The notes: generated from the sequence alone by a model not told the origin. Positions 1 through 64,000 are shown, counted from the first letter of the stretch. The stretch is 64,000 bases of DNA from Vairimorpha necatrix (GCA_036630325.1 CP142730.1:1178001-1242000), one strand, 5' to 3'. Numbers and translations: made by a program.

Positions 1-789
1 TCCTAAGTAGTTCCAATTGCAACAAAATGAATAATTGTCGCGCGACCGGATTTTTTCTAATTTTTCCAACAAAACTAAAATTTTTAACATTTGGATTTGG
101 TTGTTTGTAACTGTTTATGATTTTATCCAACTAATTTTTTTTTAATTTACTAACCCCCAAGTAAATTTTTACCATGTTTATATCCTCAAATGCAAATCCT
201 CGTTTAAACAAACAGAATAATGATAGATCTATTGATATGCAATTGAGTCTTGAATGATGTTTTGTAATCCATGAACCTTCATTTTTTATATGGTATTAAA
301 TTCTCAAAATTACTTATTATTTTTTATACATATAATCATTTTTGTAAAAATTTGACATTGGTGCATATACATTATTTAAAGTCTAGATTACGATTTTGTT
401 ATTTATGCGTCACAAAGGTTCAGAATAAAATTAAAAACAATTCAACAAATTTGATATTTAAATTTCTAAAAGCATTCGAGAAGAACTTTAACTCAGATAA
501 CTTTTGTGTTTTCTGTAAATGTATATTAAAGTTTAATTTTATAATAAATTTACTAGATACAGTTACCCATCAAAATTTATTTTTACATTTAATCTCAATC
601 GTATTTACCCAACATGATTGTAACTGGATTCATTTTAGGTTTATTTGCAATTATCATTTTCAAAACACTATAAGAATGCTGTAAGTATGAAAAATATGTT
701 AAACAATATGAGAAAGTTGAAAAATGTAAGAATTTAAAATTAAAAAATATAAAATATAACACGTTAGATATGGTTGCCGCCCCAAACCT

Positions 790-1854
790 ATTAATTAAAT
801 TGTATTAGACAGAAAAAATATGTTTCAAGAATCTTTTAAAATTTTAAAGGCAATGTTAAAATCATCTTTACATCCAAACAATATAATTAAAATCAAATAT
901 AAAGATGAGGAATGTGTTGATTTGGGAGGAATTAATAGAGAATGAATTACTTCGTTGTTTGATGAATTTTTTGCAACAAGAAATCAATTGTTTTATTTCC
1001 TAAATGATGATCTAACGGAGATGTTTCCTATTGATAAAGAATTAATAAGAGAAAACGATCTAACATATTTTAAGCTTTTAGGAAAAATAATTCGGAGAAT
1101 GGTTGTTAGAAAAGTCAATGCCAATGTAAAATTACATACAATTATTTGGAAACAAATTTTAGATTTGTCTTGTGACAACACAGATTTTGAAAAAGTTGAT
1201 CCACTTTTTTACAAAAATTTTACTTCTTTAAAAGAAGATCTAAAACATTAATCGATTTGCAAACGACATATTCGGAAAATGATTTTAGTTTATTAAAATC
1301 GGAAAAAATATTTTAGTCAATGAAGAAAATATAAATTTGTACATAGACGAATATTTAAAATATAAATACGTTACAAAAATAGATGAACAAATTGCGGAAA
1401 TAAAAAATGGATTATTTGAGATTATTCCTAAATATTGTCTAAACACATTTGACGAAACAACTTTAAAATGTTAATATGTGGAGCAGAAAAGATAAATATG
1501 AAAAATTGGATTCAAAATACCACATACGAAAATTATAATTCTAAAGAAAAAGTAATTATTTGGTTTTGGGACATAGTAAAAAGTTTCACAGACGAAGAAA
1601 AAATTCTACTTGTACATTTTGTAACAGGTTCTAATAAAGTACCAGCCGGATTTTTTGAAGATCTTACTGGAATAAGAGAAGAAAATAAAAAATTTACAGT
1701 TACAAAGATCGCATGTGATCATGATAAAATACTACCTTTTGCCAGAACATGTACCAATACTTTATTACTTCCAGAGTATTCAAGTAAAAAAAAATTAAAA
1801 GAGAAACTTCTGTTTGCAAATAATGGATGTCGAGAAGGATTCGAAATATTTTAA
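790..1854 (+). pseudogene. HECT-domain E3 ubiquitin ligase pseudogene
   Basis: Reads ..YKDEECVDLGGINRE*ITSLFDEFF (HECT GG-x-x-REW motif with TGA at 943-945), then LVNEENINLYIDEY..NGLFEIIP, then MLICG..WFWDIV..FVTGS..LPFARTCTNTLLLPEY (catalytic Cys motif). Also a TAA at 1249-1251 and a frameshift near 1467. Start is approximate. Confidence 0.9.
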
Positions 1855-1999
1855 ATAAATATTACAATAATTATAATCATAATTAAACATAAACAACTTT
1901 AGCTGCAGTAAAAAAATAACAAAAGTGTAATTCGAAACCTATCTCTTATGTATACCTCTTGACGACAAACACGTTTTTATTAATAAAAAAAATATTTTG

Positions 2000-3098
2000 G
2001 GTGCTTCTTTGGTATGCGATCGGACACCAAGACCCCCCCCTTGTAAAGGAAAAAAAATATGAAAAAAACGTTAAAAAATACTATAAATTTGATTTAATTG
2101 AGTAAATTATATAATAAATCAACATAACAGTCGTAAAACACCTCTAAATTGTTTCTTCTACAAAAACTTTTCCTAAATATAAATTCATTGAGCCATGAAT
2201 CAATTTCATTACGCTTAACTCCATGTTCTTTGGTCATTTCAGATTTTAGCTGCGACCATACATTCTCAATGTTATTGGTATGAGTACCATCTGCAGATTT
2301 AAACCCGATAGAATGGTTTACTACCTTATGTTCAAGACAAAGATTCCGTGCTACACTTGGATAACTCGAATGACCATCACTATATAAAATCGAACCAACG
2401 CCCATTTTACCTTCTAGAGCAACTGTTAAACACTCGACTTTCCTATTATCCACCACTGTAATGTAAAAGTTCGATGAATTAGATGCTTCTACTATACCTA
2501 GTATCCAAACAGTATCGGGGATTATATCATCACAACTTGTTTAATTTCTTATTTTACCTCTTCTCAAATTACAGACTCATCAACTTGGACAATTTTTCCC
2601 GATCCACCAATAAAATCCTCTTAGAAATTTTGTTTTTAAAAATTTCTCTAATTATTTTTTTTTGCATCGGAAACTGTCGATGAAGAAACTCCTAGTTTTG
2701 CCTCTAAAGTAAAGTAACTACTTCTACACAAAATTAAAAATATTAATTCACAAAAATTATATAAAGTTAACTTGCTTCCTTTGTTAACTGATATTTTAGC
2801 ACTGCATTTATAATTAGAACACCTGTATACCACTCTTTTAACCTCTCTCTCCTTATATAATACAACATTTGAAATCTCATTGCATTTAAAGCACGTCTTT
2901 TGCTCTTTCAAGACTTCTAACTCAAGTAATGAGTTTAAACAGTCACAATACCATAGAAAAGCCTTTGTATTGCCTTTATTTTGATTTTCGTGCTTTTCTT
3001 TGGTATGCGATCAGAAATTTTAAAGTCATTATTTTTCATTTTTAGGTGGTCAGAATTTTTTTTTAAAAAAAATTCTGATCGCATACCAAAGAAGCACC
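2000..3098 (-). mobile_element. Merlin (IS1595/ISXO2-like) DNA transposon 1, defective
   Basis: 22-bp TIR GGTGCTTCTTTGGTATGCGATC at 2000 and its reverse complement ending 3098. 8-bp TSD ATATTTTG/AAATTTTG (7/8). Confidence 0.92.
2094..3039 (-). pseudogene. Merlin DDE transposase, frameshifted
   Basis: Zn ribbon CFKC..CSNYKC, then IGGSGKIVQVDES, WILG, YSDGHSSY, VNHS..HTNNIENVW. Several frameshifts and stops. Confidence 0.9.
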
Positions 3099-6000
3099 AA
3101 ATTTTGTATACATTTTTTTAATCACACAATCTATGGAGATTAATTTAGTATACACAACAAAAAAGAATTCACATAATATTATAACGTATTTTATTTATAT
3201 TGAGTTAGTCATTTTTGTTTACTAAAATATTTGTTATTATTGATCATTAATATTTAAAATGAAGTTTATTTACATTTTATAGCCTTTATTTTATTTTCGC
3301 CTATAACAAATGTCTCTTAACAGGCGATAACTTATTAAAATAACATAAAGAAATTTTTTAACTTTCGCGTTGACGTACAATGGTCATTTACGCGTGTGTT
3401 AATCGGTATATTATAAAAGCACTTTTGCGATTCTAAAATGACTATAAAAAATATCTCACAATGTTTCATATTGGTTTTAAATATATCCTTAAAATGAGAT
3501 TATTATTTGGCACTTTGTATCGTCCTGAGGTTGATTTTAATATTTCCGAAATAAACAGAAAAAGTAAAAATAATATACAGAAACATATGATGCGTCTAAA
3601 AAAAACAAAAATCTTTAACTTTTGTATCTCTTATGAAAATTTTAATAAAATTTATGTAATAAAAACAAAGAAGAGGTTATGTGAAATGTCATTTTGTTGA
3701 TAACAATTGTGGAAATAATTCTGATTCTATGAAAATGATGCTTAAACAGTTACCATATAAAAAACAACGAAATAATTTATATGCATCACAACAAATGAAA
3801 AAAGACAAAGAAAGTAAACAACGGCTAAAGTTAGCTTTAGGACGCAAATTTTTTTTTTCAAATCTTATATAATGTTATCAAAATGTGAGAAGAATATTGA
3901 CGAATTTATACATCATATGGAATTTTTGACATGGGCCCTTTTTACACAAATAATTAAATTAAAATAAATAATGATTAAGGCTTTAGACTTCGTACATATG
4001 GAAAGAAAATTGATCGTTGATTTAACACATCAATCGAGTTAAAAAAACAACTTCAATCGATAAAAAGAAGATAAGAAATCAATTTACAAGAGGAACCTTT
4101 TAATACAATTATAGAATTTTTGAAAATTTTTAACATCAGAGAAAAACATCTAAACCTAAAATTTTTACATTTTAGATTAAATATCGATTGACCAAATATA
4201 ATTAAGATAAATTCTCGAAAGTAAAAATACATACTCAAAAAAACCATAGAATCTATCGAATGAAGAACTCGGCTTATGTAATTATAATATATTTTTACAA
4301 AAGAAAAAGACAGAAATAATATATTATCTTTAAAAATTAAATTAAATGGGTTATCGATTAAATCTAACAAATGCATTAAATTTCATGATATATAGCTCAT
4401 ATATACAATAAATAACATTTTATTATGTTTAAATTGATGATCAGAACAAATTTTTAACTTTTAGACCTTAGTAAAACCAAAAACATTTATTTTTAGATTA
4501 ACTTATCGTAAGTTAATTAAATGCAAATTTAAGCGTTAAAATATATTCTATACAACACATAGAAAAAATATAAAATATAAATGGTTACTGTTAGATCATA
4601 AAAGTAAAGAGATGGTTTTATACATTATAAAGATAGATTAAATTTAAAATACTGACAGAATATCACCATAGAAAATTTCATTTATAATCAGATAGCTTGC
4701 AATTTGATGAGAAAAATCTCAGTAACGCCCAAAGTCATGTTCATTTTGTTAGCCCTTTGTAGTTTTTAGGCTTAAGTTTTCAACTGTATCCATTCTACAC
4801 TCGTGATCTTGATAAAAGATGCCTCGATAGCTAATGTTTACAGGCAAGTCAGTAATTTTTGACAGAGTCCCCTGATCAAAGCTTATGTCTTGAAGTTTTA
4901 TAGGTAAAGCTATATTTTATCATATTTACTAGAATTGCTTTGAGAAATAGCTTTATTATTTCACCCTAATGAATTTTCAATATATTGGTCATCAATTAAT
5001 TCATTATTCAACGAAATTATTATAAAATTTATTACAAGGGCCATATAGATGGTTTTCGTTCAGCCTAGCGTATACCACATTTTAAATTTACCAAAAAATT
5101 CAAAATTTCCAAATTTTACGGTTGAAACATTTAAACATTTTGCATATAATAAATTTTTTGTTTTTATAATTATTAGTTACTGCTTTATCAAGTCGTCGAG
5201 TATACAGTTGCTTTGCTTAAATTAAAATAACATCATAAGACTTTATTAGATACGTAGATTTACAAAAAAAAATGTACTTACACAAAGAGGGTGACGCTGG
5301 CCTAAAATTTGTTTGAGTTATTTATATTAGGGTAACATGGTAGTCAGCGTGTTAAATAACTAGATCTAATGAAACATTTCTATATTTAATCTCTTTTTTA
5401 GTTTTCTTAAATTTTGACAGTTGATCTCATTTAAATTTATAATACTTAAAATATATATACATATAATTTTTATTATAATATGTGCTTAAATTTATATGTT
5501 ATTTGCTTAAAGTATAAAACATTAGCAAATATTCCATGCGAATATTACGTAAACATATTATAAGTACTATATAAAGGTTTCATGAGACTTTATAAAGCAT
5601 ACGTATGATGTTGTATAATTTTAATATCAATATCCTATTTTTTCTATTAAGTTTTGTACACTATTATATACATTTTCAGGTAGTTTTGAATGCTTGTTTT
5701 CAAAATTATTTTTTTTTACAATTATTAGACATACTTTAGTAACTAAGTTTTAATTTTCTCTCCATTGATATTAACAAATTAAATATCAATGAGTGTTTTA
5801 TGGGCCAATTAGTTCAAAAATAACATTTATCATCATAGTTAATTTCAAAAAACCAAAATCTTTGTTCTTAACGTGGAATGTATAGATATCCTGATAAATC
5901 TGCCATTAATTGCCAAAAATTTATTGAGTTACATTTACGCAATTAAATATTCTTTTAGGTCTAACTAAGAATATGTTTTTACAATATAACATCCGGACGT

Positions 6001-7100
6001 CTGTAAAATTATTAAAAGAATTGTTATATATAAAGAACAACTTATGATCTTCACATTACTTCTGAAATTTTAGAATTTTCATAATCGTTATGATACATCC
6101 GAATTTAGGAATAGTCAACTAAATAGTTTTTATTTTTCTTGAGTTGTGAGTGTCTTCCAACTTTTTAAATGTTATTAGAGTTCTATTAAAGAATACTAAT
6201 TAATTTAGAACTTTATTTGTAGAATAACTTAGTCTTTTCAATGTATTTTGAATTTTAATTAATATTTCATCCTATGCCATTATGTAAAAATAGTATATTT
6301 ATATCATACTTTTAACATCAAATTTTTTAAACATCTCATTTTCGGCTTCCTTGTGCGAATATCTAGTAATATAAGGTCGATGTTATGCATATATTACATT
6401 ATAACAATTTTTTTAAAAATTAGCATAATACGCAAATTATAATGTTTATATGTAAAAATTCAATTCAATGATTAATAAATATAAAAACAATGAATAATAC
6501 ACTTTCTGTTTCGAAAGTAAACAAATAACTTCATTTGTAATACTAATATGAATAATTATATCTCCTTAACACAATTTTTTTGTGACGTAGTATCTATTTA
6601 TGACAATTTTTATAAAATTAGATGTTTTATGCTTGATAAAAGAATATTTTATCTATAAAGTCTTAAAGAAACGTCAAAAAACGTTGTATTACTGAATACT
6701 GATTTTTTGACTGTAAATAAAAGAATGACATTTATAATATTTATAAACCCGCTGTTCTTCTAGATATATAGCATGAAAAACCAATAATTAAAAAATAACA
6801 TAATGATTAATATATTTTTAAATCTTCGGAGGCTAAAATAGATGCAACCATAACTTTAGCATAGTTATGTGAAGCCCAAATAAGTCTTTATGTCATGTTT
6901 TTTTTTGTTTTAATATATTAAAAAAGTCATTTTTTAATACCAGATATTATAAAACGTTATTAACATCTGACATATTCCTCAAGTTTTATTTTGTTAAATA
7001 CTAAAACCTTAATTATGAAAACCTAGCATTAAAAATTTTGTTTTTTAAATTTTTTATATGCGTGCAAAAATTTTACATTCTTTCAAAACCAGCCCTTAAA

Positions 7101-8101
7101 ATGACATTGTTTTTTGATATAATATATGCAACTCAACTATTTATCGTTGAAGATAAAGATAAATACAAAAGAGAAAGACATTTTCAACCGAATATCAGTT
7201 ATGGATTATATATTTGTGATGATATATCACCATATGAAGAACTCGAAAAAATTTTAAATCACATAATACTGATACATTTTCAATTTCAGAAATGGATCTT
7301 TTAGAGCTTGAAAATATATTATCACATTTAGAAGAAGATCCTACTTCGACATCAGAAATAAGAAGCTCTATAGAGAATGTAGCTTCTGTTGTCTTTTCTA
7401 ATGCAACTCAAGAAGCTAATTTTACTGAGACAAATAAAAGTTGTAGTGATGGCCCTAGCAACATAAAAGCCTTAAATACAATAAAATATTATGAAAATTC
7501 TTTATCACCAAAAGTTTTTATGAATTGTAGGAAAAAAATATCAGAAATCAAAAAACAACAAAATCTAATGATTGATGCAATTAAATACTCCTGTAAAACA
7601 ACAAAAAACAATATTCAAGATAATTTTATAATACTTGCATATAATAAAAAAATTTATAAATTTTTTGAGTACATTCGGAATCTACATAGAGTGCAATTTC
7701 CTAAAATATATGATCAATTAAAAACTTTCGAAGTACCTCCTGGTATTTATTCCTTGATATTAGAATTTTTAGATATATTTAAAGATTTTAACATAATTTT
7801 TGAAACAAAGGTAAATTACGGCAACTTAAAGAAATACTCGATAAATACTAAAAATCAGATTACTAGCTATAACATTAAAATTATGTCTATATTCAAATTT
7901 ATACCAATATTTGAAGCTTTTAAATATATTGAGAGTGAAGCAATCTCATTTCCAAATAATAACATCGAATACTATCGTAATATAAGAAAGGTGTTATACT
8001 TAATCAAAAGAAAATTAGACATCGTTTACAAAAGATCATGTAAGTGTATACATTTTTATAATAAGATTAATCAAGTCCTCAATAAGAACTTTTATGAATA
8101 A
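7101..8101 (+). CDS. Orphan protein, probably one gene split by a frameshift near 7290
   Basis: CCCTTAAA precedes ATG 7101. The first ORF ends at 7304 and overlaps the 269-aa ORF 7292-8101 in another frame. No recognisable domain. Confidence 0.55.
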
Positions 8102-8599
8102 ACTGTTCATCATGTAAAAACGGTCTTTTAAATTTTATTTTTTTCCTTCAGCATAATCCTAATTTTGACGGTTAATACATTGCAAGATATGGTAAATATA
8201 TCTATATAAACCTATAAAAAATATACCATTAGGTGGTTTTAATGAAAATTTAACAAATGTGAATTAGAAAAATAATTGATCAATAAAATTTATGCATTCA
8301 ATTCAACGTTATTTACAATTCAGGTTTTCAAAATTTTTAAGAAATTAGAATATAAAACGATAAAAATATAGATATTACTACACTAAATATACAATAATAA
8401 ATATAAAATTGATTTGCCTTTAAATATCTAAGATTAGCATTATAGTACTGACAAAAAGATTATTTATAGCCACGACCACACATGAGGCGATTAACTTAAA
8501 ACTTTCTTGATATATTTTATTTGGTTACAAAAATAATATTTCTAATATAAATCATAAGGTATTCAAATACCAGATTATTGTTCACGTGTGTTTACGCAC

Positions 8600-8960
8600 A
8601 ATCATAGAAGAGTAATTTAAAAATGTCAATAATCTAAATTTCATTTATTGATCCGCCTTTTCCGACATTATTTATCATAGACATCTGTTACTGCCTTAGA
8701 ATATTCCAAAAAATCTTATATAGGATTTTTTCTCTTGATTGGTTTACACTTAATATCCAAACATGCCCCTCTTCTTAAACCAGTAATCTTCCCTACTTCT
8801 TTTTTAGGAACTCATAATAAGCCAAAACGGATGTTTTTTGTCAAGATATTTGACTTATTTGGAACATGATTTCGTTCCAAATATTATCACCTGTTTTTTA
8901 TGATTATTTTTACAATCACGTTATTTCCATTTAAACCACCACTTTTAATGTTATTAACCT
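8600..8960 (-). pseudogene. Possible highly decayed Merlin transposase remnant
   Basis: Minus-strand fragments GGLNGNNVIVKI and VNQSRE resemble Merlin GGxxxxVEIDE and VNHS motifs. Confidence 0.3.
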
Positions 8961-8984
8961 ATCTTTTACATCTTAGATATATAT

Positions 8985-10644
8985 TGTCACGTGCGAGCGT
9001 TGTACTAGAAATTGTCATCCAGGGCAAGATTTGATACTCTGAATTTTCAACATCGCACGCGTAAATCCTAGCAGGCTTTGACATCCTGAGTTTTCTTTAC
9101 ATATGATTCTACCTAATATTCTCTAATTAAATAAATAATTGCCAGAACCGAATTCGTTTCACGGCTCATGAGAAGGAAACTCGTAACCATACCACTAGAC
9201 CTTGGCATACAAAAAGGATATAAATTTTCATATAAAGAAATCACTCGTAGTGTGTTATTGATTGGATAAATCATTTTTTGTTCTTTTTTTTATAAGATGA
9301 TCTTCCTCTCAGGATTGTTGTTGATTACAAAAATCCTTCATAAATTTACAAGGCAGACATAATGAGGTTGATTAGAAAGCAACAAAAAACGATTAAAAAA
9401 GCATAAAATTGCCTTCTTATAAATGGTACCTTATTTAAGGGATGAGGCCAGTAAAAACCACTTAAGGATGTTCATAGAAGACAGTTCAAAAATATGAAAG
9501 TTAAATGTAAAGCTTTCGACGTGCTTCCTCATAAAAACGTTAAAGGGTTAAAGCATCAGAAATTAAGAGTTTAATTAAATCACTAGGATTATATATAAAA
9601 AAGTCATCTCCGAATGCATCAAGTGTCGACAATTGCAACCTTAGAAAAAAAGGCTCAAAACGGTATAAGGAAATCTAAAACAATTTAAAAATGTAATAGA
9701 TTGTATAGATATGACGTGTTGTAAAAATTCAACTATGTGTTGTTACATTTTAAAGATAATAGATGTATATCCGAGTTTTCTTGGGGCATACCATTAACAA
9801 GTAAAACGGGACAAGAGGGTACAAAAAATACACAAATTTATCATTTTGCAATATGATTATTGTGCTTACAAGATCCATCAAAGCGATATTGTATAAAAAT
9901 TCTGTAATTTCTATAAAAAGAAACTTTGTTATTGTTCAAAAACATAGTAAGCCGCGTCACCCACAATCATAAGTGCAAATAGAAATATTTAACTAAAATT
10001 TATATCGACTATTCAAAAATACGTATTGTAAGAATGTTTGCTAGCTATTAAAAATCTAGAACCGAGGATTAACATGAATGGCTGAAACATCTTAATAAAG
10101 TCGTCTACAACTATAATACAACCAAATATAGTACGAAATGCAGTTTTTAATTCATTTTTATATACAAATACTCGGATTTAATTCTGTTTTTACGCAAAAT
10201 CTGAACGAGTCTTCAAATGATAGCATGAAAAAAATGCGATATAAAATAAAAGAGATGTATCGGTTAGTTTTCTTAGAAAAAACTAAACTTGTTCTTTTGA
10301 TACGAATTACATATCAAGAATGGGTCGTCGTTCATTCGTCCATATCTCAAAGAAAAACTTTGAATTTTGTGACAGAATCATTGTAGCTAAGGACTTCGAA
10401 AATAATATCAAAACTTAAAAACTAAATAATATTATGTTTATACATACAGAATGATTATTAAAAGTTACTCAAACAAGAGATTATAAAATTAATTGGAAGA
10501 GGTATATAAATATCTTTTATAACTAGTCTTTAAAACTCTGACATTTTAATATAATTAAAAATTCATCTGTGTACTTTTTATTTCTTATTTTTTTAGGTTT
10601 TAAAAGGGGATAAACGCCTGCACGGGTTAACGCTCGCGACCACA
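8985..10644 (+). mobile_element. Decayed Ginger/TDD-like (rve integrase) DNA transposon
   Basis: Fragments IDCIDMT, IIDVY..PLTSKTGQE, HQSD, KHSKPRHPQS, WLKHLNKVVYNY between ~9695 and ~10120. TGT..ACA ends with a shared inverted GCGAGCGTT core. Confidence 0.6.
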
Positions 10645-11617
10645 ATTATTACTTTTTTTTACACTATTGTAAATTTTTATTCCGATATTCAAAATGCGAA
10701 TAAGTCAGCAATTAATCATGTGTCGTTACTAAAAACAGTAAATTATATTTTATCTTCTTAAAATTGTATATATTTTACGTTCTCTTTATGAACTGGTGAT
10801 CGTTTTTTGACTTTTATCTAAAACGTATTGACCCTAATAATTAAAAAATCTTCTCGAGCTTACTTATATGGCAAAATACTAAGAACGAAGCAATGTTTAA
10901 CAAAGCTTTAAATTGATGACTGCACTTACCAATATGAACAATTCTTTGTCAAAAAATTTTATAAGCATCTTTCAGAATACCGAATGGACGAGTAGAGAAT
11001 ATCAAAAACAAGGCAGAGAAGGATGAGTAAATGATTTTGACCACTTTTTTTTATAATTTGAGCTTTAATTACAATCAGAAATATAACTTATGGAAAGTCT
11101 TTATTCTCAAAATTAAATTTTTCTATTGTCCACTTTAAGTGTTGTAACAATTTTTATTTTTTTGTTTAAATTTTAGTCTATATTGTATAAAAAGTTATCA
11201 ACATGGGCCTTTGGAGCATGTGTGCAATAATAGGTATATACATACATTTTCAAGATTATGACTGCACACAAAAATAGATTATTATTGAAAATTAGTCAGA
11301 CTTCTTTGCGTGATACTAAACGAAAGGAGTATCAAGGAAGTTTTTTTAAAAAATATATATTATGTTTGAATGTTTGAATTTTACAAATTTTTTTTTTCAG
11401 ATTATAGTAATTTACATCAATTCATTATCTCAAATCTTATAATGCTGTTTAAGACTTATATTCGATTTTTATAGCATATTTAGAAAATGATTTATATTTC
11501 CTTCATAAATAAACATATTCCTCAGATTTATGCTTTATTGCACTGAACTCCTTTTCTTTCATACTTATTTTTAGTAGATTAGTATTATATAATAGTATTA
11601 ATGTTTCTACAAACGAA

Positions 11618-11900
11618 TTGGGCTTAATATTTGGTTTTAAAACAGAAATAATTCTCTACGTAATCTCTTGGGACGGCATAGTGAATTATTTTCAAAAATA
11701 TTATACCACAAGACTCGAAATCACCAAGAAGGTAGAAGCTACATCCAATGATCACGAAATTAAAGATGATAGAGCATTTATCTGGACTGACAACGGAGAT
11801 GAGACAAACCGATGTGGAAAGGACTATGGAGCCGGAAGCTACCTACAAGTAGGAGACGCTAACGCGGAACCTATTCTTGGAAAAATGAGAAGTATAAGTA
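11618..11900 (+). pseudogene. 3' remnant of RLE-type non-LTR retrotransposon
   Basis: IILYVISWDGIVNYFQKYYTTRLEITKKVEA matches the VITWDGVVTKYHRKY segment of the larger remnant near 22700. Confidence 0.65.
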
Positions 11901-12601
11901 ACACTAAGCATACCTTAATAAAATTTACTTATTGTTTCTGCAGCACAATTTTTGAAAATATTAGCTCAAGTGGATTAGTGAAAATACAAAATAGTTTGTA
12001 GCAAAAATTTCAAACAAATATAATAGGTCATCGTTGACACCAACAAATCATTAAAACGTCACTTCTTCTTTACTTAAAACATAAAAAGAAGTAATTTGCA
12101 GCGTCGAGTAAATATATCATGCGAATTATTATATTTACAAATATTATATGAAAATCATCTTACGGATAAAAGAAAAATTTTTAATTAAAGAATTTTAAGC
12201 AGGAAAATTTTATTTGAAAAACTAAGTTTCTAACAACGTTCCAATGACTATCTTGAGTGTGCCAATTTCGTTTTTAAACACATTGGATATTGATCAATAC
12301 ATCATTTTACGCTCCCAAATGAAACAATTCGTTTTATCTGTTCTCTTTGTTTTTTCTCCAATATTAATCTATTTACAAATATATACAAAAATCCTGTACA
12401 TGTAATATAAAATTTTATTGTTAAAAGGAGTGATCGGTGGTTTGATCAATATCAAAGTTGACTTAGAGTATATATTTATGTAAAATGTTGTTTTAAGCCA
12501 AATACTAATTATTTTTAGCTTGTTTTATAAGATGACATATTTATAAAATAACAAAATGATTTAAATTTAAATTTATATGCATTATACTATGCTTCCCCAA
12601 T

Positions 12602-14782
12602 ATGAATATCGTGAAAATATTTATTATGATTAAGTTTGTTAAAACAAATCAAACTTTATTAGTAAGAATTGAAGATATGCTTATGATAAAGATAGAAAAT
12701 AGAGATTACATATTCTTTGATATATCTGAACAAAATATAAACGTAAGTATATTTGCAAGCTACGATGTATACGATAAAAACATCAAATTTAGAATACGGA
12801 ATACAGGAGTTGATCGTAGATTAACATTAAATTATGGATGCTTTGATATTAAAGTAGAGGAAAAAACTTCTAATGACATTATTATAGAAATGGAGAAGAA
12901 TATAGAAACAATAATGATTATTTTTAACAATTTTTCCATTATATTTTTATATGGTGTATATGATTATAACAATTATCTCATTATGAAAAAACTAATAGAC
13001 GAACTAAAAATATTAAACACTGCAAGAAAAATAGAGGATAATTTTTTTAATATATATTACGAAAATATTTGTGATACAGATGATGAATTGCAAAAAATTA
13101 TTTCCGAAATAAAAAATCCCCAAAATAATTGTAATCTGAAAACTTCCCAGTCATCTGTTTACTACTATAAAATAGTTTCAACTAATAAGTATTATTTTTG
13201 TTTACGGATTGACCTAGGTAATATGCGTTATTTCTTTGAATTTTGTATTGATGAGTTTTATTCTTTAGTTAATACAAAATTTAAAATACAGAATGAAACT
13301 CAGAATGAAACATTTAAGAGACTAATTGATATTTACAAGTTATCTTATAAAAATTTTGATCTGGGTCAAATCCCTAACTTTATATTAACAATACAATCTA
13401 CAAATAATGCAGTTGAAATATCTTATCATAAACAATATTTTAAAATAGAAATAGAAAAAGAGGTTGTTACCATAAAAATAAACGCCATGTATTATTCTTA
13501 TTGTATAGAAAATAATTTAGACGAAGTTATAAATAAGAGAAATATTTGCAAGGATTGCTTAATGGAATTTCAAACAATCTTATCAAGACTCGAAAATACA
13601 AAAAAAACGTTAGGCATTAATATGTTTTACAAATTGATAGTATTAAATAACAAAATAGAATTCCTTGTTGAAAGAATTTTAAACAAACCAGGATCAGCTC
13701 TAAATATAATATTTGGTTACTTATTGTTGGACATAACAATAATAGACCAAAATACTGTAAGTACGATAATTGGAAATGATACAGACAATGGACTGAATAA
13801 GAAAAAATTAACTAATAGGGTTGCAACAAGTTTAAAAAAATATTTTTACACAACGGACTTGTATTTTATAGCTTTTTGTTTATTATTAGAAACAGAAAAC
13901 TATATTAATAATGAGAATGTATGTAATGTTATATTATTTAAAATATTAAAAGATATTGGAATACTAAACAAGAAAAAGGAATTTGGATGTAATAGCCCAA
14001 AATTCAATATTAACCTAATAAAAACCTGTGAGGATATAGCAATAATTCATAATAATAATTTTGATAAATATAAAAAAGAAGTAGAACAAAAAATCTGCAG
14101 TACAACTGCTTTATTCACAAAATATAAAGATATATTTATCATTAATCGGTTTACATCGGTATATTATCAACTCGAAAAAGATCAAGTTATAACAAATTTA
14201 GGACTTGATCCAATTAGGATAGAAACATATAGTGGAATTTTAAGAAAAATACTATGGGAAAATACAGTTAAAAGCAAAATAAAACAGGAAAACATTAAAG
14301 CTATAAAACAATTACACCCCAAAGGCCAATTAGAAAATGATTTGAACATTATTTATAATAAAATTATAAATAGTAATTTGCAAAACATATTTAATGAAGT
14401 CAAAACAAAGAAAATTGAACATGAAGGTATAGAAAACATTGAAAAATCTGTTAGTGGCTGTGCTTTGAAACTTTTTTCAATGAATATAAGTATAGATCTT
14501 ATAAACATATATAGATATAACTTAAGAGAACAATTCATATTTAACCTCAAAAAATATATCACTGAAAACATAAGAAAAAATTGTAAGAAATATTATTTTA
14601 ATGTTTTAATTGAAAATTTCAAAAGTGAATTTAAAAACGATGCAAGTAATGCAGCAAATTGGAAATATATTTCACTAAAAATAAAAAATTTATTGAGTCA
14701 GAACGAAAAATTGAATATTATAAATAATAATATTCTTTTAATTAATGATTTAATCAATGTACTAAACGATCAAGTGAAATAA
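12602..14782 (+). CDS. 726-aa orphan protein, Asn/Ile/Lys-rich, possible short N-terminal signal
   Basis: Long uninterrupted ORF in very AT-rich DNA. CCCC motif 3 nt before the ATG. N-terminus MNIVKIFIMIKFVKT. Confidence 0.85.
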   Translation: MNIVKIFIMIKFVKTNQTLLVRIEDMLMIKIENRDYIFFDISEQNINVSIFASYDVYDKNIKFRIRNTGVDRRLTLNYGCFDIKVEEKTSNDIIIEMEKNIETIMIIFNNFSIIFLYGVYDYNNYLIMKKLIDELKILNTARKIEDNFFNIYYENICDTDDELQKIISEIKNPQNNCNLKTSQSSVYYYKIVSTNKYYFCLRIDLGNMRYFFEFCIDEFYSLVNTKFKIQNETQNETFKRLIDIYKLSYKNFDLGQIPNFILTIQSTNNAVEISYHKQYFKIEIEKEVVTIKINAMYYSYCIENNLDEVINKRNICKDCLMEFQTILSRLENTKKTLGINMFYKLIVLNNKIEFLVERILNKPGSALNIIFGYLLLDITIIDQNTVSTIIGNDTDNGLNKKKLTNRVATSLKKYFYTTDLYFIAFCLLLETENYINNENVCNVILFKILKDIGILNKKKEFGCNSPKFNINLIKTCEDIAIIHNNNFDKYKKEVEQKICSTTALFTKYKDIFIINRFTSVYYQLEKDQVITNLGLDPIRIETYSGILRKILWENTVKSKIKQENIKAIKQLHPKGQLENDLNIIYNKIINSNLQNIFNEVKTKKIEHEGIENIEKSVSGCALKLFSMNISIDLINIYRYNLREQFIFNLKKYITENIRKNCKKYYFNVLIENFKSEFKNDASNAANWKYISLKIKNLLSQNEKLNIINNNILLINDLINVLNDQVK

Positions 14783-17700
14783 AAAAGCAAAGTTTAAAAT
14801 TATATATTTTTAACAATATATTTCCTAAGAGAGTAAAGCTTATTTATAAAAAATATAAATTTAATAATACTTCTTTGTAATGAAAAGTAATAGAATTCAA
14901 ATTTCTACCATTTAACGTATTTGCAATTGAAATATAAAAATACATCTTTTCGATTAAGTTTTTATATATGGGTTCCTTATATATTATCTTTTTGAGCAGT
15001 ATGCCGTAAAATTTGTAAAAAAAATATTTTTTGTAATTTTCTTCCAGTCTCTTATTTAATAGAGTTAAACATAGTAGTTATATTAAAAAGACACTAGAAC
15101 AAGCTATATACAAACCAATTTTCATCAAAATGTTTTATTGTACAAGGTATCGCTATAAATATCATAAAATTGAAGAGGACTTACTAATAACGTTTCTTTT
15201 CACTTTGATTTACCATGTTTGTTTATGTAAAATTTGTAATATTTTCAAAAACAACAACAACATTCGTCTTAAAAAAATCTATTATCTTTTTGAGTTAAGC
15301 AAAATATCCGGAATATTTATAAAAGACGAAAATAAATGGTTTTATTAACATAAGCTTTTTATTTGGAGAATATAACAAGATCAATATTTTTAAGCAATAC
15401 AAATTTAATTATTTAACCCATCACGTGCATTAAAAGCAAAATGATTTTAAAATAAAAAACGCAATCTATATAACAAGGACCCTTCAAATGAAAGAAATAA
15501 AGATAGATGAATAGTTGTTTCTGTCAAAATATATACTAATTTAACAATTCAGAATACTAAGTCAGAAAAGGAGTTATAATGTAATGTGCTATATTCTTTT
15601 GTTTTTTGTATCTTTTTAGTAGTTAGTTGCTAACCAAAATTACTACGGGTAGAAGTCTCGTGTCAAAAAAAAAATTGAGCAAATAGGTCTAAGTTGGCAA
15701 AAAAAAGATATTTCTTACTATGACAGTTAGCAATAATTTAAATTGAATTATTTTGTTTAAAAGTCAATCTTGGGCGGCGAAACCAAGCCTATGAAAGTTA
15801 TAAAAATTTCTCTAGTAGTATAGTTATAAATTCTACAAATATTAAATGTGATTTTCTATCATTTCTTGTGACTTAGATAATATTTTAGTACAACTGAATT
15901 TTATTTGGCTCTTAACTGTAAACCCAATAGTATAACTGAAAAAATTAGTTATAAATGTTTATATTTTATTATTTTGAGTTTCAATTTAACTTTATTCTAA
16001 TTTTGGCATATAGAGGAATAATGATAACAAAGATTAACCCTCAGTGAAAATTACAATGTAGATGAGCATACCACACGCTGTCTTTTTTGATAAAATAATT
16101 AAGAAAGCTTATCTATTGACCTTACTCTAGTCATATTAGGGGCACACAACACCATCCTAAGTACTTTATGTCATGAAGCTTTAAAACACTTGTTAATACA
16201 CATTTATAGAGAATTTTGTGGTGCAACGTCTGGTATTAGGAATTACATCACAACAACGGGTGTCATAAATATCATCTGTCAAATGTCTTACGATAACGAC
16301 CAACGAGCCAATGAATAACCAAACAAAAAATACTTTGGCTAAGGTTTATAAATGATAGACCTTTTTCTAAAAAATGCTGTACATTCTTATATTTAAAAAA
16401 AAAATACAAAGAAGAGGTTTGTGTTTGAAGGCTAGGAATATCAGAATAACTAAAACAACATCAATAAAGATATTAATTTACACAATCATAAAAAGCTTTA
16501 GAAAAATAGTAAAGTCTTAGCGATACAAGACACACAGATTATAAGGTTGATATAGACAATAAAACGCAAAATTTTGTGGGTAAAATTTTTTAGATTTAAA
16601 AAGGAAAAAAAGCGTTAAATGATAATAAGTAGGAATACATAGTATAATTTATGCAAAATAAAACTAAATAAAAAACATTCTTCTTTCATCTTATCTAATA
16701 TTATATAAAGTTAATATGTTAAAAAACGAGAAAGAGTAATACGTATATTTACCACATTGGCTTTTAAGCTTAATCAGATATCCCCAATTTTAATAGAACA
16801 AACGAAATATAAAACATAACGCAAATGATATGTTATACAACCCGCTACTCTTAATAATAATATAATAAAAAAATAAAGACGTAAATATTAGAAGAAATAT
16901 AAAAATCACTTTGTAGTAATCAAATAAAATACAAATGTGGGCCGTGTGTTTCTTTCATAAACAATATAACCTTTCTTTTCAACAAGGGTCTTCAACTATT
17001 ATAATACAAAAAATTATACAATTATTGCTCTTTGATACTTATAATTCTAACTTGGATTCATATATGAACCAAAATTTTTTAAAAATCCGTATAAATTAAT
17101 AAAATATAACATTAATTTATAATGTGTTTCCCCCAAATATTTCAAAACCAACGTTTTTCTTAACGTATTACAAATATCATAACCCCGTCAAAGCTAATTA
17201 CTTTACATCTTAAGAATCTTAAGGCTCAATATAGGGGGTTATATTGTACGAAAAGCTTTTTAATTTCTTAAAAAAAACACATTTACATATTATAATTAAT
17301 TCCATGATAAATTTTTATTTTTTTGTGTTAATAAATTTTCCAGCGTATAATTAGAAAATTTCATGTTTATTTAAATCATATTTAAGTTGCTTCTCAATTT
17401 TTTTCTTTTCAGTTAATATTTCGATTTCCAAAAGAGAATTTTTAAAAAATTTGCCACTCTAGTGAATTTAGAACATTTATAATAAGATAAACATAAACAA
17501 ACATAATAAATAATTAATTTTAAATTGCGTGATATATACTAATATTATAGAAGTTTTTTTTTTGATATGAAAGATTTAGCACCCCAAATGGCTAGATATG
17601 AATTAATCAACCATTTGAGGTTTCATATCTTTAGCATTCCCAAATCTACAAAATTCGTATTGTATGTTTAAAGTTACAATAATAAATAGATGAATTTATA

Positions 17701-19570
17701 TTTTGTGCAGTTTTAACATATTTTTTTTTTGGGGGGGGGGGAGGAGATTTACAATTTACTTGAGGTATTTTATTAAGACATTTTCTGAAAATTTAATGCA
17801 TATACAGACAAAACAAATTAGTTATAGGATACTTTTTAGCAGAAGATGGGGTTTGTAAAGAAAAATTAAGCATTTACAAGTACATATTGTAAATTTCTAA
17901 AATAAAGCATAGTACCTAACGTATAAATTGTAAATGCATATATTTACAATTTTATTTCCGATGTACAAAAGTTATTATAATTAGTATTTCGAAGATTTTT
18001 TTAATATTTATATTCTTTTAATTAAATTAAATGGCGACGTGCGGGATTTTTTTTGATGATATTAAATTTTTTAATACATATTGAATTATTATTTATTTAA
18101 ACACTAATTTTAAATAATTTGCAAACAATTTAATCATAATAAAAAATATACTAACAATAATAATAATAAAAAAACAAAAAATTTTAAAAAAGTGAACGTA
18201 TGATATAATAGCAAAACATAGAATTTGTCACAAAAAATCTAAAACCTGTTTTTATTACATAATGCTTTCATGTAAAATATGATTTAGGAATTTGTGATAT
18301 CGTAATGTAAAAAGGTAAAATCGATAGTGCTAGATAAAACTAATTTTTTAATAGACTTCAAATAAACCTTGATTCATCCTTTTAAAGGTTTTTGTACAGC
18401 TTTTCGTGTTAGAACTACAATTTAAATGTATTACGGTTTAAATGTTTGTTAAAATAGTAAAAAATTTTGCAATATGAACTTTTGATTTTTATATCTAGTT
18501 AAATTAGAAGATGTTTGTTGTTTACATTCAAATTAAATTTAACAAAATTCTACTGCTTTTTCAAATTTTTCACTTAAAATTTCTTTTGTCGAATAGAGTG
18601 GGAGATGTAAATTATTGGGCTAATTTTCACTTAGACTTCCTTGTCAGTACAAATACAGGATTTTAATTTTTTTTCCCATGTTTCAAATTCAAAGCGCCCA
18701 GAGCGGAAAGGAACAAACTAAAATAAACATAGTTCAAAAAATACTCGTATTAAGATCTAGTTCTATAACTTTTACAGAAAAAACTAAAAAATCTTTATAA
18801 TGATATATTTACATATAATATGTTCTTAATATAAGTCAAAATTTGTAAGAGTATTTTTATATCTTTTATTATTTTGTCACTACAATCTAGTTTTCTTATA
18901 GTTAAACATGTTCCTAATCAGTTTTAGTTGTCATAAACAGATTCTAGGCTTAATTATTATTATTCTTTAGTATATATAGATTTGTTTTTTTACTAATCCG
19001 TCGAATTTTACGGTCAAAACATGTCGTATATGCATAATAACGCTGATTAATGTACATTGATTAAAAAATAAAATTAATTTTATGTGATAACAAATATTTT
19101 TATTCATAAATAAAAAATTTTGAAAAAATATCGGTTTCGCGATGTAATTACTTTGTATATTAACGTTTATATAGAATTTGATAGATATTTTTCTACATTA
19201 TCATTGGAATGTATAATAAAGATAAGTCTTGATCAATATGTAATAAGTGAGAGAGGAAATTTTTACCCAACCGAAAAAATGATCTTTTTATATTTGGTGG
19301 CTATGCTATTTATTATGACTTTGTTCTTCTATTTTCACTTCTCCACATTTTTTTCCGCTTAAGCTTTCGAAAAACAAGGCCTAAAATAAGTAATTCTATA
19401 TTTATACTGCTAGGAGTGTTAAAGTAAAAATTAAGCAAAGTTTATCTAAAGCTTGCACATCTATCATTTTTAATAGTTATTTAATTCACTTATTATTTGC
19501 CTAGTTGCTATTTAATTTGTAACAAACTTCTTCAAAATATTTATATCGTATTTAGGCCTTTGAGAACTAG

Positions 19571-20327
19571 CAGACCCAGCATTTGAGGGTGTACGATTTT
19601 TTTAAACCTTAAAAATGAAGTGCAAAAAAGGAGGAGCAAGAAAAGGACAAAAGTTACTAAGGACTTATTATGATAAACAAACTTAATAAAATATTTTTAA
19701 ATACAGAAATTTGATTTAATATAGTAGTCATAATCATTACAGTGCTATGTATTTTCTACACTTCTATATATAATTGGTAGGTCCAAATGCTCCTCTGAGA
19801 GGTTTTTACTATATTTTTCCGTACCCAGAAAAAATAGGTGCATAAAATGGAAAATAAACATTAGCGCTCAAATTATTTGCATCTTCAAACATTAAAAAAC
19901 ACCAAATATACATATACTTATATATAACATCCAATTTAAAAAAAATGACTAAATTGAACTACATATTTTGAATTAGATTAACATATTTTGTCACATTTTT
20001 TAATCAAAAAATCTGTTTAGATACTAGAATACATGTTAAATTTTTCTTTTAGTACTTGTTTGTTAATAAAAAAAGGGAGTATGAAGAAAATCTTGTTTAC
20101 AATGAACCAACAAAAAAAAATCACAAAAATAGGAAGTGTATATAATGCTTAATATTTAAAATGATTATAGCATTTTAATCTGTAAATTTTTTTTTTCTTC
20201 AAGCGACTTTATTTGGTATTTGAATTTTCATAGGAGCTGAGTAGTTTTTGTCCTTTGATTGCTCCTTCTTTTTTGCACTTAATTTTTACGGTTCAAATTA
20301 AATCGTACATCCTCAAATGCGGAACTG
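19571..20327. mobile_element. Non-coding MITE-like element, copy 1
   Basis: ~90-bp imperfect TIRs (CAGACCCAGCATTTGAGGGTGTACGATTT..AAGTGCAAAAAAGGAGGAGCAA / ..TTGCACTT..ATCGTACATCCTCAAATGCGGAACTG). The internal segment is shared with the other two copies. Confidence 0.75.
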
Positions 20328-20745
20328 TAAGTATTACTTCTCCTAAAATTTGTATTATTTTTAAATATTTTTTATACATACTGTGTAGGATAAGTCAATT
20401 TAAGACACAAGATGTAAAGATAACAAGAAATTTCGTTTTTTTATACTATCTGTATTATGGTTTAAGAAATCTTTTTCAAGAAAATACCATGGATCTCTTC
20501 TATATGTAGATCTGTTTTATTGATATAAATATTTGAAATTTTTTTTAAATTTTTTGAAAATTTACCCCCATCAAAAAAAAAATCTTACACTCTAAAAGAA
20601 TAATTAAAAGGTTAGAAAATGACGTAAAACAATGGAAACATAAGTATGACTGATCTCGAGTTGCAGATTTTTGATAAAATAAACGGTTTTTAATTTCCAT
20701 TACACCAAATTAAAAATTTTCCATATATAAACTAAAGAGAACTTA

Positions 20746-21420
20746 CAGCCCCGCATTTGAGGGTGTACGATTTATTTTTTCGAATCGATAAAATGAAATG
20801 CAACAAAAGGAGGAGTAAGCAGGAGACAAAAATTAATGAGCACTAATGGTAATAAAAATAATAAATAAAAATATATTTATTTATAAAAATTAATTTGAAT
20901 TAAGTTATTATGACTTTTTAAAATGTGATGTATTTTTTACAGTACCGATTTTTTTTTATTTTGTTAATTATGAAAGGAAATTTTCTACATAAATCTTATT
21001 TTTATGATAACAAACACAAAAAAAAAAATATGATATAGATATTGAAAAATTAAATACATATTGTTAAATTAAGACAATTTTTTTTCATCAAAAATTGTAT
21101 AAAAAAAATGTATAACTAATTTAAAATATATAGTTTAATAAGACATTATTCTTTAACATTTGATTTTATACATAAATTTTTAATTATTTGGTATTTTTAT
21201 TATTAAAAGATGCAAATAATTTGAGTGCTAATGATTGCTTCTCCTATTTAAGCACTTTATTTTCGGGGCTAAAAAAATTAATGAACACCCTCTGAAGGGG
21301 CGTTTTTGACCCAAATTCTAAAAGTCGAAAAGCTAAATTGCTTATAATTAATATGATTAAAAACTATATTTAAAATATAATTTTGTCATAAATATATATA
21401 TTAATTTTTTATTTTTATTT
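20746..21420. mobile_element. MITE-like element, copy 2 (right TIR missing)
   Basis: Left TIR CAGCCCCGCATTTGAGGGTGTACGATTT. Internal AAGATGCAAATAATTTGAGTGCTAATG block. Ends where the non-LTR remnant starts. Confidence 0.7.
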
Positions 21421-21424
21421 TATT

Positions 21425-23000
21425 AGAAAGAGAGACTTATAAAAAAGTAAGAAATGAGATTCTACATAAGTTTGAAAAAATGTCCAAACATCAATTAAAT
21501 GGTAAGAATATGACTCAAGCTAAAAACAAACATGCAGTTCAGGAATAAAATTATTATGTAGAACTTTTTAAATTTGAACCAATAGAATTTAAAAGGTAAA
21601 ATTGAAATTCGACAGGTAATTATCATTACCAGGTCCATCTACAGCCAGCCTGGAAGGAAAGAGTATATACAATTCTATTTCCTTCTGAGATACAATTCTA
21701 TTAAAGATGTATCTAAACTTAAAATGTTTATTATGATTATCTTCCATATCCCTAAGTATGGAATTTGCTTTTATAATTTTTTGATTTTTTGATAACGGGG
21801 TAAACAAATCAAGAAATGCCTAAATAATATGTTTGACATGTGGGATGCCACACCTACCTAGATCATAAAAAGGTTGAGACCTCATAAGTATCAGAGATAG
21901 AAGCAAAATAATCCTCTGAATATTTATAAAACATTAGATGACTCTAGTAATAGCTAACTAAGACGGGCAGCGATACTTAAAGTAAGGGCAGAGAGCAAAT
22001 CTCACTTGTTCACAATCAAAGAGTATATAAAAATTAGGTGTAACTTTGTATAAGAGATAACCCTGAAGATGCTAAAGAATCCAAAAAGAAGCGCTTTACA
22101 ACAAAATCGAGTTAAATACAAAAATGAAAAGTTGTTTAAAGCCAGGAAAAACGATTTAGTATGCATTAAAGACTCTTTTGACTTTGTTTAATGAAACAAT
22201 CAGGCTATATCCGAAGCAATTTACTGCTTCCTACAGGATAGAAATATTTTCTGGGGACAAGAGGGACAATGTCCCCATTGTGGATCTTAATAGGAAGACC
22301 GTGGATCATTTAGCTACCAAGTGCGATGGAATTCTGGGTTTTGATTACATGAAAAGACACAACGAGGTAGTTAGATGCATTCATCTCTTACTATGTATTA
22401 AATATGGGTTAAGAAGACAAAGAAAATACGTGGATACTCAGTACAAGAGATCATGGAAAATGATCAAGCAGAAATAAGAGTAGATACGAGAATATTCACT
22501 AGTATTAAGGTGACTCATAATAAGCCCGATATTCTTGTGTTTGACAAGAAGAAAAAAAAAATTTTTAAAGTTGAAGTTGTATAACCAACTAGGATCGACT
22601 TACTATATTTGAGAATGATAAACTAAGAAAACATGACCTGTTTGCAAATGAACGGGGCATATACATAAATCATGGACAAGAAATGTTACTTAAGTAATAA
22701 CATGGGATGGAGTGGTAACCAAATATCACAGAAAGTACATCGGGGAGCTGAAAACAACCCTATCTTGAAGCATATATCTAGTTTATTGTACTGAAGAATA
22801 CTCTAGAATCCATCTCTTTAGAACGACGACGAGGATACGGTTAGGATGATGCAGGAGAAGAGTGGTTATAACTGTGAGCGCAAGAGAAAATAGCGACTGT
22901 TAAAGAAGTGGTGTCGGCAAAGGGGAATGAAGCTAAAAATTTGGAGTTGAAAAACAGAAATAATTCCACAGAAACCAAAGTCTGTGAAGAGCTGAATCCC
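21425..23000 (+). pseudogene. 5'-truncated RLE-type non-LTR retrotransposon remnant
   Basis: LNGKN.., HLQPAWKERVY, LRRAAILKV, KTVDHLATKC..KRHNEVVRCIH (Zn knuckle region), NKPDILVFDK..VEV (restriction-like endonuclease), VITWDGVVTKYH. Many stops and frameshifts. Confidence 0.85.
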
Positions 23001-24274
23001 ATGAGCGATACCTTGAAAGCTAGTCTATGAATATCTATTCTTGATGATAAATCAACTCAATAATCTTCAAATTAATTTGAAATTATTTAGTCATTTAAAT
23101 TTTTCTTCATATAATTAAAAGACTACATGTCTTATTTTGTATTCTAACTTAAAACGTTACAAATTTATTTCAATGCGATTTATAAAATATTAGTAGATAT
23201 AAATAACTGATAATTTCAGAGATAGCGACAACAGTAATTTATAACTAAAGACGGGGACTCATTTTTACAAAACGTAAAAAATAATATGTACCTCATAAAT
23301 ATTTACTTTGCAGACTTTGTATATTTTCAAATATATAAAGTTTTTTTTCATCAATACTTTAAATTTTTTTTTAAACTTTATACTTTTATCGTATTTTTTT
23401 CTAATTTGACAAAACCACCGAGTAATTTTATTCTAACCACGAAAAGCAGCGTAATAAACTATATTACAGATTAAATTTTATAAACAAATAACATATTTGT
23501 ATTTAAATTACATTGGCCTCTTGCGCTCCTTTGTATACCAGCCTTTAAAACACGCCACCATTTTACTGTTAGATTATCAATGTTTTCTGTAATCGACAGA
23601 TACACTTATAAAAGTTAAATTTTTGGGTGTAAAATAATTTTAATACAACATATGATTTATTTAGATATGGTATAACTTTTTTAAGAAATGTCCAAGTATG
23701 TGGACTTTTTTTTCTTCGCAATAAAGTTTTTAAAATTTACGAGCATTAGATTATAAATGAAATTTTAGATATACTTTATTGCTAATCAGTTCAAATTTTA
23801 TGATAAGTAAAAAATTTGATCAAGCTTTTTAGAATTTTCTAAGGAAAAATATTTCAACTAAACCTCAAGAAATAAAATCTTTTGAAGTATTTGTATTTGC
23901 TAATGGGTATGCTTTTTACAGCTTAATAAATTGCAAATCTATCTGTCATCTTGTGAATTGCGTAAATTTTTTTTTTAATTAATACTCTCTCGCTTGATAT
24001 TCAAAAAGTAATGATACATTAAAAAAATATCTTGCCCTTGAGAATATTTTATCATTATCAGACTCTATTTTTGTATTGTTAAGCTATTTAGAAATACTTA
24101 AGTACCAATAATATTAGTTCTCTAAGCAATCTAATACATAATGTAGCAAAACATATAAGTAATTGTCTTTTTAGTAAAATTTATGGTAATTTCATCAAAT
24201 GATATGATTATTTTATGATTTGTTGCATAACCATCATTTCAATAAGTTTAACTCAATCTGCTAAAATTATATTA

Positions 24275-24323
24275 TGTGTTTATTTTCCATAATGAGGGGT
24301 AAAAATAATAAGGATATATAACA
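24275..24323 (-). repeat. 3' LTR of A1 (49 bp)
   Basis: TGTTATATATCCTTATTATTTTTACCCCTCATTATGGAAAATAAACACA on the minus strand. Identical in all four family-A LTRs. Confidence 0.97.
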
Positions 24324-24350
24324 TCCCCCCTCCAAGACGGTAGTCTCATA

Positions 24351-27300
24351 CTAGAACTCATTAATCCCAAGCAGACCTTTTAAATCATAATGCCGCTTTT
24401 TCACGATCCTACCATTTTCCAAACTAACTAAGTACGAGTCACCTCCGCAAACTTCCTTGATAACACCATATCCTAAAAACCTTCCTTTCTCATACTTATT
24501 ACAACCCGATAAGTTCTCTTTCTTCGCTACCCTAACTCTCTGACCTTTATAGAATTTCTCTCTTTTGCGAGCCACAAACCTCCTACTATAAAATCCTTCA
24601 GGTCCATTCTCGATCATAACCTGGCCCGTTTCGTCTCTTGAGGCCTCAAACGGTGTACATCTCAACCCTTCATGATAGCTGTTATTATAACGCCATATAC
24701 ATCTATTAACCTTGGCTTCAAAATCCACAGCATCATCTTTCAATATTCCTTCTCTTATGGTTCCTATTACCCTTTCCACTCTTCCATTACTTCTATGACT
24801 TTCTACGCTTACTTTCCTATGTAATACATTTTCCTCTGAACACCAATTCCTCATATATTCATTACTAAATTCTTTACCGTTGTCAGTAATTATTTCTACC
24901 GGTTTCATTCCTGATCCACACAACTGTTTTAAAAATCCTACAACCGAGCTTCCGCGTTTGTCCTCTATTACTTTTCCCCAAACGATCCTAGTATAATAAT
25001 CAATCACGACCAACACATATTTCCCTAAATCTCTAAACTCAATCAAATCCAAAGCAACCTTTTCCAAATAAAATCTTGAACTAACAAAATCACAACCACC
25101 ACTCTTTTTCCTATTATGTATTTGGCAAACTTCACACTTCTTTAAAACATCCTCGATATCCTTCTTCATAACCGGCCAATAAAATTCAAACTTCATTGCA
25201 TAGTACACTGGTCCTAAACTTCTATGTCCCAAATTTTCATGAGCATTGACAATTAAACCTTCACGCAATTCTTTCTTTGGAATCTCCGCTTCTCTACCAG
25301 AGTCAAATACCCAAAATTCCTTTCCATCAACAACTTTAACATGCTTGTCCCATTTACCCTGTGCCTGTTTAATACTTCTCTCCTTATTCATTAGCGTTTT
25401 CTCATTTTCATGTACCCTACTCAGTGCATCTGCTACAACCATGGTACTAGGCTCTCTATATTCAATGCTAAAGTCGAACTCTTGAATCTTTTCAATCCAC
25501 CTGTTAATTCTATTATTGTTAAATGCTGGTTTATTTCTAATCTCGATCAATGCCTTATGATCAGTTTCTACCCTAAATCTTCTTCCGCGTAGTTCATATT
25601 CAAACTTTTTAATTCCCCAAAAGACTGCATACATCATCTTCTCACTGATTCCATATCTCGTTTCCGTAGGCGTAAACTTTTTTGATGCCCACTGTACTGG
25701 TACCCAATTACCTTGATCATCTTCCTGCATTAAAACAGCACCCATTCCAACATTACTCGCATCCGTGCGTAACAAAAATTCCTTATTATAATTAACAATT
25801 GCTAAACCTTTTAAATCCCTAATCACTTCCCTTAAACTAATATATTCTTTTTCCATTTCTTCTGTCCATTTCCAATTACTTCCTCGTCCTTTAAGAGAAT
25901 CCGTCAACGCCAATGTACGTTTTGCATAATTATCAATATGATTTCTAAACCATCCAGCCAGCCCAAGAAACTTCCTAACATCTGATACACACTCCGGTTT
26001 GGGAAATTCTAACGCTTCATTTTGCTTTATTTCAGATGGCAGTATCTCCTTGCCATTAACTGTTACTCCTAACAACATCACCTCTCGTTTACATAATTGA
26101 ACCTTAGCCAAATTAATTTTCATACTATTCTCCTCTAATATATCCACAGCCTCTTTCAACAATTTGTCGTGACCCTCTCTTGTCTTACTATGAATCACAA
26201 TATCGTCCATATAAATTTCGATTCCCTTACCAATAAATTTTTCAAAAATCCCATTCATTATTCTTTGTAATATCTGCGGTGAGTTTTTAAACCCCATGAC
26301 CATCGAATTCCACTCGTATACCTTTTTATTAAACTCAAAAGCCGTCTTAAACCTATCCTTCTCTTCAATCTCAATACTATAAAACCCCTCCTTTAGATCT
26401 ATCACGGTAAAAAATTCAGATCCCTGTGTACTTCTAATAACATCTCTTATCCTAGTTAACTCATAAGGATCCTTCTCTACAATGTCATTAAGAGCAATTA
26501 AATTACTTACTAATCTTATATCACCATTCGGTTTCTCAATCGCTCTAATGGGATTTCTCCAGTCAGATATCGACCTTCTAATTATCTTTCTTCTTTCCAA
26601 ACTATTAATATAATCTTCCGTCTTCTTCAACAAAGCCTGAGCTATAGCCTGCCCTTTTTTAACAACTTTCTTGCCTTCTTGAGTCTTGATAATACATTTT
26701 TCAACCTTACAAAAACTAATATCTTCATCCTCTCTTCCTCCTACCCGTGAAATAATCTCCTCTAAATACGCGATGCCTCTTACATCCCTTCTCAACAGAA
26801 CTCTCTTATTATTGTCCCTTTTGCTATAATCTTGTATATTCCCTAAATTTTTCTTCTTACGTTTTCCACCATCAACATTATAATAATCACATTTGTCCGA
26901 ATTGGAATCGTCATCACATTTACCTTCTAAGTCTAATTGCACTTTACATTTACCAACATAATTAAAACTACTTTTATTTCTTCTGTCTTCAGAATCTCGC
27001 CTCATTCCCCTACAAAATCTAACACTATGGCCTAACTTCCCACAATTGTAGCAACGCATATTCTTTTTATTTTCCTCACGAGACAACTTATTCTTCTCCT
27101 CAAATTTAGCCCATAACGCTAGGGACAACTCTTCAAATTCTTTTTTTCTCACTTGTTCCTTTTCCTCCTGAATAGCTAGCAACTCTAATTTTTCCTCAAT
27201 TTCCTTCCAACTACCCTCTTGCGAGATCCTCTCAACAATAAAATTTCTCAATAAAATAGAACCTCTCCTAAAAATTTCTAACTTAAATCCACACTCATCA

Positions 27301-27425
27301 ATTTTCTCTAAAAACAACTCATAAACAATCCTTTTAACCTCTTTTAATAATATTCTAGCCTCTTGGCCACGGTCCTCCTTTGTAGACCCATTTTCTGGTA
27401 TCGCCCCCATGTGTTTATTTTCCAT
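24351..27425 (-). CDS. Single Gag(CCHC)-RT-RNase H-integrase polyprotein, 1024 aa, no protease motif
   Basis: CYNCGKLGHSVRFC, IDLKEGF, YMDD, TDAS..TDH..ADALSR, H-H-C-C, ALDL..TDNG..RVER. Start set at the ATG inside the LTR, because the upstream part of the track ORF runs into flanking DNA. Confidence 0.95.
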   Translation of the reverse strand: MENKHMGAIPENGSTKEDRGQEARILLKEVKRIVYELFLEKIDECGFKLEIFRRGSILLRNFIVERISQEGSWKEIEEKLELLAIQEEKEQVRKKEFEELSLALWAKFEEKNKLSREENKKNMRCYNCGKLGHSVRFCRGMRRDSEDRRNKSSFNYVGKCKVQLDLEGKCDDDSNSDKCDYYNVDGGKRKKKNLGNIQDYSKRDNNKRVLLRRDVRGIAYLEEIISRVGGREDEDISFCKVEKCIIKTQEGKKVVKKGQAIAQALLKKTEDYINSLERRKIIRRSISDWRNPIRAIEKPNGDIRLVSNLIALNDIVEKDPYELTRIRDVIRSTQGSEFFTVIDLKEGFYSIEIEEKDRFKTAFEFNKKVYEWNSMVMGFKNSPQILQRIMNGIFEKFIGKGIEIYMDDIVIHSKTREGHDKLLKEAVDILEENSMKINLAKVQLCKREVMLLGVTVNGKEILPSEIKQNEALEFPKPECVSDVRKFLGLAGWFRNHIDNYAKRTLALTDSLKGRGSNWKWTEEMEKEYISLREVIRDLKGLAIVNYNKEFLLRTDASNVGMGAVLMQEDDQGNWVPVQWASKKFTPTETRYGISEKMMYAVFWGIKKFEYELRGRRFRVETDHKALIEIRNKPAFNNNRINRWIEKIQEFDFSIEYREPSTMVVADALSRVHENEKTLMNKERSIKQAQGKWDKHVKVVDGKEFWVFDSGREAEIPKKELREGLIVNAHENLGHRSLGPVYYAMKFEFYWPVMKKDIEDVLKKCEVCQIHNRKKSGGCDFVSSRFYLEKVALDLIEFRDLGKYVLVVIDYYTRIVWGKVIEDKRGSSVVGFLKQLCGSGMKPVEIITDNGKEFSNEYMRNWCSEENVLHRKVSVESHRSNGRVERVIGTIREGILKDDAVDFEAKVNRCIWRYNNSYHEGLRCTPFEASRDETGQVMIENGPEGFYSRRFVARKREKFYKGQRVRVAKKENLSGCNKYEKGRFLGYGVIKEVCGGDSYLVSLENGRIVKKRHYDLKGLLGINEF

Positions 27426-27458
27426 AATGAGGGGTAAAAATAATAAGGATATATAACA
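27410..27458 (-). promoter_or_regulatory. 5' LTR of A1 carrying TATA-like tract, CCCC motif, ATG and AATAAA
   Basis: TATATA..ACCCCTCATT-ATG-GAAAATAAACACA. Same CCC-ATG layout as host genes in this window. Confidence 0.8.
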
Positions 27459-29124
27459 TATTATCTGAATCACAGAAAAATGATTTTAAATTAGCATATG
27501 TAATTGAACTTTTGTTTCACTTTAATATTTTATTTACGCCCTTTTAGTTCATCACATTGTATTTTTATTTTCTTAGTAATTTAATCTATACATTCATCAA
27601 TATATAAAATAAATTCATTTTTCGACTAAATAATTTTGCCCGTCTCCAATATTCGACTTCTTCTAAATCATTTGGTCTTATTTCCTAAAGTTTTTCAGTG
27701 TGTGCTTTTGAGATAAAAAAGTTTGTAGATCGCCAGGTCTACCTTTGCATATTAGAGGTTCCGCTTAGCATTTTTAGTGTATTCTATTATAGAATACAAT
27801 GAAAAAAAATTCACATTTCCTTTGTTCACTAGCATTATTTATATAATTTTATAAAAAAATCCTTTATACTTCGTTTTTCAACATTCGTCGCATGCGTACT
27901 TTGTGGAATCATTAATGATATCTTCACCTTGTGAAAAAAATCACGTCTTCTGAAAATGCTCTACTATATTATATATTAATCGATTATCCAAAAGATGCAC
28001 CTTGAACAATGCCTTCTTCATTTTTAAAATTACTTAAGTTAATTTTGTTTAACATTGAACCTAAACTTCGCAGTTTCATAATTTAAATTAAAGCTGATTT
28101 TATAAAACCTTTTTGATTTTGTCATAAAACATTTATTTTTATGTCGAAATAATAATGCAAAAGTTCCAAAAAACGTTTCACAATCAATCTCCGAGGTGTC
28201 GAAAATGTCAAATATAAATTTTTAGTAATTTATAAGAGAAAAATAACAGTGTTGTTATTACAAAAGCTAACGTAATTATGTCAAATTTTCATTGCGTCAA
28301 TGTTAAATTTTTTTAAAAACAAATGATTTTATGTTATTAAAAATAAAAATTAAATTTAAAAAAAATTCATAAGTTTACATTAGTTTATTCATCATGATTA
28401 TTAAACTTATTTAATATCTGTCGTAAATATTGTATAATTTTTAATGAAATTTTTTAAATGAAACTAAAAACAAACATGTGTAATTAGGCTTTTAAAATAT
28501 ACTTAAATAAAATTCAATAGTTTTGAAAAAATCTGAAGGATGGGTTAATTTTGATGATTTTTAATTTATGTTTGACAGTTACAGTATGAAATTTAAATAT
28601 TGTTACTATCTAAACCATTTCGACAATATAAAAAATCAAACACAAAAATCATCGTACATATTAAGCATGATTCGAATTTAATAATAAAGATTTTATATAT
28701 TCTTACAAATTTTAAAATTCGCTAATTTATATGTACTTTTATAATAAAAATTGAATTCAAGAATATTCCAATAAATTTTTTTCAGCTAAGATTTGTTAAA
28801 GTAGATCTAATTTACCATCTTTTAACAATTATCCCCACATATATTTTCTAAATTATTTGATGGCTATAATATCAAATGTATTTTCCAATTATACTGGTTT
28901 TTTATATTAATTTCTGAAATGTTAAATAAATAAAATTAAATTTCTACAGACTAAACACTATAGCTGTTGACTTATATTATTACGTTGTATTAAATATTTA
29001 ATATGATATATTAAGATATGTTAAATCAAAAATCACTTTTATTTTACTTTAAAAACTCTGTAACAATATTTTTAACTTGTAATATACGAAAAAACGAAAA
29101 CAAAAGCGACTAAGTATAAAATTT

Positions 29125-30419
29125 TAATTTATTTTTAAAAACAATAATACTTAAAAAGCAAATATTGATATGAAAATAGCATATAATAACAAATAAAGAC
29201 TTGGTTGTTCATTTCTGTCATTGGGATTATCTTTTGAATCATTGTTATTATTATTATCATGTTTACTATCAGGTATCGAGGTTTTTACAATCTATCCGTT
29301 TTTTTCGTTCTTAAAATATATATCAGATTCCGAGTTAACTAGATTCATATCAAACTATTTATTCTCGAGCCCCGAATTGCCTAGATTCTTATCAAGCGTT
29401 CCGTCATCAAGTTTTTTAATAGGTTCTAATTGCGAATTTTTTAGGTTCTTATCAGGGGTTTCGTCCGCAAGACTCATATCAGGAGTTTTGTTCGCAAGAT
29501 TATTATAAGTTTTTAAATTTTTTAAATTTACACTATATTCTTCTTTCTCTTGATTATTATCCAGCTCTACGTTGCCATTTTTATCTAAGATTTTATTTAT
29601 AAGTTTATTATCAGATTCCAAATTGCCTAGAATCTTATCAGGCGTTTCGTCAAATAAAGTTTGTCGGTTTCCGAGCTATTAAAATTCTTATCAGAAATTT
29701 CGTTATCAAGATTGTTATCAGGTCTTATGTTACTTAGATCAGCATCGAGTTTTTCGTTCTTAAGATTATCAATCGGTTCTATATTCGATGTTTTTTATTT
29801 TCTTTAGTATTTTCATAAGCATCATTTTGCTCAAGATTCTTATTACTATTATCCAAATTATTTGTACTCTTCAAATCAAAATTATTAGTATGGTAAAAAT
29901 ATTCTGAACCAAATTATCTTTATTTTTTATTAGCAATTTCGTTGACGGCTCACCAAAATGTAATTTACCATCGAAATTAAATAATTGTGTGTATGAAAGA
30001 TTATTGGGCCCATTGTTCGCTCTTTTTAAAAGAATTACAAAAAAATATTTTCTTCCATCCACTAAGTTAATTGTACATTTATAATATTTTACACTAAGAA
30101 TAAATTTCCTAATGCATGCGTAGGAATTGAATTTTGAAGATGCTGCTTTGATTTTTTCATATTCTTCTCTATTTACTAGATGTAAGTTACTTTCATTACT
30201 TGCCAATGATAGTTCTACTTTATCATAGAATTCGTCCCGATTTTGGCGCTCAGAAATAAAATCTTCGTCTTTAAGAAGTGTAATTTGCAGGTTTTCTAGA
30301 TGGCTAGCATAGCTTGTAACACCAACATATACATCACATGTATCATTTTCTTTATACTCAACAAATAGCGATAGCCAACAATATCCCCAAACAATAAATA
30401 TTTGAAGCTTCCAATACAT
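29125..30419 (-). pseudogene. Membrane-protein family paralog P1 (broken)
   Basis: CCCAA-ATG. Intact 182-aa N-terminal ORF with the family domain, then a frameshifted repetitive stalk and a C-terminal hydrophobic stretch LYLLLYAIFISIFAF near 29150-29200. Confidence 0.8.
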
Positions 30420-30872
30420 TTGGGTTTTTTTTACTTGAATATTTATCTCATAAAATTAATATAAATTTTATTATGATATTTATGATAAAACAAAAAATTG
30501 AAAACTATACATTTTTTAATATCTTAAACTTTTTTCTTGCTTTTTAATTAAAACTCAAAAATTAATTTAGTGATTAATATTAACGAATTTAAAAAAAAAA
30601 GTTTAGCTTAACAAATTAAAAATTGACTCTTTTCTAAATAGTTAACTACTAAAGATATTAGTTGAATATGTACAATTAACGAAACACTTTAAAGTTTATG
30701 ATAACTTGTGTTCTTATACAAATAAAAGTCTCTGAACTATATCTATAATCTTATTTAAAAAATGAACAAATAGCCTAAAACAAGTTGTCTGTATATATTC
30801 TTGGAATAAACTTTACAAATAACAAATTTTTAAAAATCATAAATGATGTAATGAATTATATTCTATTATTAT

Positions 30873-33800
30873 TGTCGTATCCTTCTATAAATATTATATA
30901 TTTTCACCCCCATGCAATTCGTAATTAAAGGAACATTCGACATGGCGACAGCGATAAAAACTGTTGGCTGCTTCAGTGGAAAGAAGGAAGAGGATATAAC
31001 TACATGGTTGCGTGACACAACGTTTACGGCGAGGGTTATGGGACTGACAGAAAATCAGACCGCCAGACTTATCTGCCTGGGTCTACGTGGGCCAGCTCTC
31101 TCATGGATAGCAATGGCATTTGAACGGGTGTCCAAACTTGATCTGGCAGAGGTTACTAAGAGTCTAAAATTGAGATTTTACAGTTCACTGAAAACTCTGG
31201 CCACTCTAGACGAGTAATTAAACCACAACAATTTGGCAACCTAGAGGCTTTCATAGACTTCTGCAGGAAAGGAAACCCCCTTATAGAGGAACAAACAATG
31301 GAGTACAAAGCAGTCAGCCTCATAGTAATCAAGAAGTCTCCTTCAGTCCTCAAATCAATTCTTTATGATTTTGCTAGACAATGCCAAGATTGGAGTGAAT
31401 TCCTGAGGCGCACAGAGGAAGTTTCTTGGATAGCATTCCCTATGAAAAGTAACACGACTAATACGGACGAGACACTAGATAACAGGACTTTGAAGGTCGC
31501 ACTATCGAAGAAGGGAAATATACCCTACACCATAGAAAACTACAAGATCAACAGCTGTTTTACTATTTTTGCTACATAAACGTAGAATTCAATCGTAAAC
31601 GACATCGAGCATTAATTGATACCGGAGCTGATGTCTCCCTGATACCCGCAAGAGTCCTCGAAGGGACAAATATCAGATTTACCAGATCTTCAACGATCAT
31701 ACGAGCAGTATCAGGGACACCATTGGAGATTACAGGAAGATGTCTAAATATCAATTTTAGGACGGAAAACACTTCAATTACTTTCAGCCCTTACGTCACA
31801 GAACGGACACCGAACTACATAATCTTAGGAGTTGACGCTATACGACCGAACCCCATATTACTGGAACAACTGATCAGAAAATTCGCCAATACAGTCAAGA
31901 AAGGCTCACTGATTAACAAAGTCAATTACATCTAATCGAAGAGAAATACCATGACATGTTCAAAACTGAAATTTCAGAGCTTACACTTTGTAACATGGGG
32001 AAACATCAAATCGAGACAAAGGAGCGAAGGCAATTTACCAGAAAAATGGAAAGATCCCTCTGCACTTTGAAGAGGAAATCACTCAACAGATCAAGAAGAA
32101 CTTGCAGTTGGGCGTAATAAGAAATAGTAGGAGCCCCTGGAACAGTAGAGTTGTTCCGGTAACGAAACCTGATGGGTCGATCAGGCTCTGTATAGATTAC
32201 AGAGAGCTCAACATGATAACAGTCAAAGATAAATACCCCCTCCTACGAATTGATGAAATTCTCAACGATCTAGCTGACGCTACTATCTTTTCGACATTAG
32301 ATGCTACGTCGGGATATTATCAAATATCCCAGAAAGAAGTAGACAAGGAGAAAACAGCATTCAGCTGGAGAGATGGACATTATGAATTTAACAGAATGTC
32401 GTTTGGGCTATGTAATGCCCCTGCTACTTTTCAGAGAACTATGGATAAGATTTTTGTGAAAGAAAACAGAAAATTCGTCATACCATACTTGGATGACATT
32501 ATTATCTATTCTAAAAATCACCAGGAACACCGTGAACACTTGGAAATCGTATTGGGTAAACTTAAGGCAGCAGGAATCGCACTTAACAGGAAAAAGGCTA
32601 CTTCTTTAAGGGAGAAATTTAAATTCTAGGGAATATAGTAACAAAAAAGACGATCAACCCGGACCCAGAGAAGGTCAAAGCCATAAACGAGTATAAGGAG
32701 CCGAAAAATATTGCTCAACTACGGTCGTTTCTTGGCCTCATAAATTACTGTAGGGAGTTCATCCGTAACTTATCAGCAATAGCAGCCCCTCTCTACGAAC
32801 TGTTTAAAGGAGAGTCAAAGCGAAGTGTTAAGAGTATTTCTCTCAGCAAAAAGGAGAAACGGGCATTCGAAGATCTAAAGAGACTTCTCACAGAAGAGAC
32901 AAAAAGATACAAGATTAATCTCAGGAAACCGTTTATACTGATTACGGATGCGTCAGAGCAGGGAATAGGCGCGATCCTCTCACAGATTGGAAATGATGGG
33001 AAGGAGACAATGTAAGTGCATTCAGCAAAAGTTTAGAGAAAGCCCATAAGAACTACTCTACAACAGACAAAGAACTCTTGGCCGTTGTAAAAGGCATCGA
33101 GAACTATAGACACTACCTCCTGGGTAGAGAGTTCATATTGTAGACGTACTCAAAGCGCTGACTTATCTGGGGGAAGCTAAGAACCCTACCAGTAGATTGC
33201 TTAGGTGGGCAATGAAGTTGCAGAAGTATGCATTTCAATCAACCTACATAAAAGGAGAGGTTAATGGAGCAGACGGGTTAAGCAGACAAAACCCGACAGA
33301 GAAAGATAATAATATCATCGAAGCTACAGGACCAAGCGATGAAGACAGACAGAAGATCTTAGAATCCTACCATCTAGACGTTGGACATGCTAGCGCTAGT
33401 ACGATGAGCTTCATGATTTCACAGAGGTACAAATGGGCAGGAATGCATAAGGACATCAAGGAACACGTAGAAAAGTGTAAAACGTGCTTGAAATCGGGAT
33501 ACCCATTACGAAACACAATAAACAAGGTTATACGATCAGAAAGGCCGAACCAAATATGGGTGATAGATCTCATAGGACGCATATGCGACACTTCGGGTCA
33601 AAACAGCTTCATATTCATTGCTATTGACCACTACTCTAAATGGGTCGAGACGGCTGTTATTAACTATAAAACAGGGTCGAAAATAATGGGATTAATCCAG
33701 CAATTGATTATCGAGAAACACGGCATTCCAGAAAGAATCTTGACTGACAACGGGCTAGAATTTATAAATTCTGACATCAAAGACCTGGCCGAAAAGAACG

Positions 33801-34411
33801 GTATTGACTGGCAATACAGTTCACCAGAACATCACGAAACTGAAGGCGCAGTAGAAAGAGCGAATCAGACGTTAATGAAGATACTAAATAAAATTACAGA
33901 TTTCGGAAGGGTAAGCTGGAAGAACAAGCTTCCAGAAGCCACGAGATGCCTCAACCTGTCTTATAATCGGAGCATAGGAACATCGCCGTTTATGTTAAGG
34001 GAAAATAAATTGCTAATGCTGTCTGTAGACAAAGCGCTAGACAAGGAAGAAGTGACATTCTCAGCGGAGGAAACGAAGAGTAAGCGCGATGAAAACTTTG
34101 AAAAGTACAAAAAAGCAAACGTGCAAGGGAAAGTAGAGGTGGCGAAAAAGCTAAACGTGGGCGATAAAGTTTTAATATATCGTGAGACCAAAAGCGGGAA
34201 GTTCAAGTGCAATTGGGAAGATGAATACGTGATCACAGAAATAATTTTACCCGATGCCTATGTGGTAAAAAAGAATGGAAAAGTATACAGGCTTAACAAA
34301 ACACGAGTTAAAGCATATACTTCAATTTATGGGAGGAAGAGGTGTCGTATCCTTCTATAAATATTATATATTTTCACCCCATGCAATTCGTAAATAAAGG
34401 AACATTCGACA
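30873..34411 (+). mobile_element. Ty3/Gypsy LTR retrotransposon family B, defective (3539 bp)
   Basis: LTRs 30873-30942 (70 bp) and 34343-34411 (69 bp) with two differences. Perfect TSD ATTAT. PBS TGGCGACAGCG and PPT GGGAGGAAGAGG. Confidence 0.96.
30912..34360 (+). pseudogene. Gag-PR-RT-RNase H-IN polyprotein with multiple frameshifts and stops
   Basis: Capsid-like FSGKKEEDITTWL..LRGPALSW, protease LIDTGAD (~31612-31632), RLCIDYRELN, YLDD, TDAS, H..H..CKTC, TDNG..VERAN. Confidence 0.93.
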
Positions 34412-34731
34412 ATTATTACCAAGCGAAATCAATCCCATGGATGATGTTTCAAAAATGTTTATTATTATTGTATTAGTTAATTTGCAATATAAAAATCTCA
34501 TTCTAAAAAAGTAGCAAAAATATAATCATTGTAATTCTTCTGTGTTTTTCAATTTTTACTTTGATTTTGGCTTATGTAATTATGATTTATATTAAAAATG
34601 CGTCATTATAAAAATCATTTCTCTCATATGCGATTTTGGATGAAGAGAAAACAAAGTAATATTATTTTTTATTCTAGTTTCCGTTTATTCGAGACCTTAT
34701 CATAGCAAACAAAAAATATGAAAAAAACGTC

Positions 34732-34810
34732 GGCTAAAATTAGCACTTTATATAAAAAATAACAGGGGTAAAATTTTTAAAAAATTGCCCCTTTTTCAAA
34801 AAAAAAGAGA
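34732..34810. repeat. Orphan diverged Merlin-3-type terminal repeat
   Basis: GGCTAAAATTAGCA..AAAATTTTTAAAAAATTGCCCCTTTTT matches the TIR starting at 40569. Confidence 0.7.
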
Positions 34811-35030
34811 TAAAAAGTAATGAAGAGGCTGAAGATTTAATAAGCATTTTTTAAAAAATAAAAACCTAAATGTACAAAGTTGAGACACCTAATAAGAATA
34901 ACTGAAATTTTTTCATTAAAAAAGCAAGCAGAGATTTTTTAATTAGGAATAATTTTTTATTTTTTAATAGTAAGATAGAATATTTATTATCTATAAATGT
35001 TATTTTGTAGATCCTTTAAGTTGAATCTAT

Positions 35031-35989
35031 GGCAGTCTGGTGGCCAAAAATCTCTTAAAAGGAATTTTTAAAAAAATCACCCCAAAAATGAAAAGTCAAG
35101 AGGAAAAACTTTTTGAAGCATTTTTTTAATATATTGAAAAAACAAGCAAATCATGTAAAAAATGTGGTTATATAAGTAAAAAATACAATGAAAATTTTTT
35201 TTCGATATACTTGGTCTAAATGTAGAAGTAAATGGTCTTTATTAAAAAACACTCCATTCTACAATAACAAGCTTGGAATTAATACTATGTTATTGATTAT
35301 TAAATTATGGTCTGTTAATGTAAAGTATAAAGCCATTGCGGAATTTCTTGGAATTAGCATTAAAAGTGTAAATAAATTATTTCTTTAACAGTAAATTCCA
35401 TCGAAAATTCTGCTTACGTTGAAACAGGTATAATAGGAGGACCTGGGATTGTTGTGGAAATAGATGAAAGTAAGTTTGGTAAAGTAAACTACCATTGAGG
35501 CCATAGGGTAGAAGGGGTTTGGATTTTCGGAATGGTAGAAAGAACACCTCAAAGGAAAATTGTGTTTGTTCCTGTTTATAATAGAAGAGCAACTACACTA
35601 GAAGAACTCTTAAAAAAAATATGTTCATCCAGAATCTATCATACATAGTGATTGCTTCTCTACATATTCTAGGTTGTCTTCAATTTTTCAACAACATAAG
35701 ACGGTTAATCATTCAAAAGAATTTGTTAATAAAAATAATTCATGCCATACTAATACTATCGAAGGTAATGTGCCGCTGTCAAAAGTGAAACTTCCAAAAG
35801 GCATAGAACAAAAAAATTAATAAAGAGTTCTTGTTAAGATTTATGCTTAGAAGAAATTTTGAAGGGGATTTGTGCGATAAAATTATTAAAATGATTTTAA
35901 AGTTTTTATTTTTTTCCTCTTGACTTTTCATTTTTGGGGGTGATTTTTTTAAAAATTCCTTTTAAGGGATTTTTGGCTACCAGACTGCC
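35031..35989 (+). mobile_element. Merlin DNA transposon 2, defective
   Basis: ~77-bp TIRs beginning GGCAGTCTGG. Broken transposase from ATG 35088 (CKKCG, IGGPGIVVEIDESKFGK, WIFGMVER, HSDC, VNHS, HTNTIEGN). No clear TSD. Confidence 0.92.
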
Positions 35990-37959
35990 CTTTAACCATT
36001 TGTTACAAGTGTAAAACGTGTCAAATTCTTAATAAACTCTGAATGTCTTCTCAAAAAAGAAATTCTATTAACAAATGACCAAATTTACTATCCAATAGAT
36101 ATGTAATTGGCTCTTAAAAGATTAATTTGGTTTACAATCGTATATTGAAAATGTCTCATAATTTATATACACTTTCAAAGTTTGGAATGCAGAGCTGATA
36201 CATTTTAGTAGGACAATACTCAATTATTTTTTTATATGGGTTTATTAAGTAACAAATAAAAAAAAAATTATAAATTTTTTTACAATATAAATGCAACAAT
36301 AACAACTTCACACGCAAATATGAATGTTTATGATTTAATTCGTTCTATTCAATAATTTTTTTGCTCCTAATAATAGAGATCTCGTTAATATTTTCAAAAC
36401 TTTATGCTTAAATGAAAAAATCGGCTTATCTAGTTTTTAAACTCTACATAATGTTCTAAGTAAAAACAACTTTAAATTCTGGTAATCAAATATATTTAAG
36501 AAGCATTTAGGATGATTAATATTTATTTTAGAAATTATTCCGATCCATTTTATTTTTTAGCAAAAAATCATTTTTCAATCTTCATGCCTACTTGCTCTTA
36601 TTTACACTTTGCATTTCCTATATTGTTTAATTTTTAATTTTATACATCGGGTTTAAGCACAAACTATTATAAGAAAAAAAATTTATAATCCGTCAAGTTT
36701 GCTACTATTATTGCTAGTCTATCCTTCAAACTGTAGCTTCTTCTCTTTTTTGTGCCGATTTGCTTTATGCTCTCTAAACTTAAGCGCCAGGAATTTTTTT
36801 CGGCTTCTAAATATATTTTAGGATCTAAGCGTCTTTTAAGTGTGATATCCCTTTTAACATTCTCATCCAATTTATAAATATTTTATATTTTTAGATTTGT
36901 TTTATCTATAGCTCAGCTGCAATGAAAGATCTTATAATGGTTTGTGAATGTAAATATTCGTTTATACTTTTTCAAATCAATATATGTCATAATTACAATA
37001 AAAGTTATTTAATCTTCTTCGCCATCTTTTGTAATAATTTTTTTTCTACGGTACTTCATAAAATCATTTTCTGTTTTTTTAAACGAAATATAATTTTTAT
37101 TTTTTTTTGCAGCCTTAGTCACAGTTAGATTGTCCGAAAGAAGATCAACTAGATTAAGATAACGTCTACCGTTTTTTCAGATCAATGTCTTGCATAATAC
37201 AAGGAAAATCTCCAGACAATTTTCCTAAGACTATTTATTGTGCTTAAAAACAAAATAAATATTATTATTTGTATTTTATTAAATAACTTATACACATATA
37301 TATAAGGTTGAAATTTGAGTTAAGGGCCCATTACATAAATAATTACAAGGCCAGGTCGTTTTTGCATCATTTTAAACTTTCGAGGTATATTTAAAATCTT
37401 TACGCTGTAATAATTAGAAAAAATAAGTATCTTAGATAGATCGAAATCGGAAATGTGTAATTACTGTATGTTGCCTACAAATATTTGTCAAATGGCGTAT
37501 AACAATCAGGATACACCAACTTATGACGCTTGGGAAAAATACTATGATATTGTGTTTGAAGTATATTTTGATATAAGTCCAAAAACGTCATTTTTACTGT
37601 TGACCTTGTGATATATTCAGATTTACTCTAAAAAGTCGCAGTGGTTTAAAATTTTCTTTTAAACGTGACTAATATTGATACAAAATATGAAGTATTTAAG
37701 CATTGGCTTTCAGATCATGTATTAAAACAAAAGTTTTTAAGGATATAAAGATTAATTATATTTGACTATAGTTGTTTTGAACCAAAGCAACAAACACAAA
37801 ATTTGACTTTTCTTTACAAATGTAACTTTTACATCTAATGCTTAGACAATATACCTAATATTTAAATGGTGCGATGAAATAATTTTAATATGCAAAATTT
37901 GTATTTTAAAAAAATATGTTTAAGTTATAGACTAATTACTATTTATATAATTTAAATTT

Positions 37960-38805
37960 TTAAGAATTATAAATAAATTTATATTTCAAAAAAATACCTA
38001 ACAACGTAAAAACAAATAAAACAAAAACCCCCAATGAAAATATCATAGTGTTATTGTGGAAGTAATTAGAATTATTGGTGCAAGAAACAGGTAATGTTTG
38101 AGTTTCTTGATTGTTTTTGCTTTCGCTAATATCATCTTTTGAACATTTCCTACACGTATCATTTACATTACATTTTTCTAATAATGATTGATCATTTTGA
38201 GAATTTTTTATTTCATTTTCAATTTTTTTATCTTCCATATAATAATCAACAATATTTAAAAGTTTTAAATCAAATTTTAGTAACTCCCTCAGTGTTTCTG
38301 GTAAATCTAAACTTATATGTTCGCTAAGCATTAGCTGACTAGAACATGGAATAGTATTAAAGTAGAACGATTGAGAATGGGCCCAGGTTATCCCTTTGGT
38401 TTTAGGATCAGATAAAATAAAATCGAAATGTAATTTTTTACCTTTGGGTAATTTTAACTTGCATTCAAAATATTTTTCACTTTTGCAAAAATTTTTGCAT
38501 AGTCTACTATCAGGAATCTTCAATCCAATTTCTCTAATTTTATCATATTCGTTGTTTGATACTGGAAAGAAAAGCTGTCCGTTGTCAAGAACTGTTCGAG
38601 CAATATTATTAGTGCTTTGGGGACTATTTGTTGCTTTTTCCTTCAAACGTAATGTGTCAGATAAAACTATTTTCATGGTATTCTCTTTATCAGCTTTATT
38701 AGTAGCACCAATATAGATCACACATTTACCGTCTGCTTGATTTTTTATATGTAAAACATACTGACAATATCCAAAAAGTAAATAAAAACATGTTTTCTCG
38801 AACAT
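37960..38805 (-). CDS. Membrane-protein family paralog P2, intact, 281 aa
   Basis: CCCCAT-ATG. Hydrophobic N-terminus, family domain (C-x-x-Y-I-G..KYFEC..TWAHS), C-terminal TM IFSLGVFVLFVFTLLGIFL then KYK. Confidence 0.9.
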   Translation of the reverse strand: MFEKTCFYLLFGYCQYVLHIKNQADGKCVIYIGATNKADKENTMKIVLSDTLRLKEKATNSPQSTNNIARTVLDNGQLFFPVSNNEYDKIREIGLKIPDSRLCKNFCKSEKYFECKLKLPKGKKLHFDFILSDPKTKGITWAHSQSFYFNTIPCSSQLMLSEHISLDLPETLRELLKFDLKLLNIVDYYMEDKKIENEIKNSQNDQSLLEKCNVNDTCRKCSKDDISESKNNQETQTLPVSCTNNSNYFHNNTMIFSLGVFVLFVFTLLGIFLKYKFIYNS

Positions 38806-39332
38806 ATGGGGCGAAGTAAAATCAAATTTATAAATAACAAATTAATTTGATTGTTTGATAAATAATGCTAAACAAAATCAATGCAAACTAAGTTTTATTT
38901 TTATGCATTACCAATATATACTTTAAAAACATCTTGTTTTATGAATTGAATTCGTATAATTAAACTTAAAAATAACCTATGAGGTATTTACATGATATCT
39001 GATAAATTTAATCAATTAACTTTTAAAAAAAATTATACATATTACTAAACATTAGAAAAGGTATTTATGAACATTTTCTATAATTTCATATAATCTAACG
39101 CAAATAAAAAAAAAATCAAATCTAAAGTAGCAGTTTATCCTTAATTATCAAATAAACGATTTTAATTTTTTAATAAAAATTTAAGAGCATTTTTACTTTA
39201 GCTCCCCTTGTCTGTATAAACACAATATTTTTTAGTTTTAGCTCTGATTTTAAGGAGTCGAAGCGGAAAAAATGAGGAATAGTAAAAATCAAAAAAACAA
39301 AGTTGTAATAAAATAGCATGTTTGGGTAAAGG

Positions 39333-40149
39333 ATACTTTAAAACCCCCCTTTTGAAGCGCTTCGATTTTTTTTTCGAACCCCAAAATTGAAGTGCAAAAA
39401 AAAGAGGAGCAGGAAGTAGACAAAAATTACTAAGCACTTATGACATTAAAAATAACAAAACAATATATGCTTTTATACAAAAATTAATTTTAGATTTAGT
39501 TATAATAATTATTATAAGTATTGTGCCTTTTCCCGCCCTTCTTATTTTTTCAATTTTTTTTAATTGTTGGTTTATTATAAAAGTAGATTTTTGAAGAAAA
39601 TTTACTTTTATAATAAACCAACAATGATAAAATATAAATAACGTTTATATAAGAAAAATTAAATAAAATGTTCAACGATCTATACAGATTGTTAAATCAA
39701 AAAATTTAATTTAAATAAATTAAGTTATTTAGAATTATATAGTTTTATGGTTATATTCTTTTTTTAAATTAAATTTCGTATACAAATATATATTTATTTG
39801 GTATTTTTACAGTTTGAAGATGCAAGTAATTTGAGTACTAATGATTGCTTCTCCTTTATTTTGCACTTCGTTTTTGGGGTTCAAAATAATAAAGTGAACA
39901 CTCTCAGAGGGGAGCGGTTTTGTCCCCAATTCTAAAAAATCAGAAGGGCAAAAAATGCTTATTGGTTTATATTATTGTAAAAACTTGTATTAAAATATAA
40001 TTGTGTACATAATTATATTTTTTTTTATTGTTTTTAATATCATAAGTTCTTAGTAATTTTTGTCCCCTTCCTGCTCCTCTTTTTTTTGCACTTCAATTTT
40101 TAGGTTCGAAAAAAAAATCGAAGCGCTTCAAAGGGGGGTTCTAAAGTAC
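39333..40149. mobile_element. MITE-like element, copy 3 (diverged subfamily)
   Basis: >110-bp TIRs AACCCCCCTTT(T)GAAGCGCTTCGATTT..AAGTGCAAAAAAAGAGGAGCAGGAAG..CAAAAATTACTAAG. Internal block shared with copies 1 and 2. Confidence 0.8.
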
Positions 40150-40568
40150 CCCACCTCCAGCATGTTTACTATAAATTAATAATTTCTTCTTTTGTTTTTT
40201 GATTTTTTTTTTAATTATTCCTTCTTCCAATTATTGATCAAAACTTATCTTTATTCTGTGCAATGTATAATAAAGATAAGTCTTGATCAATCTCTTTATA
40301 AATAAAATTAATAAGGTTTTCACATCATAATAAGCGACTTTCCTTAATAAATAAACACGTATATAAATATATGATGCTTTACTTGGAAGAAAAATTTTGC
40401 ATGTCATGTAAATTGATCTATTATGTGATTCAAAAATGTACAAAAGATATCAATATTGCAACATTATTTGACAATAAATCCATCGAAATACTGAAAAGAA
40501 TCAAACTAAGATACACATGCTTAAAAAAAATTAAATTAACCTAGAATTTGCATATGATAGCAAAAATG

Positions 40569-41637
40569 GGCTAAAATTAGCATCTGTGTAAAAAAACTGG
40601 GGGGTCAAAATTTTTAAAAAATTGCCCCTTTTTTTTTAAAAAACGAAGGGAAGAGAAAACTTCAGAAAAAAAAATAAAACATAATTAAGATATAAAAATG
40701 CATGAAAATTAACTTTAAAATAAATAAAATATATCAAAAACATAATTTTAATAATGCTTTGAAGATGTCTTTGCTCTCATTTCTTTTAATCATATATAGA
40801 ACTAAATATATTTCAGCAAGTTCATAGGTCCTACACCTATTAGATATAGAGGCTTTTAAAGACCTCCAATTTTCTTCTATGGTGTTTGTATGCACACCCG
40901 TCTCTCTGTCTCTAAAAGTTTGACTGTATTTCACAGTCCTATGTTCCGCATAATGATTTTTTAACGTTGCATACGCCCTCCACATATCCGAATGAATTAC
41001 GGATTCATAATTTTCATGCTTAAACATGATTGAAAATAATGTATCCCTGTCTCTTTTCTTTATAATTACGAATACAATCTTCTTTGCTTCGGTTCGTTCC
41101 ACCATACCGAAACACCAAAACCCCTTAACTAATCTTCCTCTATGATGCTTATTTTTGCCAATTTTACTTTCATATATTTCTACAATGATATCTTGTCCGC
41201 CTATCTGCTTCAGCTTGTTCAAATACTTATCATAAATTTTTAATTTAAATAATTTATCTAGGGTGTAACTTACATTTTTACATTACATTCCAAAATCTTT
41301 GATTAAGAATTACTTTAATTTCTAATATCCACAAATTTACTATTTTTAACATCAGTAAATGTTCTAGTCTAGTGTTTTCAAAAAAAGAATTTTTCCAAAT
41401 TGAAAATCTGTGTTCGCAATTTGAAGACTTACACCTCAAGTAAGCAGTTTCATTTGATACAATAGCTGTATCCCAACCACATTTAATACATTTCTGATTG
41501 TATTTCTTATTTGTTAAAGATATATAAAAATCTTTAATTTCTTCATTGCTCATCATTCCCTTCGTTTTTTAAAAAAAGGGGCAATTTTTTAAAAATTTTG
41601 ACCCCCCAGTTTTTTTACACAGATGCTGATATTAGCC
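40569..41637 (-). mobile_element. Merlin DNA transposon 3
   Basis: ~83-bp TIRs beginning GGCTAA. Perfect 8-bp TSD CAAAAATG (40561-40568, 41638-41645). Confidence 0.96.
40734..41556 (-). pseudogene. Merlin transposase in two frames
   Basis: CIKC..CKSSNC Zn ribbon, then IGGQDIIVEIYESK (first catalytic D reads Y), HSDMWRAY, HTNTIEENW. Confidence 0.92.
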
Positions 41638-43139
41638 CAAAAATGATTAAAAACATGTTTTACAATAACAAAAATTAATTGTAATAATAAAAATTGAAAG
41701 AAAAGCTTACAAATTTCATCTGCTTTTAACCCAAATTTTGAATAATTTCATTATTTAAAAGGATTAAAATCATGTTTTTTTTGTTAATATATATCAAATA
41801 AGCTCTTAATAAGACGTTTTTTTACTATGTAGATTTTTTTTTGTCCCTTTCCGCACTTGACGCTTCTACTTTCGAAAAAAAAAACTGAAAATAAAAATTT
41901 TTATTTATTTGAGGGGGAGGTCAAAGTAAAGATTAGCTAAAAATTTCTGCTTTATATTATTCGTTAACGGTATTTATGACACAAAGTTTGTCTAATATGC
42001 CTGTTATTAAATTTTAGTTTTTTTTATAGAACCCCTTAGAACTATTACTTACATGAACCAATTGCCATACTATTTATTTAGAAATGAAAAAAGCCTTAAG
42101 TTTGTGCAAGTTGCTTCTTTTCGCCATATTTAATAGTTTACAAATTGTAGAAACGATGCATGTATTCCCGTCAGAATACTTGGCTGTAGGAGAATATTTT
42201 ATCACCTGAAATTTTAGACTTTAAATCATAATGAAAAGCGTAAATGGAAATATTATACCTATGTTTAAGCTTGAGTAGCGCGTGAACATTAGACTGTTAA
42301 ATTTTAATTTTTCTTATAAACTGCTCCAAAGACCACTGTTTTATTTAAATACTAAAATACATATAATAGAAGTATACAATAAACTTTTTACATAAAAAAC
42401 TAAATATGCAAAATATATTAAGATTTTTAGCTTTAAAAAAAATAGTATGCATATTGATGCTTCACAAAAACAAACAACTATTTAAATATCTTGTTTTATT
42501 GAAACTAACAAATAAGACCATTTTAAGCCCGTCTTGGTCTCAATCTTTAATTTTTTTTTATGAAATAAGTCGAATGATGATAGATAAACATTATACGTAC
42601 TGATAATCACAAGTATATTTGCAGTTTAAATCGATGTTAGAACATAATAAACAAAAGACAGATAAAATAATAAGATGTTTTCCGTTTGCAAATTAATACC
42701 AAAGTTAAATTTGTATTCCCAACATTTTACATGCTTAAAATACAACACAAGAACATTCGATCGTGTGTTGATAAAAAAAGTATTAAAGAATAAGATTTAT
42801 TCATATTGCGCTTTATGTATATTGAATATAACTATTTGGCATGGCATATTTTAAGAACATGATTAGAATCTCATGCTCAACAAATTCATCTATTAAAATT
42901 CTAAAATAATACGATAAAAACTAATAAATTATTCAATCCTGTTCTTATGTATGATCTTGAATGTATTTCTAGCGTCCAAATCTATGTGTATCGAAGTAAT
43001 CCTATTTACTGATTTTGCAAGTAGTAAATTTTATCGGTAAGTACAAGTATTAATCTAAAATATGATCAAATGCTCATTCGTTCCAATTTTATTATATAAA
43101 AATTTTTAGAATTTGTTAAAAAATCTTTTATATGCATCA

Positions 43140-44070
43140 ACAATTAAATTTAATAACCTCGCCGAGACAACAACAGATAGAACGATGATACCATAGAGAT
43201 AATATTTAGGAGAACTTTGAATATGTTTCTTAGGATTACTATCATCAATTTCTGAATAAAAAATGTAGGTAATTCAAAGTTGTTTTTATTTTTTCTATCA
43301 ACATGTCCACCCACATCGCTTTTAGTTTGGTTTGACTAATTCCGACCAAGCTTGAGTATTTTATATTATTTTTTTTCCAAAATTTTTATTGATAAAACTA
43401 TAAATAGATATGACTGATTTGTTAACTTATATTTATGTAAACTCAATAATATACACGTCATCCAAACTATCAATGACATAAGACTTTGGAAGTTCTTTTT
43501 ATTCTTTACTTCTTTTGAAATGTTATTACTAACCGATAAACATTTGTTGTATAAATATGCAAAAATTGTGTCTAAATTCAATATAAGGATTTTTAGAAGA
43601 CATTTTCTTTTGCAACGCACTTTACGAGAATTAGTATTTTCGTTTAAAATTTTTTCTTGTTGTATGCCATCGAGACAGTAGTATTTCTCTTTTTAAACAG
43701 GATATACTCAAATACACAGCTTTTGTAATCTTCTGCAAATAAATACTACATTTATAGTATTTCACACTGTGTATAAAAATATCACAGATTATGATGTTCC
43801 AAACTTAGTTCTCGTATTTTTCTAAATTTTTTTATAAAGCGGTTAGAATAATCTCAAATTTTGCAACTAATATTATAATTTCTTCAAGATAATGTCTGTT
43901 CAATTTTTTAACTTAGCAAATCTAGAAATAGCAAGAAAATATCTTATTTCATCAAATTAAACATCTTCTAATAAAAACCCAAGGTATAAATCAACGATCA
44001 GATTCTCTGTGAATTACAAATAAACATAATTCACAGATAGTAAAAAAGTAAACACAAAAATAACCTACAA
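43140..44070 (-). pseudogene. Membrane-protein family paralog P6 (heavily decayed, absent from ORF track)
   Basis: Minus-strand fragments YFCVYFFTICELCLFVIHRESDR, DLYLG, HSVKYYKCSI, EDYKSCVFEYILFKKRNTTVSMAY, and TM-like YYLYGIIVLSVVVSA. Confidence 0.75.
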
Positions 44071-45463
44071 AACTCTGAAGATCTAACAAAATTCGAATTT
44101 AAAACTAAATTAAATTGTCAATAACTCGTCAGATTATCATGAATATGTCTTAAAATTTAGTATCTAATTATATCTACAAATTTTTCTTTTTTTGGTTGAG
44201 TAATATCTAGTTTTTTTATATTTAATATGGCAATCAAAAAACGTAAAATAGTTGTAGACATCAATTTTATATAATTACACATGTATAGATTAAAATATAA
44301 TTCAAAACATAATCATGCGTTTTGCGGATTTATATTATCAGAGCGTATGATATACAAAAATCACCTTTATGTATATTATTGAACAAATTTTTCAATTACT
44401 CAAACTCAAGATTATTTAGGTACTTATACAGTCAATTTATTCCATAGATCTTCACATGTGGCATTATAGATTTTATAGACAATATAACCAAATTTAATTA
44501 TTTGAGCATTGTCGAATACGATATATATAAAGATTCGAAACTAGACAATAGATTTAGGTTTAAAAAAAAAACTATATAGTTTAGGTTAGTAAAACCTTTG
44601 AGAAAATTAAGTAGAGGTCTATATATTCCGTATAATGTACAGTCATTATGCAAAAAAACAGTTATAAACACGTCTCTTGACTAATTTTGCCAATTTAGGG
44701 GACATTTTTGTTGGGGCAGTTATTAGATTATTATAAGAATATGGTTTGCACATATTGTAATGTACTTTTTTTGAGACAAAAAGAGAATTATGATACTAAC
44801 AATATTAGAGGGTTTATTGTAAAAATAAACGAGTATTTATATAATTAATGCGTTTTATTGCCATTTTTAAACTCGGTTGATATAAGATTATAAGCAATGT
44901 GAAGCTGTAAGAATGCGTTAAAAAAAATTAGTAGTTGGTAATTTGATTTAATATAGTTGTCTCTTAAATTTTATATAAAACATTGAACCGATTTACATAT
45001 TCTATATATGTTCTCACACAAAAAATGAAAAAACTAAATTTTTACTTAAACCAATGAACACTAGATACTAAAGAAATTTTTAGACTACCAGTAAAAATGA
45101 TCAATAATATTTGAGATTACGCGAAAAACCTGAGTTTGATAAGAACATAGTATCATATGTAATTGTACATCTAGGGAGGTTAATACACTTTGTAAGATAA
45201 AGCATCATTTTTATTTCGTGTAAAAATGTCACATAATTTTCACAGAGACTGATAATTAATTATGATTTTAAAATAAGGCTTATTTTTGGTTTTTTTCTGA
45301 CTTCTAATATATTCGAAAATTAGCTTTTTATTAACTTCTTAAATTTATCTAAGGCTATTATTCGTATAATATCGTTAATTCTAGTTAGGCATTTAAATAA
45401 TGTTTTAAAAGATATATATACACGTTCGAGACTTCCTTATAATATTTTTATAAAATTATAAAC

Positions 45464-48400
45464 TGTGTTTATTTTCCATAATGAGGGGTAAAAATAATAA
45501 GGATATATAACATCCCCCCTCCAAGACGGTAGTCTCATACTAGAACTCATTAATCCCAAGCAGACCTTTTAAATCATAATGCCGCTTTTTCACGATCCTA
45601 CCATTTTCCAAACTAACTAAGTACGAGTCACCTCCGCAAACTTCCTTGATAACACCATATCCTAAAAACCTTCCTTTCTCATACTTACTACAACCCGATA
45701 AGTTCTCTTTCTTCGCTACCCTAACTCTCTGACCTTTATAGAATTTCTCTCTTTTGCGAGCCACAAACCTCCTACTATAAAATCCTTCAGGTCCATTCTC
45801 GATCATAACATGGCCCGTTTTGTCTCTTGAGGCCTCAAACGGTGTACATCTCAACCCTTCATGATAGCTGTTATTATAACGCCATATACATCTATTAACC
45901 TTGGCTTCAAAATCCACAGCATCATCTTTCAATATTCCTTCTCTTATGGTTCCTATTACCCTTTCCACTCTTCCATTACTTCTATGACTTTCTACGCTTA
46001 CTTTCCTATGTAATACATTTTCCTCTGAACACCAATTCCTCATATATTCATTACTAAATTCTTTACCGTTGTCAGTAATTATTTCTACCGGTTTCATTCC
46101 TGATCCACACAACTGTTTTAAAAATCCTACAACCGAGCTTCCGCGTTTGTCCTCTATTACTTTTCCCCAAACGATCCTAGTATAATAATCAATCACGACC
46201 AACACATATTTCCCTAAATCTCTAAACTCAATCAAATCCAAAGCAACCTTTTCAAAATAAAATCTTGAACTAACAAAATCACAACCACCACTCTTTTTCC
46301 TATTATATATTTGGCAAACTTCACACTTCTTTAAAACATCCTCGATATCCTTCTTCATACCCGGCCAATAAAATTCAAACTTCATTGCATAGTACACTGA
46401 TCCTAAACTTCTATGTCCCAAATTTTCATGAGCATTGACAATTAAACCTTCACGCAATTCTTTCTTTGGAATCTCCGCTTCTCTACCAGAGTCAAATACC
46501 CAAATTTCCTTCCCATCAACAACTTTAACATGCTTGTCCCACTTACCCTGTGCCTGTTTAATACTTCTCTCCTTATTCATTAGCGTTTTCTCATTTTCAT
46601 GTACCCTACTCAGTGCATCTGCTACAACCATGGTACTAGGCTCTCTATATTCAATGCTAAAGTCGAACTCTTGAATCTTTTCAATCCACCTGTTAATTCT
46701 ATTATTGTTAAATGCTGGTTTATTTCTAATCTCGATCAATGCCTTATGATCAGTTTCTACCCTAAATCTTCTTCCGCGTAGTTCATATTCAAACTTTTTA
46801 ATTCCCCAAAAGACTGCATACATCTCCTTCTCACTGATTCCATATCTCGTTTCCGTAGGCGTAAACTTTTTTGATGCCCACTGTACTGGTACCCAATTAC
46901 CTTGATCATCTTCCTGCATTAAAACAGCACCCATTCCAACATTACTCGCATCCGTGCGTAACAAAAATTCCTTATTATAATTAACAATTGCTAAACCTTT
47001 TAAATCCCTAATCACTTCCCTTAAACTAATATATTCTTTTTCCATTTCTTCTGTCCATTTCCAATTACTTCCTCGTCCTTTAAGAGAATCCGTCAACGCC
47101 AATGTACGTTTTGCATAATTATCAATATGATTTCTAAACCATCCAGCCAGCCCAAGAAACTTCCTAACATCTGATACACACTCCGGTTTGGGAAATTCTA
47201 ACGCTTCATTTTGCTTTATTTCAGATGGCAGTATCTCCTTGCCATTAACTGTTACTCCTAACAACATCACCTCTCGTTTACATAATTGAACCTTAGCCAA
47301 ATTAATTTTCATACTATTCTCCTCTAATATATCCACAGCCTCTTTCAACAATTTGTCGTGACCCTCTCTTGTCTTACTATGAATCACAATATCGTCCATA
47401 TAAATTTCGATTCCCTTACCAATAAATTTTTCAAAAATCCCATTCATTATTCTTTGTAATATCTGCGGTGAGTTTTTAAACCCCATGACCATCGAATTCC
47501 ACTCGTATACCTTTTTATTAAACTCAAAAGCCGTCTTAAACCTATCCTTCTCTTCAATCTCAATACTATAAAACCCCTCCTTTAGATCTATCACGGTAAA
47601 AAATTCAGATCCCTGTGTACTTCTAATAACATCTCTTATCCTAGTTAACTCATAAGGATCCTTCTCTACAATGTCATTAAGAGCAATTAAATTACTTACT
47701 AATCTTATATCACCATTCGGTTTCTCAATCGCTCTAATGGGATTTCTCCAGTCAGATGTCGACCTTCTAATTATCTTTCTTCTTTCCAAACTATTAATAT
47801 AATCTTCCGTCTTCTTCAACAAAGCCTGAGCTATAGCCTGCCCTTTTTTAACAACTTTCTTGCCTTCTTGAGTCTTGATAATACATTTTTCAACCTTACA
47901 AAAACTAATATCTTCATCCTCTCTTCCTCCTACCCGTGAAATAATCTCCTCTAAATACGCGATGCCTCTTACATCCCTTCTCAACAGAACTCTCTTATTA
48001 TTGTCCCTTTTGCTATAATCTTGTATATCCCCTAAATTTTTCTTCTTACGTTTCCCACCATCAACATTATAATAATCACATTTGTCCGAATTGGAATCGT
48101 CATCACATTTACCCTCTAAGTCTAATTGCACTTTACATTTACCAACATAATTAAAACTACTTTTATTTCTTCTGTCTTCAGAATCTCGCCTCATTCCACT
48201 AAAAAATCTAACACTATGGCCTAACTTCCCACAATTGTAGCAACGCATATTCTTTTTATTTTCCTCACGAGACAACTTATTCTTCTCCTCAAATTTTGCC
48301 CATAACGCTAGGGACAACTCTTCAAATTCTTTTTTTCTCACTTGTTCCTTTTCCTCCTGAATAGCTAGCAACTCTAATTTTTCCTCAATTTCCTTCCAAC

Positions 48401-48647
48401 TACCCTCTTGCGAGATCCTCTCAACAATAAAATTTCTCAATAAAATAGAACCTCTCCTAAAAATTTCTAATTTAAATCCACACTCATCAATTTTCTCTAA
48501 AAACAACTCATAAACAATCCTTTTAACCTCTTTTAATAATATTCTAGCCTCTTGGCCACGATCCTCCTTTGTAGACCCATTTTCTGGTATCGCCCCCATG
48601 TGTTTATTTTCCATAATGAGGGGTAAAAATAATAAGGATATATAACA
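45464..48647 (-). mobile_element. Ty3/Gypsy family A, copy 2 (3184 bp)
   Basis: Identical 49-bp LTRs (45464-45512, 48599-48647). Perfect TSD TAAAC. Same PBS and PPT as copy 1. Confidence 0.97.
45540..48614 (-). CDS. Single Gag-RT-RNase H-IN polyprotein, 1024 aa, no protease motif
   Basis: Near-identical to 24351-27425. Last Cys of the CCHC knuckle is replaced by Phe. Confidence 0.95.
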   Translation of the reverse strand: MENKHMGAIPENGSTKEDRGQEARILLKEVKRIVYELFLEKIDECGFKLEIFRRGSILLRNFIVERISQEGSWKEIEEKLELLAIQEEKEQVRKKEFEELSLALWAKFEEKNKLSREENKKNMRCYNCGKLGHSVRFFSGMRRDSEDRRNKSSFNYVGKCKVQLDLEGKCDDDSNSDKCDYYNVDGGKRKKKNLGDIQDYSKRDNNKRVLLRRDVRGIAYLEEIISRVGGREDEDISFCKVEKCIIKTQEGKKVVKKGQAIAQALLKKTEDYINSLERRKIIRRSTSDWRNPIRAIEKPNGDIRLVSNLIALNDIVEKDPYELTRIRDVIRSTQGSEFFTVIDLKEGFYSIEIEEKDRFKTAFEFNKKVYEWNSMVMGFKNSPQILQRIMNGIFEKFIGKGIEIYMDDIVIHSKTREGHDKLLKEAVDILEENSMKINLAKVQLCKREVMLLGVTVNGKEILPSEIKQNEALEFPKPECVSDVRKFLGLAGWFRNHIDNYAKRTLALTDSLKGRGSNWKWTEEMEKEYISLREVIRDLKGLAIVNYNKEFLLRTDASNVGMGAVLMQEDDQGNWVPVQWASKKFTPTETRYGISEKEMYAVFWGIKKFEYELRGRRFRVETDHKALIEIRNKPAFNNNRINRWIEKIQEFDFSIEYREPSTMVVADALSRVHENEKTLMNKERSIKQAQGKWDKHVKVVDGKEIWVFDSGREAEIPKKELREGLIVNAHENLGHRSLGSVYYAMKFEFYWPGMKKDIEDVLKKCEVCQIYNRKKSGGCDFVSSRFYFEKVALDLIEFRDLGKYVLVVIDYYTRIVWGKVIEDKRGSSVVGFLKQLCGSGMKPVEIITDNGKEFSNEYMRNWCSEENVLHRKVSVESHRSNGRVERVIGTIREGILKDDAVDFEAKVNRCIWRYNNSYHEGLRCTPFEASRDKTGHVMIENGPEGFYSRRFVARKREKFYKGQRVRVAKKENLSGCSKYEKGRFLGYGVIKEVCGGDSYLVSLENGRIVKKRHYDLKGLLGINEF

Positions 48648-49382
48648 TAAACTATTAACAAAATAATATAAGTTCTCGATTGTCATGTATATGTATAATA
48701 GTGAATAACACAGCAAAATTATTGTATTAGGCATATATGCATGATGCTTTAATAATATAAAATTTAGTTGAATAACAAATTAAGATTATATGAATAATAA
48801 TATAAAAATGCAAATATAAAATTTAATTTCTATTAAGAAGTTGTCAACTGCAATAAATAAATATTTTAACAATATAAATGTTGGATAATTATAATTTTAT
48901 ATGTTATTTGGTGGTAAATGACGAAACAAATCATAGCTGACTATATACAATATAGAAGCCATAATAAACTACAAAAATTATATACTTAAAATATGAATAT
49001 TCTCGATTGCTTGCACAATTCCAAAATTATAAAGTATATAAAATAACACAAATAATAAATGCAAAATTTTAAAAAAGAAATGAGGTTACAACTATCTAAT
49101 AGGTATTGAAATGTGTCAAAAAATAATTTTATCGTAGAAAGCGATGCAAAAAAAAACATATTCAAAAATTTGAATTATAAGCCACGATCAAAATTATACG
49201 TGCTGCAAAGATTAAAATTTATCTGTACAAAAAAAAATGTGTGTTTTTCCTTTTTTTTTGCTGTGTAGCGAGAAATATTAAATATAAATATACGGAATAA
49301 AAATATTAAGCATTGGTGAAAGCATGACATGACCATTTTAAAGTAATTAAAAAAATATTATTTTTGCATAATAAAAATATAA

Positions 49383-50360
49383 TTAATTACTTTTATATTT
49401 AGAATAAATACATACTGAAAGTGCTGCTACTAAAAACATGATAACGTAGTGGTAATATCGCAATGCGCCTCCATAAGGGACATCGGGGGTTTTAGAATTA
49501 TTGTTATTTGGACCACTATTTGATGAAGGTTCTGCTTTTTTCTTGTTGTTATTATTGTTGTTTCCAGTTTTCATATTAACATTTGAATCGTTTAAATTTT
49601 TTTTTTCTGTTTTATTATGATTATGATCATTAATTGTACGTTGAAAATTATTTTGTTGATTTTCATCATTAGACTCGATATCCAACTCTGTTATCATATT
49701 TCCCCAGGACTTTATAGATGATGAATTTATCAACTCATCTTGTAACAATATTTTTTTCTTGATTTTCTCATTCTTTATTTCTCTTAAAACGTTGGGAGTG
49801 TCTAAATCGCATTTTTTGTTTAAATATTCAATAATTCTATCTAGGCTTGATGCATCAATTTTTAAATCACATTTGTTTTGCCAGCACGAATTTCCTGAAA
49901 TAAAATTCTTATCAAGAAACAACGGAGAGCTATGTGCCCATGAAACAGTGTTGGTTTTTGCATCATATAAAATATATTCTAAAAAACAGGTTTCGTACTC
50001 ATCACAGTTAAAACTACATTTAAAATATTTTACACTATCATTAAAATAACCACGCAGTTCGCTGTCTTGTATATTTGAACCTAACCTTCGAAGTTCTTCA
50101 TATTCTTTCATGTCTATAGGAATTAGAGGTAAACCAAATTCATTTACTAATGTTACAATATCTGCAACGTATGAGTTAGAATCAATTTTTATTTCCAAAA
50201 TATTTAAATCATTAGAGAGAAAAATTTTGACTTCATCATATTCATCAACTTCTTTTGAAAATCCAACGTATCCATCACAAACATTATTTTCTTTGTGATT
50301 TACAAAAAAAGTTATCTTACTGCAACCAAAAAGAAAATACAAAAATATTTTACAAACCAT
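49383..50360 (-). CDS. Membrane-protein family paralog P3, intact, 325 aa
   Basis: CCCTT-ATG. Family domain (CDGYVG..SVKYFKC..SWAHS), Asn-rich stalk, TM YVIMFLVAALSVCIY then SKYKSN. Confidence 0.9.
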   Translation of the reverse strand: MVCKIFLYFLFGCSKITFFVNHKENNVCDGYVGFSKEVDEYDEVKIFLSNDLNILEIKIDSNSYVADIVTLVNEFGLPLIPIDMKEYEELRRLGSNIQDSELRGYFNDSVKYFKCSFNCDEYETCFLEYILYDAKTNTVSWAHSSPLFLDKNFISGNSCWQNKCDLKIDASSLDRIIEYLNKKCDLDTPNVLREIKNEKIKKKILLQDELINSSSIKSWGNMITELDIESNDENQQNNFQRTINDHNHNKTEKKNLNDSNVNMKTGNNNNNNKKKAEPSSNSGPNNNNSKTPDVPYGGALRYYHYVIMFLVAALSVCIYSKYKSN

Positions 50361-53300
50361 AAGGGTTCAGATAATTCGTTTTTTATATAATAAATTACAA
50401 TATACATAACTTTGACGCCTTTTCAAATTAATGATTTTCTTAAAAAAAAACCGAAATTGTAATATATTTAATTTAACAAATGTCGAAAAATAAAAGAAAG
50501 CCTCTAGAAAGGCTTTATGATGTGTTTAATTAACCTCAATATCTAAGTAAATACATATTACATATTTGTTATTTGTTAGTATTAAATATGCTACGAGAAG
50601 AAAATCTTGTTACAGACAATTCAGTTTAATTTTTATTAACATTTATTGGATTATACGTCAAATATTAATTCTGATCAAAAACACCCCATAAATAAATTAA
50701 CATTCTTTAGATCGCATATGTATAAAGATCAAAAAATTTAGACTTTTATCAAGAATAATTTCTAATCTCTGGATAATATTTATTTTGATCTTTGTGGCTT
50801 TACTCTAGTAAAATAATTTACAGATGACATTTATTTTTTTATTTAAAAAATCAGAGATTTGCGTTATATGTAATTATGTGCAAGTAAGATAACAATTATA
50901 ATAGTCAAAAGTTTAATACTAGTTTTAATGTTTATATTCTATAAAAAGTATAAAATTAGTTTTTTAAAAAATGAGCTTTTACTTTTCTTTTACAAAAACA
51001 ATCCACACGAAAGCATTATATTGATACGTTGGTTTGCATTTAATTTATATTCTTATAAAGAAATACTAACAGATATAGATTTAAAGATTCGATATCATTC
51101 ACAACATTCACTATAGATAACTAAAGATTTTGACTTTTAATAATTTTTTTTAAAACTTTTTATATCTAACTTATTTATAGTTGTATTTGCGTTTAAATAG
51201 AAAAAACCTTTATTTTGTATATTTTGGATTATGGATAAAAATATATTTTTCGAAATTAATATTCTTGTTTTTCTAACCATATTTTTAATGGTTTTTTAAT
51301 CATCTTGAGTTTAATGACATCAATAACTTAAAAGCATAGACAAAATGAATCCTATCGTACAATTCTATTTTTGGTTGTGATATTATATATATTCAATGCT
51401 ATATTTGTTTATATGACCTTTGTTATAATTAATTATATCAAAAACTTAAGATACATCTGCCTTTACAATTGTATATTAATAAATACCTATAATTTTAGCG
51501 TCAAAACAGTATTGAACGTATTACCAACCCACAAAAATCTATGCACTAAATAAGCAGGATATTTGTTTATGAGAGAAATCAAATCTTATGTTCTCTTAGA
51601 AAGGTTTTTAAATTTGCAAATATAATTCATACATTTCGGCTAAAATTAATAAAAAAAATTTAAAACAGAAACACATACATAAGAGTATTTTTTCAATGTA
51701 ATTAATAAATACTAGCGAAAATCAACATTGAAAATCCGCGTATAATTGTTTCATAGAATTTTTTATTATAAAACAAGAAATAAAATATAGTAATTAAATT
51801 CAAACACATAAGTTCAAAGAATTGTTTTTAAAAGATATAATAAACATTGCTGTATGTATCAAAATTTGTTTGCCTTATACACAAAGTTTTAGGAATTAAA
51901 ATTAGTAAACATATAACTTTATTAATTTTTGCAATGTTTCATTTATTACAGTACATAATATCTATAAGAAGCAATCGCTCTTAAGTTTTTTATCTATTAA
52001 CTGATATACTGTAATAATGAAGTTGTCGCATGCATAAATTATAAATATTTTTTTTTTGCACAATAAATTCTTATATATAAATATATATATATCATAAAAT
52101 TGTGTTTGTACATGGACCTTTGAATGGTAGTTGTACTGGAAAATTTTTTTTGTCTACGAAAAAATATATAAGAATTTGATTTCTTTTGCATTATATTAAT
52201 ATTAAAAACCATCTCAAAAAGCTAAGGTTTGATATTTTAGCATAAATTTTTTTTGTGATTGTCAGAAACCATAGCTTTAAAATTTATATTATTATATTAG
52301 TCAAAGGTTAAACAATTATTTGTTTCATTTGATCAATCGTATTATTGTGGACAAAACATATTAAGATATGATATATTAATTATTAATATATCAATTCTTA
52401 ACGTAAAACATTAAATGACAAGTTACAAAGGTTTAATCATGCAATTTTATATAAACCTAACCTAATTTCTCGTAGTCAACGCTTAAGTGAAAATTAACAC
52501 ATTAAAATTTAAATATTACATTTTTATTAAAACCCTAATGAAATACAACTGGAAAGAACATAAAACCACATTGAAAGCAAAAATGAGAGCAACACAATGA
52601 ATAATTGCCAGTTTAGTTATCAGAACCTGATAAATAGGAATTAGTCTAGTCTTCATCTTTAAATTCGTCTTGATCGTCGTTTTCTCAACTGCACAAATTA
52701 TAGGTATCAAGTTTATTTTGTGCAAGACTAAACTAAAATTAAACATTTAAATAAATTTTTTTTTTATATTTACATTGTGATCATACTTAGTAAAGGCATC
52801 GTATTCTTAAAGTAATTTATTTTAAATAAACAATTTATTTTTTTGTAATTTATTAAGTGATTATCTGCATTAAGAGGCTCTAGGTCTTATCTATTTTTTA
52901 ATTAATTTTCGTATTTGCATAAAACAAATCGCTTCTGTCAATGCTCGCGATTTCTCATATATCAACTTGTATTTTTATTATGTAATTTCGATAAAACTAT
53001 TGAGCGCTTCATATATCTGGTTTATTGCGTTCAATTTTTGTTTTAGAATCAATAACATGCAAATGATTAGAAAATTCAACAATTTTTTTTACTTAAAAAA
53101 ATCAAAAAAAAATTTCAGATACTTTTAATTTGATACAAATGTCATATACATGAATCCCCTTTTTCTTTAATATTTAACATTTAAATGTGTGCCTAATCAA
53201 GAGTTTCTTGTTTTTTTTTTTCAATAAAGACCTTCTCTGTAAATTTACTTTATTCTAATAATTCATGCTACGTTTATAATACTCTACATTATTGTAAAAA

Positions 53301-54859
53301 TTTTTTCTAACGTCCTCATCTTTAGTTTGACAAGCTTGACTTTTATTTTTTTCATATTCGTTTTTATCTGCTGTAAACATAAGAAATCTTATTACAAGAT
53401 GATGATATGAATACTAAGATACTTCAGTAATCACTTTATTGTAGATACGTACCAAATGCATCTTCTGTAAATTATTTACTAATAAAAATAAATATATATT
53501 TTATCCATTTAAAAATATTAAAAGGAAAGGAACGCATTATTTAACAAATCCATTATAAAAAGAAAATCAATGACAACAACAAAAGATATGTGTAATGTTT
53601 TTTTAAGAACGATAAACCTTTTTCTTTAATGAGAAGAGAATAAAAGTCTACAAATTTACCGGCTTCTTTTGTAGTATCAATGTAAATTTTCAAATATTAC
53701 CATATTGTTAATTTATTAAAGTCAGTTATTGGTTTCATAAGCAATCTATACACTAAAATACACATCATAAGGTATGAAGTAGAGTAAATTGTGTATTAAA
53801 AATAATACATATAACAGCCAATATTATATCAATTCATTACTACCATATAGATGCAATGATTGTATAGAAAAAAATTTTCTTAAATGAAAACAAAGGTATT
53901 ATGATTTTTAAAAATTTTTCACAATAGTTTCTAATCTTAAGTAGTTTAAAATACTTATATTTATTTGTTACAATCTACACTTTTTTGTTAATTCTTCAGA
54001 TAACATTATGATATAAGTAAAAAATAAAAAATAAGATATGATGTTTAAACGTATATTTAACGTTTAGTTGTATAATAGAAATTAAAGATTTACTATAATA
54101 CATTTACATATGTTTTGTAGACCCCGTTAGTTATAATGTTTTTATTCATCATGAACACATTAGTATGAGATATAAACTTAAAAATTTTATTAATTTGCTA
54201 AAAGTACATTAAATTAATGTTTTACAAAACAAATAGAATAATATCAGTAATAAAAACATTTATTAAAATAAATTATACCAGAAGTTATTTTTAGCATATG
54301 TATAATATTTAACTGCAAAAGGGTTCTATTGAATATTTAAAGTTATTAATGGTACTCGTATTGAACCTTAAAAACATTCTCTGCCCTTAAAATATAAATT
54401 AAAGTAATAAATACATTCGAATCGATTTTTTATAAAAAATACATTTGTAAAAGTTATATCTTATATAATATTATCTAAAAAAAATAGCGAGTTATTTAGA
54501 TTGTCTATGATAAATTAAAAGTAATGATAACTAGTTACAATTTTTTTGTAATCAAATCATTTTTAAAAAATTTGGGAGATACTTGATTATTTGTGATTTT
54601 TATCTTGTTTTATAGCAATTTTGTCGAATGATTACTCTTTTTTAATTTTTGATATGCTTTCTAAGTGTTTAAATTATAATCACTAAAAACGATTAATAAA
54701 ATATTATAGCATTTACATACGTAAAAAGTTTTAGCATAATCAATTATGTATATTTGTAAATGTTTACTTATATCTTTTTAAACAACAATTTTATCTTAAT
54801 TTACTATAATAGAAACATATACCTAAAGACAAAGTTGGTCAATAAATTTCAAATATTTA

Positions 54860-56198
54860 GTATAATTTTACAAAAAATTCAACTTAAAAATAACAATAAG
54901 AACAAATATAAATACGTCATATATTTAAACGAAATAAAAGAACCATATAGTTTAAATAAATAAGAATTTATAATTAATAATTTTCGATTTTAGGAAATAT
55001 TGATGTATAAATTATCATTATCAAGGAAAATTAAATTTCATAGTTTTGTAATTACTGCGAATGTTTAAAATTGTAAATTATATATATTTTACTGGGTCTT
55101 CTCATTCGCGCTTCTTCTTTATAGTATTTATCTGTCTGATCAGTGTTTTACAGCTCTAAACCTTTCTTTCAAGCAACTTCAAGCTTATACCTTAAAAAGT
55201 TATCAGATATATACAAAAATCACTTCTGATGTAGAAGACTTTGTATATACTCTAGTATGCCGTTGATTTTACGCATCTCAAGCTAGCTTGTTAGTTATTT
55301 GGTCACTACAATTATCCATGTTCATAATAAAGAATTATTATTGTTTCCGCTAATTGTTTAACACATTTAATTCTCAAAATAATCATACAATTGCTCTCAG
55401 CTATGTCGAAAACAAAAATTATCTCTAAAATGATTCTTAAAAATTTAAAAAAGCAAATTTTCTCTATAATATATATTACCAATTTAAAATATTACATTTA
55501 ATTTCTAAAGCTGTGTTAGAAACTTTAGATTTTTTTCGTAAGTTTTCTTTTTATGAACATCGGTATTTTTTTGTTGTCTATATCTTCAATTCTTTTTTTC
55601 TTTGTCCTTTTGTCATTTGTAATGTTCAATTATGTGTATCCGAGCGAATGGAGGAGTTTAAATTTTCTATATATAATTCATAAAACCCAGCACTTATAGT
55701 TAAACTTCTAGTTCTGTGTAGCATTTTTTTACCGAAAACATATTTCGGATCGTAATCGTACATTGCACTATGTTCCCATGTAATTTTATGTTTTTTCGGT
55801 TCATAAAATACTATTTCGAAAAAAAAATTTGTGTGCTGGCATTTATTCAAACTACACTTTCGATAATTTTCATTGTTCAAAAATATCTCACGGGTTTTCA
55901 CATTGGTAATTATTCCAGCCAATCTTCCAATTTTTTCGTAATCTTTTTTATCCACCACTTCCAGTATAAGTCCTTCCTCATAAACTTTTTTTATGAAGAT
56001 ATCAGCACTACATGAATGTCTTGCTTCTTCGTACAACCGTTTTTCGTATTTAGACAAAAAAACTTTGCAATTATCATCAATTTCTGCTTTATTATGAAGA
56101 CTAATATAACAATCACAAGTATCATCTTCTTTATAATTAAATAGTAAATATGAGTCGCTATATACAAATAGAATAGACTTAGTTAACCCTAATAACAT
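54860..56198 (-). pseudogene. Membrane-protein family paralog P4 (N-domain intact to 55626, remainder broken)
   Basis: CCCCA-ATG at 56198. CDCYIS..NYRKC..TWEHS. Downstream TM-like remnant MTYLYLFLLLFLS near 54880-54920. Confidence 0.75.
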
Positions 56199-59100
56199 TG
56201 GGGCCATAAATTATCGATATTAATATAAATAATTAATAAAAATTATAAATTGACAGTTATCAACTTGACATTTTTCACTTGTAAAGGGTTTGCATTTTAT
56301 TGTTTTTTTCGTGTTTAAACATTATTTTTATCGGAAAAAGCAGTCCGTTTTAGCAACTAAAATAATTCGGTGTCTACATTTTTTTCTGCAAATTATTATA
56401 TATATAAAATTCACATCAGATTAAAAATAGAAGAACAGAAAATGAAAAAATCATCTATTAGTAGCTAATGTGTAGCATCCAATATATACATAATTTGTTT
56501 AGGTCGCAAAGGATGGGAGTGAAGTTATAAATAAAACTTTAGTTTGGTATGGAATAGATTAAAACATTCAATTCTTATTCATTGATCAATTGTACAAAAT
56601 AAATTTCTTATAACGTTTTGTAATTATTTCTCGTTTAATAATATTCACCAAATACTATTTGAGAGCAAAAGCCTAGTAATTAGATTTTTATCATCTGTAA
56701 TATATAAGTTTTTTTTATCAAATTCATTGATTTTATAAAAGAATTTAATACAACAGAGTATTTTATTCGGTTATGTCATTTTTTAGAATTATAACAAAAT
56801 ATTTTTTGAACGGTATTATTTTACAACACAAATTTTAAATCGTTACATTCATGACTCAAGTAATTTATATCTTTACTATAAAAGATAAGCAAATAAAGTA
56901 AATATATAGAATGTTTTTATCATTTGTTTTAATTCTATTGTCGGTCTGTTCGAGAGTCTTGTGGCGTGTTGAATTTAATAAAACAATTTTATCCGATTAA
57001 AAATTGTAATGTAAAAAAGTTTTATAACAAAACTTCTAACTTTAAATATCTTCATTTAATTTTAATAAAAAAATATAGACATAATGTGCATACAATTTTT
57101 AAATTACGATAATTTATCAATTATTGAAAAACAAATCGTTTAAGTTTTTTATATTTACAAACAGTTGCTTATTTTATATATTTTTCGCAGGCCTTTATTG
57201 TTTTCTGATTATTCAGTGCATATTTCGAAGATAAAATTAATATAATTACATCCCTATATAGAATATCGTTGTTGTATATATCCTTCGATTAAAAATTTTA
57301 TAATTCAGTTCGAGCATTTCGATCATAAAAAATTTTACTGAAGAACAAATTTAGCATATGTTATTTTGCTAATATTTTTGATTCTTTTTATCTTACCTAA
57401 TATTTATGTGTCTTTGCGAAAATTTAACATTATATTACAAGGATATTGAAGAAATTTAGTTAATTTTACCAATAAATTAAGCTTTTATCAGATAGTTAAA
57501 AATCAAAGTTTATCAAATTGAAATAAAGGCGGTTGCACTAAATGAATCAATAAGAAAAACTCAATGATAGTTGTCTCATAAAAGGGACCAATCAGTGGGA
57601 TGATTAAGACTTTATTGATTATCGTTTCTCAAATTAATGGGGTTTATTACAAATATATTAAACAGGTTTAAACATACATCAAACCCCCAGACCAGGAAAT
57701 TTATTATTATGTAAATATAGCGAAATACTGTTATAGTTATTTTTGAAATTTTAATATTATTGTTCGACTAAAATGTTTTAAATCGTCATTTAAACGTATT
57801 TTATATGCTCTACAAATCTAGAAGCATATTTTATTCACATATACGTGATAATGTTTAATAAACATCGCAATTAAATTATAGCAATTAATTACAAAATATA
57901 TTTGTAATATAAAAAAAATTCTGATAGTTGTAAACACTAATTCTTCCACATCGACACATAAAACATTTATTTTAGTACATATTAGAACATTTTTGTGATA
58001 TGATTGGCATTTTAACATGCAAAAGTAATATGCAATAAAGGTATAACACCCGGGCAATACAAAATTCTGCGTATTTTTGTCTAATAACCAAATCTAATTA
58101 ATATATAGACTCTTAAATATGATAATACTTCATTTTTTAACTCAATATTAGAATTAGTTATATGATATCGTGTCTCTACGACGTCTGAACTTTCTACATA
58201 GAAGGAACGCTAGCATACTACGACGATTAAAATTAAATGTTAAAGCAAGGGAATAATAAAGACACACCAGATACTAAGAAATAAATTGGAGGGTTTAAAT
58301 ATATTTCTGGAGCTGAATTCAAATTAAAATTTGACAATGCATTAGTGTCTTCAAGTCGATTTACCTTCTGTTTTCATTATGACATTTACGCTTATTTTGC
58401 GAGCGATCTTCCCACAATAAAATAATTATGTGGCACTATTAAAAATCCGCCCAATCTTTAAGAATTTAAATTTAGCAAATAATTTATAATAGCTTCAAAG
58501 ATAAATAGACTAGACTTATTAGCAAATAACTTTAAATTTATAGTTTAGATATAATAAAGGTTTTTATTTTATATTTACTCATAAAATAAAGTTAGAATAG
58601 TTGTATGATAAAATGATCATAATCATAAATTTCTATCATGAGATATTTGGAGCAATTTTACAATATTTATAACAATAAAAATTGTTTTTTATATAAATAG
58701 TTTATGTAAAAATGTATAGCAAGAAGAAAATATTAATATAAAAATAATTCTAGAACACCTCAATTACTATTTATGACATTACCAGAAAAGAAATAATAAA
58801 ATGATGTTTATATTCTTACAATAAAAACATTAAAAAAATCTTGATAAAATCATGAAGCATGAATTGTATTTAAAGGTAAATAGAAGGTTTTTTTTAGATT
58901 ATGGTGGCAGAAATTAATTTATATAGCTTTTATTTGCACATTTTCCTCTTGCGCTTTTTTTGAAGATTTGTGCTGATATTTAAATAGTTTTATACTTATA
59001 ATTGATTATTTATTTAGAATTTAATCTACTAAATTTGATTGAGTTTAAAATTTTAAATCATTACACACTTCATAAAGAGACTTAATGCCTTTGATGTAAC

Positions 59101-60125
59101 ACGAATTTTCTCTTGTATGGTACATTATGCTATGTTCACTCTTCTTTGATGTTTCAAAAATATTTTTGCAGATATCTTTATTGAACATAGCATTATGTTC
59201 ATTGTAATGGTAAATATTATAATCATTATAATCAATAATTTACATAATTATTTATTTAAATTCTTGCTTTGCATTAAGCGTAAACGAGGCTCATTTCTAT
59301 ACGTTTGCTGTATAAAAAAGCACTAAATTACACCTTATATATAAAAAATTTACTCAATAATTTATTAATAGATTGACACTCATTGTTAATAACACCCAAT
59401 ACTGTATGTTTCAATTTAATATTATCTTTTTTTTGGATTAAATAAAAAATATGATAATCAATATACAAAAAAACGAAATTTGTTGAAAGTCAAAATAAAT
59501 AATGTTTGGATAATTTTATGTATTAAATCATACCGAAAAATTAAGCTATGTTATATTAGTTAAATTTTATGCTCATGATTGTTTAAACGTGTTTTACGGA
59601 TAATTTAGTATTTTTATAATATATACAGTATTAATATAAACTTAATCTAAAAAAAAATAAAGAACTACGAATTTATTTTTTAACCTATATACTTGAAAGA
59701 AGGACTGCGATACACACGGACATTAGATATTGATAGCATAGAGCCACTGTACAAACGTATATTAATCCAATTTCTATAAATATAATGCACAAAATTTATT
59801 ACATAAAACAATAGATTAACGACTAAACAAATACTTTTACAAAAGAATATTTTTAAAGTTTTCCAAAATATCATAGTCGAAACACTTAAGGTATAGTTCA
59901 TCATAATTATTACTCCTCTATGTTGTTCTTTAATATTCAAATAAGTCAAACTCATGTTTAATCTTATTTAAACTGTTGTTGTCGATCCAAAATTTTTTTG
60001 CACTTTTACACATCGTTAAAATATATTATCATAACATACTATGAATACAATAACATTATCAATGAGTAACCAATAATTGTTTTACATATAATAATCAAAA
60101 TGGACATTATTATTAATATAAATTT

Positions 60126-61861
60126 TTATTCGCGCTTCAATTTAAAATAAATGGAACATGAAAAAATCAATAAGATAAAGATAAAAAACAAGTAATTGAC
60201 CTTAGATGGCCCATTCCTGTTGTTGTAATTGTCATTATTTGATTCCGAATCAGAAGAGAAATATTTTTCACATGATAAAATATTATCCTCGAGATCTTTA
60301 CTCCTGTTTAGAACATCCATGGTATTATTTTTTACTAAGTTTGTATTAGTTTCTCCATTTTCAATCATTAAATTATTGTTGGAATTTTCGAATGGATTTA
60401 TTTTATGTTCTAGTATAGTTTTAGAATCAAATTCGAAAGTATTGTAATATACTATGTGTTTTTTAGTATTTTCTTGATTATAATCTTTCAAATTTGTGCA
60501 TGTATTTTGTTTTTTTTAACTGTGAGAATATATACTACTATTAAATTCAGGTCAATTTTAGCAAATTTACTACAATTATGTCCATAATAAATATAATCTT
60601 TGAAAACGGCATGAATAGGGTGTTCGTATCGTTTATTGAAATTTCCATTATGAATTATTGACGCTAGATAGACATTTTTTATTTTCTTAAACATATCATG
60701 ATATTCTCTAATATTTGGTTTTATTAATATCTCATTTATAGCAGTATTGTAACTAATAATAGATCGCTTATCTTGTTTATTTTTTAGTACTTCATTTCCG
60801 GCATACTTTACGCTATTGTAATCATTTATATTAACATTCTTTTTATTTTCCTTATATATTTTTTTATTTTTATATATACATATGGAATTAAGAGGGTTAT
60901 GTATGTATAAAAAATTTCCAATTTCATTACTCATATTATGATAGTCTAAAATTTCACGTTTTTTAATTTCTTCTTTTTGTATCTATGAAACTTTTTATTG
61001 TTATAATGATAACTAGAATATGAAGTTATTGATTTATATGCTGTTATTTCCTTTAATTCGATTTCATTTTTATCTTCCAAAATGGTTTCGTAGTAATTAT
61101 TTTTAGCTAATAAGTTTTCAACACAAACAAGTTTTAAATGTTGCAAATTGATAGGATTATATTCATTTAATGTTTTTTTCTTTGAATTTATAGCATTTTG
61201 TACATTTGATTCTTTAATACGATATATATCTAACATAACTAGCGTTGAAAAAGTAATATATTCCTTTTGTGTATTATTAGCAACGATATTATCATATAAA
61301 GTATTTGATCTTTTGGGCAAACTTAAAAATTTATAATATAAATCGTTACTCTTTGAATCGATAAATAATCGCATTTTTCTTTCCATACTTAATGTATTGA
61401 AATAATTTTTTTTTCTAAAGTAAATACTTTTGTATGTCCCCAACAAATAGTATTTATGTTTTTCTCATAGAAAACTATTTCAAAACAAATTTGATTATAT
61501 TCTAAAATATTGAAACTGAATTTATAATATTGTACGCAATTAAAAAACTTAATTTTGCTATTTTCATCTTCAAGATTTTCGGCCAGATTTCTTATTGAAG
61601 CATATTCTCTTTCATCTATTTGATGTAAAAACAGTCCAGTTTCAAAAAGATGATTAATTTCGTACTTAAGTTTCAATTGTCTTTAATTTCTTTATAAAAC
61701 AAGTTTTTATCTCTAGAAATGAATATTTTAAATTCGTTCAATTCGTCAGCTTTATTTGTTTTGCCAATATATAAATCACATTGATTATCTCCATTATAAC
61801 TTACAAATAATATCAACTCACAGTGATTAAAAAGAAAATACCAATATAATTTTAATGACAT
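60126..61861 (-). pseudogene. Membrane-protein family paralog P5 (long form, five frameshifted pieces)
   Basis: CCCTT-ATG. CDLYIG, EREYASIR, FEIVFY..CWGHT. Abutting ORFs end in TM YLFFIFILLIFSCSIYF then KLKRE. Confidence 0.8.
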
Positions 61862-62199
61862 AAGGGTTTAAAAAATTCAAATTATAGCATTATTAATTTA
61901 AGACACAATTTGACAGTTAATATAAATAAAATTAATTTAACAAATTGATTAACGTATTAACATATGATAATGAATGATAATAAAAATAACAGTATTGCTT
62001 TGTCCAGTTTATTTTTTTTAGGAATAATTAAAATTTCTTTTTATTATTGGTTCTTATGCATTATTAACAAAAAAATTCATATTCTTTTATAATCAAAATT
62101 TCGTAAATATAAATTTCGAAGTCCATTTTTTGACTAAAAAAGTAGTAAATTTATAACCGGTGTCAATTAAACATATTCAAAGATAGAATTTCCACTTAT

Positions 62200-64000
62200 T
62201 GTAGGGTTTAGAACCCTTAATAAATAAATGGTTAACATGGCGAACACAAGGATGAACAGGGAAACAAGAGAGTCCCGTAGTCAAGAGGCTAGAACATTAG
62301 AGAAAGAGGCAATTAGGATAGATAAGAGACTAAAGTTAATATTGAAAGTTGAGAAAGTTGAGTGGAAAGATGTTATGGATTTGGCATCTGCGAACTTGCA
62401 GGATTATATTTTTGAAAATTTTTGTGACGGAAGGAGCAGTTGGGAGGAAATTTATAAAGGCTTACAAAAAGGAGCAGAATTTGAGAGAGAGTCAGAAGAA
62501 AGACAAGAAATGATTAAAGAGATTATGGATAAAGTGTTGAAAGAGTTTAGGGAAGAAAGAAAAGAAAATCTTAGGATGTATAGGAAAAGAAGAGAAATCA
62601 GAGAAACTACAAAATGTTTTATATGTAAGAAAGAAGGGCATTACGCTAGAGAATGTCATGAAAGTGTAGCTGGTAGGGAAAAATATAAAATTAAAAAGGA
62701 ACAAGTTTTACAGAAAGAACCAATTATCAACAATGAAGGGAAAAGATGTAAAACAGTAAATAAGTTAGAAAATTTAATTGAAAAGTATCCGGAAGTTTTT
62801 AAAGAATCAGAAGAAAAGATAAAATATCTCACAGGAGAGAAGTGTCCAATAAATACTAAGCAAGGTGAAAAGGTTGTGAAAAGAGGGCAGAATGTGCCAT
62901 ACTACCTTAGGGTGAAATTTGAGGAGTACTTGAATAAGTTGGAAAATAGAGGGGTTATAAGACGTTCCAAAAGTGAGTGGAGGAGTCCAATAAGAGCACT
63001 TGAAAACCCAAATGGGGACGTAAGATTGGTAAGCAATTTGATGGCGTTAAACGATTTGGTTGACAAGGACCCGTACTCACTACCGTTAATTAAGGATATT
63101 ATGAGAGCCACACAGGGGTCAAAAGTATTTACGGTTATCGACTTAAAAGAAGGGTTTTATCATATTGAGATTGAGGAGCACCATAAGCACAAAACAGCAT
63201 TTGAAGTGAATGGTCGAGTATACGAATGGAATAGTATGGTTATGGGGTTTAAGAATTCGCCTCATATAATGCAGAGAGTAATGAACAGAGTTTTAGATGA
63301 ATTCAGAGGTAAAGGCGTGGAAGTATATATGGATGATATAGTTATTCATGGTAAAGACGTAAGAGTGCATGACGAGTTACTAGAGAGGGTAATTAAAAAG
63401 TTTAAAGAGTGTGGGTTGAGAATAAACCAAACAAAGATACAATACAAAAAAGATGAGGTGATGTTGCTGGGAGTAACAATTAATGGGGAGGTCATGGGAC
63501 CGAATGAGATTAAAAAGCAGGAGACATTGGAATATAGAAAACCTGAGAATGTTAGAGAGTTAAGAAGATTTTTAGGACTAACTGGTTGGTTTAGAGACTT
63601 TATTCCCAACTATGCGTATAGAACAGTAAGGCTTACTGAGGCTTTAAAGAAAGATGTTAAGTGGAATTGGACGGAGGATATGGAAAGAGCTTTTGAGGAT
63701 ATGAAGCAAGGCTTGAGAGATATGAAAAAGTTGAAGATTCCGGACGGAAAAAAGCTATTTAGAGTAAGAACTGATGCGTGTGATACGGGGATCGGAGCAA
63801 TTCTATTACAAGAAAATAAAGAGGGTGAGTGGATTCCGATACAATGGGCATCGAAAATGTTGACTCCTACCGAGCGAAGATATACGATAAGTGAGAAGGA
63901 GATGTTGGTGGTGTTTTTTGGAATAAAGAAGTTTGAAAGTGATTTGAGAGGAAGGAAATTTCATTTGATGACGGATCATAAAGCATTAGCAGAGATCAGA
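62200..64000 (+). mobile_element. Ty3/Gypsy family C (related to A), runs off the window end
   Basis: Candidate 5' LTR TGTAGGGTTTAGAACCCTTAATAAATAAATGGTTAACA (62200-62237), then PBS-like TGGCGAAC. The 3' LTR is not in the window, so the left boundary is unverified (alternative TGT at 62161). Confidence 0.9.
62228..64000 (+). CDS. Gag(CCHC)-RT-RNase H polyprotein, partial (591 codons open to window end), no protease
   Basis: Manual translation: MVNMANTR..QEARTLEKE..CFICKKEGHYAREC..LIEKYPEVF..RLVSNLMALN..IDLKEGF..YMDD..TDAC..SEKE..TDHKAL. No stop codon. Missing from the ORF track. Confidence 0.93.
   Translation, partial: MVNMANTRMNRETRESRSQEARTLEKEAIRIDKRLKLILKVEKVEWKDVMDLASANLQDYIFENFCDGRSSWEEIYKGLQKGAEFERESEERQEMIKEIMDKVLKEFREERKENLRMYRKRREIRETTKCFICKKEGHYARECHESVAGREKYKIKKEQVLQKEPIINNEGKRCKTVNKLENLIEKYPEVFKESEEKIKYLTGEKCPINTKQGEKVVKRGQNVPYYLRVKFEEYLNKLENRGVIRRSKSEWRSPIRALENPNGDVRLVSNLMALNDLVDKDPYSLPLIKDIMRATQGSKVFTVIDLKEGFYHIEIEEHHKHKTAFEVNGRVYEWNSMVMGFKNSPHIMQRVMNRVLDEFRGKGVEVYMDDIVIHGKDVRVHDELLERVIKKFKECGLRINQTKIQYKKDEVMLLGVTINGEVMGPNEIKKQETLEYRKPENVRELRRFLGLTGWFRDFIPNYAYRTVRLTEALKKDVKWNWTEDMERAFEDMKQGLRDMKKLKIPDGKKLFRVRTDACDTGIGAILLQENKEGEWIPIQWASKMLTPTERRYTISEKEMLVVFFGIKKFESDLRGRKFHLMTDHKALAEIR

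What the first reader, a model, noticed from the sequence alone, without database searches (positions are those of the whole stretch)
24275..27458. Recently mobile, protease-less mini Ty3/Gypsy lineage (3.18 kb, single ORF, ~125-aa Gag)
Seen: families A (two copies) and C go from the CCHC knuckle to the RT with no D-[ST]-G motif. The gap is ~80 charged low-complexity residues in A and only 39 in C, too short for a retropepsin. Only ~125-130 aa precede the knuckle, sharing R-[GS]-QEAR-x-L-x-KE and SW-x-EI between A and C. There is no gag/pol stop or frameshift. Yet both A copies have open 1024-aa ORFs, identical LTRs and different perfect TSDs, so they are independent recent insertions. Established: Ty3/Gypsy elements normally need their own protease and a two-domain capsid of roughly 200 aa. 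Inference: protease loss is a stable lineage trait (two diverged families), so these elements work as an uncleaved polyprotein or borrow a protease in trans. I cannot confirm that this is undescribed.
Basis: partly seen in the sequence, partly recalled or inferred. Interest (0 to 1): 0.85.

Follow-up and report, generated by a model that had tools for sequence, protein, structure and literature searches.

The report
Protease-less mini LTR retrotransposon of microsporidia
Two near-identical 3.2-kb copies of a tiny retrovirus-like jumping gene in a microsporidian parasite genome belong to a large, old lineage that has no protease and no recognisable capsid, parts that such elements are normally thought to need.

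Summary
Window 24275-27458 (minus strand) is a complete 3184-bp LTR retroelement. It has 49-bp TG..CA LTRs, a 5-bp target-site duplication, a polypurine tract and one 1024-aa ORF. A second copy lies at 45464-48647 and a diverged relative (family C) starts at 62200.

The ORF reads: about 125-aa helical Gag-like domain, one CCHC knuckle, a disordered linker, RT, RNase H, integrase. No retropepsin was found by Pfam, a purpose-built protease HMM, profile-profile comparison, AlphaFold2 models of both families, or Foldseek.

The trait belongs to the lineage. All 45 related rows form one clade (SH-aLRT 100) and none shows a protease. Named members come from Nosema, Vairimorpha and Enteropsectra. The nearest protease-bearing relatives are at most 35% identical, so these are not deletion derivatives.

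Caveats:
- Identical 49-bp LTRs say little about age.
- Each window copy carries a substitution at a residue invariant in the clade (RNase H E597M; knuckle C138F).
- A protease-bearing lineage (family B, 30873-34411) shares the genome, so borrowing a protease in trans stays open.

Extra finding: the LTRs are only 38-49 bp in this lineage (69-70 bp in family B) and contain the start codon.

I found no description of the protease loss in the searchable literature. Verdict: new variant of a known kind, interest 0.68.

The parts
24275..27458 (-). Family A copy 1: complete 3184-bp LTR retroelement
   Evidence: The terminal 49-bp repeats, the duplication and the ORF are shown.
27410..27458 (-). 5' LTR, 49 bp. 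In element orientation it runs TG..CA and holds TATATA at position 4, CCCC at 25, an in-frame ATG at 34 and AATAAA at 40.
   Evidence: The promoter and poly(A) roles of these motifs are inferred, not shown.
24275..24323 (-). 3' LTR, identical to the 5' LTR
27459..27463 (.). Target-site duplication TATTA, beside the 5' LTR
24270..24274 (.). Target-site duplication TATTA, beside the 3' LTR
27395..27409 (-). Primer-binding-site-like stretch TGGGGGCGATACCAG directly after the 5' LTR. It lies inside the ORF. The last A of the LTR plus the TG of this stretch form the second ATG.
   Evidence: The primer tRNA was not identified; there is no tRNA gene in the window.
24324..24333 (-). Polypurine tract GGAGGGGGGA directly upstream of the 3' LTR
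   Evidence: The block GAGACTACC..GTCT..GGAGG.GGGG is shared with locus L001.
24351..27425 (-). Single ORF of 1024 aa plus stop, 96.6% of the element. It starts inside the 5' LTR.
27054..27425 (-). Gag-like N-terminal domain, aa 1-124: three short helices (19-39, 44-54, 57-66) and one long helix (73-122)
   Evidence: AlphaFold2 gives pLDDT above 90 over about residues 20-140. Family C has the same layout. No Pfam gag family matched and Foldseek found no capsid match.
27012..27053 (-). Single CCHC zinc knuckle, aa 125-138
   Evidence: These are the only invariant columns of the 35-row N-terminal alignment. Pfam zf-CCHC scores E 0.0011-0.0045, below the curated cut-off. The stretch matches retroviral nucleocapsid chains at E 4e-5.
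26772..27011 (-). Linker, aa 139-218, in the slot where a protease would sit. It is charged and predicted disordered. It contains the NKSSFNY motif and a KRKKK patch.
   Evidence: pLDDT is mostly below 50. Mean identity to the rest of the clade is 13%. The protease HMM and hhalign were negative.
25869..26771 (-). Conserved pre-RT segment and reverse transcriptase, aa 219-519, with YMDD at 405
   Evidence: Pfam RVT_1 covers 296-456 at E 2.3e-31.
25476..25868 (-). RNase H, aa 520-650. This copy carries E597M at a glutamate otherwise kept across the clade.
   Evidence: Pfam RT_RNaseH at E 9.9e-32. The substitution is shown.
24354..25277 (-). Integrase, aa 717-1024: HHCC zinc domain, DDE core and a C-terminal domain
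   Evidence: Pfam Integrase_H2C2 covers 717-772 and rve covers 792-870. Invariant H/H/C/C and D/D/E columns are listed.
45464..48647 (-). Family A copy 2: 3184 bp, LTRs at 45464-45512 and 48599-48647, duplication TAAAC at 45459-45463 and 48648-48652. It carries knuckle C138F.
62200..64000 (+). Family C, 5' part, running off the window. The candidate 38-bp 5' LTR is 62200-62237. The ORF starts at 62228 inside the LTR. The domain layout is the same and no protease is present.
   Evidence: A 38-bp 3' LTR of the same design is seen in relative L001 at 2724-2761.
30873..34411 (+). Family B: a decayed 3539-bp Ty3/gypsy element of a different lineage that does carry a canonical protease (ALIDTGA...ILGVD, within 31483-31932). 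Its LTRs are 70 and 69 bp and its duplication is ATTAT. It is listed as context and as a possible helper.
   Evidence: It is 97% identical to an intact 1141-aa Vairimorpha necatrix polyprotein.

Best explanation
What it is (well supported). Families A and C belong to a deep, monophyletic lineage of Ty3/gypsy-type LTR retrotransposons, apparently restricted to microsporidia. The host here is Vairimorpha necatrix or a very close relative.

The lineage has been stripped to about 3.0-3.2 kb. Its LTRs are 38-49 bp and hold a TATA-like box (family A only), a CCC motif in three of the four LTRs read, an in-frame start codon and an AATAAA. The primer-binding site is part of the coding sequence. One ORF encodes a small helical Gag-like domain, one nucleocapsid-type CCHC knuckle, a variable disordered linker, RT, RNase H and a DDE integrase. 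There is no retropepsin and no recognisable capsid fold. The lack of a protease is ancestral to the whole clade and is not a recent deletion.

How it most likely works (inferred).
- The element makes its own RT, RNase H and integrase, and copies itself by the ordinary LTR route. That route is tRNA-primed minus-strand synthesis from the TGG site, plus-strand priming from the polypurine tract, and integration with 5-bp duplications.
- It does not depend on self-processing. My preferred reading is that the roughly 120-kDa protein acts largely intact as a ribonucleoprotein on its own mRNA.
- In that reading the knuckle serves as RNA chaperone and packaging module, the long helix may drive self-association, and the disordered linker is a flexible tether.
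- Trimming by a protease supplied in trans would then be optional, not essential. The source could be the co-resident family-B lineage or the host.

Split of confidence. The element encodes no protease and this is a lineage trait: about 0.9. It works without obligatory cleavage: about 0.4-0.45.
For: Structure of the element.
- LTRs, duplications, the polypurine tract and the TGG site are read directly.
- The Pfam domain order is RVT_1, RNase H, Integrase_H2C2, rve.

No protease.
- Pfam.
- The custom HMM hit 0 of 45 clade rows, against 54 of 78 outgroup rows and 20 of 22 B-lineage rows.
- hhalign gave 0.1-0.2%, against 99.5% for the control.
- AlphaFold2 models.
- Foldseek found 0 hits at E <= 0.001 in three searches.
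- The PDB sequence search matched only the knuckle.

Too little room for a protease.
- From the last knuckle Cys to the conserved EKCxIxT, the gap has minimum 55, median 73 and maximum 193 aa in 37 rows. About 30 aa of that is the conserved pre-RT segment.

Lineage trait.
- The 45 rows form one clade at SH-aLRT 100 in a 123-row tree. In a 76-row tree the 26 sampled rows again form one clade at 100, separate from the B lineage.
- Named members come from Nosema granulosis, Vairimorpha necatrix and Enteropsectra breve.

Long-term function.
- YMDD, the RNase H D/E/D residues and the integrase HHCC and DDE residues are invariant or nearly so in 22 full-length members that are only 41-60% identical.
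- RT, RNase H and integrase keep 49-65% identity, while the linker keeps 13%.

Mobility.
- There are two copies with different perfect duplications and open ORFs.
- Relatives sit on contigs of about 3.0-3.2 kb.

Shared design.
- 26 of 34 N-terminally complete proteins begin with, or contain near the start, M-[A/G]. That is the LTR-end A plus the TGG of the primer site.
- Short LTRs of the same plan are seen in A, C, L001 and L002.
Against: Against activity of these particular copies.
- A1 carries E597M and G752V. A2 carries C138F. All three sit at positions invariant or nearly invariant in the clade.
- pN/pS between the copies is 0.47 and not significantly below 1 (p = 0.10).

Against 'no cleavage needed'.
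- Right after the knuckle, 21 of 37 rows keep an NK-x(3-6)-Y/F motif in an otherwise unconserved linker. Three of those 37 rows are near-identical family-A copies. From memory, Asn-Tyr followed by a hydrophobic residue resembles some retropepsin cleavage sites.
- All three named host species of the clade also carry protease-bearing B-lineage elements. The window itself holds a B copy, though a decayed one.
- From established knowledge, protease-defective Ty1, Ty3 and retroviruses do not complete replication.

Limits of the negative evidence.
- In 9 of 46 clade rows the knuckle or RT landmark was missing, for example through N-terminal truncation, so the slot could not be measured.
- The Pfam scan of the alignment lists only 25 of 44 matched families. 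Peptidase_A17 appears in 3 of 35 members at a best E of 0.047, which is not significant.
- My protease HMM missed 24 of 78 outgroup rows. Many of these predicted proteins start within or after the protease, which I did not check row by row.
- hhalign of the mini Gag against the B-lineage Gag gave probability 15% (P 0.002). A remote capsid ancestry is therefore neither shown nor excluded.
- Self-association of the N-terminal domain could not be tested.
Confidence: 0.6

Rival explanations
1. The lineage is a long-lived parasite of protease-bearing elements. It encodes its own RT and integrase, but its polyprotein is cut in trans by the retropepsin of co-resident family-B-type Ty3/gypsy elements, for example at the conserved NK..NY site after the knuckle. 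Replication would then require a helper.
For: - A B-lineage element with a canonical protease lies 3.4 kb away in the same window (30873-34411).
- An intact 1141-aa B-type polyprotein that is 97% identical exists in V. necatrix.
- V. necatrix, N. granulosis and E. breve each have members of both lineages.
- The NK-x(3-6)-Y/F motif is kept in 21 of 37 rows within a linker that is otherwise 13% identical.
Against: - The two lineages are separate clades on long branches, each with SH-aLRT 100.
- Their Gag parts are not detectably related (hhalign probability 15%).
- No comparable conserved motif stood out at the RNase H-integrase boundary when I read the consensus. This was an inspection, not a test.
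- The mini clade is at least as diverse as the B lineage: 43 clusters against 22 in the two searches.
- Co-occurrence may only reflect TE-rich genomes, and only three named species could be checked.
Confidence: 0.27
2. A host protease processes the polyprotein within the exposed disordered linker. The candidate could be a Ddi1-type retropepsin-like protein or another cytosolic protease. The element would have outsourced the protease to the cell.
For: - The linker is predicted disordered and is highly variable in length, with a 55-193 aa gap between the landmarks. That fits an accessible cleavage region.
- The conserved NK..NY motif and the basic KR(K) patch could be recognition sites.
Against: - No host protease was examined; the window contains none that Pfam recognised.
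- I know of no precedent among LTR retrotransposons (recalled, not searched exhaustively).
- The basic patch could equally be a nuclear localisation signal.
Confidence: 0.1
3. The copies are simple internal-deletion derivatives of a longer, protease-bearing master element, or the linker hides a cryptic protease. These were the reader's two refutation conditions.
For: Family A's slot of about 80 aa is close to the size of a small retropepsin. One relative, P0012, has VVDTGN in its linker.
Against: - The P0012 motif lies only about 10 aa before the conserved pre-RT segment and scores nothing with the protease HMM.
- Of 37 rows, 33 have 103 aa or fewer between the knuckle and EKCxIxT, of which about 30 aa is the pre-RT segment.
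- All fold, HMM and profile tests were negative, with working positive controls.
- No protease-bearing relative is more than 35% identical among the 120 best listed of 259 hits.
Confidence: 0.03

Closest known systems
Microsporidia-specific Ty3/gypsy groups (Parisot et al. 2014, PMC4202319; Nbr elements of Nosema bombycis, Xu et al. 2006)
   Same: These are also LTR retrotransposons of microsporidia with one polyprotein in place of separate gag and pol, and they form clades of their own. Passages of PMC4202319 were read. The same point is repeated in 2026 in PMC13174016 (passages).
   Different: - The word 'protease' occurs 0 times in the main text of PMC4202319.
- A passage of PMC2474625 says that nearly all N. 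bombycis elements encode Gag, protease, RT, RNase H and integrase. The clade here has no protease.
- I could not see their figures, their supplements or the 2006 paper. I therefore cannot say which of their three groups this clade is, or whether the lack of a protease is visible in their data.
- LTR lengths of 38-49 bp and a start codon inside the LTR are not mentioned in the passages I saw.
Family-B lineage of microsporidian Ty3/gypsy elements (window 30873-34411; V. necatrix P0160 and relatives)
   Same: It shares the host genomes. It is also very compact: 3.5 kb here, with relatives on contigs of about 3.7-3.9 kb. It has tiny LTRs (69-70 bp), an ATG at the LTR/primer-site junction and a single polyprotein.
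   Different: It has a canonical retropepsin (DTGA...ILGVD; 20 of 22 rows hit the protease HMM). Its Gag region is longer, 177-346 aa. Its RT clade is separate.
Ty3 of Saccharomyces and Tf1 of Schizosaccharomyces (reference Ty3/gypsy elements; Tf1 has a single ORF)
   Same: The Pol order is RT, RNase H, integrase. The Pfam families are of Ty3/gypsy type. There is a nucleocapsid CCHC knuckle, TG..CA LTRs and 5-bp duplications. The Ty3 Gag-Pol chain matches only at the knuckle (E 1.5).
   Different: From established knowledge, Ty3 and Tf1 need their own protease and a two-domain capsid, and their LTRs are hundreds of bp long. Here no protease or capsid fold is detectable and the LTRs are 38-49 bp.
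Retroelements that naturally lack a protease (DIRS/Ngaro, non-LTR elements, hepadnaviruses)
   Same: They replicate by reverse transcription without an element-encoded aspartic protease (established knowledge). The layout of helix plus CCHC knuckle plus RT recalls some non-LTR ORF1/ORF2 designs; this is a resemblance from memory, not a test.
   Different: Those elements translate their structural and polymerase proteins separately, or use a tyrosine recombinase or an endonuclease. The element here has a DDE integrase (rve), true LTRs and everything fused in one ORF.

Membership tests
Ty3/gypsy (Metaviridae-type) LTR retrotransposon | Direct terminal repeats ending TG..CA, flanked by a 4-6 bp target-site duplication | tested here: met
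   The 49-bp LTRs are identical within and between both copies. The duplications are TATTA and TAAAC. The LTR length is far below the usual range.
Ty3/gypsy (Metaviridae-type) LTR retrotransposon | Primer-binding site next to the 5' LTR and polypurine tract next to the 3' LTR | tested here: met
   TGGGGGCGATACCAG follows the 5' LTR and GGAGGGGGGA precedes the 3' LTR. The primer tRNA is not identified; there is no tRNA gene in the window.
Ty3/gypsy (Metaviridae-type) LTR retrotransposon | Pol domain order RT, RNase H, integrase, with Ty3/gypsy-type domains | tested here: met
   RVT_1 covers 296-456, RT_RNaseH 546-650, Integrase_H2C2 717-772 and rve 792-870.
Ty3/gypsy (Metaviridae-type) LTR retrotransposon | Retropepsin (D-T/S-G aspartic protease) between Gag and RT | tested here: not met
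   Negative by Pfam, custom HMM (0 of 45 rows), hhalign (0.1-0.2%), AlphaFold2 and Foldseek.
Ty3/gypsy (Metaviridae-type) LTR retrotransposon | Gag with a two-domain capsid fold (Retrotrans_gag / Ty3_capsid) | tested here: not met
   No gag Pfam family matched at E up to 10. There were 0 Foldseek matches at E <= 0.001. The model shows three short helices and one long helix. Weak leads only: atlas neighbours include small zf-CCHC/Retrotrans_gag clusters at score 0.94, and hhalign against B-lineage Gag gave probability 15%.
Ty3/gypsy (Metaviridae-type) LTR retrotransposon | Nucleocapsid CCHC zinc knuckle at the end of Gag | tested here: met
   C125, C128, H133 and C138 are invariant in 35 rows. 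The stretch matches retroviral nucleocapsid chains at E 4e-5. Pfam zf-CCHC is just below its cut-off.
Microsporidian single-polyprotein Ty3/gypsy groups (Parisot et al. 2014) | One polyprotein ORF in place of gag and pol ORFs | tested here: met
   paper passages.
Microsporidian single-polyprotein Ty3/gypsy groups (Parisot et al. 2014) | Placement in one of the three published microsporidian groups | not testable with these tools
The named relatives here are all microsporidian or are contaminant contigs in bacterial MAGs.
Non-autonomous LTR elements (LARD/TRIM type) | No coding capacity for RT and integrase | tested here: not met
   An open 1024-aa ORF carries RT, RNase H and integrase, and the catalytic residues are conserved across the clade.
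DIRS/Ngaro-type protease-less retroelements | Tyrosine recombinase instead of a DDE integrase, with split or inverted repeats | tested here: not met
   The element has a DDE integrase (rve) and simple direct LTRs with a target-site duplication.

The most novel reading that the evidence does not exclude
This would be the minimal autonomous LTR retroelement. One protein of about 120 kDa (helical domain, NC knuckle, tether, RT, RNase H, integrase) would replicate its own mRNA as a ribonucleoprotein. It would have no capsid shell, no proteolytic maturation and no set Gag:Pol ratio. It would be driven by 38-49-bp LTRs that pack promoter, start codon and poly(A) signal. If so, capsid and protease are dispensable for the LTR/integrase replication route, and an LTR element has converged on the cis-acting, LINE-like way of life.
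Probability: 0.33. Interest if true: 0.88.

Novelty: new variant of a known kind. Interest (0 to 1): 0.68.

Why it matters
Textbook models hold that LTR retrotransposons and retroviruses need a capsid-forming Gag and their own aspartic protease. The protease releases RT and integrase and matures the particle.

Here a diverse, evidently long-lived clade has neither. It covers several microsporidian genera, with members down to about 41% identity, yet it keeps every catalytic residue of RT, RNase H and integrase.

This gives a natural experiment on which parts of the retroviral replication machine are really indispensable. It also shows how far genome compaction in microsporidia has reached their parasites.

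There is a practical side. From memory, standard LTR-finding programs use minimum LTR lengths of about 100 bp. LTRs of 38-49 bp in this lineage and 69-70 bp in family B would then be missed, so these elements are likely mis-annotated or under-annotated in microsporidian genomes. Copies also turn up as contaminants in bacterial MAGs.

Tried and rejected
- **Poly-A slippery tract.** I asked whether a tract in the linker could yield a truncated Gag by ribosome sliding. There is no A-run of 6 or more in the linker of A or C, and KRKKK is encoded by interrupted codons. Rejected.
- **Conserved 3' hairpin before the polypurine tract.** The block GAGACTACC..GTCT is shared by A and L001. Folding gives z-scores of +0.66 and -0.08, no better than shuffles. 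There is no support for a structure.
- **P0012 'VVDTGN' as a relic protease.** It sits about 10 aa before the pre-RT segment and gets no protease-HMM score. Chance motif.
- **NK..NY-like motif upstream of the protease in B-lineage Gag.** None is evident in the alignment.
- **Solo LTRs of family A in the window.** None; only the four LTRs of the two copies are present.
- **tRNA genes that might identify the primer.** None in the window.
- **Complex prediction on two copies of the N-terminal 145 aa,** to test self-association. The job never ran, so there is no result.
- **The listing of cluster members for names of unnamed clade members.** The database was switched off.
- **Pattern search for the 3' block in the loci.** No match, because my pattern fixed the spacing wrongly. 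The alignment shows the block.
- **Literature.** Eight searches found no paper describing protease-less microsporidian or Ty3/gypsy lineages, or LTRs this short. The 2006 Nbr paper, the figures and all supplements could not be read.

Full report
**1. What is at the coordinates**

Window 24275-27458 is a complete LTR retroelement on the minus strand.
- Its ends are two identical 49-bp direct repeats, 24275-24323 and 27410-27458. In element orientation they run TG...CA.
- They are flanked by the 5-bp duplication TATTA.
- A second copy, A2, lies at 45464-48647 and is flanked by TAAAC.
- The 49-mer occurs four times in the window and never in 100 shuffles. There are no solo LTRs.
- In element orientation the 5' LTR is followed at once by TGGGGGCGATACCAG, a tRNA-3'-end-type primer site.
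- The 3' LTR is preceded by the polypurine tract GGAGGGGGGA.
- One ORF of 1024 aa fills 96.6% of the 3184 bp. No other ORF of 100 aa or more exists on either strand.
- Family C starts at 62200 on the plus strand and runs off the window. Its protein is 45% identical to A.

**2. Host**

A 726-aa host ORF in the window (12602-14782) has paralogs 90% and 77% identical in Vairimorpha necatrix. The window's own copy sits on a contig of 1,297,884 bp, the same length as a contig that carries V. necatrix-named proteins. The window is therefore from V. necatrix or something very close.

**3. Domain map and the missing protease**

Pfam places the following on the protein:
- RVT_1 at 296-456
- RNase H at 520-650
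- Integrase_H2C2 at 717-772
- rve at 792-870
- a sub-threshold zf-CCHC at 124-138

The conserved pre-RT segment begins near residue 219. That leaves residues 139-218 as the slot where a retropepsin should be. Nothing there or elsewhere resembles one.
- Pfam reports only zinc-finger families for residues 1-321 at E up to 10.
- I built a protease HMM from 21 Ty3/gypsy relatives plus the window's own family-B protease. It hits 0 of 45 clade rows; three rows have i-E of 6 or more and negative scores. It hits 54 of 78 outgroup rows at i-E <= 1e-3 and 20 of 22 B-lineage rows.
- hhalign of the clade's pre-RT profile against two protease profiles gives probability 0.1-0.2%. The protease-versus-protease control gives 99.5%.
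- AlphaFold2 with a 35-row alignment models residues 20-140 of A at pLDDT above 90. The model has helices 19-39, 44-54 and 57-66, a long helix 73-122, and the knuckle. Most of 145-217 is below pLDDT 50.
- Family C gives the same layout at mean pLDDT 84, with only a short helix in its slot.
- Foldseek finds no match at E <= 0.001 in PDB for either model, or in BFVD for the family-A model. The only recurring hits are retroviral nucleocapsid knuckles.
- A PDB sequence search matches residues 119-144 to nucleocapsid proteins at E 4e-5 and nothing else of note.

**4. The loss is a lineage trait, not a deletion**

The search of 5.8 billion proteins gave 259 hits at E <= 0.001, and the best 120 are listed.
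- The first 43 hits have E <= 7e-103.
- Most of the N-terminally complete ones are about 1000 aa, and many sit on contigs of 3.0-3.2 kb.
- None has a precomputed protease Pfam domain.
- The named ones are from Nosema granulosis, V. necatrix and Enteropsectra breve, or are contaminant contigs in bacterial MAGs.
- Protease families appear only in relatives at 35% identity or less.

The slot is too small. Across 37 rows with both landmarks, the distance from the last knuckle cysteine to the conserved EKCxIxT is 55-193 aa with median 73. About 30 aa of that is the conserved pre-RT segment. Nine of 46 rows lacked a landmark, and three of the 37 are near-identical family-A copies.

The trees agree.
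- In an RT-RNase H tree of 123 rows and 404 columns (IQ-TREE quick search, LG+G4), the 45 protease-less rows form one clade with SH-aLRT 100.
- In a second tree of 76 rows, the mini clade, the B lineage and the remaining relatives are each one side of a branch, with support 100, 100 and 93.
- These are quick searches without bootstraps, and the root is not inferred.

Conservation points to long-term function.
- Within 22 full-length members that are only 41-60% identical to A, the catalytic residues of RT, RNase H and integrase are invariant or nearly so.
- Mean identity to A is 57% in RT, 65% in RNase H and 49% in integrase. It is 22% in the Gag-like domain and 13% in the linker.

**5. Age and state of the two copies**

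A1 and A2 differ at 21 of 3184 positions with no indels. All differences lie in the ORF: 7 synonymous and 14 non-synonymous. pN/pS is 0.47, which is not distinguishable from neutral (binomial p = 0.10).

I polarised the changes against a third copy (P0003, 98% identical) and the rest of the clade.
- A1 privately carries E597M, at a glutamate present in 41 of 41 other rows with a residue there. By recalled analogy to other RNases H this is the catalytic position; I did not test that.
- A1 also carries G752V, where G is present in 35 of 37 rows.
- A2 privately carries C138F, the fourth zinc ligand, where C is present in 40 of 40 rows.

Both are therefore independent and fairly young insertions, but each may be individually crippled. 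Identical 49-bp LTRs carry almost no dating power.

**6. Extreme compaction of the ends (not in the finding)**

Family A's LTR holds TATATA at position 4, CCCC at 25, an ATG at 34 that is in frame with the ORF, and AATAAA at 40. The last A of the LTR plus the TG of the primer site form a second in-frame ATG. The primer-binding site therefore encodes residues 6-10.

The same plan recurs elsewhere.
- It is seen in family C's 38-bp candidate LTR at 62200-62237.
- It is seen in the 38-bp 3' LTR of relative L001, preceded by GGAGGAGGGGA.
- It is seen in a 47-bp candidate in L002.
- It is seen in family B's 70- and 69-bp LTRs.
- 26 of 34 N-terminally complete clade proteins show the M-[A/G] signature. 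In 19 of them a further Met lies 3-8 codons upstream.

That these motifs act as promoter, start site and poly(A) signal is inference. It draws on recalled work on CCC-type motifs and very short leaders in microsporidia. How a repeat of 38-49 bp supplies a working R region is unexplained.

**7. A protease-bearing neighbour**

Window 30873-34411 (plus strand) is a decayed 3539-bp element of another lineage.
- It has stops and frameshifts, a canonical gag-like N-terminus, and the protease ALIDTGA...ILGVD.
- Its integrase piece is 97% identical to an intact 1141-aa V. necatrix polyprotein that carries RVP and gag-asp_proteas domains.
- Relatives occur in N. granulosis, E. breve and Pseudoloma neurophilia.

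All three named hosts of the mini clade thus also hold protease-bearing elements.

**8. Mechanism**

Shown:
- The element has every cis and trans part of the LTR/integrase route except the protease and a recognisable capsid.
- It has inserted at least twice with 5-bp duplications.
- Its lineage has kept its enzymes under constraint for a long time.

Inferred: proteolysis by an element-encoded enzyme is not part of its cycle.

I favour action as a largely intact ribonucleoprotein. The reasons are that the slot is a hypervariable disordered tether, the 1:1 fusion has no means to make excess Gag, and there is no capsid fold to assemble.

Against this stand three points.
- The NK-x(3-6)-Y/F motif is kept after the knuckle in 21 of 37 rows. 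It could be a cleavage site.
- Protease-bearing elements co-reside with the clade.
- Protease-defective Ty elements and retroviruses are known to fail.

I put the uncleaved model at about 0.4-0.45, trans cleavage by B-type proteases at about 0.27 and host cleavage at about 0.1.

**9. Comparison with what is known**

- Parisot et al. 2014 (passages read) describe three microsporidia-specific Ty3/gypsy groups with a single polyprotein. The word 'protease' does not occur in their main text.
- A passage of the Edhazardia EST paper reports that nearly all N. bombycis elements have Gag, protease, RT, RNase H and integrase.
- A 2026 genome paper still cites only the single-polyprotein point.
- Eight full-text searches found nothing on protease-less Ty3/gypsy lineages or on LTRs this short.
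- Figures, supplements and the 2006 Nbr paper could not be read, so prior notice cannot be excluded.

I file this as a new variant of a known kind. It is a Ty3/gypsy-type element by LTRs, Pol order and integrase, but it fails two defining features, the protease and the capsid.

Noticed in passing
window 30873-34411 (+): Family B is a decayed 3539-bp Ty3/gypsy element with several stops and frameshifts. It has 70- and 69-bp LTRs that differ at 2 positions, the duplication ATTAT and a canonical protease. It is 97% identical in integrase to an intact 1141-aa V. necatrix polyprotein.
   Followed up: yes
window 27410-27458, 62200-62237, 30873-30942; L001 2724-2761; L002 1890-1936: All LTRs seen are only 38-70 bp. 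Each contains an in-frame ATG, with a second ATG formed at the junction of LTR and primer site, so the primer-binding site is coding. From memory, common LTR finders use a minimum of about 100 bp and would miss them.
   Followed up: partly
window 25635-25637 (A1 codon 597) and 48200-48202 (A2 codon 138): Each open-ORF copy has a private substitution at a residue invariant in the clade: RNase H E597M in A1 and knuckle C138F in A2. An open reading frame does not prove activity.
   Followed up: yes
window 26952-26972 (A1 residues 152-158) and the equivalent position in relatives: An NK-x(3-6)-Y/F motif is kept after the knuckle in 21 of 37 rows, within a linker that is otherwise 13% identical. 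In A the Asn-Lys codons spell AATAAA. It could be a cleavage site, an RNA-contact motif or an internal poly(A) signal; none of these was tested.
   Followed up: partly
window 24334-24349; L001 2698-2714: The block GAGACTACC(C)GTCT(T) before the polypurine tract is shared by families that are only about 50% identical in protein. Predicted folding is no better than shuffles.
   Followed up: yes
window 12602-14782 (+): This 726-aa ORF has no Pfam family. It belongs to a multi-copy family of uncharacterised V. necatrix proteins, with paralogs at 90, 77, 33 and 26% identity.
   Followed up: partly
window 40734-41105 (-): This 123-aa ORF matches the ISXO2-like DDE transposase domain (PF12762, E 4.6e-13). 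It is probably a fragment of a DNA transposon.
   Followed up: no
window 1468-1854 (+): This 128-aa ORF matches only the C-terminal part of a HECT ubiquitin-ligase domain (E 2e-37). It is either a truncated gene or a gene whose start was missed.
   Followed up: no
window 34725-34806 and 40562-40643; 21145-21245 and 39755-39855: There are two pairs of dispersed direct repeats, 74% and 80% identical and 82 and 101 nt long. Their nature is unknown. The first pair lies just outside family B.
   Followed up: no
loci L001-L003; proteins P0021, P0063, P0163, P0166, P0168, P0170, P0177: Retroelement contigs, mostly of the two microsporidian lineages, are deposited as parts of bacterial MAGs named Clostridium, Turicibacter, Aeromonas and Flavobacterium. 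This is binning contamination in public genomes.
   Followed up: no
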